Notes under the pieces: generated by a model
What the model was told of the DNA's origin: nothing
The model's input: the letters and a program-made list of their open reading frames with translations, nothing else
Database searches by the model: none
Virus record (IMG/VR): IMGVR_UViG_3300032304_000900
Span: 13,914-77,913 of that record
Length of the DNA: 64,000 nt
Reading direction: 5' to 3' (one strand)
Source: a virus
Shown: positions 1 through 64,000 of the stretch, in pieces
Position numbering within the stretch: the stretch's first letter is position 1
Layout: each line of letters opens with the position of its first letter
Made by a program: the position numbers and the translations under genes

Positions 1-1
1 A

Positions 2-1081
2 CACACCACCATCTTGTGTCAATCTCGATAATGGAACATTTAAAGATTGATACAGTTTTTGTTTAAAATATTCAACATCTTCTAACTGACCAAGATTACC
101 ACCACCCTGTAGGGTTGTAATTTCTGTTCCTTTTCCACCTTCACGACGTGGCATCCAAAAATCTTCAAGCATTGACATGTGCTTGCGATCGTCTTTAATT
201 TCGCCTGTTGAAGCATCATAAACAAGTTTATTACGATACTTGTTCATGATGTCACGAATATATTGTTCTGCTTTAATCTTTGGTAAGTTACCTACATCGA
301 TGTAGAAAATGCGACGCTCTGGCGCACGACTTACACGGTAAATGACCAAAGAATCTTCAATCATTTTTAATTGATTTACTGGTTTAATTGCTTTATGAAG
401 ATGACTAAGAACCATGTTCTTGCCTTGATCAATTAATCCAGAGTTACATGACACAACACTATCAACCCCAAGTTTTACACCCTGTGTTGCATTGTTGTTG
501 ATGCCTTTTTCATTATAGATGTAATATTCTTGTACATCTGTAATTACTTCAACACCAGTTTTCTTGTTTCGTTCTTTCTTAACTTCTTTTACTTTGCGAA
601 TTTTCATCGCATCAACATATCGAAGTTCTTGAATCCCTTGTTTAGCATTTGCCTCATCAATTAAAACTTGATAATGTATTCTTCCGTCAACATACCAAGA
701 TCTAAATATGTCATGTCCTTTTACATTAAATCCTAACAATGAAAGAACACTATCAAACTCATCATTAAATTTCTTTTTAATGGAGTCAGATAATTTCAAA
801 TCGTCTAAGTTTAATGTAACAGTTTTTTCAACATCATCTGATACAATTGCTTCATTTACAATATCTTCAATTGCAGCATCGACTTCAGTATAACTAGAAA
901 TATCTCTATATTTTTTAAGAAGATCATTTTCAGTTGTAATCTGAGTATCTGTATTCAGCGTTTGCGCATAATACCCAGCTTGACTTGCTACAAGTGTCGA
1001 TCCGTCATCGATTGGTGGTGGAACCACAGAATCGATGACATCATCTTTTTTACGCTTTATCTCAAAACCAAAAAAATCCAT
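2..1081 (-). CDS. gp20: Portal vertex protein (T4 gp20-like), 5' part; runs off the window start
   Basis: Not in the ORF track; translated manually from ATG at 1081: MDFFGFEIKRKK...WYVDGRIHY...LHKAIKPVNQLKMIEDSLVIYRVSRAPERRIFYIDVGNLPKIKAEQY...MLEDFWMPRREGGKGTEITTL. These are hallmark gp20 motifs. GGAGA SD upstream; follows gp19. Confidence 0.97.
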   Translation of the reverse strand, partial: MDFFGFEIKRKKDDVIDSVVPPPIDDGSTLVASQAGYYAQTLNTDTQITTENDLLKKYRDISSYTEVDAAIEDIVNEAIVSDDVEKTVTLNLDDLKLSDSIKKKFNDEFDSVLSLLGFNVKGHDIFRSWYVDGRIHYQVLIDEANAKQGIQELRYVDAMKIRKVKEVKKERNKKTGVEVITDVQEYYIYNEKGINNNATQGVKLGVDSVVSCNSGLIDQGKNMVLSHLHKAIKPVNQLKMIEDSLVIYRVSRAPERRIFYIDVGNLPKIKAEQYIRDIMNKYRNKLVYDASTGEIKDDRKHMSMLEDFWMPRREGGKGTEITTLQGGGNLGQLEDVEYFKQKLYQSLNVPLSRLTQDGGV

Positions 1082-1107
1082 ACTATCTCCACGGAAACAT
1101 TAAAAAA

Positions 1108-1710
1108 TTAAATCGAAATACCTGGAAGCTGGAACCCACCTATGTTAACATTAACGCCACCAGAAATTAACGAACCAGTTGAAGTTGAAGAAGTAGATGT
1201 CCAGTAGTTGTATTGGAATGTTACTGTAAATTCTTCTATCTGATTATTTGTATCAAAATTCAATTCAATTGAACTAACTTCAGTTGGGTATGCATCTATA
1301 AATTTATATGCTTTAATTGGGTTTCCATTTCTATCAAGTTGGAACACTTCCATGTCAACTTGATATTGCGCAGGGTTAATTAAACCAGTGTTATTTACAT
1401 TACTGTTAATTCCATTCATCCATGCTTCCATCGCATTACGAATTAGGAAGTCATTGTCGTTAAGAATAGTAACAGTCCATGGTGCAAAAGTGCGCTCGCC
1501 AGCAAAATTTACTTGACGACCACGATAATTCACTGGTGTATTATCGATTGTAGATGCTGGTAATTGAGCACCCTTACAAACGAATTGACCCTTCGCTGAT
1601 GCTAGTGTTCCAGCTGATACGTATGACGGAAATGTCAAACTTACGTAGAACTGGTTGGCACGAGCACCACCACCAATCATATTGGCTTTAAATGAGTCGA
1701 TATTTGCCAT
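1108..1710 (-). CDS. gp19: Tail tube protein (gp19)
   Basis: GGGARANQF, RGRQVNFAGERTFAPWTVTILND, YPTEVSSIEL...IEEFTVTFQY motifs; lies between sheath and portal. Confidence 0.95.
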   Translation of the reverse strand: MANIDSFKANMIGGGARANQFYVSLTFPSYVSAGTLASAKGQFVCKGAQLPASTIDNTPVNYRGRQVNFAGERTFAPWTVTILNDNDFLIRNAMEAWMNGINSNVNNTGLINPAQYQVDMEVFQLDRNGNPIKAYKFIDAYPTEVSSIELNFDTNNQIEEFTVTFQYNYWTSTSSTSTGSLISGGVNVNIGGFQLPGISI

Positions 1711-1734
1711 TGTTATTTCTCCTGTCTTTTTCTT

Positions 1735-1742
1735 TATTTAGT
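1735..1742 (-). promoter_or_regulatory. T4-type late promoter variant ACTAAATA for gp19
   Basis: ACTAAATA about 25 nt upstream of the gp19 ATG; the same octamer recurs in front of other late genes. Confidence 0.7.
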
Positions 1743-1743
1743 A

Positions 1744-3822
1744 TTAAGCACCAATCTCTTCAAAGTTCACATTTGTTCTAGCAGCAACAAAGTTAAGAGT
1801 AATGAAGTTGATAGAGCGAGCAGGTTTAACAAAAATATCAGCCACGAATTGGTTGGTATCAATAATTTGGGCAGTATTATTTGTCTCATCGCAAACCACA
1901 CGGAAATCAAAAATACCACGACGACCTTGAACATCACGTAGATATGGCTCAACTAAATTACGGAACTGAGCACGAGTAAAACCATCGTTGAATTCAAACA
2001 ACTGGAACTTAGCAGCTGTAGAAATTGATTTTTCTAGAATAATAAACAAGCGACGCACGTTGATGCGATCGAATGCGCTTGGCTTGGATAACATTGTTTT
2101 GTCTCCAAACAAAACAGTTCCTTGTCCTGGGAATGTGACAACTGGATTAATACCATTTTTGTATAATGTGTCACGTTCTGTTTGTGTTGGATTGTATGCT
2201 AATTTAACAACATTCTTAATTACGCCACGACTATAACCACCTGGAGAGAACCATGGATCTGCTGTATAATCTGTTCTTGCGCACAATCCAGCGATGTCAC
2301 CATTTAATGGAACATAAATGTATTTGTCATTGTATTTGTCATACTGATATTTGTAACCAGAATCCATTGATGCGTAAGATGTTGATGTATTAACAGAGTT
2401 GCTTGCTGCAGTTCTGTAAGAAACAAGACTAGTAAAATCGCTTGTTTTTGTAACTGGTGTTAATGATGATCCGTCATCTTTAGCTGCAGATACGAACACA
2501 AGGCAATCTTTACGTGATTCAGCAATTGCAATAACATACTTAGCAACAACTGATTCAACTTCACCAAGAGCAATTAAACCAACATCAACTTCTTCAGTAT
2601 TATTGAACTTGTCAAATGCAACTTGTAGTCCTGATTTGATTGCAGCATCATGTGCCTTTGAAGAAACAGTATATCCGTCAACACCCTTTCCGTTAGTCAT
2701 AATCGCAATTGCACCAGAACCCTCTGTTACATTATAACCCATTAGTGCTGTATATGGACGTTTTAAAGTAATAAACACAGTATTTGCGCCCATACCACCT
2801 GTTGCCAGATTTACTGCAAAAGCAGCAGCAGATGATGTATTTTGATATGTTACTGAAACAATGTCATCAATGTCACGTAGATTCCAAATATAATCAGAAC
2901 TACGATTGATTACAGTTTTGTAGTAATTATTTGTGCCATCTGTAAGAACGGCATCTGCTGCTTTTGACACATTTTCAAATTTTTCTAAAACAGTTCCTTG
3001 CACTCCAGTAAATTGACCAAGACGATCAATAACAATAATGTGCATTTCATCTTTAGCAGCAGAGAAACCTTGACCAGCAGCATAAGTAGATGTTCCTGGA
3101 GCAGATACAAACTGATCTGCATATTCCCACTCGAACACAATAGAAACAATACCAGAGGTAATTACTGGGTTTGATGTTAGTGTTGCAGCTGTTGCGCTTG
3201 TAATAGAAGCGATTGCTGATGTGCCTAATAAGGTACCAGTTCCAGATGCTCCAGAGTAAAACTTAACAACAGAACCAACTGTTGCTTGTGTAGTGATTGC
3301 GCCACCACTTATAGATAACGCTGTAGAGTTTTGTGTAGCAGCGATTGTTCCTGTAGCAACATTGCGGAATGAATCCGCATCAGCAACAGAAACTCTTAGT
3401 GTATTACCAAGAGATCCTGGATATTTCGCAACCCATGTTGAGTTTGGCGAAGATGCGCTTGAATAGTTATCTACGTAGTCTTGTGCGCTCTTAATTACGA
3501 TCGCTGTAACATCTTCAGATTGAGCATTTTTAGCGTCAGAAGTGGTTGATGTAGTTGGAACAGCACGAACAACGACCATATTATTTGAATATGACAGGAA
3601 GTTCGCAGCTGTAAAAAACGAGCGAGCGATAAAATCGTTTACGCCAACTGGCTTACCGAATGTGCTTGCTAGTTCTGCTTCGCTTGCGATTGTAATTGGC
3701 TGTTCAACTGGACCCCAGCGGAAAAATCCAGCTGTGGCTCCAACAGAAGCAGCGATTTGAGGAATAACAAGAGAGAGGTCTTTCTCTACTACTGCTACTC
3801 CTGGAGAAACTTGAAATGGCAT
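1744..3822 (-). CDS. gp18: Tail sheath protein (gp18)
   Basis: N-terminal SPGVAVVEKDLS and FRWGPVEQ; C-terminal WFSPGGYSRG, LYKNGINPV, FGDKT, AFDRINVRRLF, KPARSINFITLNFVA. Confidence 0.97.
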   Translation of the reverse strand: MPFQVSPGVAVVEKDLSLVIPQIAASVGATAGFFRWGPVEQPITIASEAELASTFGKPVGVNDFIARSFFTAANFLSYSNNMVVVRAVPTTSTTSDAKNAQSEDVTAIVIKSAQDYVDNYSSASSPNSTWVAKYPGSLGNTLRVSVADADSFRNVATGTIAATQNSTALSISGGAITTQATVGSVVKFYSGASGTGTLLGTSAIASITSATAATLTSNPVITSGIVSIVFEWEYADQFVSAPGTSTYAAGQGFSAAKDEMHIIVIDRLGQFTGVQGTVLEKFENVSKAADAVLTDGTNNYYKTVINRSSDYIWNLRDIDDIVSVTYQNTSSAAAFAVNLATGGMGANTVFITLKRPYTALMGYNVTEGSGAIAIMTNGKGVDGYTVSSKAHDAAIKSGLQVAFDKFNNTEEVDVGLIALGEVESVVAKYVIAIAESRKDCLVFVSAAKDDGSSLTPVTKTSDFTSLVSYRTAASNSVNTSTSYASMDSGYKYQYDKYNDKYIYVPLNGDIAGLCARTDYTADPWFSPGGYSRGVIKNVVKLAYNPTQTERDTLYKNGINPVVTFPGQGTVLFGDKTMLSKPSAFDRINVRRLFIILEKSISTAAKFQLFEFNDGFTRAQFRNLVEPYLRDVQGRRGIFDFRVVCDETNNTAQIIDTNQFVADIFVKPARSINFITLNFVAARTNVNFEEIGA

Positions 3823-3885
3823 GGCTATGTCTCCTTGATACGATTATTTGTCGTTGTTGTAACAACCCTTTGTTTCATCTCTTTT

Positions 3886-3893
3886 TATTTAGT
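3886..3893 (-). promoter_or_regulatory. Late promoter ACTAAATA for gp18
   Basis: Octamer in the gp17-gp18 intergenic gap. Confidence 0.7.
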
Positions 3894-3905
3894 ATTTCGA
3901 TAATT

Positions 3906-5495
3906 TCAGAAGTTTTGGTGGTCGTTTTCGACCTGAATGCCATCATCGATGAATCCAAAGGGTGTTAATTCTTCTTCGATGGCAAGCATTTGTTTTTCAT
4001 ACATGGCTTTTCTTAAGTTAATATCTTTTTGGCTTAAATCTTTAAAATATGAATTTGTTGTTAACCAACCAAAAAGAACTAATGGCATAACCAAATCATC
4101 ATGGTAACCCTCATCTGCAGCATATGAACCTCTGGTTTCAATAAAAGTAGAAATTTCCGAGATAGTATCTACATCATTAATTATGAGTTTTTTCTCTTCC
4201 AACATGGCTTTAAAATTATGACATCCAACACGTTTAACACGTTTGTCTGTATTCACTCCAAATTGAACTTTACCACCACCAAAACCACCAGAAACAACTT
4301 GTCCATTTGTTGTTCTGTTTACAAAAATAATATTTTCATACATCAATTCATCATGTAAAATATAGGCTACTTGTTCGCTTATGTTTATTTCTATCAATAC
4401 GTAAGCATCATTATAATCTTTTGCAACTTTATGTATAATATTTGGGTATAGAACAGGATTTATCTTATTACTTCTATATTTTCCAACCATACGGTAAGGA
4501 ACATCTGTCATATCAATAATTGTAAATGCTGAGTAATCTCCACCGACACCTTTCGCTACGTCAGCAACAATCACATACTGATGCCCTTTCTGTGGATAAG
4601 CAGTCAAATCTAATCCATCTTTACTATGAATAACTTTGTCAGCAGAAAGTTGTGATATTGTGTTTGCATCAATTAGAGTCAATGCTGAACCTAAGAATTT
4701 ACACAGAACTTCTTGATTATATTTAAGGTCACCAAGTTGTCTGCGCTGCTCTTCAGCCCATGCATCGTCACGTCCAGGAATTTTCCAATATGGAATAAAC
4801 AATGGAACGAAATCGTTCCTATCATTTTCTGCATCATTCCAAAATTTCCAAAAATGATTATATCCAAGAGGTGTTGATGTAATTAAAATTTTTGTAGTTG
4901 TACCAGCAGAAATTGTTGGATAAACTGAAGTAAAAAACGCATCGGCAATATTATTAGGAATAATGGATGCTTCGTCAATGTACAAGAAATTTACTGATTT
5001 AGAACGAATACCAGATGCTGTCGTAGCAGCAGTAAACACCTTTGATCCATTTTCAAGTTCAATATCGCCTTTGTTCCAAGTTTTTACTCCTTGCTGCATC
5101 CATAATGGTAGATTTTCATACATCAATTGATAACGTGATAAAATTTCACGTGATGTGGATGCTTTATTTGCTAGAATAGCAACTTGTTTGTTTGCTTGAA
5201 ATATTGTATACCAAAGAATGTATGCTGCAGCAGTTGTTGTTTTGCCCTGCTGACGACCCTCCATAATAATAACTTTACGATTGTCATGAATAGTTTGAAT
5301 TTTTTCTTTTTGACATTCATACAATTTAAATTTTTGGATACCATGATCCAAAGTAACAATGTAACAATAATTATCAATAAAATACACTGGGTCTTGAGAA
5401 CATTTAATGTACTCTTTTATGTCCTCTTGTGTGAATGGAATGTCAACCCCAATCGCCTTTAAATTGGGATTCGAATTGTAGTTTTTAGTTGTCAT
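3906..5495 (-). CDS. gp17: Terminase large subunit (gp17)
   Basis: Walker A GRQQGKTT, Walker B LYIDE, ITSTPLGYNHFWKFW, nuclease motifs DVAKGVGGDYS and HDDLVM; no intein or intron. Confidence 0.97.
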   Translation of the reverse strand: MTTKNYNSNPNLKAIGVDIPFTQEDIKEYIKCSQDPVYFIDNYCYIVTLDHGIQKFKLYECQKEKIQTIHDNRKVIIMEGRQQGKTTTAAAYILWYTIFQANKQVAILANKASTSREILSRYQLMYENLPLWMQQGVKTWNKGDIELENGSKVFTAATTASGIRSKSVNFLYIDEASIIPNNIADAFFTSVYPTISAGTTTKILITSTPLGYNHFWKFWNDAENDRNDFVPLFIPYWKIPGRDDAWAEEQRRQLGDLKYNQEVLCKFLGSALTLIDANTISQLSADKVIHSKDGLDLTAYPQKGHQYVIVADVAKGVGGDYSAFTIIDMTDVPYRMVGKYRSNKINPVLYPNIIHKVAKDYNDAYVLIEINISEQVAYILHDELMYENIIFVNRTTNGQVVSGGFGGGKVQFGVNTDKRVKRVGCHNFKAMLEEKKLIINDVDTISEISTFIETRGSYAADEGYHDDLVMPLVLFGWLTTNSYFKDLSQKDINLRKAMYEKQMLAIEEELTPFGFIDDGIQVENDHQNF

Positions 5496-6274
5496 TAAAA
5501 ATCAAAATTCCATTCTTCAGAAGTAGGAATTGGCGAAGTTCCAACAGATGTGGTAATTGGATCAACAGAAGCAGTAAACTCTCTGCGTCTTGCAACAACA
5601 TCATTTCCAAGTTCATCTTGTTTAACTTCTTTAATATTTGCTTGAACAGTTCTAATAACTTCAGACTCAGTTATCGGTCCAAACATCTGTGTTTTCATTG
5701 TAAAAGTTAATGTATACAAAACAACACGTCTTTGTTCAAATAGCCCATCATAATCATCTTGAAGTGTAACATTATTCAATACAGTTGGAACATCAAATTT
5801 GTACCCCATCTGCGTGTTTAAATTTACTGTAAGATTGTAGTGTGGCGTAAAAAATGGAAGTATTTGTTCTACAACTTGTAATGCATCTTCTTGTGTCTTT
5901 GAAATTATATACATTGTAATTCCAAGATTATATGGCACAGGAACATATTGTGTTCTTCTTTTCTCACCATCAATATTGTCTTCAATAATTAGTTGATTAA
6001 GAGAACTTACTTTTCTAGAAGGATCATACGAGAAATCTGTAATTTCAAATGTCATTCTTGGTAAAACAATTTCTACTGGACGATCTAAATCTGGATCATT
6101 CTGAGAACGTACTAACCACTTTTCTTTTGGACCATAAGTAATTGGAACTTTTACTAATTGATTTGGTGAACCATTAGAGTTGTCTCTTTTAATAAAAACA
6201 CTGTTAAATAATTTACCGAAAACAATAATACTATTTCTTACTGTTGCGTGGTAAAAATGACTGTGATTAAGCAT
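5495..6274 (-). CDS. gp15: Tail sheath stabilizer/completion protein (gp15)
   Basis: HFYHATVR...FGKLFN, VPITYGPKEKWL, LPRMTFE, PVPYNL, QVVEQILPFFTP. Confidence 0.93.
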   Translation of the reverse strand: MLNHSHFYHATVRNSIIVFGKLFNSVFIKRDNSNGSPNQLVKVPITYGPKEKWLVRSQNDPDLDRPVEIVLPRMTFEITDFSYDPSRKVSSLNQLIIEDNIDGEKRRTQYVPVPYNLGITMYIISKTQEDALQVVEQILPFFTPHYNLTVNLNTQMGYKFDVPTVLNNVTLQDDYDGLFEQRRVVLYTLTFTMKTQMFGPITESEVIRTVQANIKEVKQDELGNDVVARRREFTASVDPITTSVGTSPIPTSEEWNFDF

Positions 6275-6992
6275 TTCTTACCTCACCGAATGGGTTTGAT
6301 TCATTAAAGTCAACAAGACCAGATCCTTCTGTGTCATATTTTGAATTATCGCCAATGTCTTTTGTTGGATCTGATTCTGTCTCGAGCGCATATTCCTCAT
6401 CATTTTGTTCACCTTCAATAAATTCTCCATCTTCTGCACGAATCATATCTTGATCATAAGAATATGTGTCTTCGATTGTATCAATCTCTGATATTCCAGT
6501 ATCAATGCGTTCACTAGCATACTGGAATGTTTCAATTTTTAATTTAAATACATACAGTTTGCCGATTTGATAGAATGGATCTTCATGTTCAACAAATCTA
6601 ACTTCAAAAAGTTTTTTTGTTAGGGGGAAATATATTAAATCTCCTTCTGCTGGACGAGAAGGTATTCTTGTTACGCCATGACGACCGATTAATTGTTCCC
6701 AACGTCTGCGAGCTACAACAAGAGTAGCTGATTTCTCAATTTCAATTCCAAATTTTTGTAAAAATGTACCTTGTCCTTGAAAGTCATCGACATCTTCAAA
6801 GTACATCTCGATGTCATATGCTGCTTCAAATTTAGAGAGAACATCTTCTCCCAACACTAAGTCTTGATTGACAAGTGTTCTGGGAATATAATATACATCT
6901 TGACCATATATCTTAAGCGACTCAACAATTAAGTCTTCTAAAAGATATTGTTCGCTTTTTGTTCCCTGTGTAAAGTAAACATTTTTTGGCAT
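6267..6992 (-). CDS. gp14: Neck/head-closure protein (gp14)
   Basis: EQYLLEDLIVESLKIYGQDVYYIPR, RPAEGDLIYFP, VEHEDPFYQIGK, C-terminal DFNESNPFG. Confidence 0.93.
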   Translation of the reverse strand: MPKNVYFTQGTKSEQYLLEDLIVESLKIYGQDVYYIPRTLVNQDLVLGEDVLSKFEAAYDIEMYFEDVDDFQGQGTFLQKFGIEIEKSATLVVARRRWEQLIGRHGVTRIPSRPAEGDLIYFPLTKKLFEVRFVEHEDPFYQIGKLYVFKLKIETFQYASERIDTGISEIDTIEDTYSYDQDMIRAEDGEFIEGEQNDEEYALETESDPTKDIGDNSKYDTEGSGLVDFNESNPFGEVRNA

Positions 6993-6993
6993 C

Positions 6994-7746
6994 TTAACCC
7001 ATCATAAAATCTGGTGGCAGAGAGAATGTATCTTGTGCTTGTTTTTCTAATTCTTCTATCTCAGAGCTTGCTTCTTCGTATAGTTTGTCGCCATCTAAAG
7101 TAACACCACCTGGAAGTTGAAGACCTGAGAACTTCTTAATGTTGGTTGCCCATTGTTTTTTGATTAAAGCAGTAGCATATCTTTTTAACCACATGTCATT
7201 CCAAACATCAGCCCATGTAGCTGGATCCATAGCACGATAACAGTCAACGATAATCCATTTACCTTGAATATCTTCATCAGCCCACTTCATATCAATGTAT
7301 AAACGATTTTGGTGTTTATTAAAGCGTAATGGTTTTGCTCCATTTAATAACAAATCTAACATTGCAATATAATCACGAACAGTATTATAGTAAACTAAAG
7401 ATGTGTTTGTTAAATCATATAAGTCATTTAGGCGCAACTGATATTGAAGATTAAACAATCCATCGGCTGTACCACTGGTTGTTGTTCCAGAAAAAGGAAA
7501 AATATTTCGAACACCAATAATTAAATCTGTAAGAGGTATGTAACCATTGCTTATGTCTGAGGAAGTAACTTGATGTTTTAGATATATTCTTTCAACACCA
7601 TCGTAGTGAAACTCTTGATAAAATTGCAATGCTTCATCAATACGATCGGAAACTTGGTCATCGTCTACGTTAATTTCGACAACTGGATGACCAAGTTTTC
7701 TCAGACAGTAGTCTGTAAATGTATCTCTTGTTGTTGGAGCAGCCAT
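6994..7746 (-). CDS. gp13: Neck protein (gp13)
   Basis: YCLRKLGHPVVEINVDDDQVSDRIDEAL, WLKRYATALIKKQW, LPGGVTLDG. Confidence 0.95.
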   Translation of the reverse strand: MAAPTTRDTFTDYCLRKLGHPVVEINVDDDQVSDRIDEALQFYQEFHYDGVERIYLKHQVTSSDISNGYIPLTDLIIGVRNIFPFSGTTTSGTADGLFNLQYQLRLNDLYDLTNTSLVYYNTVRDYIAMLDLLLNGAKPLRFNKHQNRLYIDMKWADEDIQGKWIIVDCYRAMDPATWADVWNDMWLKRYATALIKKQWATNIKKFSGLQLPGGVTLDGDKLYEEASSEIEELEKQAQDTFSLPPDFMMG

Positions 7747-7749
7747 ATT

Positions 7750-10700
7750 TTATGCCTGTGCTTCTGTCCATGAAATACGAGCAGCAAGATTTCCTGGAGG
7801 AGATAAAACAACAGTACCATTTGTACCAGAGGTAGCATTTTTTGAGAATGCCACGTCATATCCACCACCAGCTTTAGCAGTAATAGATTTGACAACACCA
7901 CCAGCAGCAGTACCACCTGAAGATGAAGAAACAACCCAACCAACTTCAAAACCAGTTACATCATTAATAACCACAATTGGTGAACCAGCAGTAGTTGTTG
8001 TTGGAGAAACAGTAATCGGTTGTAATACGTTTGAGCAGCAAATCGTAATAATATCTGGACCATCAGGATAAATGTTTACGTTTGAGTTTAGTGTTAATGA
8101 ATTTACCAATCCACCACCAAGAACTGAGTTACCAAGATCACGAACTTTATCTAGTTCATCTGTTGTAACTGTGTAGTTTAATCCACCACCACCTTGGTCT
8201 GTATAAAAAGCGAAAATTGTTTCACCACCAGTAATCTGCGTTCCGCTTGGGTGATATACAACTTGAGATAATGAAGAACCACCTACGTTTTGGAATGTTG
8301 GTGCATTTGTAATAAATCTTGGATTTAGAATAATACGAATAAAGAAAGCACCATTTGATGTAACACCAATAGATCGTAAAGTTAACTGCATACGATTTAT
8401 AATTTCTTTCAATCCAAGAACACCAGAAGCACCATTATCAACTGATGGCGCAACACGCAAACTTAATACTGCGTTAATTGTTGTTGTATAGTTTGTAACA
8501 TAAGATGGGTTACCAGCAGTAAACACCAGAGATTTATCGTCATCGTAACGACCATCCATAATAACAGATGTACCCCAGTGATTTGCAGTTGGGGCAAATT
8601 GATTAGTATGTAGAAATACTGGAATAACTGGACCATCAGTATCATATGTATGTGTAGTGCCAGAGTTGTTTGCTCCGTTTGCGTTTGAAGATGCTGCGTA
8701 TACGTTAAAATTAGTAATATTACCAGTACCAGTACATGCTTGGCTCAATTCAATAGTCGAGGCTGAAGAATTAAAACCAGTAATAAATGTGTTTTCTGGA
8801 ATGTTTGTACCAGTTACGAATGCTCCAATCGGAGCCATGTTTAGCGAATTGCCGATTGAATTTTGTGCAAATCCTTTTGAAGTCGTAACAGTATTACTTC
8901 CGTTAACAGTTGCAACAGTTCCACCACCAGTATTAAAATAATCAGAACGATAACCAGCGATAGTTGCGCCATTCATACCAAGACCAGCACCACGTTGTGT
9001 TACTGTAAATGTTGTTGCTGTTTTACTACTGTATTGAACATATTCATAATAATCAGCACCACCTGGAGATCCACCTGTTAAAGCAGCATCTGCTGATGTT
9101 CTTCCTGGATCTGCAATTAACAATACACCAGAATTTGGAAATCCTTCTGTACTATTAACAGTTAATGTTGATGTTCCAGAAGTAAATGTTTGAGTGATGT
9201 AAGTATACGGTGTGAATGTATGAGTTTCGTAGCGAGCTGGCAAGTTACCAGAACGCATATATGCTTCAGTATTTATGTTAGAGTTGACGATCCTGTGACA
9301 GTAGATAATTCTACCTTCTTGATCTTTAAAACCAAAACGAATTGCGCCAGCACCGTACCAAGCGTAGTCACAATAAATCATCTGCATTTTGTTTAGATCT
9401 AGTGTAAAACCAGATGGACCGTAACCATCGCAACGATCAATGTTCCATTGAGATTGCGGAATACGAACTTCATTAATTTTATTTACAACACCACCAGAAA
9501 TTGTAGCACCACGATATTCTGGATTGATACGTATTCTTAAATCGTTAATAACTTCCATAACACGATAAGACATACCCTTAACAGAAATCCAATCTCCTGG
9601 ATTCAACTGTTTCAGAAACTTAGTTTGTTTGCCTGTTCCTAAAGATGTTACTGAGTTCACTTCATCTGAACCATTAGTTACTGCCACCAAACCAGATAAC
9701 TGAGTTGTTGAGTTTCTTCTAACTGCTGTTAAATTTTGTCCGTCATATTCAAAATAAAATCCGTTGTTTTGATCAAACATACCAACACGAATACCAGCAC
9801 CATACCAACCTGTTGCTCCAACGATTGGGAAACCGAAAGCAGTTGTTACTGATGGTGTGCTTGCCATTTGATATGTAAAATCAAATTCATTATTAACGTC
9901 TAAAACAGTAAAGTTACCATTATAAGCACTTGTTGACAGTCCTGGCTCTGTTGCTCCAGAAATGTTGATAGAGATTCCTGGTTGTAAGTTGTGTGGTTCT
10001 TTTGATGTTGCTGTCGCAATATTACCAACAGAAGAAATAGTATCTAATGTGAAATTTGGACGGAGAACAGAACCTGTTGAAAATTGAATACCTTTACCAG
10101 ATTGATAGCGGAAGTAACGTCTTGTTTGACGCAACGCTTGATAGTTATGACTTTGTGTGTTGGTTGAGAAACGAACACCACCATCGAATGGTCTATGAGC
10201 AAATGTTGACTCATTACGAACATAACAACTTAATGAACCAACAGCAGTAATAGTTGGCACGTTTGATCCAGCTGCCATCAACACACCAAACTTACGTGGG
10301 CTGTATACAGCCATAACTGTGTAAGAGGTTCCTCCTGGATTTGTTCCAGTTGAAATTGTTGCAGCACCTGTTAGATAAACAAGATTACCAAGTGTCAAAC
10401 CATGGTCACGTGTTGTTGTGATAACGACAACAATGTCATTAGCTGGCGATCCAGCTGCAGTAGCAGAGAATGCTGCTGCGCTACTAATTACGATTTGTGA
10501 ATTAGTATAGAAAGAGCCAGCATATGTTGTTGTAATACCTGTGTTAAAAATAGATCCTGTTGTTCCTGGGAAGTTAGCAGAGGAACGATAACGAATTTCC
10601 CAACGTGAAGATGCGATTACTGGAGTTGTTAACTCAATTAGATAACCACCATTGGCTGCAGTAAATAATGACTCTTGAACTTGAATAGGAGAACCAACAT

Positions 10701-11427
10701 CAGGAATTCTTTGCGGAGCAAAACGGAAAGCTGAAGTAACTTGATTGACTGCTGCGTTCGATTGCAATGTTAAAGAAGTATCTGTTTCAACTGTTGAAAC
10801 AATACCAATTAATGTATCAGAAGAGTTATAAAGCGCATATCCTGGAAAAATTGTAGATAAGAAATTGGTTCCTGCTCCAGTAACAATTGTAGAAGTTGTA
10901 CTTGTTGTTGCGTTACCAGTTCCAGAGTTATAATTAGCATATACAATAATATTTTTAGAACCATTTGTTGCTTGAATATCTGAAACAGCAATTGGTGACT
11001 GTAAGTCAACATAGAACGAAGGACGTCCATTCAATAGAGAAATATTTTCCCATTTGGTTGGTTGTGTTCCGTATTCAAAGTCAGTATCAATCAACGACTG
11101 TGGTGTTGACATGCGCATTTTCTGCACAGGATCTTGATATGTTTCTGCAGGAATAATTTCTTGAACACTATCGTCATAAACGAATTGTAACGAGTCTGAT
11201 GAAGACATCGTTGTTGTGTTATAATTTAACGTAATTATTGTTACACCATTATTAACTGTATATGCAGTTGCAGTTAAGTTTGGATCACTAAAGTTGTAGA
11301 TAACTTTATTCTGTGTTACGTTTGTAATAAGAACAAGATTTTCTCTTTGAATCGCTTTCGGAATTGAAACTATGCGAGACGCAGGAGTAAATGTATAATA
11401 CTGTTCAGTTAGGACTTTTTTGGCCAT
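7750..11427 (-). CDS. Large virion structural protein (fibre/receptor-binding-like), paralogue of 12475..15552
   Basis: 1225 aa, Thr/Ser/Gly-rich beta protein in the neck/fibre region with its own late promoter; shares long conserved blocks with the 1025-aa ORF. Confidence 0.7.
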   Translation of the reverse strand: MAKKVLTEQYYTFTPASRIVSIPKAIQRENLVLITNVTQNKVIYNFSDPNLTATAYTVNNGVTIITLNYNTTTMSSSDSLQFVYDDSVQEIIPAETYQDPVQKMRMSTPQSLIDTDFEYGTQPTKWENISLLNGRPSFYVDLQSPIAVSDIQATNGSKNIIVYANYNSGTGNATTSTTSTIVTGAGTNFLSTIFPGYALYNSSDTLIGIVSTVETDTSLTLQSNAAVNQVTSAFRFAPQRIPDVGSPIQVQESLFTAANGGYLIELTTPVIASSRWEIRYRSSANFPGTTGSIFNTGITTTYAGSFYTNSQIVISSAAAFSATAAGSPANDIVVVITTTRDHGLTLGNLVYLTGAATISTGTNPGGTSYTVMAVYSPRKFGVLMAAGSNVPTITAVGSLSCYVRNESTFAHRPFDGGVRFSTNTQSHNYQALRQTRRYFRYQSGKGIQFSTGSVLRPNFTLDTISSVGNIATATSKEPHNLQPGISINISGATEPGLSTSAYNGNFTVLDVNNEFDFTYQMASTPSVTTAFGFPIVGATGWYGAGIRVGMFDQNNGFYFEYDGQNLTAVRRNSTTQLSGLVAVTNGSDEVNSVTSLGTGKQTKFLKQLNPGDWISVKGMSYRVMEVINDLRIRINPEYRGATISGGVVNKINEVRIPQSQWNIDRCDGYGPSGFTLDLNKMQMIYCDYAWYGAGAIRFGFKDQEGRIIYCHRIVNSNINTEAYMRSGNLPARYETHTFTPYTYITQTFTSGTSTLTVNSTEGFPNSGVLLIADPGRTSADAALTGGSPGGADYYEYVQYSSKTATTFTVTQRGAGLGMNGATIAGYRSDYFNTGGGTVATVNGSNTVTTSKGFAQNSIGNSLNMAPIGAFVTGTNIPENTFITGFNSSASTIELSQACTGTGNITNFNVYAASSNANGANNSGTTHTYDTDGPVIPVFLHTNQFAPTANHWGTSVIMDGRYDDDKSLVFTAGNPSYVTNYTTTINAVLSLRVAPSVDNGASGVLGLKEIINRMQLTLRSIGVTSNGAFFIRIILNPRFITNAPTFQNVGGSSLSQVVYHPSGTQITGGETIFAFYTDQGGGGLNYTVTTDELDKVRDLGNSVLGGGLVNSLTLNSNVNIYPDGPDIITICCSNVLQPITVSPTTTTAGSPIVVINDVTGFEVGWVVSSSSGGTAAGGVVKSITAKAGGGYDVAFSKNATSGTNGTVVLSPPGNLAARISWTEAQA

Positions 11428-11457
11428 TTAAGACGCTCCGTATTTAATCTTCTATGT

Positions 11458-11465
11458 TATTTATA
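11458..11465 (-). promoter_or_regulatory. Canonical T4 late promoter TATAAATA
   Basis: Exact TATAAATA about 30 nt upstream of the ATG at 11427. Confidence 0.8.
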
Positions 11466-12464
11466 TTATGGTTGTGATATCTCTCGTAAAACCCAACCAT
11501 ACTCCATATATTGATGCACAAGATAGTTTGTTCCTGACCCTGCGTGATTGAAATATTGGAGTTTGTAAGTTACTGGCAAAACAGTATTTGGTGTATCGAA
11601 ATATCTTAATGTTGCCTCGTCCCATCCACCCTCTTTATAGAACCAACCATATGCATATCTACTTGCGCCACCACTTCTTGGAGTTAATGTGGTGTATCCA
11701 CCACCATTGATATCACGCAACAAGATTGCGCCAAGTTGAGATGAAGCAGCAGCACCATATGCCATGGTTGAAAAGAAAACAACTTCTATTCTGCTATTTG
11801 CGAACTTTGGTGTTATGGTAGCTGTCAGAGGAGCATCAGCAGGTGTTGTTGTGGCTGTTGATATATGCGAAGTTGGCATTGTTGTAAAGAATCTCTCCTG
11901 AACAACAGTTGGTGCATTCATAGCAGTAGTCAAATACTGTATTGAAGGCACATCCAAATATGTTACTGGATTGTCGAGATAACCAATCCAAGAAGTTCCA
12001 CCATCAAATGTCACAAATTTAAATACATCAATTCTGTTTGGTATTGTTTGTAATGTTGGATAAATTGGATTACCAGCTGAAAGACCAGTATTTGGCCAAC
12101 GAATATTTGTTGCTGTGTTCCATAAGATTGCTCTACCACCTACCGTATCTTGATTAAAATATACGGTAATGATAAGAGATCCGTCAGTAGAAGGTGGGAC
12201 GTTGTTAAATGTAATTCCTGTTGCATTTGCTCGAAGAATAACATTATGCGTTTGATAATTACAATCTATAACAACATTTTGACTATTGATGTCATGATAT
12301 GTCGTCACAAATGGTGAGGCAACACGCTTCGTATAAAGGGTGTTGCCAACACGGAGATCGTTTCTAACGCCAACATTATTACCAAGGGAGACATTATCTC
12401 CCTCAGCAACAATTTGATCACCTACTCTTAGACCATTTTGAGGTAAAGATAGTTCTGTTGACAT
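11466..12464 (-). CDS. Putative tail-fibre/adhesin-type structural protein
   Basis: 332 aa; central W...W...PTL...DVFKFVTFDGGTSWIG module typical of phage fibre domains; sits between the two large paralogues. Confidence 0.55.
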   Translation of the reverse strand: MSTELSLPQNGLRVGDQIVAEGDNVSLGNNVGVRNDLRVGNTLYTKRVASPFVTTYHDINSQNVVIDCNYQTHNVILRANATGITFNNVPPSTDGSLIITVYFNQDTVGGRAILWNTATNIRWPNTGLSAGNPIYPTLQTIPNRIDVFKFVTFDGGTSWIGYLDNPVTYLDVPSIQYLTTAMNAPTVVQERFFTTMPTSHISTATTTPADAPLTATITPKFANSRIEVVFFSTMAYGAAASSQLGAILLRDINGGGYTTLTPRSGGASRYAYGWFYKEGGWDEATLRYFDTPNTVLPVTYKLQYFNHAGSGTNYLVHQYMEYGWVLREISQP

Positions 12465-12474
12465 TTACACATCA

Positions 12475-15400
12475 TTATGCTTGTGCTTCAGTCCAAGCCA
12501 CACGACAAGCAATATCCTGAGCAGTACCAGTAATATTTGTTACAACAACGTGAATAGTATCTGGACCATCTGGATAAATGTTTGCGTTACCAGCAGTACC
12601 ACCACCACCAAGGATAGAGTTACCTAGATCACGGACAAGATTCAAATCTTGTGCAGTGGTTGTAAAACCAGTACCAGATCCTGGGTTTGTATAGAAACCA
12701 CCGATAATTTCACCACCAGACATTGTTGTACCAGCTGTGTAGATGATATACTGAGCCAGTGACGAACCACCCTGTGATAACCATGTACCAGCAGTTGACG
12801 GAGTTGAGTTCAAGAACAACTGAACTAGGAAACGTCCATTAGATAGAACACCAATTTGACGTAGAACCATTTGCATGCGGTTTACGATATCACGAGAACC
12901 AATTGCAGAAGCAGCGGATCCGTTCGATACGTGAGGTGCGATACGTAGAGCCAACACTGCGTTTGTTGCGCCAATACCAATGTTAATTGGTGCTGTCATA
13001 CCACGCAAGAACACGAATGATTTATCGTCATCGAAACGACCATCCATCATTACGGAAGTACCCCAGTGATTAATTTGTGAACCAACTAGTGGCGCATGTA
13101 ATTGAATAACTGTTGGTGCTGTTGCTGAGAATGTAAATGTCTGAGCAGTTTGTCCCATTGGAGCGTATACCAATGTTGTAGTTGCTGAAGACTGAGCAGC
13201 ACGACTTAGTGTAATTGATGTATTAGCAATAAAACTCACAACATATGTGCCGTGTGGGAAAATGCCCAAAGAAGGAGCCACGACATACTGACCAATTTGA
13301 ACACCTGTTGTTGAAGAAACAGTTACTGTATTAGAACCACTAGTATGTGTGCTGCTTATAGAACCACCTGCTTGACCACGAGTAATACCACCAAATGTAG
13401 TAGCTGATTTGGTTGTGTAGTTAATATATTCTGTTTGAGTGCCGTTGCGGACCATCAATGTGCCAGAACTTGGAAATTCGGTAGTTGATGTTACGTTGAT
13501 TGTTGTATCAGAAGAACCGAAAGTAGCAGTAGAGAATGTATACTTAGAAATAGTATTTGTCTCATAGCGAGCTGGTAAGTTACCAGAACGCATATATGCT
13601 TCAGAATTCAAGTTGTTATTCATTTGTCTGTGACAGTAAATAATGTTACCATCAGCAGCACGGAAACCCCAACGAATGTAACCAGCACCGTACCATGAGT
13701 AGTCCATGTAGTACATTTGCATCTTAGATGTATCTAAAACAAAGCCACTTGGACCTGTACCATCGCAACGATCCATGTTCCAAGCAGATTGTGCAATTCT
13801 GGTATCGACTGTTTTAGAAATAATACCTTTTGTCAAGTTAGAAGTACCACGATATGCTGGGTAAATTGTCATGCTTGTGTCAGAAGCGATGTTTAGAACA
13901 CGATAAGTATGACCACGCAATACGATAAAATCGTTTGGTTGTAATTGTTTAGCGAACTGAGTTGTTACACCATTTGTTGTTAAACCAGTAACTGTGTTAT
14001 CAGCAGCGTTGATGGAAACGAAACCACCGATTTGATATGTTGAAGAGCGACGAACAGCAAACAGTCCTTGTCCATCGTGTTCAAAGAAGATACCATTCTG
14101 ACTGTCAAATATACCAGTGCGGTTTGTACCACCATACCATGAGTCAACACTGATTTGGAAGTTACCAGAAGCTGTTGCTGCTGATGGTGTACCAGAAGCA
14201 GTATATTCAAAACGATAACGATCAATTACACGTGTTACAGCGTATGTTCCGTTATATGCAGATTCGGTTGTGCCAAACACTTTAATACTAACTGTTGGCT
14301 GTAAGTTGTGTGGGAACTTGGTGTAAACAGTTACAGTAGAGCCTGATGATGTCATCGCATCAACAGCTATCTGTGACTTTAGTGCTGTACCAGTCGATAC
14401 TTGAACACCTTTACCAGACTGGTAACGGAAGTAACGACGTGTCTGACGAATCATTTGTTGATTGTGAGAAGGTGTATTTGTAGAGAATGATACACCACCA
14501 TCAAATGGACGATGATTTGATGTTCCAGGAGGGCGCACGTAAATGGTGTTAGCAGAACCTGTTGGAGCACCAGCGTTAGCAGTAGTATCTGTGTAGAAGC
14601 AGAATACAGTTGGTGATAGAATAGAGTAAACAAAGTGATTACCATATTGAGAATCTGTTGCACCACCTGTTTTGCTGTTAATCAAAGCAATTTCGTTACC
14701 AATCTCAAGACCATGTGGTAATGTGCAAGTAACTTGTTGTAACTGACCAGATGGAGCAGCGTAAGTTGGTGTACCACCTAAACCTGCACCAGTAAAGAAC
14801 TGTGCGTCATAAATTGTTGTTGGGATATTAGCATCATTGATATCTGTTGATGGTGTACTACCAGTAATCCATGCTTCGTTTGCTTTATAAGTGAAAGAGG
14901 TACCACCTGGAACTGTTTCGATTATGAATAAACCATTAGCAGGTGCCCAAGCTGAATCTTGAATCATTACCATTTGACCAACTACGAAACCAGTTGAAGA
15001 ACCTACAGTTACAGTAACAAGACGAGATCCGTTTGATACTGTTAAGTTTGTAATTGTTGTAGCAGATGCTTGGCTGCGACCAAAGTTTGGACGATCCAAG
15101 TTAATGAAAGCGGATGGACGATTATTGATTAATGATAATTGTTCCCATTTAGTTGGCTGTAAACCATATTCAAAGTCAGTATCAATTAAAGATTGTGGCT
15201 GAGAAGTACGGAATTTACCAACTGGATCCATTAATGTTTCGCCAGGAGTAAACTTACTTTCGTATTCGTCAACGATAACTTGTAGTTTATCGTTCGCTCC
15301 CATTGATGTTGTATTATATTGCAATACGATTGTTGTAATCGCATCACTTTGGTATCCTAACGCTGCACCACCTGTAGTGTGCGTGTAAGATGTTGCCTTC

Positions 15401-15552
15401 AGGTTTGGATCACTGAAGTTGTAAATCACTGTATTTGTTGTTACATTGGTAATCAACAGGAGCGATTCACGTTTGACAGCACGTCTTAGTGTAATTGTTC
15501 TTGTTGATGGGTCAAATGTATAATATTGATCAGGTAGGACATTTCTTGCCAT
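12475..15552 (-). CDS. Large virion structural protein, paralogue of 7750..11427
   Basis: 1025 aa; shares PQSLIDTDFEYGxQPTKWE, RQTRRYFRYQSGKG, YMRSGNLPARYET, HWGTSVxMDGR and the C-terminal WTEAQA. Confidence 0.7.
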   Translation of the reverse strand: MARNVLPDQYYTFDPSTRTITLRRAVKRESLLLITNVTTNTVIYNFSDPNLKATSYTHTTGGAALGYQSDAITTIVLQYNTTSMGANDKLQVIVDEYESKFTPGETLMDPVGKFRTSQPQSLIDTDFEYGLQPTKWEQLSLINNRPSAFINLDRPNFGRSQASATTITNLTVSNGSRLVTVTVGSSTGFVVGQMVMIQDSAWAPANGLFIIETVPGGTSFTYKANEAWITGSTPSTDINDANIPTTIYDAQFFTGAGLGGTPTYAAPSGQLQQVTCTLPHGLEIGNEIALINSKTGGATDSQYGNHFVYSILSPTVFCFYTDTTANAGAPTGSANTIYVRPPGTSNHRPFDGGVSFSTNTPSHNQQMIRQTRRYFRYQSGKGVQVSTGTALKSQIAVDAMTSSGSTVTVYTKFPHNLQPTVSIKVFGTTESAYNGTYAVTRVIDRYRFEYTASGTPSAATASGNFQISVDSWYGGTNRTGIFDSQNGIFFEHDGQGLFAVRRSSTYQIGGFVSINAADNTVTGLTTNGVTTQFAKQLQPNDFIVLRGHTYRVLNIASDTSMTIYPAYRGTSNLTKGIISKTVDTRIAQSAWNMDRCDGTGPSGFVLDTSKMQMYYMDYSWYGAGYIRWGFRAADGNIIYCHRQMNNNLNSEAYMRSGNLPARYETNTISKYTFSTATFGSSDTTINVTSTTEFPSSGTLMVRNGTQTEYINYTTKSATTFGGITRGQAGGSISSTHTSGSNTVTVSSTTGVQIGQYVVAPSLGIFPHGTYVVSFIANTSITLSRAAQSSATTTLVYAPMGQTAQTFTFSATAPTVIQLHAPLVGSQINHWGTSVMMDGRFDDDKSFVFLRGMTAPINIGIGATNAVLALRIAPHVSNGSAASAIGSRDIVNRMQMVLRQIGVLSNGRFLVQLFLNSTPSTAGTWLSQGGSSLAQYIIYTAGTTMSGGEIIGGFYTNPGSGTGFTTTAQDLNLVRDLGNSILGGGGTAGNANIYPDGPDTIHVVVTNITGTAQDIACRVAWTEAQA

Positions 15553-15587
15553 TTTTAGTCTCCGTTGATTATTAGTCCAATTTTCTT

Positions 15588-15595
15588 TATTTAGT
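15588..15595 (-). promoter_or_regulatory. Late promoter ACTAAATA
   Basis: Octamer about 36 nt upstream of the ATG at 15552. Confidence 0.7.
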
Positions 15596-15599
15596 TTAC

Positions 15600-16067
15600 T
15601 TAAGAAAGCACAATTGGGATTGCTCTGAAAATATTCCTTGTTGCAGTGTTAACACTATTAACATATGTTCCCAACAATCTTCCATAAAATTTTTGTCCTC
15701 TGTTGGGTGCGTTTACGAAAGTAATATTACTTCCAGAAACAGTATAGTCACCCTCAAGAACAACATCTACTTCTTGTTGAAATACATACTCTTCGTATGT
15801 ATTAACACTATATGGTGTCAGCAACAAATTGCCAAGAGATACTAACAGCGCATGTGGACTGCTAACACTAACAGGAACTGTATTATAGGTCAACGAAAAT
15901 GATTTTGTTGATCCATCAAAGTTGTTTGTTAATTCATCCAACAATGTAACAGTCGCTGCATCTCTCAGATTGATGAAATTTTGATCAATCTCAGAAGCAG
16001 TAAGAGGAGATCCTTTTGTGGTATCTCCTGCATTACTTAATGTTCTTAGCGTTAAATTGCCAGCCAC
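15600..16067 (-). CDS. Fibre adaptor-like structural protein
   Basis: N-terminal KGSPLTASEIDQNFINL, a motif common at the N-termini of phage fibre proteins; C-terminal FDGSTKSFSL...YTVSGSNITFVNAP module; GTG start. Confidence 0.55.
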   Translation of the reverse strand: MAGNLTLRTLSNAGDTTKGSPLTASEIDQNFINLRDAATVTLLDELTNNFDGSTKSFSLTYNTVPVSVSSPHALLVSLGNLLLTPYSVNTYEEYVFQQEVDVVLEGDYTVSGSNITFVNAPNRGQKFYGRLLGTYVNSVNTATRNIFRAIPIVLS

Positions 16068-16081
16068 ATCAAACCCCTATA

Positions 16082-16549
16082 TTAAGGTGCGTTGATTGTG
16101 ATTGTCCAAGTAATTGCTAATGTATCTGCTGGGTCTTTATTAACAACAGCAAAAGTGGTACGACACAACATTGTTCCACCAGAACTATTGTTGAAAATAC
16201 CTGCTTCTTGAATACCTTGCGAAGTAGCTGGATTGTTTGGTAAGAATGTACCAACATAAGTAACTACGTTCGCAGCATTAGAAGCTGCTGGCGAAAATGT
16301 GACACGTGTTCCAACCTCACCACCAAGAGCAGTATCACCTGCAGCTGCAGCAGTAGCGTTAGTACCAATAGCCATATGTGTCATAGCAGCTGGTGAGTTT
16401 GTTGTTGTCTTGAGCATAGAAGCTGCGATAAATGTTTTACCAGTATCAACAACTAAGTTCTTAATTTCTCTCTCATCTTTAACTTTGCCATCTGGACTGA
16501 TAACCTGAATTTTCAGGCGTCCAACTGCAGCTAAATCTTCGTAAATCAT
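16082..16549 (-). CDS. Small virion structural (fibre-associated) protein
   Basis: NLVVDTGK...MAIGT...DTALGGE...EAGIFN...GTMLCRTTFAVVNK...WTIT pattern typical of phage tail-fibre-associated proteins; AAGGAG SD. Confidence 0.6.
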   Translation of the reverse strand: MIYEDLAAVGRLKIQVISPDGKVKDEREIKNLVVDTGKTFIAASMLKTTTNSPAAMTHMAIGTNATAAAAGDTALGGEVGTRVTFSPAASNAANVVTYVGTFLPNNPATSQGIQEAGIFNNSSGGTMLCRTTFAVVNKDPADTLAITWTITINAP

Positions 16550-16597
16550 TGTTTTTTTCTCCTTAGATCTATGGTAGGAATCAAATTTCTACTGTTT

Positions 16598-16605
16598 TAT
16601 TTATA
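16598..16605 (-). promoter_or_regulatory. Canonical T4 late promoter TATAAATA
   Basis: Exact octamer upstream of the ATG at 16549. Confidence 0.8.
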
Positions 16606-16609
16606 AACT

Positions 16610-19600
16610 TCAAAATGTTGAGGTTACGATACTTTGCTCATAATCGTCCGCAAAATAGATGATTGGAGTATTAGTTGCGTAGCCATTTGGTGGATATAAT
16701 CTTGCTGCACCTGACGTGTTCGCTTCGAATGTATCCGAAACTCTTTTTGTTACACTGAATATCGTTTCATCTGCTGGCAACATCAGTTCAGTTACATAAT
16801 CTGGCCAATATTGTGTTAACTCGTTAAAATTCTCGAGTTCCATATAATCGTTCCAGATATGTGCCCTATATGAGCCACCCTGTTTATTATATTGTATAGT
16901 ATCAGAATCTACTGTTCTTACTTTGTCTCTCTTAAATTCTGTATATGCTCCAAATGTCAATAATCTTGGATCAAAACTTAATATTTCATATGAATCAATC
17001 CAGAAGAAGTCAGATTGATCGCCAAGGATTTTGCTATATCCTTTTTGTGGCAAATCAGTTGCTCTTGACAAATCGCTTGAGTTTTTGCCTTTAGCAAATA
17101 TAACAGAATCAGTCGCTCTTGGAACATCGCTTAAACCTTTTGTTGGTCTCTTTACAATTACATCAACTGAAGTTAGATACTCAACTCTGTAATCTGGATA
17201 ATTTTGAGCAAGTTCATTAAATGGATGAAATTCATTATAATCATTCCAAACTTGCCATACATTAGAACCAGCAGTTTTTCCGAATTGTCTGTTGCTATTA
17301 AATCCAGCATTTATGATCTCTGCTTTTGCACCTGGAGAGAACTGAATACTTGGTTGAGAAACAGCTGTTGGTGTTTCTGCACAAACTCTGTTGAAATTTA
17401 CAGTTTTAGATAACGCATCAGCAGCCACCATAAATTCTGTTCTAAATGGTGTTCTGATTAGTTCATATAATTCCTCATAAACAAACTCTTCAGTATACTT
17501 ATTGAATATTGTATAAGGGAATGCATTGTTTGATGGACCATAATAACCATAAGTCAACAATGTCAAATCATAAACAGATCTTGCTGTTTCTAAGTAATCA
17601 TTCCATGTGTTTACTGGATCTTGACCACCAACTTTTGTGTAGTTAATTACATCAGCGTCTGGTAATGTAACTCTATCAATTTTGTAATCTGGATAATTGC
17701 CAAAACGAATATCTTCCTCATAGTTACTTACATATGCGATGTAAAGAGGATTCCATATATTTCTATCAACAGAAACAGTGGTATCACCAATATATGGTTT
17801 TGTTATAACCCTTGGCATTGTTTCTGTTAAACCAACAAATTCTACTGAAATTTTTCCATAGTCGAGTCTAATAACTTCAACTGGTCTAATTATTTCTGTT
17901 ACATAATCCTGAGCAAATTGTAAACGCAAATCTCTATCATAGAATATTTCCTCATTGAAGAAATAGTCCATGATACTTTGTGTTCTACCACCCTGTTTTG
18001 TAAACAGGTTTGCCTTTTGATCAGTAATTTTACCAATATCAACTGTAGAATCTGTTCCACGATAGTAATATTGTGCTAATTCTAAAGATACCTCAAGTTC
18101 TGGATAATCCTGCCAAGTGCTATAATATGAAGAAACATTACCTGCAGCCAAACCAACATACCTAGCAAGAGATTCAGATGCTCTTGAAATGTCATTAGTA
18201 CCATAAAGTAATGTAAATAGTGGTCCACCATTTTTAGACAACAGCATCGAATCAGTTATGGTAACTGTGTCATTGAATGTTTTAGATGCTGTCCATATTT
18301 TTGTAAATAGATCAGCAGTTTTAATAGTCTCTGGTCTTGTTGTTGGTTGATACTGAACCAACTCTTGGTCATATTCTGTTGCCAATGTCAATTCAGCAAA
18401 GTCGCTCCAATATGGCGACACTCTAATAATTGGTGATTTCGTAAATGTTTTTGGAGCAGAATCTGTTGTTCTAACAAAATCTGTTTTGCTACCTGGAACA
18501 AATGTTAATGTTAACTCCTCATCCATAATTGGTTCGCCTGTTGGACTATGTTCTCCAATAGGATTAATACCAAGCCAATCACGGAAATATGATGCTAAAC
18601 GACCATCACCACCATTAATAGAAACTTCTTTACCAATTCCTTCTGCTAGGTTGATTTGTTCTGATTTATTTGGTCTAATAGATCTTCTAGCATCATCAGC
18701 AACTCTAGTTATTTCTGTGTATTCTCTAGATCCCCACGTAAATGTAGAGAATTGATCTGTTGCTGTTGCGAATGTTAAATCATTATAATCTCTCCAAACA
18801 TACGAATCGAAATATAGTGTTTTTGTAAATCCTTTTGCTGCCAAATCGGGAACAAGAATAGCATCATATTTTGTTCCATAATCAATACCCATTATACCAG
18901 AGAAAATAAATTCTTGTAAATCTGTCCAAGTATTTACTTGAATTTCTCCAGCAGTTTTGTTTACAACTTTTGTTAATGTTTCATTACCAGCAGCTGCAGT
19001 ATCAGCACTTGGTTTACGAAGTGTAAGAGTTCTTACTTCAAGTAAGTTAATAATTTCAGAATTAGTTTTGGTTAAACCAAGTGTGGCTTTTGAACAAACA
19101 TCAAGAATAGTAACACTTGTTGGTTTGGATTTAATAAATGTTTGTGTTAATTCTTGATCCAAATATGATGGACCACCAAAAGACAATTCATTATAGTCGT
19201 TCCAGAAACCTTGTGGATATGGGTCAACAGCAATTTTAGTAAATGTTCTTGCTGTTGAATCTGTATAAGAAACTTTATCTCCATCAGATCTATCACGAAG
19301 TGTAAATAATAATTCTTGTCCTAAAACATTATGACGACTTAATGATGTTGGACCAATATTAGAAACAAATGGACCTGTCTCGGTAAATGTAATAGTGAAG
19401 TTGTTAATGCTTTCACTGTCGTCAATAATTGGATAAGTGAAATCCAAGAAATCACTAAGAACTGAAGATCTTACTGTAGAAAAGTTAACTGTTAGACCAG
19501 AGATGGTTAAAATACCACCAGTTCCATCTACTGTCGCAACGGTAAACGAACATGATTTACCATTTCCCAAATCAACAGTAAAGAAATTTCCTGCAGTATA

Positions 19601-21934
19601 CCCTGTTCCAGGAGTTGTTATTGTTGCAGTATAAGAACTATCTACACGTGATACAGAAATTACTGCTCCATATCCACGAATGTTTGTATATGTTTCTTGT
19701 GTATAGAATAGATCAGCAAAATCATTAAATACTCGACTTTTTACATCACCAACTGTTGTAGATAAAAATCTTCCAGTAGTATCAGATCCTGCTGCAGTGT
19801 CTGAGTAACTTCTAACATAAGAAACAGTTTTTCTAAATGTTTCTGTAAAAGTTACAAGATCGTGATCTAATGAATACGCTTGTCTCCAAAACTCTTGAGC
19901 AATTTCTTGATCAATATCTGCGCCAAGCGACAGTTCATTAAAATCAGTCCAAGTAGCATCATAGTAATATGTAAATGGACCAATTCGCTTAGAATAATTC
20001 TTAGCAAAAGTTTCGTTTAGTTTTAGGTATTCAACTCTGTAATCTGGATAGTATTGACAGAGTTCATATGTTCCCTGAAGTTCATTAAAGTCTGACCATA
20101 CATTAAATACATTTTCTCCAGCAATTTTATTATATGTAATAACATCTGTATCTTGTGCCTTTGCTGTGTCAGCGTAAGTTTTAACATATGATACAATTTT
20201 TCTAACACTATCAGTGATTCGTTGCGTATCTGCTGGTGGGAAAGCTGCAGGTTCAATAATAGAACTGAAGTACATGCTGTCACTAACACGAATAACATCA
20301 GCAAGAACTTTACTAAACACTCTTGCTGTAATTTGGTCAGCTGATCTAGAAACATCAGCGAGTGATCTTGGATACAAAGCAACACGAGAAAATGTTTCGG
20401 ATGCGCCAGCAGTGTCGCTAAACGATCTTACATAAGAAACTATTTTGCTAAAATTATCTACTGTTGATGATGAATCGGAATGTGAACGAACGAAAGAAAC
20501 AACTTTGGAGAAATTGTCTGTTAGATAAGAGGTATCTGACTTGCCTCTGATGTAAGAAACAACTTTGGAGAAATTATCACTAACATTTTGTAATTCAGAG
20601 AAAGCACGATTGAATTGTTTTATCGTTGCAATAATGTCAGCAGTATCAACTGTGTTTGCGCCAGAGTTAAAGCTGCGAGAGAACTGAACAATTTTATTAA
20701 AACTATCTCCAGCTGCAATTAAATTTTGTTTTGGTTTAAAATATTGTATTGTTGAATCATCTGCTGTTGCTTCAGTATCACTAAATGGTGCTTTGCTTAA
20801 TGATTTTGCTGCTAATTCTGGTATTGTTAGTGTGTCACTATATGCTCTTACGAAATTAACAATTCTAGAAAATACATCAACTGCAGTGTCCGTGTCATTA
20901 AAAACACGATTAAACGAAACAACTCTTGTTAATTGTTGATTAACTGTAAGTCTGTCTGTTCTTGGTTTGTTTACAACTCTAGAAAGATTTTCTTGTGGTC
21001 TTGCAACATCTTGGAAAAAACGAACAAACGAAACAATTCTTGCAAGCGAATCTGAGATAGCAGAAAGATCAACTTCTGAATCACTTACGACAAGAACACC
21101 TGACTCACCAAGAAACTGATCAGCGACCAATAAGAAATCAGAAACTCTTTTAGTAAATACTAATGTTCTCGAATCATTGCCTCTAAGTATTTCGCTAACA
21201 TTTTTACCAAAGTTAATTATATCAGAATCACTTAATCCAAATGTATCAGATCTTGGTTTACTAATCAGTTTGGGGAAAGTATCAGCAAGAGAAACAACAT
21301 CAGTTTTTGGTTTAGTTATTGCAAATGTTTTCGCATCAGCAGTTTGAATGATGTCTTGTTTACTGCGTAAGAATGTAACAACTTTACTGAAGTTATCAGA
21401 TGATTGTAAAACCTCAGTAAAGTTTTTACCTACAGTGAATACACGTGCATCAGTATAAGACGCAGTATCTGCGAATGGTGCTTTGGATATTGTCTTGGCT
21501 GGTTGGTCTTGAGATATTGTTGTATCGTTATACGATCTATAGAAAGAAACAACTCGAGTAAGAACATCATTAAGCGTGACGATTTGAGCATGGAATTTAC
21601 CAAGATTGACAATAGAAACATCATCGGTAATTCCAACAGCATCAATTGCTGCTTTTGTTAATTGTAAAGTTTTGGCATCGATAACAACACCAGACTCAAC
21701 AAGAGTAAGAAGTCTACTAAGAACATCGTAAGCAACTCGAACAGCTGCAGCACCTGTACGTGCGCTTGCCATTGCTGCTCGAACAGCTGCAGCTGGCATC
21801 GCTACTGCTTTTTGTACTGTTTGTCTTAGATTTTCTGTCGAAATGCTTTTTGTTTCTGAACGAGATGATGCCGTAACCTTGTTCGGTGTACTGCTTATCT
21901 TGTTGTTTTTGTCAGAACCTTTAGCATTTGACAT
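16610..21934 (-). CDS. Long repeat-rich fibre-like virion protein (1774 aa)
   Basis: About 19-20-aa tandem repeats (SDxxxxxDxFSKVVSxVRSx) interspersed with W-x-D-[YF]-x-E-L inserts; C-terminal YFADDY. Confidence 0.65.
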   Translation of the reverse strand: MSNAKGSDKNNKISSTPNKVTASSRSETKSISTENLRQTVQKAVAMPAAAVRAAMASARTGAAAVRVAYDVLSRLLTLVESGVVIDAKTLQLTKAAIDAVGITDDVSIVNLGKFHAQIVTLNDVLTRVVSFYRSYNDTTISQDQPAKTISKAPFADTASYTDARVFTVGKNFTEVLQSSDNFSKVVTFLRSKQDIIQTADAKTFAITKPKTDVVSLADTFPKLISKPRSDTFGLSDSDIINFGKNVSEILRGNDSRTLVFTKRVSDFLLVADQFLGESGVLVVSDSEVDLSAISDSLARIVSFVRFFQDVARPQENLSRVVNKPRTDRLTVNQQLTRVVSFNRVFNDTDTAVDVFSRIVNFVRAYSDTLTIPELAAKSLSKAPFSDTEATADDSTIQYFKPKQNLIAAGDSFNKIVQFSRSFNSGANTVDTADIIATIKQFNRAFSELQNVSDNFSKVVSYIRGKSDTSYLTDNFSKVVSFVRSHSDSSSTVDNFSKIVSYVRSFSDTAGASETFSRVALYPRSLADVSRSADQITARVFSKVLADVIRVSDSMYFSSIIEPAAFPPADTQRITDSVRKIVSYVKTYADTAKAQDTDVITYNKIAGENVFNVWSDFNELQGTYELCQYYPDYRVEYLKLNETFAKNYSKRIGPFTYYYDATWTDFNELSLGADIDQEIAQEFWRQAYSLDHDLVTFTETFRKTVSYVRSYSDTAAGSDTTGRFLSTTVGDVKSRVFNDFADLFYTQETYTNIRGYGAVISVSRVDSSYTATITTPGTGYTAGNFFTVDLGNGKSCSFTVATVDGTGGILTISGLTVNFSTVRSSVLSDFLDFTYPIIDDSESINNFTITFTETGPFVSNIGPTSLSRHNVLGQELLFTLRDRSDGDKVSYTDSTARTFTKIAVDPYPQGFWNDYNELSFGGPSYLDQELTQTFIKSKPTSVTILDVCSKATLGLTKTNSEIINLLEVRTLTLRKPSADTAAAGNETLTKVVNKTAGEIQVNTWTDLQEFIFSGIMGIDYGTKYDAILVPDLAAKGFTKTLYFDSYVWRDYNDLTFATATDQFSTFTWGSREYTEITRVADDARRSIRPNKSEQINLAEGIGKEVSINGGDGRLASYFRDWLGINPIGEHSPTGEPIMDEELTLTFVPGSKTDFVRTTDSAPKTFTKSPIIRVSPYWSDFAELTLATEYDQELVQYQPTTRPETIKTADLFTKIWTASKTFNDTVTITDSMLLSKNGGPLFTLLYGTNDISRASESLARYVGLAAGNVSSYYSTWQDYPELEVSLELAQYYYRGTDSTVDIGKITDQKANLFTKQGGRTQSIMDYFFNEEIFYDRDLRLQFAQDYVTEIIRPVEVIRLDYGKISVEFVGLTETMPRVITKPYIGDTTVSVDRNIWNPLYIAYVSNYEEDIRFGNYPDYKIDRVTLPDADVINYTKVGGQDPVNTWNDYLETARSVYDLTLLTYGYYGPSNNAFPYTIFNKYTEEFVYEELYELIRTPFRTEFMVAADALSKTVNFNRVCAETPTAVSQPSIQFSPGAKAEIINAGFNSNRQFGKTAGSNVWQVWNDYNEFHPFNELAQNYPDYRVEYLTSVDVIVKRPTKGLSDVPRATDSVIFAKGKNSSDLSRATDLPQKGYSKILGDQSDFFWIDSYEILSFDPRLLTFGAYTEFKRDKVRTVDSDTIQYNKQGGSYRAHIWNDYMELENFNELTQYWPDYVTELMLPADETIFSVTKRVSDTFEANTSGAARLYPPNGYATNTPIIYFADDYEQSIVTSTF
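20370..20600 (-). repeat. Most conserved block of the 60-bp (20-aa) coding tandem repeat
   Basis: SELQNVSDNFSKVVSYIRGK / SDTSYLTDNFSKVVSFVRSH / SDSSSTVDNFSKIVSYVRSF / SDTAGASETFSRVALYPRSL; the DNA string aagaaacaactttggagaaatt recurs at 60-bp spacing. Confidence 0.85.
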
Positions 21935-21940
21935 TTTTAT

Positions 21941-21969
21941 TTGACATTAATTTGAGCGAACTGTATAAT
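21941..21969 (+). promoter_or_regulatory. Consensus sigma70 promoter, antisense to the late structural operon
   Basis: TTGACA (21941-46), 17 bp, TATAAT (21964-69) in a 56-bp intergenic gap; no downstream plus-strand gene. Confidence 0.8.
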
Positions 21970-21990
21970 AACAGTGTTGGGTTTCTATGT

Positions 21991-22329
21991 TTAAACCTGC
22001 GTAATCTGTGGTGACACAATAATTATTCCTTCAACTGGTCTTGTTCTATAAGTAGAAGTATCAACCATTTCTATATCATAAAGATATCTTCCTGGTTTTA
22101 ATGCGCCTGTTTGAGTAGCAGTTAATGAAAGAATAACTTGTCCTGTTGCGGGAGAGGGAACTGTGCATGTAAAAGTAGTCGCAGTTGATGACGCATAAGA
22201 TTTTCTCATTTGCGAAGTAAATGAGTAACCAGTTAAATTTAATGGCGTAATTCCATTATCAGCATATAATGTAATGCCAGTGGAAAAATCTGCTCCTTGA
22301 TCGATATAAAGTGCTTGTACTAATGCCAT
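21991..22329 (-). CDS. Small Ig-like/BppU-like virion protein
   Basis: LYIDQGADFS...LNLTGYSFTSQMRKSY...LSLTATQT..LKPGRYLYDIE...EGIIIVSPQIT, a common T4-like structural family. Confidence 0.65.
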   Translation of the reverse strand: MALVQALYIDQGADFSTGITLYADNGITPLNLTGYSFTSQMRKSYASSTATTFTCTVPSPATGQVILSLTATQTGALKPGRYLYDIEMVDTSTYRTRPVEGIIIVSPQITQV

Positions 22330-22556
22330 TAAAGTTTCTCTACTAAAAATTTTAAAATTTGTTTTATTTCAGCAATATCTTCTTTCATATTATCAACTTC
22401 TTGCCTAATATCATTCATTTGCTCACGTTTGGCTTTATTAACAGCGCATTGAGCCAAATATGCTTCATATCCTGCTTTATCATTATTTAGAACAACACCT
22501 GTATTTGCATCTTTATACAGGTGTCTTTCTCCTTCAACTTTAACCAGATTTTCCAT
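22329..22556 (-). CDS. Conserved hypothetical protein with C-terminal coiled coil
   Basis: VKVEGERHLYKDANTGVVLN followed by a coiled coil; translationally coupled (TAATG overlaps) on both sides. Confidence 0.75.
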   Translation of the reverse strand: MENLVKVEGERHLYKDANTGVVLNNDKAGYEAYLAQCAVNKAKREQMNDIRQEVDNMKEDIAEIKQILKFLVEKL

Positions 22557-25500
22557 TATGCAGTAGCGATAATTCTTAGATCTTTAATCCTTGGCACAAA
22601 TGCTGGGTTTCTAGATCTCATAACAATCTTAATAATTGCTGTATTAAATGAAGATAAATTATCAACAGTAAATGAATGGTCAATAAATTCTTCAATATTA
22701 TCTGTAGTAGTTAACTGTCCTCTACTTGTCAATGTTGGATTGTTTCCACCATAATTAGATTGATCACCACTTACAACAATATCAGGAAGAATTCTAAAGA
22801 ATAAGTCATCTTCAATTGATGCTTGATCTTTTTGGTTTACATCAGTAAACGAATGCGATTCTTGAACAGCTGTTGCTGTAATATTTATCGGAGTAAATCC
22901 AGGAGTTGCTCTTCCTATCTCAATAGCATTTTGATATGTGGTTGCTAATTTAATTGAGGTCGTAGTAACTACAACTGCATAATAAACAGTCCCTGTTCTT
23001 AAATTAGTAATAGTATTAGAACCAGCATTATAAAGTACAGCAGAGCCAGTATTCAAATTATGTGCAATTGGAAAATATATAATTTCATTTGTACTGTCAA
23101 CACCATATGGATTTGTAACCGCATTGTATTCATTTGAACTAAAAGACAATGCTGCTGATGATGTAGCATTTCCAGCATTTGATGTTTTAGCGTAAACTTC
23201 AACTTCTGCATTTGGTGGTGAGGTAAATGTCAACAAATTAGTTGGCGTTCTTGTACTTAATGTTGGTTCTACAAGACCAGTTACTGCTTGATTTAATTTT
23301 ATTACAGGATTGAAGAATGTAATAATATTATTGTTTTGGTTAAAGTAGAATGAGCTACTGAAACCAATAGATGACCATTCATCAGCTGCGCTCAATTTTT
23401 CAAGAACAATAGACTTAGCATCAAGATTTATTCTCAACACACGACGAATAGTTGCAGGAGACCAACCGAATGTGCCATCATTCGAGTTGTAGAACTTAAT
23501 ATAGCAGTACATACCCAACTTAATGTCAGAAAGATTATCAACAAAAACTGTCATATTGTTAGTTGTTGGGTCAATACCACCAGTAGTTGTGTTTGTTAAT
23601 GTTATTGGATTATCCGCTGATGCTTGAACGAAAGAACCTGTAGCATACGAACCAACTTTCTTAGTAAAGTATGTATTTTTTGGAGCAGATGTTACATATG
23701 TTCCAGATGGTATTGGCGATCCTGCTCCACTATATGTAACATAATCACCAACATCAATTTGTTTAGTTTTATTTGACTGTGTAATATCAAACGCAGTAAA
23801 GAAATAAACAGAACCAGATGTTGATGATGGGATTGTTGCCTTTAATGATTTGTCTATTGTTACAATTAAACCAGCGATACCATTAACACGTGTTCCTTCT
23901 TGAATTCCTGGTCCATAAACATACATACCATCGACGATATTGGTTACTGCTACAAATTCGATAGCAGTTGTACCGATTGGGTATGATGTGGAAATTTTAC
24001 TTCTTTGAACTATAATCGCTGGATGCTCAGAAGTTCTTGAGCCAGACTGGAATTTAATTGGTAATGTTACAGTTGGTGTGCTCTTATCAACACGGCAGTT
24101 AGAAGGAATAGAAGCAGCAAATTGAACCTTCAGTAACTTAGATGTATTTTTAAATTGAAGTTTGCGTGTAATATAACCCATCTGTACGCCACCTTCTTTA
24201 TTGTCGTATTCAGAGTTATAAATTTCTGCACCATCAAAACCACCAGTAGCTGAAAAATAGTTACTGTTGATGCTCTTAGTTGTTAGTGGATCATCAATAC
24301 GGTTTTGTGTAACGATTGCCATTGCGCGATCTAAGTCGATTACTGGAGATAAAAACTTAGTTGACGATTGCAATTGAACACGCATTTCAAACGAAGAAGC
24401 ACGATCTAATAAATCTGCTTCATTTTGTTTATTTAAAATAACACGTTGCGAATTAAAATAATTATTATCATTTAAAACAATATTTGTCCAATTATCATCT
24501 TTCTGATATGGTGTTTCAGATCCAGTTGGGCTGCGACCAGATGTTGTTTTAACTTGCGCATTTACAGCAGTTGATTGGAAATTTAATACTTCAAGCACTG
24601 GATGCAATGTAGTAAATTGCGCATTTCTTGTAGCAAAAATTTGATCGCCACCAAATTGACCTGATGATGTAGCAAGTTTTGCAACAGGTCCATCGTAAAT
24701 GCGAATACTGTATAAGTCATGACTATACACTTTGTAAACTTCATGTTTAACTAAGTTACCAGTTGACACAAATGTAGATGTTCTAATATCAAATTGATTT
24801 CTAGTAAATGTTTCACTATTAAAATCAGTATTATTAAATCCAAATTGATCTGAACCAGTTACATTTCTATAAGAAACAAATGAACCAGTAGACATACCAT
24901 GATTTGGGTGACGCACAATAATTTCGCTTGTTCCTAATTTTGCACGGAATGGGTTTAATGCGAGTGATGTAAATCTTGTAGCTCTTCCAGCATTAGATGC
25001 TGGTAATACATCACCAGCTGTGAATGTTAAATAATTACCAGTTGTGGTAGTTCCTCCAAGATCTGTAGAACCTGATGTTGTATTAAATACAGCACGGAAA
25101 ATGTTACACTTTAAATCTTGTGTTGGTGATTCTGTCCAAGTTGATGCATTTTGAGATTTAAATAAAGAACCAAGAGAAGGACTTTTTAAAACTCTTCCTA
25201 ATCTTGCTGGCGAAACATCAGTTCTATCTAATGTCGCACACCACAATCTGTGTTGTGTAGACGCAGCTATTACAATAAGAGCGTATAATGTATCATTCTT
25301 AACATGAACAGGTGCAGGGAATCTAACTACTGTTCCAACACTTGCATCTCTAGACGTCAATATATCTGCTGGATAAACAACTTTTTGTCCAAATGGAAGA
25401 ACAGTAGTTGTTGGAAATCCAGATTGTGTTGTGCGAATTTCAACTACGACTGGGGTAGTGGTATCTTTTGATTCAAAGAACAACTCTACTTCTGTTAAGA

Positions 25501-28500
25501 AACACCCCTCAGGATTTGAACTGTCTTGCGCAGTAACCATAAATGTTTGCGCCAATGGATCATTACCACCACCTCCACCATCTCCAGCTGGTGCTGGGGG
25601 AGGATCAGGTTCGAAAGTGAAAGTTGTTGTTGACGATAGTTGTTGTATAAATGATCTATTTCTTTGTACGGGACCAGAACCAATAGATGCATTACGAACG
25701 CCAATTATACCACCTTGAGTAGCATCTATAATACCAACAGCAGCATATACGCCTTCTGCATATGTCGTTCTTGCTGTTGGAGAATTGGTTGTTGAGTCTG
25801 ATAACATAAACACACGACGACCAGTCAAAAATCTTGGTGACGCACGATTGTTAATAACCTGACCAGATGTTAAGTGCCAAACACCAGCACAGCGACCAGT
25901 TCCTGTTGTTACTAAAACACCAGGAGCAGCTGCTTCAATATGATTTGAACCACGCAATTGCAATGTTAATACACCACCATTTAATTTAGTGCTTCTGATT
26001 GTACCAAGAATTGTTTCACCAGCTCTGAATGATCCACGAACATTAATTACATGTAGTGTATCTAAAACACCATCTGGTTGACCAGTTGATGCGTTTGTGG
26101 ATTGTTCATGTAAAATAACAATAGCAGTAGCACCTGATGTTTGGCCACGAATAATTTCTCCTTTAGTAAACGCAGTAACTTCTGAGTTTGGTGCAATAAG
26201 CGCACGAGCAGTATCGTTTAATGATTGAGAAATTGTTAAAGATGTTGGTTGTGTTTGAGTGCCACTAAAAATGGTAGTAAAGATACTTGTAAAAGATGCA
26301 AGTTCGTTTGCTAACGAACCCATAAATGTTCTTTCATAATTTGATGCACTACCTGCTTCAATAGCATCAGTATTATATGTTAAAAACACTTGTCTTTCTG
26401 TGTTTGTTGCACCAAATTGATATGGCACCTCTGCATAGTTAAATCTTCTGGTAGCAAGAAATAGTCTTGTTGCTTGTGTGCAGTAATCTGTTACATTAGT
26501 CTCATCACAAAAACCATAAACACGTGTTCCTGCTCTCATCGCAGAACCAACAAATACAACAGGACGTGAGCGAATGTAAGAAATAGATTGTCTTGCTGTC
26601 AATCTTCCTTTAACTTCAGTTAGACCAACACTTTCATTGAGTGAAGTTTGTGTTCCTCTTCCAGTCTCATTAACTTGTTGTGTAACAACTGAAGTTGTTG
26701 ATGTCCATGTTCCTCCAGCATCTCTCCAACTAGCACTAGAAACAGTTGTTATTGGACGACCGAGTGATGATACTTGCCAATTATTCCAAATTGTTCCGAA
26801 ATCAATACCAAGCGCATCAGCCTGCGCAGCGACGCTATCATATGTTCCACCTTCATTGATTACAAGTTCTTGTGGGATGTTTGTCTCAACCCAAGAATCT
26901 GTAGATGGATATAATGCTACAACACCAGTTCCTGCAGGTTGAGTGAGAGAAGTGATCGTGGTAAATTCTGTAGCATATGGTTGCTCCATAATTATTAAAT
27001 CATTGTTTTCACGAATTAACGCTTCTTTTCTAGATCTTTCTGCAGCAGTAGCATTATTACCTTTATTAGTAATAGATTGAATTTCGTTTTTATTTTTGTA
27101 ATAAAACTCCACACCAGTAAAATATGGTAGAGTTACAATGTTTCCCTCATGTATACGATACCCAGCAGCGTTACGTTCTTGAGCTGTTCTTGCTACTTCA
27201 TATAAATCAACACCAGTTGTATTAAACGCTGGTCGTAAAACACGTTCAATAATATCAATGGAGCACTCATAATCTGGATCTAATACGTTACCTACTCTAT
27301 GTCCTGTGAAATTATCTACAATAAATCCATTTTTAAATCTATCTAAACCATCTTGATCTTTAATAGAAAATTGTGCTGTTTCTTTCTCGAGAGCATTTAA
27401 TGTTACTGTTTGTTCAAGATTGCTAATTCGTTTTTCTAACTTAGCAATATCTTTCATTGTAAATCTGCGATTATCAATTGGCTTAATAATAATATTACTA
27501 GAGTTTGCTCTGTAAGTATATGGTTTGTATTCAATGTCGAACAGATGCATTGTATCATCTGGAGTTTGTGGTAACTGTGGATTATCAGAAGAAACACCTT
27601 GAATTAAATTAAAACCACCAGTTTTACTTAAAACAATTTTATCTTTTCTTGGTAGATAATACGCGAAGTCACATTGAAGACCATAAAGACGTTGTGGTAA
27701 AGATGTTAATGACGCTGTTCCACCATCGAATGTTCCACCATCATTAACACGTGGACGGAAATCCAGAACATCACGCAAACCTGTAGTTCTTCCTGTAATT
27801 TTACTAAAGAAATTTGGAATTTCTTCGTATAACAAATCAGGATATGAGTCAGCAGAAAAATAATCGCCAGAAGAGTGTTCAAAATACTCAAATGTTACAC
27901 GAATTGGACCTGTTGGGAAAGGTACTGATTTACCTTTAATCAAACGACCTAAGTCATAGTGCGTATCACGCTGACCATTATCGAACTCATAATTACTTGT
28001 AATGTCAATACCAGAACCAGTAAGCAATCCAGAGATATCATTACCAAAAATTACATTTGGAAACATTTCTACTCTTAATACACGATAGATGTCAGCTTTA
28101 TTAATGTTAATAATATCAAGTTCTACTGTTGTTTGTAGTGTTAAATCTAAAGTAGCAGACACAAGAGATTTAACTTTTTCTTTTGCATTAATCAGACGTT
28201 TTAAAACTGGAGCATATATTGTATATGAATCGTTTTGTAAATTAGCAATTGCGCCAGCACGACTTGAAGATGCAACTAATCTAATAATTGCTGTATTTGA
28301 TGTTGTTAATGTTACATCAAATACAGTCATTGCTTCACCAGTTGTATTGTTGATAACAATAAATGCATTTGGTGTTGTAATTTGTAGTTGATCTGGATCT
28401 GGAACTGATAAATTAATACTTACAAATGTTGTTCCAGCATCACCAGAAGCAGTATACTTCTCTAGTGTTGTATATGTTGTATTGTTATCTTGTAAAGTTT

Positions 28501-30760
28501 CACCACCACGAATTGTGTAAATATCCCTTTTTGGCATTGCAAACAAAGAATCAAAATCTTCTGGAAGTTGATATACGCAATCTGCTCTGTTTAATGGACC
28601 AGACAATGTAAAGTTTGACCAAGTAGTAACTTTAGCAGCACGATCTGAACCTTGTAAATCGCGAACAAAGAAAAATTGTGTTGGGGAATTTGGAAACCAA
28701 ACCATGTCACCAGCTGTTAGGGTTGATCCAGAAATCCATTTAGTTCCAAGACCAGCTAAATCAACATTGTTATTTCCTGTTGTGGCAACTGTAGACTGAC
28801 CAACGATTGTTGAATTATAAGTTGTTGGTAACACTAATGCACGGAAACACTGTGCATCTCCACCAGCTGATGTTGAACCAACACTTAATGGTGATCCGAT
28901 AACACGAACTTTACGGAAATCTTCTCCTGGATTCATCTGAACATCCATTAGAGAAATTTTAGCAGTAGCACGTCCATTTAAAGTTTGTCCACCTTCCATA
29001 TAACGAATACGAGCAGTACCAACTCTTGATGTTGTTAAATATGTGCCATAGCTGTTAGCAGCACCACCAGAAGATGCAAAAGAATTTAATGCAACTGGAA
29101 ATGTAGTTGTTGTAACATTGGATGCTAATAATTTTGCAACTTGATATTCAGTGATTGAAGTAGCTGATGCTTGTGTATGAACAACTGCATAAGTTAATTT
29201 TGCTACTGCATTGTTTGGTGTGGCAGTACCAGATCCATCTGCTGCAGCAGTCATCGTTCCAAGTGTTTGTGATGTTGTTGGTGGGGTATCGACTTTAAAT
29301 AAATCAACAATTTGATAACCATCAATATCAGGAACACCAAATGGAATAACATCAATTAAATTCCCTAAACCAATTGGAATTCCCGTATTTGTTATTCTAG
29401 CAAAATCTCTTGCCTTTGGTGCTTCAATATAACGAACACCACTAGTTTCGTATTCAAATCCTTTAACGAATGCTTTACCATCTTTTACACCAAATGCGAT
29501 TTTATCTGTATCACCACCCTCGGAATCGCTGTAAAGTCCATAATCATATTTGGCTTCTGGGGTATATCTCCAGCGAACGCCACCATCACTAACTGCTCCT
29601 GATGAGTGTGTTGGTGCGCTTGTACCAGAAACACCATTGTCCAAACATACATAATAGTTAATTGCGTTTGTTGTTGGATTTGTATAAAAAACCACATCAC
29701 CAACTTGATAATTTGTAATACCTGTCCATGACCCTTGGTCTGAATCTCTATGTTCTTTAACTTCAATTTCAAATGGTCGAACAGTATAGTCGCCCGATTC
29801 ATCATATGTTCTACGAGCAAGTAATGTTTCTAAATATGAAAGATTTGTGCCTTTTGCTGAATATTCTAAAATACCACGACGAAGTGTCAATAATAAAATA
29901 AAATTTTCTGATTCAAACCCGATTTCTTTTTTATTTAATACGAGTTCAACTTTATAACGATGGGCACCTGGAGCTGTATAATTTGGTGCGCCAGTCGCAT
30001 TATCTAATAAAGAGCTATCTTCTTCTGGCGTAACAATTGTTTCTACAATATCTAATCCAACCATGCAAGTTGGTTCATTACTGTATTTCGCCAACGAAAT
30101 TTTTTGCGCATTAACTTTAACAAATGCCCCATCGACATAAAAAATACCAGTTTCAAGAACAGCAATAGTTGCTTTTTCTTGATAGTCAGAAGAATTTTGA
30201 ATACGAACACGATAAGAACCAACAGAAGCAGTTGTTACTTCACCACTAATTGGATTTGTGTATGTTGGATTTGATTCTACTTCCACATTTTGGTCGTTGA
30301 CAGTTTTAACTGGAACAACTGTAAATGTTAAAATTTCATTCTGAGCAAATTCACGTTCGCCATTGAATCCTTCAGAAAGATAATTGATGTAAAGTAATGC
30401 TGGGTCACCAACTGATGTAGATGGTTCACAAAGAATAATAACAGCACGAACACCTGTTGTTTCTCCGACTACTGTAACTCCATCAACTGCTCTAATAAAA
30501 GTATCTAAGTTTACACCACTATCGACTTCTAATGGTTCAAGTTTAATAGAAGCACAGCCAGCAAAAGTGGTAGCTCCAGGAATGACTCTAGACTTATTTT
30601 GAAAAATATAGTCGCCGATTCTCTGAACTTGTTTTTGTAAAATTGTTTGGGCTTGTGTTAATTCACGTGCTTGTAGTGAATATCCAGGACGAAACAAAAT
30701 ACGAAGGAATTTTTTATCCTCAGCATAATCATCGTAGTATGGAGCTACATTAAAATTCAT
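22556..30760 (-). CDS. Very large baseplate-associated structural protein (DUF4815/VrlC-like)
   Basis: N-terminal FNVAPYYDDY...RILFRPGYSLQARELTQAQTILQ; APGAHRYK; LARRTYDESGDYTV; RFKNGFIVDNF; DPLAQTF; SLFKSQNASTW; C-terminal PRIKDLRIIA; follows gp8. Confidence 0.8.
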   Translation of the reverse strand: MNFNVAPYYDDYAEDKKFLRILFRPGYSLQARELTQAQTILQKQVQRIGDYIFQNKSRVIPGATTFAGCASIKLEPLEVDSGVNLDTFIRAVDGVTVVGETTGVRAVIILCEPSTSVGDPALLYINYLSEGFNGEREFAQNEILTFTVVPVKTVNDQNVEVESNPTYTNPISGEVTTASVGSYRVRIQNSSDYQEKATIAVLETGIFYVDGAFVKVNAQKISLAKYSNEPTCMVGLDIVETIVTPEEDSSLLDNATGAPNYTAPGAHRYKVELVLNKKEIGFESENFILLLTLRRGILEYSAKGTNLSYLETLLARRTYDESGDYTVRPFEIEVKEHRDSDQGSWTGITNYQVGDVVFYTNPTTNAINYYVCLDNGVSGTSAPTHSSGAVSDGGVRWRYTPEAKYDYGLYSDSEGGDTDKIAFGVKDGKAFVKGFEYETSGVRYIEAPKARDFARITNTGIPIGLGNLIDVIPFGVPDIDGYQIVDLFKVDTPPTTSQTLGTMTAAADGSGTATPNNAVAKLTYAVVHTQASATSITEYQVAKLLASNVTTTTFPVALNSFASSGGAANSYGTYLTTSRVGTARIRYMEGGQTLNGRATAKISLMDVQMNPGEDFRKVRVIGSPLSVGSTSAGGDAQCFRALVLPTTYNSTIVGQSTVATTGNNNVDLAGLGTKWISGSTLTAGDMVWFPNSPTQFFFVRDLQGSDRAAKVTTWSNFTLSGPLNRADCVYQLPEDFDSLFAMPKRDIYTIRGGETLQDNNTTYTTLEKYTASGDAGTTFVSINLSVPDPDQLQITTPNAFIVINNTTGEAMTVFDVTLTTSNTAIIRLVASSSRAGAIANLQNDSYTIYAPVLKRLINAKEKVKSLVSATLDLTLQTTVELDIININKADIYRVLRVEMFPNVIFGNDISGLLTGSGIDITSNYEFDNGQRDTHYDLGRLIKGKSVPFPTGPIRVTFEYFEHSSGDYFSADSYPDLLYEEIPNFFSKITGRTTGLRDVLDFRPRVNDGGTFDGGTASLTSLPQRLYGLQCDFAYYLPRKDKIVLSKTGGFNLIQGVSSDNPQLPQTPDDTMHLFDIEYKPYTYRANSSNIIIKPIDNRRFTMKDIAKLEKRISNLEQTVTLNALEKETAQFSIKDQDGLDRFKNGFIVDNFTGHRVGNVLDPDYECSIDIIERVLRPAFNTTGVDLYEVARTAQERNAAGYRIHEGNIVTLPYFTGVEFYYKNKNEIQSITNKGNNATAAERSRKEALIRENNDLIIMEQPYATEFTTITSLTQPAGTGVVALYPSTDSWVETNIPQELVINEGGTYDSVAAQADALGIDFGTIWNNWQVSSLGRPITTVSSASWRDAGGTWTSTTSVVTQQVNETGRGTQTSLNESVGLTEVKGRLTARQSISYIRSRPVVFVGSAMRAGTRVYGFCDETNVTDYCTQATRLFLATRRFNYAEVPYQFGATNTERQVFLTYNTDAIEAGSASNYERTFMGSLANELASFTSIFTTIFSGTQTQPTSLTISQSLNDTARALIAPNSEVTAFTKGEIIRGQTSGATAIVILHEQSTNASTGQPDGVLDTLHVINVRGSFRAGETILGTIRSTKLNGGVLTLQLRGSNHIEAAAPGVLVTTGTGRCAGVWHLTSGQVINNRASPRFLTGRRVFMLSDSTTNSPTARTTYAEGVYAAVGIIDATQGGIIGVRNASIGSGPVQRNRSFIQQLSSTTTFTFEPDPPPAPAGDGGGGGNDPLAQTFMVTAQDSSNPEGCFLTEVELFFESKDTTTPVVVEIRTTQSGFPTTTVLPFGQKVVYPADILTSRDASVGTVVRFPAPVHVKNDTLYALIVIAASTQHRLWCATLDRTDVSPARLGRVLKSPSLGSLFKSQNASTWTESPTQDLKCNIFRAVFNTTSGSTDLGGTTTTGNYLTFTAGDVLPASNAGRATRFTSLALNPFRAKLGTSEIIVRHPNHGMSTGSFVSYRNVTGSDQFGFNNTDFNSETFTRNQFDIRTSTFVSTGNLVKHEVYKVYSHDLYSIRIYDGPVAKLATSSGQFGGDQIFATRNAQFTTLHPVLEVLNFQSTAVNAQVKTTSGRSPTGSETPYQKDDNWTNIVLNDNNYFNSQRVILNKQNEADLLDRASSFEMRVQLQSSTKFLSPVIDLDRAMAIVTQNRIDDPLTTKSINSNYFSATGGFDGAEIYNSEYDNKEGGVQMGYITRKLQFKNTSKLLKVQFAASIPSNCRVDKSTPTVTLPIKFQSGSRTSEHPAIIVQRSKISTSYPIGTTAIEFVAVTNIVDGMYVYGPGIQEGTRVNGIAGLIVTIDKSLKATIPSSTSGSVYFFTAFDITQSNKTKQIDVGDYVTYSGAGSPIPSGTYVTSAPKNTYFTKKVGSYATGSFVQASADNPITLTNTTTGGIDPTTNNMTVFVDNLSDIKLGMYCYIKFYNSNDGTFGWSPATIRRVLRINLDAKSIVLEKLSAADEWSSIGFSSSFYFNQNNNIITFFNPVIKLNQAVTGLVEPTLSTRTPTNLLTFTSPPNAEVEVYAKTSNAGNATSSAALSFSSNEYNAVTNPYGVDSTNEIIYFPIAHNLNTGSAVLYNAGSNTITNLRTGTVYYAVVVTTTSIKLATTYQNAIEIGRATPGFTPINITATAVQESHSFTDVNQKDQASIEDDLFFRILPDIVVSGDQSNYGGNNPTLTSRGQLTTTDNIEEFIDHSFTVDNLSSFNTAIIKIVMRSRNPAFVPRIKDLRIIATA

Positions 30761-30788
30761 TTATTTTTCTCCGAATGGTAATCTTTTA

Positions 30789-30796
30789 TATTTATC
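30789..30796 (-). promoter_or_regulatory. Late promoter variant GATAAATA
   Basis: NATAAATA overlapping the gp8 stop, about 30 nt upstream of the ATG at 30760. Confidence 0.6.
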
Positions 30797-32822
30797 AAAA
30801 CTCTAGAACAAATCTAAACTTTTCTCTTACTGTGCTTCTAGTCACAGCATTTCTGTATTCTGTAAAAATTATATTTCCACTGTATTTTTGAACAGTTGGA
30901 TTATATACACTATCGCTTCCACTGTATGTTAGTGTATGTGTTGTTCCAGTTCCAGCACCAGTTATATCGATAGCAACCCCAGTGTTAGCAAGTGTTAAAG
31001 ATGTTGCTAATTTAATTTCATTTGTAGAAATTCTAATTACATAATATGTATTTCCTGAAACTAAGACGGAACCTGTTGTACTTATAGCAGTTCCCGCACC
31101 AGAACTGTAAACAACTGAATCTCCAGTTTTAAATGGATGTCCTGGAATGGTTAAAATATCAGTTCCAACACCAACAATTCCTAAGGAACTTCCATTAAAC
31201 GATACGTATGGTCCAACATATAATGACGCTGCATTATCTGTTCTTGTTAATAAATTGCCCGAAGTAATTGGATTATTTTCTATCAATTGTTCTGTCGTTT
31301 GCAGCATTCCAACATATTTCTGAACTACAGTTTGCGTCAATGTATGACCAAGACCAATTCCAGGTGTAATTGATATAGCACTTCCTAGTGTTGCATTAGC
31401 ATAACTTGTTGCTAATTTAATTATATCAACACTAATTTTAATTGCATAGTAAGTTTGACCATTAGTTAAACCAACAACAGATGTTCCACCATTATTATTA
31501 TATAACAAGGAATCGCCAGTAATCAGATTATGTCCAACAGAAGTCAATTCATTAGTTGTTCCATTCACAGCAGTTGCTGCGTTAAATGATAATGTGTTTA
31601 CAATAGAAGATGTATTATCTCTAACAGAAACCACAGTAGCAACTGGATTACTCAATCCACTTGTCGCTGTTGTAAGTCTATTAGCATAAGAGATAGAACC
31701 TGACATAATATTAGTTTTGTATTCTTTAAAGTTTGTTAACAAACTAGATGTTGAAACAGTTGTAGTTCCATAATTGTATGGATTTTCCAATAATCCAACA
31801 ACACGATATGTTAGACCAGTGACATCAGAGGTTCCATACTGTGTGGGCGCATTTCCTCTTGTTGTAAAATAATCATCAGTCTCTTCGTTAGATGCACAAA
31901 TAAGCAGAAAATTTGGTTCAAATTCTTGTTCTATATTACTAGCGAAACCACCAGTAGGTGCTACAATAATTTTAGCAGTCGCTGCTGTTGTTGGAGAACC
32001 ACCAGAAAATGTTACTGTTGCATAAGTATAACCTGTTCCTACACTAGTAATTGGAATATAAACTACACGTCCAGATACAACAACAGGTGTTCCTAATGTT
32101 AGACCAGTGCCATCTCCTTTTACAGTAAGTGATGGGGCTGAAGTATAACCTTCACCACGACTAGTCAAAACAACAGCAGTAGCATTACCAGATGCGCCAG
32201 CAGTAGCAGCAACACTTGGTAATGGGCAATGACTTGTTGTTAAAAAATTAGATATATCTGTAGAACTTAATTCGCCCATAAACTTCCACTTATAACCATC
32301 AGCAAGAGTTTGAATATTTGCTGTTGTAAATGTTGGCTTAGTAGTCGATGCTATTGGGTTTCCTGTTGTAGTGCTTCTATTATCAATACAACGATATAAT
32401 TTAAAAACACCAGCATCATCCACTAAAACTAAGCTGTTTGAACGAGCCAATGATAATGGTTTAGTGTTAGTATATTCACCAGCAAGACTTACACCAGTAA
32501 CTGTTGATCCATCATAATCATCTCTATACATATCATAATATTGCCCATTTACCCAATTTACTCTTCTAAAACCACGCTTTAAGTCAGCCGATGTTATTTT
32601 CTTTAAACCAATAATTCCATCCCAAATTTGTTTTTCAACAATTACTGTATCTTTTGGTGCTGGGGGATTTGTATCATTATTAGAACCACCAGGAACTGTT
32701 GCCCAAGATACTGGATTTCCAAAATAAAAATATAAAGATGTATCACCATCAGCTATTTGTGCTGCGTAGTTTCCAGCATTTCTTGCTTTAGTTTTTTGTT
32801 TAATAATTGCGTACTGTGGCAT
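30795..32822 (-). CDS. gp8: Baseplate wedge subunit (gp8-like) with inserted repeat domains
   Basis: LYFYFGNPVSW...PPAPKD, RRVNWVNGQYYDMYRDDY, LYRCIDN, DGYKWKFM; C-terminal KYSGNIIFTEYR..VTR..E.F..VLEF. Confidence 0.85.
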   Translation of the reverse strand: MPQYAIIKQKTKARNAGNYAAQIADGDTSLYFYFGNPVSWATVPGGSNNDTNPPAPKDTVIVEKQIWDGIIGLKKITSADLKRGFRRVNWVNGQYYDMYRDDYDGSTVTGVSLAGEYTNTKPLSLARSNSLVLVDDAGVFKLYRCIDNRSTTTGNPIASTTKPTFTTANIQTLADGYKWKFMGELSSTDISNFLTTSHCPLPSVAATAGASGNATAVVLTSRGEGYTSAPSLTVKGDGTGLTLGTPVVVSGRVVYIPITSVGTGYTYATVTFSGGSPTTAATAKIIVAPTGGFASNIEQEFEPNFLLICASNEETDDYFTTRGNAPTQYGTSDVTGLTYRVVGLLENPYNYGTTTVSTSSLLTNFKEYKTNIMSGSISYANRLTTATSGLSNPVATVVSVRDNTSSIVNTLSFNAATAVNGTTNELTSVGHNLITGDSLLYNNNGGTSVVGLTNGQTYYAIKISVDIIKLATSYANATLGSAISITPGIGLGHTLTQTVVQKYVGMLQTTEQLIENNPITSGNLLTRTDNAASLYVGPYVSFNGSSLGIVGVGTDILTIPGHPFKTGDSVVYSSGAGTAISTTGSVLVSGNTYYVIRISTNEIKLATSLTLANTGVAIDITGAGTGTTHTLTYSGSDSVYNPTVQKYSGNIIFTEYRNAVTRSTVREKFRFVLEF

Positions 32823-32823
32823 T

Positions 32824-35800
32824 TTATGTAGTCATTTCTGTTATAATTGCAGTGCTTGTATTATTTATTGAACTTCCAACAACCTCTGTGTTTCCTAGTT
32901 TTTCATTTCCATTGTTTACCACAAAATAGTCGACTTCGCCGAACACAGCCATTCCAGCTGGATGAACTAATCTATTAAAGTATGGTTTCCAATTCTCAAA
33001 TGTATTAGAACCTCTTACGACATAAGAATAATCTTGATAATAATAAGAATCTTGTAATTTCATTGTCGTGTTTATTAACTGTTTATCGCCTTCATAGTTA
33101 ACTGTAGATCCATTTGCTGTTGATGTAGTTATAGATCCAGGAGAGGCTGTAGCCTCTGCGATATAAAGACCAATTTCAATAGTACCACCACTTACATATG
33201 CTGCGCCAGAGGTAGTAACAAAAGTTGTAAGTCCAGAGTTTGTAAATAATCTAAATGTTGTATCTGTTATTGGTGACGCATAATATAAACCATTGGCAAC
33301 TCCTTGTGCAGCTAAACCAGAAATTTTAACTTTGTCGCCTCTGGAAATATAATGTTTTGTGCTGGTTGTAAATACAGGAGTTGATGATATTGTAACTGAA
33401 GTAATAGAATATGTTCTTCCAACTACAACTGTAGCACCAGATGTAACACCTATCAATGTATTGCCAAAAGCAACGATCGTTGCGCCACCATTTGGTTTTA
33501 TTTTATAGTATCTTCCAATTTTAGAAACAAATGTTCCAATCTCTGTTGAACCAATTTTAACTGTTTCTCCATCAATAAATGTTCCTGTTGCATTTGTTCC
33601 TAAAAATGTTGCAGGCAATAATAATGTTCTACTTACAGAATGTAAACCACCATTTAATATTTCTAATGTTCTTAATCTTCCAATGTCTTTAATAATTGGA
33701 TAAACTACTGCACCAGAACCATTTCTTGGTCCAACATTAATAGACATTTCTGGAAGTCTTTTATAGGATCCTGGAGATGTTAACACTATTTGATCAATTA
33801 CACCTGTTTCTGTTTGTAAAGAATCAGAGAACATAATCGTAAATTCTTCATATCCAGTTCCAGTTGTTGATGGATTCGCAGCCATTCCTGCATTTGGTTT
33901 TGTCGAAAGAGGAATTACTTCAGCAATCTCAGAAGCAGTTGTAATATTTGTTCTATAGAAATAATGTGTTCCAGTTCCTGCTCCAGTAATATCGATTGCA
34001 ATTGAACTTAATGCGTTTTCCAAACTTGTTGCAAGTTTAAATGTTGTTGAATTGACACGAATTACATAAACAGTAGATGGTATATTTCCAACAGATCTTT
34101 GAATTGATGTTCCAGTAGTAGAATATGTTAACTCTTCGCCAGTATAAAACCCATGATTAGATGCAGTAATTATATCAGTAGATACATTTACTCCTGCTGC
34201 ATTCGTAGAGACAGTTCCAAAATTTATTGTTGAACCATTAGAGTTTGATGTCAATGTGAAATGTTCTTGTGTTCCTGTACTTATTGAATCTTTTACATAC
34301 ATTGTTTGACCAGAAACAATTCCTGGACTTAAAACTCTTTGTTGCCTAAACTCAACTTCATCACCATTTTTAAAATAATTTTTATAATTTGGCGTATAGA
34401 AAAACTGCTCTTTGTTTGATGAATCGGCGAGCATGTTGCCGTTCGATCCATCAATTTCGATTGTGTGTACACCAGAACCAGAAGAAGTTATTTGAACATA
34501 AATTCCAGCAAGAGCATCATTTTTGTTTGCTGCTATTCTTAACTGATTCTCTGTTACAAAAATAGCATAATAAACTATTCCAGCAAGCAATCCACCAATA
34601 GGATTTCCTGTTGTATTGTATGTCATTGTATTAAGAGTTCTTAACGTATGTTCTGATGCTGTTGTTAAGATACCAGAAACTGTATTTATTCCTGTTATTT
34701 GAACATTATCAATATATTTTCTAGTGTCAAACGAATTTTCTTTTACCGAGTTGTAGGTAAATGACTGTGGAATAGTTTGTAGTGAGCATGTTTTTCCAGA
34801 AGTTCCAAACGCAGTAATATTTACAAAAGTAGATGAGTTGTAATTATCTTTTGATGTTGCTAATCTAATTGTGTTTGCGTTTACTACTTTAACATAATAC
34901 GTAGTATCATCATTCAATCCTGTTGGTTTTGTGCCATTAAAATCTGATCTAAATCTTACCCAAGACCCATCAGCAAAACCATGATTTGCTATACTAATAC
35001 TTCCAGGTGTTCCTGTTGTTACATCTGATGATGGATCAAAATATCTAGAAATAGAGATATTATCATCTGTGATCATGCCCATAAAAGATGCATTTACTGG
35101 ATTGTTTATTGCAGAATTAACAGTTGTCCCAGAAACAATAGGATTATAAAATAATTCATTACCATCATTATTAGAGCCAAAATCATTTCCTAGTGAAAAT
35201 GGAACAAGAGAATTTGTGTCAGCAACAGCATCAGCTTGAGTTGAATACAATTTAACATATTTACCATAATCATTTTCGCCCTTTCTAATGTATAAATCTC
35301 TAACAAAAGGCGAAACATATGCATTATCAACAACTGATAGTGTGGGATTGATTGTTAACATTCCACTATCAGAGATTTTTTCAACTATTGTATCTGATTT
35401 ATGTAATGCTCTAATCGAAACAGTGTAATCTCTTATTGTTGTATCTGGAACAACAATTGAGTTTGGCGACCAACAATTATAGAATTGATAAACTGTTCTT
35501 TGAACATCACTTGAAACTTTTGTATACTCTGCCTTATTAGCATAAAACACAACATGTTTCTTTGGATCTGCTGATGGCAAAGATGGAGAATAAAATTCTA
35601 TCATTACTGTTGATTCTAGTATAGATAAATTGCCTTCGGCTAGTGAGTTAAATCCAAAATCATTTATTTCGTATGCTAAATACTCACCATCTTCAGCAAG
35701 ATAAACCGACTCACCAGAGAATATAGAATCCTGCATTGTGATATATTCTCTAGTATCACGTTTAGATACTGATGTAGTATGTGATAAACTGTCAATAATG

Positions 35801-38800
35801 TTTCTTAAATTGACCTCAAATGGAATATCAAAATAAACATTTAATTCTTCTGGCAAAGAAAATCCAATTGTAAAATATCTTTTTGCGTTACTCTTATATG
35901 CACCAAAACTAGAAGAAGTAATTCCCAATGGACCATTTTCTGCAGTAGGTATTAGAGATGTATTATCATAATATTCTTGTTCAATAATACTAATTCTTCT
36001 TTGTTCATCAAATTCTGCTGCAAATTTAAAAGATCCAGCACCAGTACCATCTGTAAAATAAACTGAATTGTTCTTTGAAGATGCAACCATAACAGTTGAA
36101 CTTATATTGGAAAATTCTGATGGACCTGAAACATAATCTGATGTGTTCGTTGGATATGCTACTGTTAAATATGGAGTTTCACTGTATTCATCATTATAGG
36201 TTGGTTGAGCGACTTCAAACAATTCTTGAGCTGGACTTATTTCTGCGTAATCATCCCAAGATTTAAATAATCTTCGTTCACCACGATTAATATCATCTAC
36301 AGATTGCAAAGATTTTCTTTCAATCATAACACGAACAGAACTGAAATCTGGAATTTCAATTTCATTATTGTGTTGAATAACTCTTGTAGAAGAAGTTTCT
36401 GATGCAAGATATGGATAAGCAACATATCCTTCTGATTCGTTTTCGCTGCGTTTGTCTATTTCAAATTCAATATTTACTTGATCGCTTGTATTAAAATCAG
36501 CACGTTCCATAATAATATAATCTACACTTTCATTAATTGATTGAAATAGATATACTTTGTTATCAACAGTATATGGGTATGTTGTTTTTAAATTTGTATC
36601 AGAATCTGTTGGAATGTTTGGGTCTAAATTATATTTTAAATCCAAATCACGTGAACCACATGAACGCTTTCTTGCATAAATAGAAATTGCTGATTCCTCA
36701 ACACTACTGGATGTATAATCAACACCATTAGTTACATGGTTGCCAACAAAAGAACACAATGTGTTTGTTCCAGAGGAACCTGCTGCGGTAATTGTTCTAA
36801 ACAATTGATAGTGTAAATTTTCTCTTCCATAAGGAATCAGTTTAATGTTATTACTATCAACCACATATGCGTAAAATAATTCTCCATCAGTTGCGCCACC
36901 CATAACACTAGAACCCTCAGTAGTGTTAAAACGAACGATCTCACCTTGCTTAAATGGATGATTTGGTAAAAGAATTTGGTTTGAGGAAACAGCTGCAAAA
37001 GGATCAAATCCTGTTACATTAATTGTTTGTTCCCAGTTTTCTAAAATAAAAATATCATTAGAATTTGTTTCAGAAATATAATCGCTACCGTCTTCGTCTA
37101 AAATTAATGTTGCTCTTATGTCATACTGTACTGGCATTACAAAAATTTTACAATTTACTTTAGCATTTTTTTTAAAAATAAACTTATATTCCCATGGTCT
37201 TGTAGTATTTAAGTCATGACCATAAAGTGTATTTCTTTCTCTAATGTAAACAATTGGTCTTTCAACACTATGATCTGCTTCGGAAAATGGATATAATGAC
37301 GAAAGTGTCTCTTGACCAAATTTATAAACACCTATTTGTTTTGTTTCAGATATTTCGCCAATTTTTTGATCTAATATTTTTGTTTCAGTATATTTTCCCA
37401 TAAGGGTAGAAACAATTGGAGCATTTACTGTAGATCTGTTGGTTGCTTCAATTCTTTCTAATGCATTATAATCTGTTTGTGTATCAAACTCAATAATTAC
37501 AGTTCCTGGGCATGATGGTGTTCCTGTTGTGCATTGTGATGTTCCAATCCACAATTCTTCATCAACAAGTTCAATCGCAATTCCTTCATTTCTTGCCCAA
37601 TTAATTGAATAGTTTGATGTAGCTCCAATTCTAGGAATAATTGCTCTAAACAATCCTTGATTGTATGTGTACGATGATCTTGTATAAGTCACAATCTCAT
37701 CGCCTTGCTGCTCTAATAAAAATCCAAATTCTGCTGAAGATATTGAACCTGTGTTAATATTTGTAGATGTCTCATCAGAAATTTTTAAGTTAGATGTAGA
37801 AATTTCAGAACCAAAATTTCCCATTTCTTGACGCAGTTCAAAATCATTTTCAAAAAGGATTTTGTCCTCTGCGTCGATCCAGTTTACACCACCAATTTCA
37901 GAAACAAGATCTTTGTTAATTGTTCTTGCAATTTTTGCTGTAGCAGCACGATCTCCTTCGTTCAATGTTCCAAAAGAAACTGTATCAAAAATAGAATAAT
38001 TATCTCCAGCATTCTCTAGAACAATATCTTGAACGAAACCAGCAGTAATTCCTTCAACTTTAATATCTTCGGTGTTTGATACTGATGTAGCTAAAATTGC
38101 ATCATCGCCTGGAATATAACCAAGACCAGAATAAGATACTGTTGTTTCCGCTAATTGAGTTCTTAAGTTAAATGTAACAGAAGTGCCATCAGAATTTACT
38201 GCATAAACTATTGATATAGATGAAAAATTTAAAATAACATTATCTGCGGTTAAATACAATACATCATCAGTTGGATCATAATCAACTACTCTTGCTCTTA
38301 CAGTTACATTACCATTTACTGCATCAACTTGATAAATTTCAGAATTTACAAGTTTATCAATAGTTCCAGAAGAAAGATTGTATATTTTTATTTTAAATAC
38401 TTTTGTCCAAACACCAGCATTTAATTTCAAAACATCTACTTTTGGTAAATATACCTCAACTTCTTCACCATATAAAATTCTAAAAAAACATTTAACAGAG
38501 TCAATAGAACCTTTTGAATTATAAAACTCAACGATGTTTTTAAGAATAAATTTCTTATCTGCTTTTAATACTTGAGGGAAGTCTGGAAGAAACAATGTGT
38601 AAAAAGTGGTAACAATATCATCATCGTTTTGTTCATCGATATCATTGTATGTTTCTAAGTTTCTTATTACACCAAGTGCTTTTTCCGATTGCTCAAGATA
38701 TTGATAATACTTTTGCAAAAATGTAATGAATTTAGCATAATCTGAGCGAATAAACTCAGGTGCTTGATAATCAACAACTGTTGACGGATTTGCTTTAGCG

Positions 38801-38808
38801 ATAGTCAT
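32824..38808 (-). CDS. gp7: Baseplate wedge initiator (gp7-like), 1994 aa
   Basis: N-terminal PEFIRSDYAKFITFLQKYYQYLE, FYNSKGSIDSVKCFFRILYG; C-terminal LQDSYYYQDYSYVV...LVHPAGMAVFG; lies between gp6 and gp8. Confidence 0.85.
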   Translation of the reverse strand: MTIAKANPSTVVDYQAPEFIRSDYAKFITFLQKYYQYLEQSEKALGVIRNLETYNDIDEQNDDDIVTTFYTLFLPDFPQVLKADKKFILKNIVEFYNSKGSIDSVKCFFRILYGEEVEVYLPKVDVLKLNAGVWTKVFKIKIYNLSSGTIDKLVNSEIYQVDAVNGNVTVRARVVDYDPTDDVLYLTADNVILNFSSISIVYAVNSDGTSVTFNLRTQLAETTVSYSGLGYIPGDDAILATSVSNTEDIKVEGITAGFVQDIVLENAGDNYSIFDTVSFGTLNEGDRAATAKIARTINKDLVSEIGGVNWIDAEDKILFENDFELRQEMGNFGSEISTSNLKISDETSTNINTGSISSAEFGFLLEQQGDEIVTYTRSSYTYNQGLFRAIIPRIGATSNYSINWARNEGIAIELVDEELWIGTSQCTTGTPSCPGTVIIEFDTQTDYNALERIEATNRSTVNAPIVSTLMGKYTETKILDQKIGEISETKQIGVYKFGQETLSSLYPFSEADHSVERPIVYIRERNTLYGHDLNTTRPWEYKFIFKKNAKVNCKIFVMPVQYDIRATLILDEDGSDYISETNSNDIFILENWEQTINVTGFDPFAAVSSNQILLPNHPFKQGEIVRFNTTEGSSVMGGATDGELFYAYVVDSNNIKLIPYGRENLHYQLFRTITAAGSSGTNTLCSFVGNHVTNGVDYTSSSVEESAISIYARKRSCGSRDLDLKYNLDPNIPTDSDTNLKTTYPYTVDNKVYLFQSINESVDYIIMERADFNTSDQVNIEFEIDKRSENESEGYVAYPYLASETSSTRVIQHNNEIEIPDFSSVRVMIERKSLQSVDDINRGERRLFKSWDDYAEISPAQELFEVAQPTYNDEYSETPYLTVAYPTNTSDYVSGPSEFSNISSTVMVASSKNNSVYFTDGTGAGSFKFAAEFDEQRRISIIEQEYYDNTSLIPTAENGPLGITSSSFGAYKSNAKRYFTIGFSLPEELNVYFDIPFEVNLRNIIDSLSHTTSVSKRDTREYITMQDSIFSGESVYLAEDGEYLAYEINDFGFNSLAEGNLSILESTVMIEFYSPSLPSADPKKHVVFYANKAEYTKVSSDVQRTVYQFYNCWSPNSIVVPDTTIRDYTVSIRALHKSDTIVEKISDSGMLTINPTLSVVDNAYVSPFVRDLYIRKGENDYGKYVKLYSTQADAVADTNSLVPFSLGNDFGSNNDGNELFYNPIVSGTTVNSAINNPVNASFMGMITDDNISISRYFDPSSDVTTGTPGSISIANHGFADGSWVRFRSDFNGTKPTGLNDDTTYYVKVVNANTIRLATSKDNYNSSTFVNITAFGTSGKTCSLQTIPQSFTYNSVKENSFDTRKYIDNVQITGINTVSGILTTASEHTLRTLNTMTYNTTGNPIGGLLAGIVYYAIFVTENQLRIAANKNDALAGIYVQITSSGSGVHTIEIDGSNGNMLADSSNKEQFFYTPNYKNYFKNGDEVEFRQQRVLSPGIVSGQTMYVKDSISTGTQEHFTLTSNSNGSTINFGTVSTNAAGVNVSTDIITASNHGFYTGEELTYSTTGTSIQRSVGNIPSTVYVIRVNSTTFKLATSLENALSSIAIDITGAGTGTHYFYRTNITTASEIAEVIPLSTKPNAGMAANPSTTGTGYEEFTIMFSDSLQTETGVIDQIVLTSPGSYKRLPEMSINVGPRNGSGAVVYPIIKDIGRLRTLEILNGGLHSVSRTLLLPATFLGTNATGTFIDGETVKIGSTEIGTFVSKIGRYYKIKPNGGATIVAFGNTLIGVTSGATVVVGRTYSITSVTISSTPVFTTSTKHYISRGDKVKISGLAAQGVANGLYYASPITDTTFRLFTNSGLTTFVTTSGAAYVSGGTIEIGLYIAEATASPGSITTSTANGSTVNYEGDKQLINTTMKLQDSYYYQDYSYVVRGSNTFENWKPYFNRLVHPAGMAVFGEVDYFVVNNGNEKLGNTEVVGSSINNTSTAIITEMTT

Positions 38809-40575
38809 TTATCGTACCAATGGTTTTCTTGTGTCAGCGTTACCTTCGACAGTAATGTCAGAATCTAAAATAGTTAAAATTTGATTTCTTAGTGCATTAA
38901 TGTCTTGTAGTTTTGGTTTTGCGAAAATTTTGCAATTATCTGTTAATAAAGAAATAGCAACTGTTGGAATTCTTATAATTCCTTTCTCATAATCAATTGT
39001 TCCAAATGTTAATGAATCAAAAATTTTTTGATTATTATTGTAGTGAAATCTTCTAATATTTCCAACACCATCATCTTCCATGTAATATAATTCTGAATCA
39101 TTATACAATCTAAATGCTGTGCTCGATATAGAGTTTACTGGATTAACAAAACTAACAGTATAGTTTACTGGATTCTCAGTATTAATTTTTAATATTTTGT
39201 AAATTTCTACATCTGTATTGCTATTTAATATTGCCTTGTTAGTATAATCAACAGACCTACTAAATTTACTTTTTCTAAAAATTGTATCAAAATTATCAAG
39301 ATATGCATCTCTAAATTGTTTAATGGCTGAGATTACATTCGCTTGAATAGTAGATGGTTGTTGTGTTGTTTTCGATGGATCAAAATAAAATTTTGTGTTG
39401 ATTGTTAAATACAAAATTTCTGGATCAACAAACTCTGGTGTAATACCAACAACATTTTTCTTTTGTAAAACTCTTCCTAATTCTGTCTTCAACTCATTAG
39501 ACAATGTTGTACCATTGGTAGGTTTAGCACTAATAAAAACTTTTCCATAAATTGGTGGTTCGTTTTCATCGCCACCCCAAGCAGATATAGCATCGATATC
39601 AGAGTATTCCGCCAAAATAATATTTTTATAATCTTCCGCAGTAACAGCACGATTTTGTGTTGTAAAAAATCTAGAAGCATTGTAGCGAATAGATTCTACA
39701 GATTCTGATTCTTTACCACCAGCAGCTTTCTGTACTAATGTTATTGTAGCTGACGAAATTGTAAATCCAGCAGAACTACCTAATGTAAATGATGTCGCAC
39801 CATTTGATTTAATACCATTAGATATTAGATATGTTACATTTACGATATTTCCATTCGCTAATGCTTTTCCAATTGTGTCATCACCAAAAACTATTTGATA
39901 AACACCATCACGTGTTTCCTCAAGAAAATAAACAGTATCAGTAGAAGAAACAGCAACAATATCTTCAGCTAAAGTATACGTTGTTCTTGTAGCATCTGAC
40001 ACACTATTTTGTATCTCGACTGTTAATGTTGATGTGTCAATATTAGAGTTTGGTAAAATAAAAATTTTTTGATTATTAGCAACAGTATATCTGTATGATA
40101 ATGGTGTTCCTTCAACAATTTCTACATTAGAAAATGTAAAATTATTTGTTGATGTTGGAGAAACAATAATATTACTGCGATTATAAAATGTATAATCAAA
40201 TCCATCGATAGTTGTTACGAATGGTGTATTAATTGGTAACAAAAGAGATTGTGGTGCGCCAGCTGTTACTACAGAAAGATTGATTTTTGCTTTTGGTGAG
40301 CGGATAGATCTTGGTGTATAACCAAAATGTTTTGCTAAAGAAACTACTGATGATCTTTTTACAGCAGTATCTAAAAAAACTTCGTTAGCTACAAAATTAG
40401 CATATATCGCATTGTAATGTGTGTTATATGCCAATAAATCTAAAAGATTTGATAGCGCAGATCCTTCAAAATCATAATCTGTAAACTCAGTTTGTGATTG
40501 TAAATAATCTTTTAGATTACTTTTTATTGTATCGAAATCTAATTCTGTTACTCTTAGTTTTGTTGAGTCAGCCAT
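38809..40575 (-). CDS. gp6: Baseplate wedge subunit (gp6)
   Basis: ELDFDTIKSNLKDYL, FTDYDFEGSALSNLLDLLAYNTHYN, QNRAVTAEDY, WGGDENEPPIYGKVFIS. Confidence 0.95.
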   Translation of the reverse strand: MADSTKLRVTELDFDTIKSNLKDYLQSQTEFTDYDFEGSALSNLLDLLAYNTHYNAIYANFVANEVFLDTAVKRSSVVSLAKHFGYTPRSIRSPKAKINLSVVTAGAPQSLLLPINTPFVTTIDGFDYTFYNRSNIIVSPTSTNNFTFSNVEIVEGTPLSYRYTVANNQKIFILPNSNIDTSTLTVEIQNSVSDATRTTYTLAEDIVAVSSTDTVYFLEETRDGVYQIVFGDDTIGKALANGNIVNVTYLISNGIKSNGATSFTLGSSAGFTISSATITLVQKAAGGKESESVESIRYNASRFFTTQNRAVTAEDYKNIILAEYSDIDAISAWGGDENEPPIYGKVFISAKPTNGTTLSNELKTELGRVLQKKNVVGITPEFVDPEILYLTINTKFYFDPSKTTQQPSTIQANVISAIKQFRDAYLDNFDTIFRKSKFSRSVDYTNKAILNSNTDVEIYKILKINTENPVNYTVSFVNPVNSISSTAFRLYNDSELYYMEDDGVGNIRRFHYNNNQKIFDSLTFGTIDYEKGIIRIPTVAISLLTDNCKIFAKPKLQDINALRNQILTILDSDITVEGNADTRKPLVR

Positions 40576-40576
40576 T

Positions 40577-40978
40577 TTATCTTGTTCTCTCTAATGTTAA
40601 GTCGAGTTGTTCTAAAGTTTGCAAACCAACAACTGAATATGTTATAGAAATATTGCACTCATTTGTTTCATCTTTTACAAAGACTTGAACATCTTCAAGA
40701 CGAACTCTTGGTTCAAAGTTAGAAATTACATCAATAATTCCACGTCTAATTGCGTTGGTTGTTAATGGGGTTGCTAGTTCAAATAATAATGCTCTAACAG
40801 GAGAACCAATTTCGCTGTGAAATGGTCTCTCAAAATACTGTGTTTGAATTAAATTCTTAAGAGATTGTTTGACTGCATCTTGATTGCGTTTTATTGCCAA
40901 ATCTTTGGTGTTTGGATGTGATGCAAATGCGAGATCGAAATCTCTAAATATTTGAGTTGTTCTGTTAATTGTAGCCAT
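40577..40978 (-). CDS. gp25: Baseplate wedge protein gp25
   Basis: AVKQSLKNLI.T...ERPFHSEIGS..RALLFE, NFEPRVRL. Confidence 0.93.
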   Translation of the reverse strand: MATINRTTQIFRDFDLAFASHPNTKDLAIKRNQDAVKQSLKNLIQTQYFERPFHSEIGSPVRALLFELATPLTTNAIRRGIIDVISNFEPRVRLEDVQVFVKDETNECNISITYSVVGLQTLEQLDLTLERTR

Positions 40979-40984
40979 ATTTGT

Positions 40985-40992
40985 TATTTATT
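40985..40992 (-). promoter_or_regulatory. Possible late promoter AATAAATA for gp25 (very short leader)
   Basis: NATAAATA 6 nt upstream of the gp25 ATG; no SD visible. Confidence 0.45.
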
Positions 40993-40995
40993 CGT

Positions 40996-41325
40996 TTATC
41001 CACCACCACCACCTGAGTCACCACCAGAACTTGATGCTGATGCCTCTGCTGCTGCAGCAACAGCTTCTGCTTCTTCCTGAATAATTACTGCTTCAATTTT
41101 AACTTCCTGAACAATTTCAAAAAAGTCTTCAACAACTTTGGGAGGAATACCAGTTGCATTTACCAACTGAGAAACTCTTTGTTTAGCCAAATTTTCTAAG
41201 TTTGGAATCTTAGCCAACTCGGATGGTGCATTTTTATAGTCTGTAAATACTAAGTCAAACAATTCCCTTGCGGTATATGTTTTAACAAAGTCTTTCTTTT
41301 GATCATCAAGTTCTTTAATTGACAT
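40996..41325 (-). CDS. Hypothetical helical protein with Ala/Ser/Gly-rich tail
   Basis: 109-aa ORF filling the gap between PAAR and gp25 on the operon strand. Confidence 0.7.
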   Translation of the reverse strand: MSIKELDDQKKDFVKTYTARELFDLVFTDYKNAPSELAKIPNLENLAKQRVSQLVNATGIPPKVVEDFFEIVQEVKIEAVIIQEEAEAVAAAAEASASSSGGDSGGGGG

Positions 41326-41331
41326 TGCAGT

Positions 41332-41601
41332 TTATCCAACACTGACATTTGCTGATCCACCTGCTACTGGGTGGCCACAACTTGTTGCAGCACCCGCAAA
41401 AGAGAGACGAATATTTCCAACAAAAACATTAGGATGTCCTTGGGTTATTACTGGTGCGTTGTGTGGTGCTCGACCATGTGACGCAGCTCTTGTTCCAATG
41501 ACTCCTGGTATTCTATCATTTACAAACACATCTGCGCTAATGTTCCCAAGTAGAACACCTCCACCAACTGTTGAAACTCCTTGTAATGCTACGCTTGCCA
41601 T
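41332..41601 (-). CDS. PAAR-like spike tip protein (gp5.4)
   Basis: 89 aa; VFVN...HGRAPH...GHPNVFVG...SCGH...GSANVSVG, the His/Cys pattern of PAAR proteins; directly downstream of gp5. Confidence 0.85.
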   Translation of the reverse strand: MASVALQGVSTVGGGVLLGNISADVFVNDRIPGVIGTRAASHGRAPHNAPVITQGHPNVFVGNIRLSFAGAATSCGHPVAGGSANVSVG

Positions 41602-41604
41602 ATA

Positions 41605-44523
41605 TTATACGATTAGTTTATGACCACCATTTGGATATGTTCCAGCATAGGTCTTGTGATTGTTCATAGTAAAATCTTGTTTCCTTTGATTACCCTGTCC
41701 ATTGTATGATACATGAATCCACACTACATTTGGATCCTGATATTCTAAAATTAACTGATCGTGTGGAACTTTAGCAGCAATTTCTTGTATCAAATCATGA
41801 TGTTTTTTACGATCAGTTGCTGATTTTCTTAATACAATATCGCAAGCCATACCTCTTGGATGCTGTGATGATGCGCTTTCAACACGAAGTAAACCAAGTT
41901 GTCGATAACCAGAAGTGATAATTATGTCTGATTTCGGGACAATTTTAATAATTGCTTCCATAGTATTTTGTGCCAATGCTTTTAAATTACATATAATTTG
42001 CGCTTTAGTTAAACCTGCTTGGTCTTGTAATTTATGTGGTAAAGATGCGCCATTGATGTATCCTTTACCACCACCTGGAACGAAGTCGCCAAGATAGAAA
42101 TTGTCTGACAATTTAGTATTCAGTGGGAATTCTGTCATATCTTTAAATGCTTCACAAGATACAGCTTTACCCTCTGGTGGTATTCCTTGTGGTTTTGGTG
42201 AACCCTCAACTTCTTTTGGATTTTGATCTGTTGGTGGCATATCGCCTCTCTGTCTTTTTCCTTCTACGAATGCAGTTGGATCGCCATCTTCTGGAGCCTC
42301 GAATTGTGTTGCTGCAGAAGCACCTCTTGGTGGTAATGCTAAGTGCTCAAACTTAGAATTTACTGGAGTTTCTCTTGCTTCTGCTTCTTCTAAATCTGTA
42401 ACATCTACTTCAGTAGCATCAGTTGCTTCAGAAGCAGTAGTAATACTCTGTGGTGGTAATGCACCAAGTCCACCAGAGTTTAAACCAATTCTACCAGAAC
42501 CAACAATGTTCACATTTGTACCAGAACTAATATCAAAACGCTGATTAGCACGTGTCGCAACAGCAGAACCACGAATATTTAAAATAGAGAAACAAGCAAT
42601 GTTCATGTCGTCTTCTGAACGCATGTTTATATTTTTGTCTGCTGTTATGTTAAGAATACTTTTAACTTTAAAGTTTGTCGAAAGGTTACTAGTCAAAAAC
42701 AAGTTACCTTTGGCTTTGATATTTGTGTTTTGTGTAGTTGTTAAAAATAAATTTTGTTTAGATACGATATTCGTATCTTCTTTAGACAATAAATTTAATG
42801 TTGTAGTAGTATTTACATTAGCAGATTCAACAGTTTCTAAATTGAAATTTTTACATCTGATGTTTAAATCTTCTAAAACGGACAAATCCATTTTTCCAGA
42901 AACACGCATATCTACGTTGTTCTTAGCATAGATTTTAGCATCTCCTGTTACTTCAATGTTAGCATCACTTCTAAAGAAAACATTAGTAGATCCATCAACT
43001 GTTAAGTTATATGCACCTTTAATATACAAATATCCATTTCTATCAACAACATAATAACCATCTCCAACAATACGATTTACTTGTGTGCCATTGGCATCTA
43101 CTTCAGTAAAAGTGCCTTTAGTGTGATAAGTGTGAATTCGCTCATTATTTGGTGTGTCGTCCCATTCTTGCACGTGTCCAGATTCTGATTGATACACATG
43201 ATTGTATGGATAAATTGCATTATATGGTGACTCTGGTTGATTCCAAGTTGCCTTAGTAATAGCTACTGGAACTTTCGTTGTTCTTGTTGAATCTTTTAAT
43301 CCAACAATTGTTTTAGATACTTGTTCATGTCTAGCCAAACGATTTGTGTCTGGCTCATTTAGTAATTCTTTTATTGGATATTTACTGAATGGATCTTTAA
43401 AACCAAACTGTGGAACTCCTGGTCCACCATTAGAAACTGTACCATCAGGATTCTTTTCACCAATCGGCACAGTATTTGCATCAACACCAGCTGGCACATT
43501 TTGAGGTAATGTTTTTGGCGGATCTCCTTCTAATGAAGCATATCCATTTTTGTATAATTCAGTTGTTGTATTACCATATCCATCTTGAACATCTTGTCCT
43601 GATTTCAATGCTCTAGAACGAGATACTCCATCTGGATGCGATGCATGTAAATAACCAAGAATTATTTTTTTATCAGTTTTATCATCAATTAATGCGTAAC
43701 GCTTTAATTCATTGTAATTAAAACGTGTCCATTCTTCCATAATTTTTTCTTGTATTTCTGCATTACCAAGAAATTCTGTAACAGATTTTAATCCACTTTT
43801 ACCTTGCCAAATTGTATTATCAGCAAGTTTTTGATTAGATGGTGGTTCCGTTTCTCCGTTTGCGTTTAATGTTCTTCCAACATAACCAAGAGAGTTTAAT
43901 GCTGGTCCAGTCATTTGATATTTACCAATACGTCCTTGTGCATTTACAGCACCATAATTTTGTGCACCAAGAACACCTTTAGTTCCAAACTCTAAAGAAC
44001 CTCCAGGTTCAGAAGTTGTTTCTAATCTAGCAACAGCAATTTTATATTTTTCTATATCACCATCAGTTAAAACACCAATTGTTTGTTCAGCTACTTGTTG
44101 TTGATCTTCTTGTGTTGGCGTTGTGCTGTTTGATCCACCTTCGGTTTGTTGTTGTGGAGTACTAGAACCTGTTTCTACTTGTCCATCTGTTTTAATTAAA
44201 TAATCATCACCATCATTTAAATAGTTTGTGCTAATTTCTGTATTTTGTGGAATGCCACCAATAGTTCCCATCATTATTGGTTGTTGTTTTTCCTCATCAC
44301 GGAAAAACACAATAACCCATGTTCCCTCAACAGGACCAAGAGGTGTATAACCAATACCATTCATCGCAGCAGAAGTTACAGGTTGCATTGGGTATGCCCA
44401 AGGCAATAACTCTGTTGGTAAATCTTTTTTATTTTCTGTGTGTAATCCTACTACTCGAACTTGACAGCGTCCTAATCGAGCAGGATCAATTCTATTTTCA
44501 ACAACACCTGTATAAAGTATCAT
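41605..44523 (-). CDS. gp5: Baseplate hub/spike gp5 with lysozyme-like and C-terminal M15 peptidase domains
   Basis: OB-fold GVVENRIDPARLGRCQVRVVGLH, GPVEGTWVIVFFRD; YPYNHVYQSESGHVQEWDDTP; beta-helix repeats; C-terminal SGYR...SQH..GMACD...WIHVSY. Confidence 0.92.
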   Translation of the reverse strand: MILYTGVVENRIDPARLGRCQVRVVGLHTENKKDLPTELLPWAYPMQPVTSAAMNGIGYTPLGPVEGTWVIVFFRDEEKQQPIMMGTIGGIPQNTEISTNYLNDGDDYLIKTDGQVETGSSTPQQQTEGGSNSTTPTQEDQQQVAEQTIGVLTDGDIEKYKIAVARLETTSEPGGSLEFGTKGVLGAQNYGAVNAQGRIGKYQMTGPALNSLGYVGRTLNANGETEPPSNQKLADNTIWQGKSGLKSVTEFLGNAEIQEKIMEEWTRFNYNELKRYALIDDKTDKKIILGYLHASHPDGVSRSRALKSGQDVQDGYGNTTTELYKNGYASLEGDPPKTLPQNVPAGVDANTVPIGEKNPDGTVSNGGPGVPQFGFKDPFSKYPIKELLNEPDTNRLARHEQVSKTIVGLKDSTRTTKVPVAITKATWNQPESPYNAIYPYNHVYQSESGHVQEWDDTPNNERIHTYHTKGTFTEVDANGTQVNRIVGDGYYVVDRNGYLYIKGAYNLTVDGSTNVFFRSDANIEVTGDAKIYAKNNVDMRVSGKMDLSVLEDLNIRCKNFNLETVESANVNTTTTLNLLSKEDTNIVSKQNLFLTTTQNTNIKAKGNLFLTSNLSTNFKVKSILNITADKNINMRSEDDMNIACFSILNIRGSAVATRANQRFDISSGTNVNIVGSGRIGLNSGGLGALPPQSITTASEATDATEVDVTDLEEAEARETPVNSKFEHLALPPRGASAATQFEAPEDGDPTAFVEGKRQRGDMPPTDQNPKEVEGSPKPQGIPPEGKAVSCEAFKDMTEFPLNTKLSDNFYLGDFVPGGGKGYINGASLPHKLQDQAGLTKAQIICNLKALAQNTMEAIIKIVPKSDIIITSGYRQLGLLRVESASSQHPRGMACDIVLRKSATDRKKHHDLIQEIAAKVPHDQLILEYQDPNVVWIHVSYNGQGNQRKQDFTMNNHKTYAGTYPNGGHKLIV

Positions 44524-45815
44524 TCCGAACCTTCTTTTGTTAAATCAACAATTAATGAGTCTTTAATTATGGACATGTGTATTTCATGTTTTTCTCTATT
44601 TAAATTATGACATAAAGAAGCAATCATATACCTACCAGAAAATGTTTTATCAAGTAATTGTTCTTCCTGATCTTTTTGATTGAAAGGTGTTGGACGATAC
44701 ATATAAACATCAACAACATCGCCGACACACAAGTCGCTTCTTCCTGGAACAGTAATATCCATGTAATAAGCATTTATTTCGTTCATATGCATAATATTTT
44801 TTAAATACCATGTTTTCATTTTATCAGTTTTGAAATTACTAAAATTTTCTAATGCTCTTGGTTTAACATCTAAAAATGCAAAAGTTTTTGATGGTAAATT
44901 TACAGTTGACAATGGATATTTGTTTAAATGGTTGTGATTTTTAAATTCATCTTCGTATGTTAATGTTTGTACATTATATGTTTTTGTTACAATCTCATGT
45001 GTAATTAATCTAGATTTATACATACCAGATTGAATTCTATTCATATAATCAAATGCTGTGTTAATTTTAACTGAATTGATTCTTGATAATGTTTCTGCTA
45101 TATCTCTAGAAGAACCACCACCATCTGCAGATGGATCTCTTGAATTGTTATCATAAATATATTTTGTTTTTGGATCTTGTGATAGCAAAGTGTCTATACT
45201 TGCATAATTAAATCCTCTATTATTTTCAAAAAATATAAAATTCGCAGATTCAGTTTCTTGAGATAAAGATCTTTTTGCTAAAAAATTTATATTTGTAAAT
45301 GGCGTCCAAAAATTAGATACATACATTGTTGTATTTTTAGTCTTTTCAATGTTAATTTTTTTATCAGTTCTTAACTCTTGTTTTAAAATTTGTTCAACTA
45401 CTGTACTAATAGTCCCAGCAAATCCTTTACTTACTTTAGCATTTAAATCTCTCACTGTTTCGAAAGAAACAAAATGTAAAGTATATTCAACTGCTCTTTC
45501 AGCTGTATATTTTCTATCTGTCATTTTATAAATGTAAAACTCTTGTTCGTATAACCCATCTTTTTCATCAATAGAAGGTGTTTTAAATGTAATCAAAAGT
45601 TTTTCTTCACCAATCATTGGCATTAAATTAACGAGATCTTGCGCATCATTTAATGTGATGTTACCAGACATTGTTGGTGAATACATGTCTTCGTAAATAT
45701 TAATGTCGATTACAAAATTGAATACATCAAAAATTGTGCCTTTAACAGATCCAATTTTTACATCAATTAATTGAAAATCGCCAGCCGATTTAATTTTTTC
45801 AACTTCAGAACTCAT
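44520..45815 (-). CDS. Baseplate hub protein (gp27-like)
   Basis: Position between gp53 and gp5; INIYEDMYSPTMSGNI, FIFFENNRGFNY, VPGRSDLCVGDVV, FSGRYMIASLCH patterns of phage hub proteins. Confidence 0.6.
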   Translation of the reverse strand: MSSEVEKIKSAGDFQLIDVKIGSVKGTIFDVFNFVIDINIYEDMYSPTMSGNITLNDAQDLVNLMPMIGEEKLLITFKTPSIDEKDGLYEQEFYIYKMTDRKYTAERAVEYTLHFVSFETVRDLNAKVSKGFAGTISTVVEQILKQELRTDKKINIEKTKNTTMYVSNFWTPFTNINFLAKRSLSQETESANFIFFENNRGFNYASIDTLLSQDPKTKYIYDNNSRDPSADGGGSSRDIAETLSRINSVKINTAFDYMNRIQSGMYKSRLITHEIVTKTYNVQTLTYEDEFKNHNHLNKYPLSTVNLPSKTFAFLDVKPRALENFSNFKTDKMKTWYLKNIMHMNEINAYYMDITVPGRSDLCVGDVVDVYMYRPTPFNQKDQEEQLLDKTFSGRYMIASLCHNLNREKHEIHMSIIKDSLIVDLTKEGSE

Positions 45816-46333
45816 TATTTTAGAATCTCTCTAAACTGTCGTATAACTTCGCCAAGTATATCTGCAGGAATAATTTTAATTCTTCTTTTAGATTCGTTTT
45901 TATCAACCTCATATTCAAAGTTAGTTACTGGTGTCGCATCAGCAACACCAAGTTCATTAACATAATCTGACATTACAATATATCCTGCAGTTGAAATATA
46001 ATGTCTTATATTATTTGCTGCTGCTCCATATTTTTCATCAATGAAAACTTCTAATTGTTTTTGAGGAAGAGGAAAATCATTTATGTAATCATATCTTTCA
46101 TTTGTTAACATAATAATCCAATGATAATATGGAGTTCCATAAAATTTTTCAGAAATTATTTCTGGATTTTCTCCATCCCTAATATCATATTCTTCATAAA
46201 ATGTAAGATTAGCAAATAGATTTGTTTTAACTCTAACATTAGTAATTATGTCAGAAATTAAATACTCCTTTGGTTCCTCTCCAAATTCAGAAAAATCTAC
46301 AACTGCTACAGGAAAATTTTTAAAGTATGACAT
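45815..46333 (-). CDS. gp53: Baseplate wedge protein gp53
   Basis: MSYFKNFP, YDIRDGENPEIISEKFYGTPYYHWIIMLTN, NESKRRIKI. Confidence 0.9.
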   Translation of the reverse strand: MSYFKNFPVAVVDFSEFGEEPKEYLISDIITNVRVKTNLFANLTFYEEYDIRDGENPEIISEKFYGTPYYHWIIMLTNERYDYINDFPLPQKQLEVFIDEKYGAAANNIRHYISTAGYIVMSDYVNELGVADATPVTNFEYEVDKNESKRRIKIIPADILGEVIRQFREILK

Positions 46334-46334
46334 A

Positions 46335-47561
46335 TTAGAATGACGCTAAGTTGGCATCTGCAAAATTTTGACTGCTGAAATTTGCTTTTCCATCTGGACC
46401 TTGACCTAAGAATCTTTCTTTGGTTAATGTTTCCAGTTCTAAAAATTGCATTTGCACATTTATTTGTGTTGGAAATCCATCTGGATGTGTCGCTAGTTGT
46501 CCATTTGGTGCGTAATTAACTTGTAAATCTGTAAGGACACAAGTTGAAATTCTATTCAAATGAGGATGTTCTCTATCTCCAAAATAATACACAATATCAA
46601 ACTCAGAAGGAAACAAATAAAGCATTTTGTTTACATTGTTTTGAAACTCTGGATGCATGTAAAATTTAAATGTGTTAATAATTCTTTTTACATTCGCTGC
46701 CTCTTCTGGTGATCTTGGAGCAAATTGATAATTAAATGAAAATCTACGAAATTCCATAGATTTAAATAGTTGTTCTTTTCTTGGATTCGGTGCTGCTTTA
46801 TATAAAGCTGAAAGCATGCTTCTAGCAGGATTCATTTCAAATCCCTTTACAACAGCACCACCTGTTCCAGTTGCCATTGCGCCAGCATTAGGATTCGTTC
46901 CTGCTTCTGCTGCTGCTCCAAAAATAGCACCAAGTTCTTCCTCACCATATGTAGCTCTATAACCTACATTTACTTCATTAGGGACATGTAAAGCAATAGC
47001 ATTTCTTAGACGTTTAATTTTTTGTGTTGCTTTAAGACCACTCATTCCTGGAGCATTTTCTAGAATTTTACCGTAAGCAACAGCTGCTCCAGTAGTAGCA
47101 CCACCTGTAACTGCGCCAGCTCCAGCAGAACCAACAGTTCCTTTTAAAAACCTTGCTGTTCCACCACTTGTGCCAATTTGACTTGCTCCCTGCCCAGCAC
47201 CAGCGAATGCTCCAGTAACACCACCAACTACAGCACCACCAGTTGCAGCAGCACCAGTAGCCTGTCCCATGCTTACTTGTTTTCCTTGAACAGTATTTTG
47301 TTCTGTTTTATCTACATCACCAACTACACCAATTTTTCCTTCTGAGAAAACACGAGATTGTTCAGAAACATTAATATAAAAAACAACATAATTTAAGTAT
47401 GATTGATTAAAAAAGTTCTGACCTACTTTTCCAATTTCACCACCTTGACTACTAAAGAGATCTATTGGGTAGTGTAAATTTTCCACATTGTATTTACTTC
47501 GATCTAATGCGGTCTCTCTTGTTATTTTTGGCGTTTGTGGAGGTGTTGTTCTTTCTGCCAT
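46335..47561 (-). CDS. gp48: Baseplate tail-tube cap (gp48-like)
   Basis: LHYPIDL, IALHVP, NPRKEQLFKSMEFRRFSFNYQFAPRSPEEA, CVLTDLQVNYAP, QFLELETLTK. Confidence 0.85.
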   Translation of the reverse strand: MAERTTPPQTPKITRETALDRSKYNVENLHYPIDLFSSQGGEIGKVGQNFFNQSYLNYVVFYINVSEQSRVFSEGKIGVVGDVDKTEQNTVQGKQVSMGQATGAAATGGAVVGGVTGAFAGAGQGASQIGTSGGTARFLKGTVGSAGAGAVTGGATTGAAVAYGKILENAPGMSGLKATQKIKRLRNAIALHVPNEVNVGYRATYGEEELGAIFGAAAEAGTNPNAGAMATGTGGAVVKGFEMNPARSMLSALYKAAPNPRKEQLFKSMEFRRFSFNYQFAPRSPEEAANVKRIINTFKFYMHPEFQNNVNKMLYLFPSEFDIVYYFGDREHPHLNRISTCVLTDLQVNYAPNGQLATHPDGFPTQINVQMQFLELETLTKERFLGQGPDGKANFSSQNFADANLASF

Positions 47562-47567
47562 GATAGT

Positions 47568-47604
47568 CCTAAATATAGGTGGTTGTTATTTAATATTATT
47601 TATT
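47568..47604. promoter_or_regulatory. Overlapping late promoters driving divergent genes at the strand switch
   Basis: CCTAAATA (47568-75, plus, toward gp4); ATTAAATA (47587-94) and AATAAATA (47597-604) on minus, toward gp48. Confidence 0.6.
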
Positions 47605-47605
47605 C

Positions 47606-48064
47606 ATGTTTCACAAAGGCAAATTCAGACCAAAACATCCCCAAAAATATGATGGCGATCCAACAAATATAATTTATAGAAGTAGTTGGGAATTGCGTTT
47701 TATGATTTGGGCAGACGAAAAACCGAATGTCACAAAATGGCGATCGGAGGAGACTGTTATTCCATATATTTCGCCGATTGACAATAAGCTGCACAGATAC
47801 TTTGTTGATTTTCAAATTCAAATTAAAGATAAAACTGGGGTACTAAAAACTTATTTAATTGAAATAAAACCAGAAATCCAAACAAAACCACCTGTAGTCC
47901 AGAGGCGAGTTACAAAAAGGTATCTTGAAGAAGTTGTAACGTGGGGTAAAAATGAAGCCAAATGGAAAGCAGCAAAAGAATACGCAAAAGACAGGGGTTG
48001 GGAATTTTTAATTATAACAGAAAAGAATCTTGGAATAACAAATAATTGGTATAAGACTAAATAA
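47606..48064 (+). CDS. gp4: Head completion nuclease (gp4/gp50-like, TnsA-N fold)
   Basis: KGKFRPKHPQKYDGDPTNIIYRSSWE, HRYFVDF, LIEIKP, NEAKWKAAKEY. Confidence 0.93.
   Translation: MFHKGKFRPKHPQKYDGDPTNIIYRSSWELRFMIWADEKPNVTKWRSEETVIPYISPIDNKLHRYFVDFQIQIKDKTGVLKTYLIEIKPEIQTKPPVVQRRVTKRYLEEVVTWGKNEAKWKAAKEYAKDRGWEFLIITEKNLGITNNWYKTK
48056..48063 (+). promoter_or_regulatory. Late promoter ACTAAATA for gp2
   Basis: Octamer overlapping the end of gp4, 5 nt before the gp2 ATG. Confidence 0.6.
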
Positions 48065-48068
48065 TTGA

Positions 48069-48653
48069 ATGAAAAAACAATCAACTGGTAAATTAGAATC
48101 TATCTTTAACGATAGCGCATATGATATATCTGCTGCTAAAAAGTCGCAACAGTGGTTCACAGCACAAATTAAAAAACTATCTACAGCAACTCCACAAAAA
48201 GTTTTACGTGATGGAACATTAACATCAACTATGATTCCTGGAGGAATGTATCTGTTTTACTATGACCCAAAACACAAAGATACATTACCATATTATGACA
48301 GATTTCCATTAGTTTTGCCATTTAGAAAAGTAAAAGGTGGTTTCTACGGATTAAACTTTCATTACTTACCACCTTTGTTGCGTGTAAGATTACTGGATAG
48401 ATTGTTACAATTTTCAACAACAGCTGGCTTAACAGAACAAACAAAATTAAGATTTAAATATCAACTTATTGCTGGAAGCGCAAAATTTGCAGCAGCACAA
48501 CCTTGTGTAAAAATGTATTTGAATAATCATGTAATGAGTAGATTTGTTGAAATAAACCCAAACGATTGGGTAACTGCTATGCTACTTCCTGTAGAAAGGT
48601 TTGTTGGAGCAAATAAAGACAATGTTTGGAGAGATTCTAAAAGGGCAATCTAA
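48069..48653 (+). CDS. gp2: DNA end protector protein (gp2)
   Basis: MYLFYYDPKHKDTLPYYDRFPLV, GLNFHYLPPLLR, W.TAMLLPVERF, VWRDSK. Confidence 0.93.
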   Translation: MKKQSTGKLESIFNDSAYDISAAKKSQQWFTAQIKKLSTATPQKVLRDGTLTSTMIPGGMYLFYYDPKHKDTLPYYDRFPLVLPFRKVKGGFYGLNFHYLPPLLRVRLLDRLLQFSTTAGLTEQTKLRFKYQLIAGSAKFAAAQPCVKMYLNNHVMSRFVEINPNDWVTAMLLPVERFVGANKDNVWRDSKRAI

Positions 48654-49321
48654 TGGCATCAATTAACGAATTTATAGCACAAGTAAAAGAAGAAGGATTA
48701 GCAAGAGATAATCGATATCTTGTTACAATCACACCACCACAATTTTTGGTCGCTAACGCACCAGATGTAAAATTAAGATTGTTGTGCCAAAGTGTATCAA
48801 TGCCAGGAATGAATTTTGTTTCAAACCCAGTACTAACATATGGCGAACAACGTGAAGTGATTTACAATCGTCAATTTGAACCAATTAATATGGAGTGGAT
48901 ACTTGATAGTAGATTGGATATTAAAAAGTTTTGGGATGAGTGGCAACAACTAATGATTCATCCAGTTTCTAGAATGGTTAGTTACTATGAAGATTATATT
49001 GGAACAATTGAAATCGATCAACTAGATGCAAGCAACGAAGAAAGACCAAGATATGCTGTAAGATTATATGAAGCATATCCTAAAACAGTAGCACCAATTT
49101 CTTTTAGTGCGGGATCAAAAGAAATTACTAAGTTGTCAGTAACAATTGAATACAAATATTGGCTACCATTAAATGTAGCAAGTAGCAGTAATGATTCACA
49201 ATATATTCCAGATTTTAATATGGGGTCGCCATCATATCAAGATTTACTTGGTGGTGGAATTCAATCATTTAATGTATCAGGAAGTACATTAGATTGGCCA
49301 TATCAAGAAATTGACATATAA
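48653..49321 (+). CDS. Tail tube initiator / gp19 paralogue (gp54-like)
   Basis: GLARDNRYLV, LLCQSVSMPG, YYEDYIGTIEI.QL, LYEAYPKTV, KLSVTIEYKYW; tube-fold family. Confidence 0.75.
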   Translation: MASINEFIAQVKEEGLARDNRYLVTITPPQFLVANAPDVKLRLLCQSVSMPGMNFVSNPVLTYGEQREVIYNRQFEPINMEWILDSRLDIKKFWDEWQQLMIHPVSRMVSYYEDYIGTIEIDQLDASNEERPRYAVRLYEAYPKTVAPISFSAGSKEITKLSVTIEYKYWLPLNVASSSNDSQYIPDFNMGSPSYQDLLGGGIQSFNVSGSTLDWPYQEIDI

Positions 49322-49348
49322 TAACAATAATAAAAAGAAAGGGTAATT

Positions 49349-49771
49349 ATGTCAGAAGAAAAAGCAAAAGAAGATTGGATGCAAAAGAAATGGCGTCCTG
49401 CTATGGGATGGATGTATATGGTTGTATGTTTCTGTGACATGGTTTTATTTCCAGTAGCTTGGTCAATTCTACAAGCAGTATTACATCAACCTGTTACACA
49501 ATGGAATCCTCTAACACTACAGGGTGCAGGTTTATTTCACTTGGCTATGGGTGCTGTATTAGGTATTGCTGCTTGGGGTAGAACGCAAGAGAAAGTTGCT
49601 GGAGCATCAACTGTTCCAACATCAGTAGGTTTACCAACTCCATCTCCAATAAGTTCAAGTATGCCATCATTATCACCAACACCAACAGTAACACCATCAC
49701 CAATGGCATCTGCTAAAATTCCTGATGATGCTCCTGTTGTTCCTAAAGGACGCATGAAAATTGAAGACTGA
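49349..49771 (+). CDS. Putative holin (3TM, gene-transfer-agent-type family) with Pro/Ser/Thr-rich tail
   Basis: WMQKKWRPAMGWMYMVVC..D...FP, WNPLTLQGAGLFHLAMGAVLGIAAWGRTQEK with hydrophobic segments. Confidence 0.7.
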   Translation: MSEEKAKEDWMQKKWRPAMGWMYMVVCFCDMVLFPVAWSILQAVLHQPVTQWNPLTLQGAGLFHLAMGAVLGIAAWGRTQEKVAGASTVPTSVGLPTPSPISSSMPSLSPTPTVTPSPMASAKIPDDAPVVPKGRMKIED

Positions 49772-50192
49772 TAAAGAATTGAGTAAAGTTTTTGACATTG
49801 AAGTTGAAAATGAAAAGGTAGGTGTAACAACAAATCTTGTTATTCAAGATGATGTTGTAAAAACATCTACGGAAAAAGTTGAGTCTGATTTTGATCAGAC
49901 AAGAAAAAACTTGCATCTTCTCTTGTTACAGGGAGAAGATGCTTTGATGGGTGCTCTTGAAGTTGCAAAATCTTCAGAGCATCCACGTGCTTTTGAAGTT
50001 GTTGGAAATTTAATAAAACAACTTGCTGATGTAAACCAGCAACTTATGGATCTTCATAAACAGAAACAAAATTTAGAAGAAACGAAAGATGGTTTATCTC
50101 CTAAAAAAAGTGTAACAAACAACAATGCAATATTTGTTGGAAGCACAGCTGAATTGAATAAGTTGATTAACAATATGTCTAAAGGGGAATAA
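49761..50192 (+). CDS. gp16: Terminase small subunit (gp16)
   Basis: DFDQTRKNLHLL, ALEVAKSSEHPRAFEVVGNLIKQLADVNQQLMDLH, VTNNNAIFVGSTAEL, matching T4-like gp16; TTG start overlapping the holin end. Confidence 0.88.
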   Translation: MKTDKELSKVFDIEVENEKVGVTTNLVIQDDVVKTSTEKVESDFDQTRKNLHLLLLQGEDALMGALEVAKSSEHPRAFEVVGNLIKQLADVNQQLMDLHKQKQNLEETKDGLSPKKSVTNNNAIFVGSTAELNKLINNMSKGE

Positions 50193-50194
50193 TA

Positions 50195-50905
50195 ATGACA
50201 TTACCAATGTATAAACATCCTGTCTATACAACAACATTGCCTTCTACTGGAAAGCAAATAAAGTTTAGACCATTCTTAGTAAAGGATGAGAAAAACCTTC
50301 TTCTAGCGCAACAAAGCGAAGAAGAACTAAACATGATTGATACTTTAAAAACAGTTATATCTGACTGTATTTTAGATAAAGATATTAATGTTGACGATCT
50401 TGCTATATTTGATTTAGAATATATGTTTACACAACTACGTGCTAAATCAGTTGGTGAAGAAGTTGAATTGATATTTACATGTAAAAATAATGAATGTAAA
50501 GACAAAACTAAAATATCTTTTAAGATTGAACCAGAACTAATTAGACCAGAAGGTCATAGTAATAAAATCGATCTGTTTGATGATGTTGGTGTAGTTATGA
50601 AGTATGCGAATTCTTCCATTCTAAAAGATATTTCAAAATTAGATACTTCAAATCCTGATCAAATTTTAGATCTAATCGTAAGCTGTATTGATTACATTTA
50701 CGATGCAGAATCTGTTTATCCTGCAAAAGAACAAAAGAAACAGGATTTAATTAAGTTCGTTGAGGGTTTGCCTAGAGCACCGACTGATAAAATTAAAAAG
50801 TTTTTTGAGACAACACCACGTTTGCAACAAAAGATTGAATTTGATTGTCCCAAATGTAAAACACATAATGATTATATAATTGAAGGAATAGATAGTTTTT
50901 TTTAA
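50195..50905 (+). CDS. gp26: Baseplate hub subunit/assembly protein (gp26-like)
   Basis: LPSTGKQIKFRPFLVKDEKNLL, FDLEYMFTQLRAKSVGE, two Cys pairs (CKNNEC, CPKC), C-terminal EGIDSFF. Confidence 0.88.
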   Translation: MTLPMYKHPVYTTTLPSTGKQIKFRPFLVKDEKNLLLAQQSEEELNMIDTLKTVISDCILDKDINVDDLAIFDLEYMFTQLRAKSVGEEVELIFTCKNNECKDKTKISFKIEPELIRPEGHSNKIDLFDDVGVVMKYANSSILKDISKLDTSNPDQILDLIVSCIDYIYDAESVYPAKEQKKQDLIKFVEGLPRAPTDKIKKFFETTPRLQQKIEFDCPKCKTHNDYIIEGIDSFF

Positions 50906-51090
50906 TTTGCCTTAGTCATGAAAATTTGTTTAATCACTATCAAATAAATTTCGGTTTGGTTCAGCATCATAAATACTCACTTGAGGAACTAGAGAATATG
51001 ATGCCATTTGAGAGGGAGATATATGTGTCGATGTTGTTACAACATCTAGAAGAAGAACGACAAAGATTACAAGAAAGAATTAACAAATGA
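50896..51090 (+). CDS. gp51: gp51-like hub assembly catalyst, in the -1 frame of gp26 with no good start codon (probable frameshift fusion)
   Basis: Not in the ORF track; translates as FFLICLSHENLFNHYQINFGLVQHHKYSLEELENMMPFEREIYVSMLLQHLEEERQRLQERINK*. QHHKYSL.ELENMMP.EREIY is the gp51-like signature. The stop overlaps the next ATG (ATGA). Confidence 0.8.
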   Translation, partial: FFLICLSHENLFNHYQINFGLVQHHKYSLEELENMMPFEREIYVSMLLQHLEEERQRLQERINK

Positions 51091-52748
51091 GATTAGTCTT
51101 AGATAAACTAGAAGAATATCAACCTGGAAATATAAAACTTAGACAGTTTGCAGGAGATCTCGCAGATAGTATCAAATCTAACTATGAGAGAGGAAGAACA
51201 TCCGTAACAGGTGGTAAAGAAGGTGCTGGTTTAGCTGGTTCATCTTTTTTCGAAAGTTTGGGTCTAACAGGCATTGCTAAGGCATATAAAGAAAAATCAG
51301 AAGCAAAAGAGCAACGTCGTCAAGATAAAGAAAAATTTATTGGCGACTTTCAGCAATATTCAGAAGCAGGAAAGACACTATCAGCAGACACCTCTCGTCA
51401 AATTGCTGATTCATTGTTTGAAGAAATTGCATCTAAACGTGAAGAATTAAAACGACTTCAAGAAGAAGAAGCAAGAATTCGAGAAGCAGGTTATAAAGTA
51501 AGCGAAGAAAATCTTGCGAAACAAAAAGAACTTGTTGATGCGATTAAAAATTTAGATCCAAGAACAGGCGACAAACAAGAAGGTTCCGCTGATCAAAATT
51601 TAAATCAAATACAATCTGCTGAAAAAGAAATGGAAGCAGCAGAAGTTGCGACTGAACATTTCGAGGTACAGAAAAAAGAACAAGAAGATATTACTGCTCT
51701 TTATACAATTACCGATGACCATTTTAAAAAAATGGATAAACGTACTGAAGAAATGCTTGAAGCATTAAAGGTTATCGCCGAAAATGGTGTTGGTGGTGGA
51801 GGTGGTGGCTTACTTAGTAGTGCTGCTGATCTGCTCGGACGTGGTGGTAAAGCAGCAGGAACTGCAGGAAAAATAGGCAAACTAGCAGGAATGGCTGGTA
51901 AACTTGGTACAGTTGCAAAAGTTGGTGGTGGTATACTAGCAGTAGGAACAGCTGCAGCTGATGCATATGGTGATTACTCTGAGGCACAAAGACAAGTTGA
52001 TGCTGGAGAGATTACAAAAGAACAAGGACAAGTTAAGAAAGGCGAAGCAGTAGGTGGTGGTGTTGGTGCTGCTGGTGGTGCTCTCGCTGGAATGAAAGCA
52101 GGTGCTGCTTTAGGAACATTCTTAGGTCCAGTTGGAACAGTAGTTGGTGGTCTCCTTGGTGGAGCAGCAGGTTATATTGGTGGTAAATATCTCGGGAAAA
52201 AAGCAGGTGGTGGTGCAGTATCTGGTTATCAAGCAGTAACAGGAACTGGTGGAGAAATGGCAGCACCAGCAGCATCTCAAGCAGCACCAGCAGGCACAGA
52301 AAACACAAGTCAAGGACAGTCAATTGATCCTGAAGTAAAAGCAAAAGATCCACTCTATCAGAAAATTTTCCAAGAAGAGTTAAAACTGTCAGGAAATAAT
52401 CGTGCAATCGCAGAAAAATTTGCAGATAAAAGATATTTACAAGAAAAAAATCTACAATCTAAAACTGGAGTGTCAAAAGTTTCTGATAAATCATCAGTTT
52501 CTGCTGCTACTCAAGCTACTCCAGAAAAAGTGCCAACATCTCAAGCAGTAGAAATTCAAGCACGCAGACGTGGTGTTCAAGATGCAGAAGCAGCAGCAGC
52601 ACAAACATCTGGAAATAATACAAATGTAAATGCTCCAGTAACAAACGTAGTAAATAATACTACGACACAACAAGGTCCAAAAGACACGAAAAATGCAGAT
52701 ACAACTTTTCAGAAATATCTAGATAGAAGATATTATCCAACAGCGTAA
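51087..52748 (+). CDS. Probable tape measure / hub protein (gp29-like)
   Basis: 553 aa; N-terminal coiled coil, central Gly/Ala-rich hydrophobic segment, C-terminal NVNAPVTNVVNN; follows gp26/gp51. Confidence 0.65.
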   Translation: MRLVLDKLEEYQPGNIKLRQFAGDLADSIKSNYERGRTSVTGGKEGAGLAGSSFFESLGLTGIAKAYKEKSEAKEQRRQDKEKFIGDFQQYSEAGKTLSADTSRQIADSLFEEIASKREELKRLQEEEARIREAGYKVSEENLAKQKELVDAIKNLDPRTGDKQEGSADQNLNQIQSAEKEMEAAEVATEHFEVQKKEQEDITALYTITDDHFKKMDKRTEEMLEALKVIAENGVGGGGGGLLSSAADLLGRGGKAAGTAGKIGKLAGMAGKLGTVAKVGGGILAVGTAAADAYGDYSEAQRQVDAGEITKEQGQVKKGEAVGGGVGAAGGALAGMKAGAALGTFLGPVGTVVGGLLGGAAGYIGGKYLGKKAGGGAVSGYQAVTGTGGEMAAPAASQAAPAGTENTSQGQSIDPEVKAKDPLYQKIFQEELKLSGNNRAIAEKFADKRYLQEKNLQSKTGVSKVSDKSSVSAATQATPEKVPTSQAVEIQARRRGVQDAEAAAAQTSGNNTNVNAPVTNVVNNTTTQQGPKDTKNADTTFQKYLDRRYYPTA

Positions 52749-52762
52749 AACAGGAGATTATA

Positions 52763-53356
52763 ATGCTTGGCGAATTATATTATTCAACAAAATTTTTAAC
52801 AGAAAATGAATGTAGCATTCTATTAAATCATTACAAAACTAATGAAGAAAAAGCTGTTCGCTCAATGGTTGGTTTTACTCCACCAAAAGTTGATTTTACA
52901 TATAGAATTAGTAAATCATTACAATTAGATATTGATAAACCAGAAATTAAATCAATTATAAACAAAGTAACAGAAACAGCAAAACATATTAATGAAGAAG
53001 TATTTCTGTTCAGTGTTAATTGGGAAGAGTCAATGAAGCCAAAAAATTTTTTGGTCAATGAATATGATGGAACAGAAAAAGCATTCTGGACAAAACACCA
53101 AAGTGTTAATTGGATTTCAAATGCGAATCAAAGAAAACTTTGTGCGACAGTGATTTTATCTGATACAAATGAATATGAGGGTGGAGATTTTATTATGTAT
53201 TTTGGAAGCACAAAAGATCAACCAAAACCACAAGAAATGAGGACAAAGGGAACACTGGTTATTTTTCCAGCATTTCGATTTGTTCAAATAATGCCTGTAC
53301 TATCAGGAAAGAAATATCATTTCGATTTGTTTTGGGAAGGACCATATTGGCGTTAA
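52763..53356 (+). CDS. 2OG-Fe(II) oxygenase-like protein (metal ligands apparently altered)
   Basis: RKLCATVILSDTNEYEGGDF...KGTLVIFPAF...PV..G..Y...W.EGP.WR scaffold of phage P4H-like oxygenases; HQS in place of HxD and no distal His. Confidence 0.75.
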   Translation: MLGELYYSTKFLTENECSILLNHYKTNEEKAVRSMVGFTPPKVDFTYRISKSLQLDIDKPEIKSIINKVTETAKHINEEVFLFSVNWEESMKPKNFLVNEYDGTEKAFWTKHQSVNWISNANQRKLCATVILSDTNEYEGGDFIMYFGSTKDQPKPQEMRTKGTLVIFPAFRFVQIMPVLSGKKYHFDLFWEGPYWR

Positions 53357-53358
53357 AT

Positions 53359-53376
53359 GGGGAGCCGAAGCTCCCC
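53359..53376 (-). terminator. Intrinsic terminator hairpin with cUUCGg tetraloop between convergent genes
   Basis: Minus strand reads GGGGAGC-TTCG-GCTCCCC followed by ATTT, just after the gp32 stop; convergent with the oxygenase stop at 53356. Confidence 0.85.
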
Positions 53377-53382
53377 AGAAGA

Positions 53383-54300
53383 TTATTCGTTTGCTAACTT
53401 CTGAAAGTAAGACAAATCATCTTCATCATCAGCAGTAGTTGCTACTGATTTTGCTGGAGCAACAGCTGGCTTAGAAGCGATTCTTGGAGCAGGTGCCTCA
53501 GGACGATCTTCTTCTTCAGCAATTTGCGCAGCAGTACGAGATGGAGCACCTTCGCCACTCAAAACTTGCTCAAGTTTACGCTTGAGTTCATCATAAGTTT
53601 TAAAGTTCTTACGATCCAAAAACTCAGATAACTTGTATTGCTTAGAAACGATAGCAAGTTTTTCCTCATCAGTTGGAGCAATTTCTGTCTGTTCCATAAA
53701 TGTAGATTGATCATAATTAGAGTAACCATCTACTTTACGCATACGCAATTTAAAGTCTGCGCCTTCCCACAAATCAAACACGAGAACTGGTTTCTCATCT
53801 TCAAAGGTAGGATTGGCTTTGTCCATAATCTTATCAAAGATTTTCTTACCAAACTTGAACAATTTAACTTGTCCGTTGTTTTCTGGTTTAGCAGGATCGT
53901 TAATGATAAGTACGTTGGCGATATATGTCAACTTACGTTTTTGTTTGCGAGCAATTTCTTTGTTTGCTTCAGAACCAGAATTCCACAAACGTGAATTTAG
54001 TTCACCAACAGGATCATTCTCACCAAGAGTAGTCAAACTATTCTCGATGTACCATTTACCAGTCGGACCTTGAAAACTGTGATTGAAGACACGTGCCCAT
54101 GGGAACTCGTCACCCTCAACTCGTGGGAGAAAACGAATCGTAGCTGTAGCATTACCTGCTTTATCTGGAGTCAGTTTCCAGAAACGATCGTCTTCGTAAG
54201 ATTTACCACCCTCGCCTGATGGCTTTGCGATTTTATCGAACTCACCAAGAATTTTAGAGAAATCTTGTGTGCGAGATTTGCGAAGTGTATTGATATCCAT
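53383..54300 (-). CDS. gp32: Single-stranded DNA-binding protein (gp32)
   Basis: DDRFWKL..DKAGN..A.IRFLP, HSFQGPTGKWYIENSLTTLG, FKFGKKIFDKI, FDLWEGADFKL, acidic tail DDEDDLSYFQKLA. Confidence 0.97.
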   Translation of the reverse strand: MDINTLRKSRTQDFSKILGEFDKIAKPSGEGGKSYEDDRFWKLTPDKAGNATATIRFLPRVEGDEFPWARVFNHSFQGPTGKWYIENSLTTLGENDPVGELNSRLWNSGSEANKEIARKQKRKLTYIANVLIINDPAKPENNGQVKLFKFGKKIFDKIMDKANPTFEDEKPVLVFDLWEGADFKLRMRKVDGYSNYDQSTFMEQTEIAPTDEEKLAIVSKQYKLSEFLDRKNFKTYDELKRKLEQVLSGEGAPSRTAAQIAEEEDRPEAPAPRIASKPAVAPAKSVATTADDEDDLSYFQKLANE

Positions 54301-54368
54301 ATGTTTTCCTTTGTCGTATAAAAAATGTATAAGTTTTGTCGTATGTCACACTATTCATGATATACAAC

Positions 54369-54376
54369 TATTTAGT
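54369..54376 (-). promoter_or_regulatory. Late promoter ACTAAATA for gp32
   Basis: Octamer about 70 nt upstream of the gp32 ATG. Confidence 0.65.
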
Positions 54377-55172
54377 CATCCTTTTTGTTCTCTTCAATAG
54401 TTTTTTCTTTCATATCCCAAAAAGGAACTTTAACAATTGGAGAATCTAAAAAGCCAACTAATGAATATTGAACACTGTCAAGTTTGTTGTTATCGAATAA
54501 TACTTGATGAAAGAACAATGGGTCGTATAAAACCGCACTGTTATATTCGAATTTCTCAAACGAATACAGTTCCCAATTTTCATTCCCCTCAAAGTTTGCC
54601 CATGACTTTGGTTCTTGTTCGTCATTACCTGAATAGATAGGAAATGCTCTCTTGAACAAGTCATCAGACAATTCTTTAATATCATCATTATACCTTACTG
54701 CTTGATATTTGTCAAGTTTAATTTTATAGAATCCCAAACCAACTGTTGGGTTTTCTGTCAAGCATAATGATGTTGCTACAGGATATGGCTCAAATCTTGG
54801 CATGTTATTGCTATTCTTAATCACCATATCTTTATGAAAAATGTTTGTTGTATAATACCAACTTGATAGTTTTGTATCAACATTAGTAAATTCTCTAAAC
54901 ACCTGAGCATATAATTTAGAGATTGTTGGAATCTCAAGAGAACTTATCAGTTGACGATACCCTGGAGTTGTAACTTCCACGTCACCACCATAAGCATTGT
55001 GTTTAGATATTAAATCAACAAATTTATCTGGATCCTCAAGAACATTCTTGACAACAAAATAACGCAATCCAGTTTCTTTGTCTTTTACAGTTTCAATATC
55101 TAATTTCTTGTTAATAGCAATAGCATCAAAGTGTTCACTTCGATTTATTGTGTTGAATTTCGTCAGGTTCAT
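54372..55172 (-). CDS. DUF6445-like double-stranded beta-helix (2OG-oxygenase-like) protein
   Basis: VVKNVLEDPD...TPGYR...GLGFY...YNSAVLYDPLFFHQ pattern; start moved to MNLTK at 55172, which has a GAGGA SD. Confidence 0.5.
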   Translation of the reverse strand: MNLTKFNTINRSEHFDAIAINKKLDIETVKDKETGLRYFVVKNVLEDPDKFVDLISKHNAYGGDVEVTTPGYRQLISSLEIPTISKLYAQVFREFTNVDTKLSSWYYTTNIFHKDMVIKNSNNMPRFEPYPVATSLCLTENPTVGLGFYKIKLDKYQAVRYNDDIKELSDDLFKRAFPIYSGNDEQEPKSWANFEGNENWELYSFEKFEYNSAVLYDPLFFHQVLFDNNKLDSVQYSLVGFLDSPIVKVPFWDMKEKTIEENKKDD

Positions 55173-55344
55173 AGTCATCCTCATAGTCGTCTTCATAATC
55201 AATTTCATCATCGTCTTCATAAAGAACATCGATAACTCTTTGATTCTTATTTGTTTTTCGCTGGTGTTCAGCAGTAATATGTCTTTTGGTTTTGTTACTA
55301 GACCTTTCGTCGAAGGTCTTTTCTTTTCGATAGGTGTGACCCAT
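55135..55344 (-). CDS. Small hypothetical protein, basic N-terminus and acidic YEDD-repeat C-terminus
   Basis: 69 aa directly after gp59. Confidence 0.7.
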   Translation of the reverse strand: MGHTYRKEKTFDERSSNKTKRHITAEHQRKTNKNQRVIDVLYEDDDEIDYEDDYEDDYEPDEIQHNKSK

Positions 55345-55346
55345 AA

Positions 55347-55967
55347 TTAAATCTCTTCAATAAACTTCACAAAAATTGGTTTTATTTTTTTCTCATCAAA
55401 TCTAATAAATGGTTTTGATTTAATAATCCTACGCATATCATCATCAAACAGTTGTCCCATATTTTCTTTCCATAGTTTAAGAAAAGGTTGAAATCTATCT
55501 AGCAAAATAATTGTTTCAAGTGTTATGTGTTTACCAATATACATTTGAAACAAATGTGGGACTTTAGGAAACTTAGAAGTTAAGTCCTCAAGAAATGGAT
55601 CCAACTTATTTGTTTCCCACTCAAGTCTAATTTTACTTAGGTCAGTTTTAAACACCTGTGTTAAAGACTGTTTCCTACGATTCCATTCTTTAAAGTTTTG
55701 ATCGGACTCTGTCGTACCATAAACAATATCTGTATTGCCCCAAGCACCATAGGCAAAATTTGCGATTAAATATTGTGCCATATCTAATTTGGAATCAAAC
55801 TTATCCGCAAATTTTTCATATAATGCATGCTGGTTTCTCTCATCAAATGCTTTACGTGACACACGAACTTTAGCATGAAACTCTGTTATGTCGTATTTGT
55901 CAGTTGTAAAATGTAATTTTGCTGCGAGATACATCCTATAAGCATTTAATGCTTTATCACTAGACAT
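55347..55967 (-). CDS. gp59: Helicase loader (gp59)
   Basis: AYRMYLAAKLHFTTDKYDI, YLIANF, ITLETIILLD, KSKPFI; start set at MSSDK (55967), overlapping the gp33 end. Confidence 0.88.
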   Translation of the reverse strand: MSSDKALNAYRMYLAAKLHFTTDKYDITEFHAKVRVSRKAFDERNQHALYEKFADKFDSKLDMAQYLIANFAYGAWGNTDIVYGTTESDQNFKEWNRRKQSLTQVFKTDLSKIRLEWETNKLDPFLEDLTSKFPKVPHLFQMYIGKHITLETIILLDRFQPFLKLWKENMGQLFDDDMRRIIKSKPFIRFDEKKIKPIFVKFIEEI

Positions 55968-56175
55968 CGAGTGTGGCTTGTTTTGGGAAGTAATTGAGTT
56001 CTGTAGCATTTACCTTAATCTTATCTCTAAGTGATTTATTGATCAACTTTTTAACATCTTCTGGTTCAAGATAATTTTCTTTACAATATTCCAACACAGC
56101 ATCCATGTGCGAAATCTTTTTTTCTTTTACCATTGCTTCTATGTGTAAAGAAAATTGTTTTGGATTATCAAACAT
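55960..56175 (-). CDS. gp33: Late transcription coactivator (gp33)
   Basis: FSLHIEAMVKEKKISHMDAVLEYCKENYLEPEDVKKLINKSLRDKIKVNATELNY; adjacent to gp59. Confidence 0.9.
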   Translation of the reverse strand: MFDNPKQFSLHIEAMVKEKKISHMDAVLEYCKENYLEPEDVKKLINKSLRDKIKVNATELNYFPKQATLDV

Positions 56176-56443
56176 TTTTAGTAAGGTAATACCTCGATTG
56201 GTTAACAAATCTTTCGATAACATTATAATCTTTCATTTTTTGTTTATAAATTTGCCAAGCTGGGCTGTCATAGTTTTCTGAAAGATTCATTTCGTGTTCA
56301 TTCTCATCAAGAAAGATAGAAAAATATTTATCCATTTTCATCTTTTCAAGAACGAACGCATTATAAATCTCATACAAACTAGCATCAGGGTCAGCTGAAT
56401 TCAAATAATTAGCGAACTCTTTCTTTGCTTCTTCCAATGTCAT
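56168..56443 (-). CDS. Hypothetical protein
   Basis: 91-aa ORF, translationally coupled within the operon. Confidence 0.7.
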   Translation of the reverse strand: MTLEEAKKEFANYLNSADPDASLYEIYNAFVLEKMKMDKYFSIFLDENEHEMNLSENYDSPAWQIYKQKMKDYNVIERFVNQSRYYLTKNV

Positions 56444-56589
56444 TACTCAACCTTTCCGTTAAGGTGCTCACGCAAGAACTTAACAACTTGGCTGTATTTT
56501 GTAAAAACATATGTTTGGTATACATCATGTTCTGGATTTTGGAAGTCTACGACAAATCCATTATCTACTTTTTTAATATTGATTTCCAT
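56443..56589 (-). CDS. Small hypothetical protein (48 aa), not in the ORF track
   Basis: MEINIKKVDNGFVVDFQNPEHDVYQTYVFTKYSQVVKFLREHLNGKVE*; strong AAGGAG SD; TAATG overlap with the next gene. Confidence 0.8.
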   Translation of the reverse strand: MEINIKKVDNGFVVDFQNPEHDVYQTYVFTKYSQVVKFLREHLNGKVE

Positions 56590-56598
56590 TATTTCTCC

Positions 56599-57630
56599 TT
56601 AGTTAATAACAACTGAATATGAGCCAATTTTCGGCACAAGTTCATTTCTCACAGTAAAATCAAAAGTAACAGGAACAGATGCATCTGTCATTACGATAGA
56701 TGTATTTGTTTTAAAATAGTGCGATGCGCTAAAGAATAAGAAATTATCTTTCTTGGTTGTTCCCGCACTAGCAAAATCTGCTACCTTGATGTCAAACTTG
56801 GTGTAATTCAAATTATGAATCACCCTACCCTCTGTATCCTTAAACACAATCGTTGTTTTGATAGTGTTAAATTTTGGAAAGTTTCGCATCTCATAACCAA
56901 GATTTGCGCATCGTTGTTGATCTAATCTACTGCCTGCTTCAACAAAACAATAAGCATATCCTGGACGTGTTTCACTCTCTGATGGATTCGAAAGGATATT
57001 ACCAACAACAAAAATTGGATTAGAGAAAGATACTGGCAAGTAAACATTACTTTGGTAAGTTTTCTTAGCCGTGTTCATATTACCAGCATAGAGAACAAAT
57101 TTCTCAAAATCCTGTACCCATTTTTGTTGCCACTTCACCCGACCACTAATCGTAACAACAGTAACATCATGATGGGGTCTCACATCAACTCGCTGGTCAG
57201 CAAGATAAAGCATCTGGCCATTAGAGTCAAGTTTGTCCATAACCTCTTTTCGATTGTTCATTTCAGCGATTTTATTTTGTGTTCGCTCATTGAACAAAGG
57301 TTTATCTCGTTGGACTTCGAATGTACCTTGTTTGCTATCATCAACAACAGCACGAATCTTAACATGCCATAGTCCGTCTTTCTTCTCGGAAGTTAGGACT
57401 TCAGATTCAATGATGACACCAGAAACATAGTCATCGATTTCTTCATTATATCGATCCCCACGAACGCTACGGTGACCAAGATTAAAAGAGCCTGTTATCG
57501 TTTCAACAGCAGAGATTTTCGCTCGGCGAACTGCTTCGTCTTGCGTTTCGCCCTTACCTGTTGAGTGGATTGTTGTAGCAGCAAAGGCAACTTGCGAGAC
57601 AAACAAAGTTGCCGCAACAAGAATTTTCAT
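56599..57630 (-). CDS. Secreted/periplasmic protein with LPP20/FlgT-N-like N-terminal domain
   Basis: Signal peptide MKILVAATLFVSQVAFA; G.G.T.DEA.R.A...AVE...G motif. Confidence 0.6.
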   Translation of the reverse strand: MKILVAATLFVSQVAFAATTIHSTGKGETQDEAVRRAKISAVETITGSFNLGHRSVRGDRYNEEIDDYVSGVIIESEVLTSEKKDGLWHVKIRAVVDDSKQGTFEVQRDKPLFNERTQNKIAEMNNRKEVMDKLDSNGQMLYLADQRVDVRPHHDVTVVTISGRVKWQQKWVQDFEKFVLYAGNMNTAKKTYQSNVYLPVSFSNPIFVVGNILSNPSESETRPGYAYCFVEAGSRLDQQRCANLGYEMRNFPKFNTIKTTIVFKDTEGRVIHNLNYTKFDIKVADFASAGTTKKDNFLFFSASHYFKTNTSIVMTDASVPVTFDFTVRNELVPKIGSYSVVIN

Positions 57631-57631
57631 T

Positions 57632-58303
57632 TTATCGTAATCCTTCAATCATTGCTTTGAGTTGATGGGATGCAGCAATCGAATGCTTAGAAACACGAAC
57701 TTCTACTGATACTAGGTTGCTATCTTTCTCTACGTTTCGAGCTGTAATAACAAGACCACGCAAAAGAGCAGCAGAGTTGTCAGTCATTTGTTCTTTAACA
57801 TACGTCGCAACACGCTGACCACGATTACGATCTTCAGCTGTCATAGTTTCTGAATTACCACCACTATCTAAATCTAGATCTTCAAGATTTGACGTCTTAT
57901 CATTACCTTCAGTCTTATTAGACTTTAATGATTCATTCGAATCATTCTTTAGAAGTGTTTTGGTAATTGTTCTTGAAAATTTGTTTGAACTAACATCATT
58001 AGACAAGAATTCCGAAACATTTCTCTTGGCACGCATCAATGCAATATTATATGCATCTTCACGTGACGCTGTATGATTTGTTTGGATATAAGCAGTTCCT
58101 GTTGCAGTAAGACCATAGAAATTTCCTTGTTCGTCAAACTCAACTTTAATGAGTCCATTTGATTTTAGAAATTGTGCTTCTCTTTTTTCTAGTTTAGCAA
58201 CTGGAGCAGGTGCCTCGGGTGGCAGTTGCGATACAGTTTTGGTTGAAGAACAACCAGTAGCAAATAACGCAACAACAGCCATAACAACTACACTTCGTTT
58301 CAT
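57632..58303 (-). CDS. Lipoprotein (LPP20-like)
   Basis: Lipobox MKRSVVVMAVVALFATG-C; ATGTA...A...A.MRAKRNVSEFL...V.V.V pattern. Confidence 0.7.
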   Translation of the reverse strand: MKRSVVVMAVVALFATGCSSTKTVSQLPPEAPAPVAKLEKREAQFLKSNGLIKVEFDEQGNFYGLTATGTAYIQTNHTASREDAYNIALMRAKRNVSEFLSNDVSSNKFSRTITKTLLKNDSNESLKSNKTEGNDKTSNLEDLDLDSGGNSETMTAEDRNRGQRVATYVKEQMTDNSAALLRGLVITARNVEKDSNLVSVEVRVSKHSIAASHQLKAMIEGLR

Positions 58304-58336
58304 TTTAAAATTCCCTTTTTAAGTTTAGGTAATTAT

Positions 58337-58365
58337 ATTATACCTGAATATTGATTAAATGTCAA
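58337..58365 (-). promoter_or_regulatory. Consensus sigma70 (early) promoter
   Basis: TTGACA (58365-60), 17 bp, TATAAT (58342-37), upstream of the lipoprotein gene. Confidence 0.85.
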
Positions 58366-59536
58366 TACCCTCACCCTCATATTCATCCAATAGATCTTCG
58401 TCTTCGAACAAGTCATTCTTCGTTTGTTCTCTAAGAGATATGCTTTCGATAAATCCTTTAATCGAAGAATTTTGTTTAACCAATGGATTGCTATACCATA
58501 TCTTCTGTGGTCCATCCGAAGAAAAATACTCCTTCAATTCTGTGTACTCTATGTAAATACCTTTCTTGTCGTTCTCTTTACTATATTCTTCGATCGCTTC
58601 TTTCTTTAGTTTCGAATATTCAAGATTCTTTTCGACAAATTCGAAACCATGATATTTTGGTCGAAGAATTAACTCTGGCCAATTGTTCGCATATAATTGT
58701 GATTTGGCAATGTAGTTATACAACAACCAAAACTTCGAACGTGGCACTAATGCTGTGCTATATAATACTTCTTGTATGTTTACGAATGATTCGACTTCTT
58801 TACTAAGAACAACAGAAGCAATTAGTTCGGGACTATACATAAAATACTTTGTTGTTCCCATTCCATTTTGCGAAATAAGATGTTGTAGAATTGGTGTTGG
58901 GTGAGAACCCCATGTGCATTTTGTCATTGGAGCTGTTGATGATAGAGGATTAATTAGCAATCCATCTGTGGTATCATATGATGGTTCTCCAAGTTTATAT
59001 CTGGTAAGTTGCATATCACCACCAGCCATAATAAAGATTCCATCTTTAGTAAACTGTTCAAGCCACAACTGCATTGTTGTTCTTGCATTTGTGATTTTAT
59101 ATTTCTTAACAATCTCTGGGCAGTATTTTGAATAAAACTCACCCATGTTAATGTTAAACACTTTATATTTTAAATTGTATTTTTCACAGAATTCTTTTGC
59201 GTTTAGAACATCGTGTAAATTATAATTATCTTCCATAACAATAATACATGGTATAAATGGCATCTTAAGTTCTAGTAGAGTTAGACACACAATCTGAGAA
59301 TCAAGACCACCAGACAAACCAACATAGATTGGCTTATCATATTGAGTACATAAATGTTCTGTTGCTAGAATGCATTCTTCGCGAAATGACTTTGGCTTTC
59401 TTGTGCATCTACCAATCGTCATCTTGAATGGTTGTTCGTAATTTGGTTCATTAAACCATTCAGTATCATCTTCGCCCCAACCCCAGCGATAATGATTGTC
59501 TTTAGAATATTGAAAATTCAATTCATCTAATTTCAT
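58355..59536 (-). CDS. PP-loop (N-type ATP pyrophosphatase / asparagine-synthetase-C-like) protein
   Basis: IYVGLSGGLDSQIV PP-loop; D...A.EFC.KYNL; acidic tail. Confidence 0.7.
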   Translation of the reverse strand: MKLDELNFQYSKDNHYRWGWGEDDTEWFNEPNYEQPFKMTIGRCTRKPKSFREECILATEHLCTQYDKPIYVGLSGGLDSQIVCLTLLELKMPFIPCIIVMEDNYNLHDVLNAKEFCEKYNLKYKVFNINMGEFYSKYCPEIVKKYKITNARTTMQLWLEQFTKDGIFIMAGGDMQLTRYKLGEPSYDTTDGLLINPLSSTAPMTKCTWGSHPTPILQHLISQNGMGTTKYFMYSPELIASVVLSKEVESFVNIQEVLYSTALVPRSKFWLLYNYIAKSQLYANNWPELILRPKYHGFEFVEKNLEYSKLKKEAIEEYSKENDKKGIYIEYTELKEYFSSDGPQKIWYSNPLVKQNSSIKGFIESISLREQTKNDLFEDEDLLDEYEGEGIDI

Positions 59537-60050
59537 ACTTTTCCCAAAATGACTTGTCTCTGAAACCGATGTATGGAAGTTTCAAATTAAAATGATAACG
59601 CCAAGCAATGTAACTCAGGTATGTGTTACAATTATTGAACGCCAGATTGATGTTTGTGTTGAGAGGATAATGTTCTTCTATACCTTTCCAGTTGAATATT
59701 GCATCCAATCTGGGAGAATTTCCAAACCAAAGAGTAGATGGATCACGATCGGAAACTATCAGCTGTCTCTCAGTATAATTATCTCTTTCGCAGAAGAAAA
59801 TATTTGCTTGCTGAACTTCTAATGTTTCACGATCCGTGATCTCAAAGGTTTTCCAAGCATATCCATTATACTCAGCAATCCAAGAGTGTTTACCTCCTGG
59901 TAGTTTTCCCTTTAATCCCCAAGCATTAGCGGAGAGAAAACAAGTCGCTGGTAGTTTTATGGATTTAAGAACATCAGTTTTACTTATATCAGCATCACGC
60001 CAATCAGAAAACTTGTTCCATTTTGTAGTAATTGTCGTGCTGCCTATCAT
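59523..60050 (-). CDS. Permuted papain-like (DUF3750/PPPDE-type) protein
   Basis: KHSWIA (His) ... WFGNSPRL ... YP ... NNCNTY (Cys), the order of permuted NlpC/P60 enzymes; start uncertain because it overlaps the upstream gene. Confidence 0.55.
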   Translation of the reverse strand: MIGSTTITTKWNKFSDWRDADISKTDVLKSIKLPATCFLSANAWGLKGKLPGGKHSWIAEYNGYAWKTFEITDRETLEVQQANIFFCERDNYTERQLIVSDRDPSTLWFGNSPRLDAIFNWKGIEEHYPLNTNINLAFNNCNTYLSYIAWRYHFNLKLPYIGFRDKSFWEKYEIR

Positions 60051-60816
60051 ATGCTTGTTTCCAAACTTTAATATCTTGTTCCCAATTTCCTGTTGGTTCT
60101 GGATCATGTAACATGTAATTATACTCATCGACTCCAGAAACCATTACTGTTGACTCTGGTGAAAATGTAGCAATAGGTTTAGCATCAGTAGCAACATAAA
60201 TAAAACCAATAGCAACTCTTGGTGTTTCAGAACGATTAACATCTGATCCATGAACAGTAAATGGACTGTGTATTATAAATGTTCCAGGTCTTGCCTCAAC
60301 ATGAACAATATTATCTTTACTATACTCATCTATTGTTTGTCCACGCATTAATAAATTTTCATCAGTTTTAATATCTGAATGTTTTGACTGACCTTGTTTA
60401 TGGGATCCAGGAACGTATTGAAGACATCCCATTTCTTTTGTTGCGCCAGATAAAGTTGCCCAAACAGTTAATCCTTTTTCTTTTGGTAAAAAATTCCAAT
60501 ATGTAGCATCTTGATGCCAAGAAACATAATTATCGCTTTGTGGATATTTTATCCAAACCAGTGTATCCCAACAAGAAAAATTTGGTCCAAGAATTTGTTT
60601 TACATAATCAACAATCACAATGCTCTTTGAAATTTCATTAATGAATGGAAAAAGAACATTCGCTTTACAGCGATAATCAGTATTCATCCAATTCATCTCA
60701 CGCATCAAACGATATACTTCGTTTTGATATTCTTGAATTTTATGTGTTGCTAAAAAACGAACAGGTCCATAATACCCTTGCTCATCAAATATTTCTTTTA
60801 CTGTTCTTTCAGCCAT
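60004..60816 (-). CDS. Phytanoyl-CoA dioxygenase (PhyH)-family 2OG-Fe(II) oxygenase
   Basis: F.EQGY, WHQDATYW, TVW..LS.AT.EMGCLQYVPGSHK, VHGS..N.S...R; facial triad intact. Confidence 0.9.
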   Translation of the reverse strand: MAERTVKEIFDEQGYYGPVRFLATHKIQEYQNEVYRLMREMNWMNTDYRCKANVLFPFINEISKSIVIVDYVKQILGPNFSCWDTLVWIKYPQSDNYVSWHQDATYWNFLPKEKGLTVWATLSGATKEMGCLQYVPGSHKQGQSKHSDIKTDENLLMRGQTIDEYSKDNIVHVEARPGTFIIHSPFTVHGSDVNRSETPRVAIGFIYVATDAKPIATFSPESTVMVSGVDEYNYMLHDPEPTGNWEQDIKVWKQAYDRQHDNYYKMEQVF

Positions 60817-60838
60817 TAAATCTCCAATGAATATTCAT

Positions 60839-60867
60839 ATTATACTTAACATTTCAAAAAATGTCAA
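60839..60867 (-). promoter_or_regulatory. Consensus sigma70 (early) promoter
   Basis: TTGACA (60867-62), 17 bp, TATAAT (60844-39), upstream of the PhyH gene. Confidence 0.85.
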
Positions 60868-61352
60868 GCAATTTTTCTAAATTCAACAACATGTTTCATT
60901 CGATCTGCTGCATAAGAAGCAGCAAATGCATTTGGTTTTACTAGAGGAACAACATTACACATTCCACGAATATATCCAACAGCTTCATTTATTACACATG
61001 AAGATCCATATTTTTCATCTGGATTAATATCCAAATGCACCTCAATATCATTAGGTATTTCTTGAGCAAGTTCTAAGTATAATTCTGCAACTTTATATAC
61101 TTCATTCATTAATCGCATGCGTGGACGATCTTGTTTCTGATCGAAATCCATTTCTTTTTTAACTGCCCCAAAAATTTTACATCCATTATTACCATTGATA
61201 TGAACAACAACAGCAAGAATGTAATCAGCATACCATTGTTTGCCAATCTTATATCTTTCAGAGTCACAACCAATGTAAATTTTTGTTGTTGGATCGCAAT
61301 TATCAACGAACTCTTTTACTTCTTGAATGTTAACTTTTTCTTTATACCTCAT
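60864..61352 (-). CDS. RNase H-like protein (YkuK/DUF458 family)
   Basis: IYIGCDS, RLMNEV, IEVHLDIN, KPNAFAASYAADR; start at MRYKE (61352) with GGAGA SD. Confidence 0.8.
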   Translation of the reverse strand: MRYKEKVNIQEVKEFVDNCDPTTKIYIGCDSERYKIGKQWYADYILAVVVHINGNNGCKIFGAVKKEMDFDQKQDRPRMRLMNEVYKVAELYLELAQEIPNDIEVHLDINPDEKYGSSCVINEAVGYIRGMCNVVPLVKPNAFAASYAADRMKHVVEFRKIA

Positions 61353-61371
61353 ATCAATCTCCACTAAAAAC

Positions 61372-61454
61372 TGGTGCGGATGGTCGGAATCGAACCGACA
61401 AGCCGAAGCGAGGGATTTTAAGTCCCTTGTGTTTACCTATTTCACCACATCCGC
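61372..61454 (-). tRNA. tRNA-Leu(TAA)
   Basis: GCGGATG...AGGGA-CTTAAAA-TCCCT...GGTTCGATTCC...CATCCGCACCA; long variable arm; CCA encoded. Confidence 0.93.
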
Positions 61455-61460
61455 ATTGTT

Positions 61461-61538
61461 TGGAGTTGAGGGTGGGATTCGAACCCACGAATCGACAGTT
61501 TTGCAGACTGCGCCATTAGACCACTCTGGCACCCCAAC
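61461..61538 (-). tRNA. tRNA-Cys(GCA)
   Basis: GCAGT-CTGCAAA-ACTGT anticodon arm, TTCGAAT T-loop, U73 discriminator, CCA. Confidence 0.9.
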
Positions 61539-61539
61539 A

Positions 61540-62073
61540 TTAATATGCCCAAGCAACAAATGTATATCTTGTTCCTTCTGTTACCTCTGTTACACTATGC
61601 GGATATAGAAACGTAGAAGGAAACATAATAATGTCCCCTTGTTTTAATTTCAATACCTCTCCGTTTAAAACAAATTGTCCACCTTTAAAATTGTCATTTA
61701 ATATGCCAAGAAATGTAAGAACAGGAATTCCATCTGTTGGATTTCTGCGAATCAAATCAAAATGCTCTGACATTACAGTTCCTGTCTTATACTTGTTCAA
61801 TCTTATATTACTGTGATTGCTTACCAAGTTACTTAATTTTAACTCATCATAGTATTTATGTAAAACACTTTGTAAAAATTGTTTTAGAACATCTAAATTT
61901 TTATTGTAAAGAACATCAAGTTCTTTTGTGTGATGTGCTTTCTTTTCATCAGAAATATTGTTATACCAGTTGTGTGTTTTCCACTCTTCATCATTCTCGT
62001 ATAACAATATCACCGACTCACATATATCTTTCGGCACAACATTATAAACTTTTACAAAATTGTTTAGATTCAT
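61540..62073 (-). CDS. 2OG-Fe(II) oxygenase (prolyl-4-hydroxylase-like) inserted in the tRNA array
   Basis: EHFD (HxD), LNDNFKGGQF, FPSTFLYPHSV, GTRY; true start MNLNN at 62073 with GGAGA SD. Confidence 0.88.
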   Translation of the reverse strand: MNLNNFVKVYNVVPKDICESVILLYENDEEWKTHNWYNNISDEKKAHHTKELDVLYNKNLDVLKQFLQSVLHKYYDELKLSNLVSNHSNIRLNKYKTGTVMSEHFDLIRRNPTDGIPVLTFLGILNDNFKGGQFVLNGEVLKLKQGDIIMFPSTFLYPHSVTEVTEGTRYTFVAWAY

Positions 62074-62087
62074 ACTATCTCCATTAA

Positions 62088-62162
62088 TGGTGGGCTGGGA
62101 GAGAATTGAACTCTCACTCAACCGATTATGAGTCGACTGCTTTACCATTAAGCTACCAGCCC
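62088..62162 (-). tRNA. tRNA with CAT anticodon, probably tRNA-Ile2 (lysidine type)
   Basis: AGCAGTCGA-CTCATAA-TCGGTTG closely resembles the bacterial Ile2 anticodon arm; G1:C72; CCA. Confidence 0.8.
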
Positions 62163-62182
62163 ATTATTATTACTATTTTATC

Positions 62183-62270
62183 TGGCGGAAGAACTGAGAT
62201 TCGAACTCAGGGAACATTTCTGTTCGGCAGTTTTCAAGACTGCTGGTTTAAGCCACTCACCCACTCTTCC
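62183..62270 (-). tRNA. tRNA-Ser(TGA)
   Basis: GCAGT-CTTGAAA-ACTGC, long variable arm, G73, CCA. Confidence 0.93.
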
Positions 62271-62277
62271 TAAAACT

Positions 62278-62351
62278 TGGCATCCCGATAGGGACTCGAA
62301 CCCCAACCAACAGTTTTGGAGACTGCTATGCTGCCATTACACTATCGAGAC
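62278..62351 (-). tRNA. tRNA-Trp(CCA)
   Basis: GCAGT-CTCCAAA-ACTGT, G73, CCA. Confidence 0.92.
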
Positions 62352-62367
62352 ATTACTCTTCATAATT

Positions 62368-62443
62368 TGGCATCGCCAGAGGGGATCGAACCCCCGACCC
62401 ACAGCTTAGAAGGCTGTTGTTCTATCCACTGAACTATGGCGAC
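62368..62443 (-). tRNA. tRNA-Arg(TCT)
   Basis: ACAGC-CTTCTAA-GCTGT, CCA. Confidence 0.93.
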
Positions 62444-62453
62444 AAATTTATTT

Positions 62454-62530
62454 TGGTCCGAGTGGCAGGGTTCGAACCTGCGACCCTCTGCTCCCAAAGC
62501 AGATGCGCTACCAGACTGCGCTACACTCGG
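62454..62530 (-). tRNA. tRNA-Pro(TGG)
   Basis: TCTGC-TTTGGGA-GCAGA, C1:G72, CCA. Confidence 0.93.
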
Positions 62531-62535
62531 ATACT

Positions 62536-62609
62536 TGGTGCCCCGTGACAGAATCGAACTGCCAATTGATGATTACAAATCAACTGTTATACCATTTAAC
62601 TAACAGGGC
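62536..62609 (-). tRNA. tRNA-Thr(TGT)
   Basis: GTTGA-TTTGTAA-TCATC (one mismatch in the stem), CCA. Confidence 0.85.
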
Positions 62610-62614
62610 AAAAC

Positions 62615-62690
62615 TGGCTGTCTAGGGTGGGCTCGAACCACCGACCAAGTGATTAACAGTCACCTACTCTACCGACTGAGCTACTAGACA
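62615..62690 (-). tRNA. tRNA-Asn(GTT)
   Basis: GGTGA-CTGTTAA-TCACT, G73, CCA. Confidence 0.92.
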
Positions 62691-62696
62691 ACAAAC

Positions 62697-62770
62697 TGGT
62701 TGCGGATGCTGGAGTCGAACCAACAACTGAAGCATATGAAACTTCCGAGATACCGTTTCTCTAATCCGCT
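62697..62770 (-). tRNA. tRNA-Met(CAT), initiator-like acceptor end
   Basis: GAAGT-TTCATAT-GCTTC anticodon arm; unpaired 1:72 (A:A); ends CCGCAACCA. Confidence 0.8.
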
Positions 62771-62776
62771 ATTATA

Positions 62777-62861
62777 TGGTGGGTTGTCGTGGAATCGAAC
62801 CACGTATGCCTGAGGCGACAGATTTACAGTCTGCTGAAGTCACCAATGCTTCTCACAACCC
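62777..62861 (-). tRNA. tRNA-Tyr(GTA)
   Basis: GCAGA-CTGTAAA-TCTGT, long variable arm, CCA. Confidence 0.92.
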
Positions 62862-62862
62862 A

Positions 62863-63141
62863 TTATTCAGCTTCTGAAAAAATTTTCGACCAGCTTTGCA
62901 ATTTTAACATCTTTTCATTTTTTGCAGCCATGACATTCGATTCGTTTACAATACCAGAATCTAGCATCAAATCAATCATACACATTAAATCGCCAAGTTC
63001 TTCCTCTAGACGATCTTTGTTACTTGCGCTGTTGTATGTTGATTCAAACCCAAAACGAAAAACCTTACTAATCGCTTGTGTTACTTCAGCGCATTCTTCC
63101 TGAGTAATAAGCAGGATCTCTTTATCAATATCACTAATCAT
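62863..63141 (-). CDS. MazG-like nucleotide pyrophosphohydrolase
   Basis: EECAEVTQAISK..RFG...LEEELGDL (EExxE...EExxD); start MISD at 63141 with AAGGA SD, downstream of the promoter. Confidence 0.8.
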   Translation of the reverse strand: MISDIDKEILLITQEECAEVTQAISKVFRFGFESTYNSASNKDRLEEELGDLMCMIDLMLDSGIVNESNVMAAKNEKMLKLQSWSKIFSEAE

Positions 63142-63161
63142 AATTTTCCTTTCATACTTCA

Positions 63162-63190
63162 ATTATACCCTAATTCTGAATATTTGTCAA
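63162..63190 (-). promoter_or_regulatory. Consensus sigma70 (early) promoter for the MazG-tRNA cluster
   Basis: TTGACA (63190-85), 17 bp, TATAAT (63167-62). Confidence 0.85.
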
Positions 63191-63286
63191 GGGATAACCC
63201 TACAGGCTGTAAGGTCTTTTACATCAACCCCTACACTGGTATTTTACGCTTTCAAATAATATATATCAAATAAATATCCGAACAAG

Positions 63287-63294
63287 ACTAAATA
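63287..63294 (+). promoter_or_regulatory. Late promoter ACTAAATA
   Basis: Octamer upstream of the 63360 gene. Confidence 0.6.
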
Positions 63295-63359
63295 ATGATG
63301 GATGTGTGAATCCTCTATACAATGATAATTATAAAAACCTAAACAGTAAAGGTAGTAAA

Positions 63360-63890
63360 ATGATTAAAAAATTCGCATCGGCGAGTCTTTTGGTCATGGT
63401 TTCATCACTTGCGATTGCTCAACCAATTGTAACCGACTCGACTTCTAGAAGCACAACAGACTCAACATCAAATAGCACAACAACAATTAAATCGCCACCT
63501 CCCACAGCAGTGGCTCCAGCAATTACATCCATCAATAACGATGTCTGCGCAGTAGCAGCATCTGGTGCAGTTCAAACTCAAATTCTTGGTATCTCCATGG
63601 GTGGGACTATGAGAGATATGAATTGCGAAAGAATTAAACTTTCCAAAAATCTTTATGACATGGGTATGAAAGTAGCAGCAGTTGCTACTTTATGTCAAGA
63701 CGAACGTGTATTTGCTTCTATGTTAGCAGCAGGAACACCATGTCCTATTGAGGGTAAGATTGGCGAAGCAGCAAAAGAAGAATGGAAGAAACGTGGCGCA
63801 TTAGATAATGTTGATAAAAAATCAATTGGTAATTATGCGGTAAAACCTCCAGTTGTTGAAATGAGCAAACCAGCGGAGAAAAACGATTAA
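63360..63890 (+). CDS. Secreted Cys-containing hypothetical protein
   Basis: Signal peptide MIKKFASASLLVMVSSLAIA, Ser/Thr-rich linker, four Cys (DVC, NCE, LCQD, TPCP); likely start 63360 with AAGGT SD. Confidence 0.7.
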   Translation: MIKKFASASLLVMVSSLAIAQPIVTDSTSRSTTDSTSNSTTTIKSPPPTAVAPAITSINNDVCAVAASGAVQTQILGISMGGTMRDMNCERIKLSKNLYDMGMKVAAVATLCQDERVFASMLAAGTPCPIEGKIGEAAKEEWKKRGALDNVDKKSIGNYAVKPPVVEMSKPAEKND

Positions 63891-64000
63891 ATGGAAATTC
63901 CGAAGGACATATCCAATGGTCTGAATGCTTTAAAACAAGCCAAGAAACTTGGGGATGATACTGGTAAATTTGTTGGTGAAATACAGAGCGACATGGAAAA
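63891..64000 (+). CDS. Hypothetical protein, 5' part (truncated by the window end)
   Basis: ATG immediately after the previous stop; MEIPKDISNGLNALKQAKKLGDDTGKFVGEIQSDME... open to the end. Confidence 0.6.
   Translation, partial: MEIPKDISNGLNALKQAKKLGDDTGKFVGEIQSDME

Follow-up and report, generated by a model that had tools for sequence, protein, structure and literature searches.

The window analysed here, a stretch of 64,000 nucleotides from an uncultured T4-like marine phage, carries a string of three fibre-module genes on its minus strand. The central gene encodes P0001, a virion protein of 1774 aa with about 25 full-length metagenomic orthologues. It is preceded by the gene for a 112-aa beta-sandwich protein and followed by the gene for a 155-aa protein, a155, and this order is strictly kept in five orthologous loci. 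The module is flanked by baseplate wedge genes on one side and by neck genes on the other; in T4, the corresponding place is occupied by genes 9-12 and wac. A second 155-aa ORF, b155, lies beyond a155, and a gp7-like baseplate wedge gene is encoded further along the window. The coordinates of these genes and of the parts of P0001 are collected in Table 1.

Table 1. Positions in the window of the module genes, the parts of P0001 and the related motif in the gp7-like gene.
Feature	Coordinates	Strand	Basis or remark
LtfC/p132-like beta-sandwich protein, 112 aa, first module gene	21991..22329	-	phrog_3304, E = 1.6e-25
P0001, 1774-aa repeat protein, giant member of family X, second module gene	16610..21934	-	ORF; orthologues; profile match to 212-562-aa X proteins
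N-terminal short-repeat region, aa ~100-600, without Trp	20135..21637	-	part common to ordinary X proteins
W cassette 1 (W613)	20030..20134	-	
W cassette 2 (W662)	19883..19987	-	
Degenerate cassette VFNDFADL, aa 735	19709..19732	-	HMM
Small beta-barrel insert, aa ~750-820	19478..19687	-	AlphaFold2, pLDDT 70-88
Degenerate cassette VLSDFLDF, aa 825	19439..19462	-	HMM
W cassette 3 (W911)	19136..19240	-	
W cassette 4 (W1003)	18860..18964	-	
W cassette 5 (W1047)	18728..18832	-	
W cassette 6 (W1176)	18341..18445	-	
W cassette 7 (W1274)	18047..18151	-	
W cassette 8 (W1444)	17537..17641	-	
W cassette 9 (W1563)	17180..17284	-	
W cassette 10 (W1645, FWIDSYEIL)	16934..17038	-	
W cassette 11 (W1694)	16787..16891	-	
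Conserved C-terminal tail ..YFADDY..TSTF	16613..16717	-	common to ordinary X (..YFAEDYVG..RTF)
a155 leader, conserved	16550..16609	-	T4-type late-promoter box TATAAATA (16598-16605) and perfect AAGGAG Shine-Dalgarno
a155, Gp80-like small fibre protein, 155 aa, third module gene	16082..16549	-	sub-threshold PF23140
b155, 155 aa, fibre-type N-terminal motif, unrelated to a155	15600..16067	-	
Single cassette-like motif in gp7-like baseplate wedge protein, aa 850-868	36205..36261	-	

P0001 is a giant member of a family of repeat proteins that has neither a name nor a Pfam entry, and which we call here X. In 33 loci, its profile matches the gene that directly precedes an a155 homologue, the whole-protein E-values ranging from about 1e-28 to 1e-4; a second profile matches a 1840-aa orthologue of P0001. 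The matches of the P0001 profile cover positions ~50-450, corresponding to the N-terminal segment and the short h-x-K...D repeats, while positions ~1703-1770 align weakly with the C-termini of X proteins in a few loci (best domain E = 1e-5, most others non-significant). Ordinary X proteins, 212-562 aa long, begin with an N-terminal segment, continue with h-x-K...D repeats of 14-20 aa each and end in a conserved YFAEDY...TF tail; they can be described as low-complexity strand repeats of variable length. P0001 contains about 25 such short repeats, with N-terminal units of the types F-S-K-V-V-S-F-x-R-x-x-S-D-T and h-x-K-P-x-x-D, and the last two residues of its tail, T1773 and F1774, are invariant among its orthologues.

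The genomic surroundings of the family are equally regular. In 39 of 44 viral loci centred on a155 homologues, a gene for a ~110-aa LtfC-like beta-sandwich protein is followed by X and then by a gene for a ~147-aa Gp80-like protein, and the same string is found in the cultured Aeromonas phage phiA008, whose X has 296 aa. The ~216-aa gene upstream in the X loci encodes an SU10-type adaptor. The 112-aa protein of the present phage can be aligned from end to end with the products of the ~110-aa genes that precede X, and it also gives weak matches to T5 LtfC (PDB 8hqz) and to the Pfam LtfC family. A relationship of this small family with GP4 gp77 was considered as well and set aside, as the two share no similarity.

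Outside this family, P0001 stands alone in the collections that were searched. No Pfam or PHROG family was matched at the thresholds used, tblastn against 50,697 phage records gave no match, and a whole-protein search of the ESM Atlas returned nothing useful. No sequence or profile similarity was found to the described homotrimeric fibre families (T4 gp34/gp37, T5 pb1 and similar), and PDB sequence searches with P0001, cassette and X profiles yielded nothing beyond a chance keratin match of the cassette profile. P0001 is also encoded by the fastest-evolving gene of the module, with 29-51% identity in four divergent loci where its neighbours keep 40-92%.

What distinguishes P0001 from ordinary X proteins is a series of aromatic and acidic units built around W-x-D-[YF]-x-E-L, referred to here as W cassettes. 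The earlier note had counted about ten of them along the fibre; all ten are present (cassettes 1 to 9 and 11 in Table 1), and an eleventh, missing from that list, was found at W1645. Profile HMMs additionally pick up the two degenerate copies of Table 1, with F or L in place of W. In a typical cassette, the h-x-K anchor and [AG]-G lead into a short strand; W-x-D-[FY]-x-E-L comes next, and a variable loop connects it with [DN]-Q-E-L-x-Q. The description of the cassettes as interruptions of the rod repeats holds equally well, since they act as discrete inserts, ten of the eleven directly after the h-x-K anchor of the family. This modularity is further shown by the orthologues: cassette 8 is missing as a whole unit in two of them (P0010 and P0014), and the linker joining the two conserved halves varies from ~4 to 24 aa. 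In the case of cassette 2, an insertion lengthens the linker by 15 aa in six orthologues, and six have I, V, L or F in place of W662.

The idea that the motif would be a chance or compositional artefact of a biased sequence draws on the highly repetitive nature of P0001, but it can practically be dismissed. The regular expression finds 11 copies, against a mean of 0.12 and a maximum of 3 in 20,000 shuffles; 11 of the 18 Trp residues of the protein fall inside cassettes, and not one lies in the N-terminal 599 aa, even though this half is repetitive too. Moreover, the cassettes are kept at orthologous positions down to ~29-35% overall identity. Each of the ~25 family members, whose lengths range from 1728 to 2513 aa, has 11-13 copies; W613, W1003, W1047, W1274, W1563 and W1694 are invariant together with their +2 Asp, and conservation reaches 0.62 in the cassette cores vs 0.44 in the remainder of the region. 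The +2 Asp and the +5 Glu are invariant across all cassette copies, and the only residues replacing Trp in orthologues are F, Y, I, L or V. Known repeat classes do not account for the motif either: WD40, YD/RHS, ricin QxW and cell-wall-binding repeats were rejected on the grounds of irregular spacing and no Pfam hits. An origin of the cassettes by duplication of the C-terminal YFAEDY tail within the protein was rejected too, as X tails were matched by the cassette HMMs at E >= 0.6 only and the tail HMM had no match in the cassettes.

The cassettes are restricted to one lineage. Ordinary X proteins have none, and cassette HMMs run against them gave nothing significant, nor did they match GP4, BUCT-ZZ01 or phiA008. 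A strict cassette DNA pattern retrieved 12 stretches from IMG/VR, of which ten are orthologues of P0001 and two encode unrelated proteins. Hence aa 600-1720, the cassette region, represent an expansion specific to this lineage, in which ~1,100 residues, comprising the 11-13 W cassettes and the small beta-barrel, have been inserted in this clade between the repeats and the tail.

Structure prediction leaves most of this expansion without a fold. For aa 600-1774, an AlphaFold2 monomer model based on a 25-sequence alignment has a mean pLDDT of 31, with values of ~25-30 over all cassettes, and the beta-barrel is the only confident part; a fold search with it gave weak matches only, with Z at most 4. 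An unfolded monomer fits an obligate oligomer but, as the alignment held 25 sequences, does not demonstrate one.

The downstream protein a155 belongs to a family of more than 7000 homologues, whose examined members adjoin cassette-less X proteins. A likeness to Gp80 is suggested by several weak signals: PF23140 is detected, always under the 27-bit cut-off, in 26 of 34 family members, its best E being 5.9e-5; the hhalign comparison with GP4 gp80 has E = 0.0038 and a probability of 9%; and in the nearest named cluster of the ESM Atlas (score 0.96), 16% of the members carry PF23140. The leader of a155 is almost identical across the five orthologous loci and provides the gene with a late promoter of its own, together with a ribosome-binding site stronger than any other in the module, whereas the fibre gene has neither. 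This suggests that many copies of a155 are present per fibre, as in fibres of the rope-and-bead type. The possibility of a155 and b155 forming a related pair of small proteins, as in A1002, was rejected, given that b155 is neither related to a155 nor Gp80-like.

The earlier note had proposed that the W motif recruits partners, for example the downstream adaptor proteins or two large paralogues, producing a multivalent bottle-brush fibre. The recruitment part of this proposal is not supported by the distribution of the candidates: homologues of a155 with 50-65% identity adjoin X proteins without any cassette, the N-terminal motif of b155 is also found at cassette-less loci, and ~100 cultured cyanomyoviruses that do not possess this fibre encode full-length homologues of the 1025-aa protein. 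That every proposed partner also occurs in cassette-less phages speaks against a need for the cassettes in docking these partners, while a partner outside this set would be possible. As regards a155, its docking cannot depend on the W motif and more probably takes place at the short repeats. The multivalent fibre itself, however, is still plausible in view of the conserved module and its Gp80-like protein, since the module resembles the rope and Gp80-dimer fibres of GP4, A1002 and Bas63.

The same note had also placed a copy of the motif in gp7. The copy is indeed there, as SWDDYAEISPAQEL at aa 850-863 of a 1994-aa ORF assigned to gp7 by PF23786 (E = 2.3e-12, above the cut-off) and by phrog_2885 and phrog_17744 (baseplate wedge subunit), and it is kept in 34 gp7 orthologues. 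When four cassette HMMs were run on the 273 ORFs of the genome, gp7 came first among the non-fibre proteins with three of them, its whole-protein E-values being 0.47 (ranked second), 0.033, 0.0064 and 0.0052, and hhalign gives P = 4.4e-4 with a probability of 34%. However, the similarity spans ~16 residues and goes no further, so that its modest significance is suggestive of homology but falls short of proving it. The relaxed pattern [WYF]-x-D-[YF]-x-[ED], which also occurs in the N-terminus of a 2734-aa DUF4815 protein, gave 2 hits there vs 0.46 expected, which is not significant. In an AlphaFold2 model of gp7 aa 660-1130 (34-sequence alignment), the mean pLDDT is 48, and the motif region stays below 40.

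The explanation that we prefer, while holding it at somewhat less than an even chance, is that P0001 is an enlarged X protein whose cassettes form a conserved structural framework and are not indispensable for docking the proteins encoded downstream. Each cassette would be a self-contained hairpin-like excursion, in which the conserved Trp, Phe/Tyr and Leu may build a small hydrophobic core, probably formed only when P0001 assembles with itself or with partners; jointly, the cassettes would lengthen and stiffen the distal two-thirds of the fibre, which evolve fast. Membership in X, modularity and restriction to one lineage are shown by the data above; we infer the role as structural nodes from the exclusively hydrophobic replacements at the Trp site and from the conservation of the cores amid a fast-evolving gene. 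Some observations run counter to a core: the invariant Asp and Glu would be unusual in a purely hydrophobic one and also fit a binding site, the conserved gp7 copy is more easily explained by a common partner than by a core internal to the fibre, and the separate late promoter and strong ribosome-binding site of a155 suggest many a155 copies per fibre.

The bottle-brush idea takes its best-supported form if P0001 is a giant rope that binds dimers of a155 along its length by beta-sheet augmentation, and possibly other proteins too, with the W cassettes as candidate docking sites or parts of them; we consider this possible, but rather unlikely. Precedents are known of ropes bearing 2, 5 or 11 Gp80-fold dimers (PMC13730344, PMC12609058), and the GP4 locus has similar parts, with an SU10-type adaptor, also present in the X loci, Gp80 and a small fibre-tail adaptor. 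The Gp80 signals of a155, albeit weak, are consistent, its own conserved late promoter and perfect Shine-Dalgarno would suit a bead, the variable strand repeats of X and the failure of AlphaFold2 to fold P0001 alone would suit a rope, and the number of cassettes is fixed. Against this stand the a155 homologues next to cassette-less X, for whose docking the W motif is not needed, the Gp80 similarity below the Pfam threshold, b155 not being Gp80-like, and a cassette region that is 14% aromatic vs the Gly/Ala-rich repeats of GP4. P0001 likewise has no sequence similarity to the 325-aa repeat protein of GP4, gp79, a candidate rope that the PDB sequence set lacks, or to any PDB chain, although such an absence decides little because ropes are of low complexity. 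In a rope model, the docking elements would probably be the family-wide short repeats. As for the cassettes, they might alternatively act as weak pockets of Trp, Tyr/Phe, Asp and Glu for host-surface glycans, putatively giving multivalent, reversible host binding, a reading to which we assign little probability. The aromatic and acidic signature kept in every copy, the conserved halves flanking a variable loop and the evolutionary rate of the gene, as expected for host-contact proteins, would agree with it, and GP4 Fiber-1 and the Bas63 whiskers have been speculated to bind LPS (PMC12609058). Yet no similarity to carbohydrate-binding families was found in Pfam or the PDB, the cassette is defined by its conserved residues and not by variable ones, and the presence of the motif in gp7, an internal protein of the baseplate, would be hard to account for.

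Fibres consisting of a rope plus dimers have been documented (PMC13730344, PMC12609058), and the comparison with them shows both likenesses and differences. GP4 (Fiber I gp80 and a separate rope) and A1002 (gp39 fibre-dock domain and gp40/gp41 dimers) are podophages, whereas the present virus is a T4-like myophage. In all of them, the gene for a long repeat protein has two small neighbours, one for a ~140-170-aa protein of the Gp80 type, putatively so in the present phage, and one for a beta-sandwich collar or adaptor protein, and the group lies close to neck or head-tail adaptor genes. The small partner is probably produced in excess, and their 5 and 11 docking sites are of the same order as the 11-13 cassettes and ~25 short repeats found here. 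However, no similarity of P0001 to the ropes is detectable, the Gp80 similarity is sub-threshold, and P0001 is 3-8 times longer and rich in aromatic residues, with W cassettes that are absent in GP4. Closer in virion type is the Felixounavirus myophage Bas63 / Sf14, in which an Ig-like collar has a rope-like extension holding whisker dimers similar to GP4 Fiber-1, in a neck-associated position analogous to T4 wac (PMC12609058). Its rope, contrary to P0001, extends the collar at the N-terminus, with two dimers only bound to it; tblastn with a155 gave no match in any Felixounavirus record.

The L-shaped tail fibre of T5 (LtfC/p132 collar and pb1) shares with the module a small beta-sandwich anchor gene adjoining a very long fibre gene, but P0001 does not resemble pb1, no C-terminal chaperone domain was detected in it, and we know of no Gp80-like gene at the corresponding position in T5. 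The gp38 adhesins of the T2/T6 type combine glycine-rich motifs with hypervariable segments. They are thus alike in that short framework motifs, separated by variable segments, are repeated along a host-range protein that evolves fast; nevertheless, these motifs are glycine-rich and those of P0001 aromatic-acidic, scale and fold are different, and there is no homology.

Regardless of how the cassettes work, a three-gene fibre module that is very common in uncultured phages, with a central protein outside any Pfam family, links podophage-sized genomes with a T4-like myophage, and in one lineage this protein has been enlarged about five-fold by means of a new class of repeats. In the most far-reaching form of the rope reading, which we regard as unlikely, a 1774-aa rope of the GP4/A1002/Bas63 type would occupy the wac position of a T4-like myophage and hold, on its ~25 repeats and 11-13 cassettes, dozens of Gp80-like copies, the cassettes perhaps binding a second partner. 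This would be a giant bottle-brush whisker, with the gp7 copy as the baseplate anchor of that same partner. Should this be the case, the LtfC-like / X / Gp80-like module of thousands of uncultured phages would represent a general rope-and-bead fibre system. A rope of any such kind would make chain-like fibres far commoner than the few solved cases, and the W cassette a new docking or spacing element; the cultured Aeromonas phage phiA008, as a carrier of the short module, makes the rope reading testable.

The motif described in the earlier note lies inside a single open reading frame whose 1774-aa product, the giant fibre protein P0001, belongs to a three-gene module, and this membership is the main new result of the analysis. 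Upstream of its gene, a 112-aa protein matches the LtfC (T5 p132) collar family (phrog_3304, E = 1.6e-25), with weak matches to PDB 8hqz and Pfam LtfC; downstream follow two genes for unrelated 155-aa products, the Gp80-like a155 and then b155. Homologues of a155 number more than 7000, and 39 of 44 IMG/VR loci bearing one carry the same series of three genes: first one for a protein of ~110 aa, alignable from end to end with the 112-aa one of the window, then a 212-562-aa member of an unnamed repeat-protein family that we call X, and last the a155 homologue. Repeats of the form h-x-K...D, 14-18 aa long, make up nearly the whole of the X proteins, none of which at these loci contains the W-x-D-[YF]-x-E-L unit of P0001, termed here the W cassette. 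The P0001 profile matches X over the N-terminal repeats (whole-protein E about 1e-28 to 1e-4), its C-terminal tail gives weak matches in a few X proteins, and the X tail reads ..YFAEDYVG..RTF against ..YFADDY..TSTF in P0001. Since repeats and tail are common to cassette-less X proteins, the cassette region (aa ~600-1720) is a lineage-specific expansion within an old and widespread fibre protein.

The contigs bearing X loci are in many cases 42-63 kb long, and the gene before the module encodes a ~216-aa head-tail adaptor of SU10 type (PF24175). As for the T4-like phage of the window, its TerL is about 50% identical to those of the nearest cultured phages, the genome of a complete relative measures 165 kb, and the module is flanked by wedge genes gp6-gp8 on one side and by neck genes gp13-gp15 on the other. 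At the corresponding position, T4 carries genes 9-12 and wac.

P0001 is throughout a series of units, each starting with a hydrophobic-x-Lys anchor. In its N-terminal third, F-S-K-V-V-S-F-x-R-x-x-S-D-T occurs about 14 times alongside shorter h-x-K-P-x-x-D units; the anchor units go on past aa 600, where ten are directly followed by a cassette. The expression W-x-D-[YFLS]-x-x-[LFTI] matches 11 times (Trp at aa 613, 662, 911, 1003, 1047, 1176, 1274, 1444, 1563, 1645 and 1694), against a mean of 0.12 and a maximum of 3 in 20,000 shuffles of the protein. These matches recover all ten copies already listed and add an eleventh, FWIDSYEIL, while HMMs from the cassette copies find two degenerate ones at aa 735 and aa 825, with Phe or Leu for Trp. 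Cassettes hold 11 of the 18 Trp residues, and aa 1-599 hold none. In a typical cassette, the anchor is followed by [AG]-G, some six further residues and W-x-D-[FY]-x-E-L, and after a linker comes [DN]-Q-E-L-x-Q. Given the placement after anchors, the variable linker (about 4 to 24 residues, differing among copies and among orthologues) and two orthologues that lack cassette 1444 cleanly and as a whole, the cassettes are discrete inserts whose two ends are necessarily close together, which agrees with the proposal that they are looped out. AlphaFold2 folded only a small beta-barrel of P0001 (aa ~750-820), for which the fold search gave weak matches, among them one to a domain of the T4 sheath protein gp18 (Z = 4.0, 21% identity). 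Neither the cassettes nor the gp7 copy treated below was modelled with confidence; as the alignments were shallow, this would at best hint at a fold that depends on assembly.

P0001 has no Pfam or PHROG family, no tblastn match among 50,697 phage records and no PDB relative by sequence. A word-index search returned about 25 full-length relatives, all metagenomic, and searching 1.84 billion representatives exhaustively with HMMER yielded 11 clusters. Family members (1728 to 2513 aa) all carry 11-13 cassettes, placed at orthologous positions across a 17-sequence alignment in which W613, W1003, W1047, W1274, W1563, W1694 and their +2 Asp are invariant. Averaged over 11 cassettes among 11 divergent orthologues, conservation is highest at Asp +2 (0.94), Trp (0.87), Gln +14 (0.77) and Gly -7 (0.75), followed by Glu +5 (0.73), Leu +6 (0.68) and Lys -10 (0.65), with other positions at 0.3-0.6. 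The P0001 gene is the fastest-evolving of the module: at four divergent loci it is 29-51% identical, and the genes beside it 40-92%. Within it, the cassette cores form conserved islands (0.62 versus 0.44 elsewhere). The cassettes are restricted to one clade; the strict DNA pattern occurs in 12 IMG/VR stretches, ten of them orthologues of the P0001 gene. The other two, L003 and L005, encode unrelated viral proteins, one resembling an AAA-type ATPase, with the common motif W-x-D-F-V-E-x-V-x-x-P-E-L-x-Q-Y, and are taken as matches unrelated to the fibre.

The copy claimed for gp7 is present: SWDDYAEISPAQEL (aa 850-863) is the sole strict match besides the fibre in the 77.9-kb contig and is kept in 34 orthologues. 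Gp7 is the top non-fibre match for three of four cassette HMMs, with whole-protein E-values of 0.47 (ranked second), 0.033, 0.0064 and 0.0052 among 273 six-frame ORFs, and hhalign of the cassette and gp7 family profiles gives a single alignment, exactly at the motif (P = 4.4e-4, probability 34%). In one complete relative, a whole-genome scan did not recover this copy at E of 1 or better. The similarity is confined to 16 residues, so that the copy appears real and suggestive, but too short for proof of common origin. Beyond the fibre, the relaxed motif occurs twice where 0.46 occurrences would be expected, which is not significant (P = 0.07). At the N-terminus of a 2734-aa DUF4815 protein, residues 8-36 read ..YYDDYAED.. 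and, 15 residues on, ..RELTQ.., which is similar to the cassette halves and to WDDYAE in the gp7 copy.

Coordinates of the features discussed (window positions unless a compared locus is named)
Feature	Position	Strand	Remarks
P0001 gene	16610-21934	minus	giant fibre protein
Beta-barrel	19478-19687	minus	~70 aa, inserted between cassettes; sole confidently folded part of model
a155 leader	16550-16609	minus	60-nt gap after giant gene; T4-type late-promoter box TATAAATA and perfect AAGGAG Shine-Dalgarno
a155 gene	16082-16549	minus	
b155 gene	15600-16067		
1025-aa paralogue	12475-15552	minus	
1225-aa paralogue	7750-11427	minus	
gp7-type wedge protein	32824-38808		1994 aa; PF23786
DUF4815 protein, N-terminus	30653-30739	minus	
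phiA008 module	L023:6750-8441		127-aa LtfC-like, 296-aa X and 146-aa Gp80-like proteins
GP4 ORF beside gp80	L021:27948-28925		325 aa
L003 stretch	L003:7872-7919		
L005 stretch	L005:1971-2018		

The signals linking a155 to PF23140, the Pfam family of gp80, which forms Fiber I in the Ralstonia podophage GP4, are weak but repeated. PF23140 matches 26 of 34 a155 family members (best E = 5.9e-5, all below the cut-off), hhalign of a155 with GP4 gp80 gives E = 0.0038, and the nearest named cluster in the ESM Atlas bears the same Pfam family. The a155 family profile also has matches in PDB 9h4p, a solved 954-aa chain named 'Baseplate hub', where it aligns with two domains in tandem (E = 4.2e-5), and in Synechococcus phage BUCT-ZZ01 an a155 homologue directly follows gp5, an X gene being absent; use of the fold thus extends beyond the module. 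The late-promoter box and Shine-Dalgarno sequence recur in five orthologous loci (L013, L014, L016, L017 and L018), where the whole leader is almost identical while the giant genes of four are only 29-51% identical. Within the first 45 kb, the minus strand has only one other perfect TATAAATA, at 11465, where it precedes the 1225-aa gene. These signals of a155, against no recognisable Shine-Dalgarno sequence at the giant gene, fit a small protein made in excess.

In GP4, VP1 and A1002, dimers of Gp80-type proteins are strung along a "rope" by beta-sheet augmentation: five in GP4, where the rope is a separate protein, and eleven, of two different small proteins, on the gp39 fibre-dock domain of A1002 (PMC13730344). 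The same arrangement forms the collar and whiskers of myophage Bas63 (PMC12609058). Taken with the Gp80 and expression signals of a155, these precedents make a rope-and-bead architecture plausible for family X. The X loci, where the SU10-type adaptor gene precedes the module, resemble GP4, whose genes for such an adaptor, for Gp80 and for a small fibre-tail adaptor are clustered. The GP4 ORF beside gp80 has a rope-like look, with about ten Gly-flanked, strand-like repeats of ~17 aa, and is absent from PDB sequences; no sequence similarity links the family to this candidate rope or to any PDB chain.

The earlier note had proposed that each cassette recruits a partner, such as the downstream adaptors or the large paralogues. 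This is not supported for a155, whose homologues (50-65% identity) adjoin cassette-less X proteins, nor for b155, whose N-terminal motif also begins the product of the gene following a155 in several loci that have no cassettes. Nor is it supported for the 1025-aa paralogue, with full-length homologues (43-45% identity) in about 100 cultured cyanomyoviruses, e.g., S-PM2, in which tblastn over the 50,697 records finds no such fibre; homologues of both paralogues (phrog_5838) are annotated as virion structural proteins, including in S-PM2 and S-RSM4. Any docking of a155 on X would therefore have to rely on features common to all X proteins, and its putative sites would be the short repeats, including the anchors before most cassettes. 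A lineage-specific partner other than these candidates could still dock on the cassettes, and their being docking elements of a giant rope-and-bead whisker is rather unlikely. Where orthologues replace the cassette Trp, only F, Y, I, L or V takes its place. Binding of host glycans at the cassettes seems improbable. We tentatively favour, as possible more than probable, a reading of each cassette as a self-contained structural node built round a small aromatic core; the cassettes would make the distal part of the fibre longer and stiffer. A complete short module is carried by the cultured Aeromonas phage phiA008 (OL774570.1), which may serve as an experimental model for the module.

Follow-up and report, generated by a model that had tools for sequence, protein, structure and literature searches.

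The gp26-like gene and its 3′ end

The stretch of DNA analysed here, referred to below as the window, comprises 64,000 nt of the IMG/VR virus record IMGVR_UViG_3300032304_000900 (positions 13,914 to 77,913 of that record), from an uncultured T4-like phage. On the + strand of the window, positions 50195..50905 carry an ORF whose 0-frame product is 236 aa long and which ends with a TAA codon at 50903-50905. The translation matches PF12322 (T4_baseplate) with an E value of 2.7e-56 and a score of 191 bits against a cut-off of 24.5. The match extends over profile positions 2-218 of 219 and over residues 9-236 of the protein, which meets membership of the family. The same product matches phrog_150 ('baseplate hub'; E 1.2e-61, profile positions 5-232 of 282). 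We call this gene gp26-like; its role as a baseplate-hub chaperone gene is inferred.

The 3′ end of the ORF reads GAT AGT TTT TTT TAA. A run of eight T residues (50896-50903) contains the slippery heptamer T TTT TTT (50896..50902, + strand), which has the X XXY YYZ pattern in the phase of the 0 frame. The 0-frame stop codon TAA (50903..50905, + strand) abuts the heptamer and may serve as a stimulator of the 'shifty stop' type, a role that is inferred. Eight nucleotides upstream of the heptamer there is a Shine–Dalgarno (SD)-like AAGGA (50883..50887, + strand), a possible stimulator of the dnaX type, which is weak in the window and whose function is likewise an inference. An earlier note on this DNA had placed an 8-T run with a slippery heptamer at the stop of gp26, and the sequence bears this out with exact coordinates. 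The T8 run is common to four independent metagenome assemblies (IMG/VR contigs of the same phage or of a close relative): the junction is identical in three of them, and in the fourth the gp26 gene is 92% identical and there are nearby substitutions. The T-run is therefore not an assembly error.

The −1 frame extension

In the −1 frame a TAG codon at 50893-95 is followed by a frame that is open from 50896 to the TGA at 51088-90 (64 codons). The part behind the slip site (50902..51090, + strand; 62 codons plus TGA) encodes a domain resembling the C-terminal part of gp51, an assignment that rests on phrog_634, phrog_150, tblastn and hhalign. The extension matches phrog_634 ('baseplate hub assembly catalyst') with an E value of 4.4e-26. 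In phrog_150, of which the gp26-like product fills positions 5-232, the extension matches positions 231-279 (E 5.8e-9). The only candidate start codons of the −1 frame are TTG at 50926 and ATG at 50998, and both lie within the conserved domain. The ORFs, the phrog_634 match and the scan for starts thus agree with the earlier claim that the −1 frame encodes the whole gp51-like domain without a usable start.

A −1 shift on the heptamer is predicted to yield a fusion of 236 + 62 = 298 aa with the junction ...EGIDSFF/LICLSHENL, from which GluC would release the junction peptide GIDSFFLICLSHE. The sizes proposed before, a 236-aa gp26 and a fusion of about 298 aa, as well as the junction as it had been written, were confirmed from the sequence; no product has been observed.

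Neighbouring genes

The TGA of the extension overlaps, as ATGA, the ATG at 51087 of a Gly/Ala-rich ORF of 553 aa (51087..52748, + strand). We take this ORF to be a probable tape measure gene, the analogue of T4 gene 29, on weak evidence from phrog profiles and from the ESM Atlas. It has weak matches to phrog_794 ('tail length tape measure', E 3.2e-4) and phrog_1047 ('tail associated lysin', E 2.6e-7), and its ESM Atlas neighbours are a 'putative tail tape measure' (0.92) and a T4_Tape_measure cluster (0.88). A Pfam match was not found for the 553-aa ORF. Homology to T4 gp29 was considered and rejected, the BLASTP comparison being not significant. The earlier note had the stop of the extension overlap the ATG of the tape measure gene: the overlap is there, and the identity of the overlapping gene depends on the weak matches just listed. 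In the phages Melnitz, DLP_6 and phiM12 one small ORF separates the extension from the next large ORF, which is tape-measure-like according to the phiM12 annotation.

The gene directly upstream of the gp26-like gene encodes the small terminase subunit (PF11053, phrog_445) and not the major tail tube protein. A tail-tube-like ORF (phrog_45) is found at 48653-49321, three genes upstream of the gp26-like gene. The complete order in the segment preceding gp26 (48069-50192, + strand) is gp2 DNA end protector (phrog_429), tail-tube paralogue (phrog_45), holin-like ORF and small terminase (phrog_445), an order unlike both the T4 and the cyanophage layouts around gp26/gp51. The holin-like ORF (49349-49771, + strand; 140 aa) has a domain with three transmembrane segments (PF11351, E 2.6e-7; phrog_3427 holin). 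Situated between the tail-tube-like and the small terminase genes, and overlapping the terminase ORF by 11 nt, it has a position that is not usual for the holins of T4-like phages.

Downstream of the tape-measure-like ORF there is a 197-aa ORF (52763-53356, + strand) with a sub-threshold match to PF13640 (2OG-Fe(II) oxygenase; E 1.3e-3, 20.1 bits against a cut-off of 27). The large ORF that follows gp51 in cyanophages bears the annotation '2OG-Fe(II) oxygenase family like'; a domain may therefore be fused in those phages and separate in the window. The next ORF (53383-54300, − strand; 305 aa) encodes a product that reads like a gp32-type single-stranded DNA-binding protein; no family search was made for it.

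Junctions in related phages

A tblastn search with the 64-residue peptide of the −1 frame against 50,697 phage records matched 526 records. Of the 60 matches listed, almost all began with the FF (residue 1), and most overlapped the end of an annotated gp26-type (baseplate hub subunit) gene. Among the matched records were Synechococcus and Prochlorococcus cyanophages, KVP40-like Vibrio phages, Sinorhizobium phage phiM12, phages of Pelagibacter, Methylophilales, Caulobacter, Pseudomonas and Stenotrophomonas, and Shewanella phage Thanatos-1.

Junctions were gathered from isolate genomes and from two IMG/VR scans and were analysed by script; 167 unique split junctions were obtained. These loci are phylogenetically related, and the raw counts and p-values, which ignore kinship, therefore overstate independence. 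The extension was in the −1 frame in all 167 junctions, and the heptamer T TTT TTN was also present in every one, as TTTTTTC (103), TTTTTTT (53) or TTTTTTA (11) and never as TTTTTTG. This is more than chance would give. The comparison of junctions across T4-like phages that had been proposed in the earlier note thus returned a conserved T-run and a gp51 part that is always in the −1 frame. The T-run was 6 nt long in 114 junctions, 7 nt in 16, 8 nt in 36 and 9 nt in one. The 0-frame stop followed the heptamer immediately in 47 junctions and after 3 nt in 107 (154/167 within 0-3 nt); in the remaining 13 it lay 6-27 nt away.

The codon before the T-run varies (AGT, GAT, AAT, TCT, GCT, CAT, TTT), its wobble base being always T against a background of 76%, and the first Phe codon is TTT in all 167 junctions against a background of 70%. 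With a variable preceding residue and an invariant wobble T and TTT codon, the constraint acts at the level of the nucleotide sequence. Conservation of the encoded residues, FF-[LRY]-[ILV]-x-[LM]-x-H-[DE]-x-L..., starts directly after the heptamer. From the heptamer onward the third positions of the −1 frame are relaxed, with 0.88, 1.23 and 0.52 bits at codon positions 1, 2 and 3, respectively.

There was no ATG, GTG or TTG before residue 9 of the extension in 92 of the 167 junctions, nor is there one in the window, and the relatives accordingly show no conserved independent start of gp51, as the earlier note had supposed. In the other 75 junctions such a codon occurs, mostly as an ATG at residue 6 or 9. 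These early ATGs align with Leu/Met columns, and in the cases inspected they stood directly behind the T-run without an SD sequence.

No joined CDS and no ribosomal-slippage annotation was present in the 13 GenBank records inspected for phages with the split form. These 13 records either lack 'gp51', shorten it to an internal ATG or let it begin at an early ATG. The shortening to an internal ATG is seen in S-RSM4, Melnitz and Astolliot, whereas ACG-2014j and S-CAM8 have no 'gp51' at all; the loci with inconsistent 'gp51' are L002 2504-2638, L012 1564-1707, L013 1543-1686, L001 3170-3353 and L099 1514-1693.

Proposed recoding mechanism

Very probably, the gene is decoded by a programmed −1 ribosomal frameshift of the kind that produces lambda gpG and gpGT, and yields proteins of 236 and 298 residues. 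That the slip occurs, and how often, is inferred in the absence of an observed product. Most ribosomes translating the PF12322 gene would stop at the TAA at 50903 and release the 236-aa gp26-like protein. Some ribosomes, with tRNA-Phe in both the P and the A site on UUU UUU (50897-50902), would move back by one nucleotide on U UUU UUU and then read the −1 frame (UUA AUU UGC ...) as far as the TGA at 51088-90. The outcome of such a slip would be a 298-aa protein consisting of the gp26-like domain and a helical, 62-residue domain of the gp51 type. The two predicted products would match T4 gp26 and gp51.

Shifty stops have been described in older work on E. coli. By inference, the adjacent stop codon and an SD-like GAGG or AAGG upstream assist the slip. 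At positions −14..−12 of the 167 junctions the Glu codon is GAG in 86 and GAA in 34 cases, against a background of 1087:2647 (odds ratio 6.2). The Gly codons GGA and GGG are enriched too in the conserved Glu-Gly pair at −14 to −9 (50882-50887 in the window), so that an SD-like GAGG precedes the heptamer by about 10 nt. The window itself has only AAGGA at this place, as opposed to the GAGG enriched across the junctions. The E. coli dnaX frameshift takes place on A AAA AAG and is supported by an upstream SD-like stimulator and a strong downstream hairpin. The site described here is similar in having a homopolymeric heptamer and, with the enriched GAGG, an SD-like element about 10 nt upstream; it differs from dnaX in lacking the strong downstream hairpin. 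A downstream stimulatory RNA structure was looked for and rejected: the 98 nt after the site of the window fold at z = +0.39, and at 95 loci the 60 nt following the heptamer fold no better than control windows from gp26.

The same 298-aa fusion could be encoded in a single frame by a minority of mRNAs if the RNA polymerase added one U in the T-run. The window has a T8 run and 37 of the 167 junctions have T8 or T9, lengths that can cause polymerase slippage, and according to a 2016 review (PMC5009743) some sites may support both processes. What makes transcriptional slippage very improbable as the explanation is that the run has only six T residues, followed by C or A, in 114 of the 167 junctions, that it always begins at codon position 3, a phase (X XXY YYZ) which the polymerase does not require, and that G never occurs at the seventh position while the 0-frame stop hugs the site. 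Six T residues are fewer than in the runs known to give useful transcriptional slippage. The T6 majority, the fixed phase and the absence of G at the seventh position are thus not accounted for by transcriptional slippage, although it could contribute in T8 phages such as that of the window. Artefact or decay, as a miscounted homopolymer (in reality T9 and one ORF) or a gp51 that has become a pseudogene, is effectively refuted. Homopolymer runs are error-prone in some sequencing chemistries, but the four independent assemblies agree on T8, the same split is seen in the 167 unique junctions and in hundreds of isolate genomes, and both parts are still under purifying selection.

It is also conceivable that no fusion is made and that the extension is a separate peptide of about 55-62 aa, translated by termination-reinitiation or from a non-canonical start (TTG 50926, or ATT 50905 right behind the stop). 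Many GenBank records do annotate a small separate gp51, 75 of the 167 junctions offer an ATG, GTG or TTG before residue 9, and residue 4 is often ATT or ATA; with an ATG at residue 6 or 9 in about 45% of the relatives, separate initiation is conceivable in those phages. We nevertheless judge it very unlikely. Despite the conservation of residues 1-12, a start before residue 9 is lacking in the window and in 92/167 relatives, and the early starts that were inspected, being directly behind the T-run, lack an SD sequence and, where they are ATGs, fit Leu/Met columns. Moreover, the annotated starts disagree with one another and remove part of the conserved domain, T4-type phages have this domain in one covalent chain with a PF12322 domain, and a separate peptide would leave the invariant T6 and its phase unexplained. 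Programmed −1 frameshifting remains our preferred reading.

Relation to T4 gp26 and gp51

The products of two T4 genes, gp26 (208 aa) and gp51 (249 aa), belong to PF12322, as does the product of the window gene. In T4 gp51 a single ORF comprises the gp26-like domain (PF12322 over residues 1-201, E 3.9e-52) and the extension: its residues 200-244 match the profile of the extension (hhalign probability 95%, E 2.9e-8). The T4 gene layout is shared by Shewanella phage Thanatos-1, whose gp51 is likewise encoded in a single ORF (249 aa; PF12322 over residues 1-199, E 7.5e-45); the alignment of its residues after the PF12322 domain with the peptides of the −1 frame needs no gap. The predicted fusion is colinear with the gp51 proteins of T4 and Thanatos-1, with no gap across the junction. 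The window gene meets this T4-type gp51 architecture, PF12322 plus extension in one polypeptide, only through a −1 shift. The short product is comparable to T4 gp26, which consists of PF12322 alone, and like it (...EFFELL) ends in ...FF; the long product is comparable to gp51, with the gp26-like domain and the same C-terminal extension.

The two systems differ in gene number and in the junction. T4 has two divergently transcribed paralogous genes without a slippery run, whereas the window has one gene with a predicted frameshift. Complete genomes contain one PF12322 gene in P-SSM2, Vibrio phage Va3, phiM12 and Astolliot and two in T4; in the record of the window, which is 44% complete, PF12322 was found once. 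As a negative control, the T4-type gp26 and gp51 genes in the loci fetched were inspected, and a T6 run at the corresponding position was absent from all of them. In these loci the FF of T4-type gp26 is encoded by TTC TTT, or is replaced by FI, LF or IF, behind GAG or GAA, and T4-type gp51 genes have GTG TTT AAG or a similar sequence at the position of the junction. Vibrio phage Va3 (locus L017; Schizotequatrovirus, Straboviridae) has the single-gene frameshift form with a gp26-like ORF of 282 aa. Va3 belongs to the family of T4, Straboviridae, so both solutions exist within one family. In T4 an internal in-frame product, 26′, corresponding to the C-terminal 95 aa of gp26, is annotated (L098 3803-4090, − strand); T4 may thus make three products derived from PF12322.

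T4-type gp26, T4-type gp51 and the single-gene form made up one group each when the PF12322 domain was placed in a maximum-likelihood tree. The T4 gp26 and gp51 groups were strongly supported (100/100 and 100/99); the single-gene group, within which the KVP40-like vibriophage was basal, had moderate support (90/73). With three long branches meeting at one node and an arbitrary root, the tree cannot tell whether the duplication or the frameshift came first. The best reading of the sequences is that T4 gp26 and gp51 would be the unlinked, separately encoded version of the frameshift pair. A further step, that the single frameshifted gene is the older form, that T4 is derived from it by duplication with each copy fixing one product, and that with gp26/gp51 the T4 superfamily has its own version of the universal tail-chaperone frameshift, is put forward tentatively, as a possibility to which we give somewhat less than even weight.

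Comparison with lambda gpG/gpGT

A −1 frameshift in the tail assembly chaperone genes is reportedly conserved in long-tailed phages, as is said to have been described by Xu, Hendrix and Duda in 2004. The 2016 review by Atkins et al. (PMC5009743) states that this frameshift is conserved in long-tailed phages "except T4". The locus studied here resembles that of lambda gpG/gpGT in several respects: a −1 slip, here predicted, on an X XXY YYZ sequence near the 3′ end of a chaperone gene; a short and a long product with a common N-terminal part; no need for a stimulatory RNA structure; a second ORF without a start of its own that lies in the −1 frame and begins within the 3′ end of the first; and a location just upstream of a gene that is, on weak evidence, a probable tape measure gene. 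T4 gp26 and gp51 are listed as hub assembly chaperones, and the hub cannot be assembled without gp51, which is itself no part of the particle (Leiman et al. 2010, PMC3004832); this behaviour of gp51 is a further likeness to gpG/gpGT.

There are also clear differences. The protein of the window is larger and has CxxC pairs, the site of action of its T4 homologues is the baseplate hub, there is no tail tube gene immediately upstream, the stop abuts the slip site, and no sequence or fold relation to solved chaperones is detectable. In the AlphaFold2 model of a T4-type gp51 the protein forms one confident unit that includes the extension (pLDDT 96, pTM 0.90), the extension being folded as four helices. 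A sequence search of the PDB gave no match. With the same model Foldseek found nothing below E 0.2 in the PDB, and VIA-align against 48,161 chains returned only generic helix-hairpin matches with Z of 5.6 or less. The comparison with the structures of tail assembly chaperones, which the earlier note had proposed as a check, therefore failed to provide a link at the level of the fold; the known chaperone families are themselves dissimilar to one another.

In the absence of a fold or sequence relation, and with the gene not directly following a tail tube gene, the claim is that the pair works like G/GT and not that it is homologous to it. The functional equation with lambda G/T/H, in which the two products would act on the tape measure and the hub as G and GT act on gpH, is inferred by analogy. 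The chaperone role of the gp26/gp51 pair, a need for the two products in tail assembly and their absence from virions are likewise inferred, from the T4 literature rather than from data on this phage, and a fixed ratio between the two products would be an expectation by analogy.

Implications

The literature searched, which did not include the two JMB papers of Xu, Hendrix and Duda, and the GenBank records inspected contained no report of a frameshift at the gp26/gp51 site. The earlier note knew of no description of such a frameshift in T4-like phages, and these searches brought to light neither a paper nor a GenBank record that reports one.

The −1 frameshift of tail assembly chaperone genes is among the most widespread recoding events known. 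If our reading is correct, the window locus and its relatives in cyanophages, Pelagibacter and Methylophilales phages, KVP40-like vibriophages, rhizobiophages and Pseudomonas and Stenotrophomonas phages carry the same kind of frameshift in a different protein family. This would also explain T4, whose genes 26 and 51 would each encode one of the two products. Corrections would follow for hundreds of database annotations that lack gp51, shorten it to an internal ATG or present it as a small protein of its own. Phages with one gene and a frameshift and phages with two genes would constitute a natural experiment on why a fixed ratio of the short to the long protein is needed. The reading assigns a testable role to gp26 and gp51, whose functions in hub assembly have stayed unclear for decades. 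Should the frameshifted gene indeed be the older form, there would be no real exception among long-tailed phages to the rule of a short and a long chaperone, and the 62-residue extension would recruit hub or tube-initiator proteins to the tape measure.
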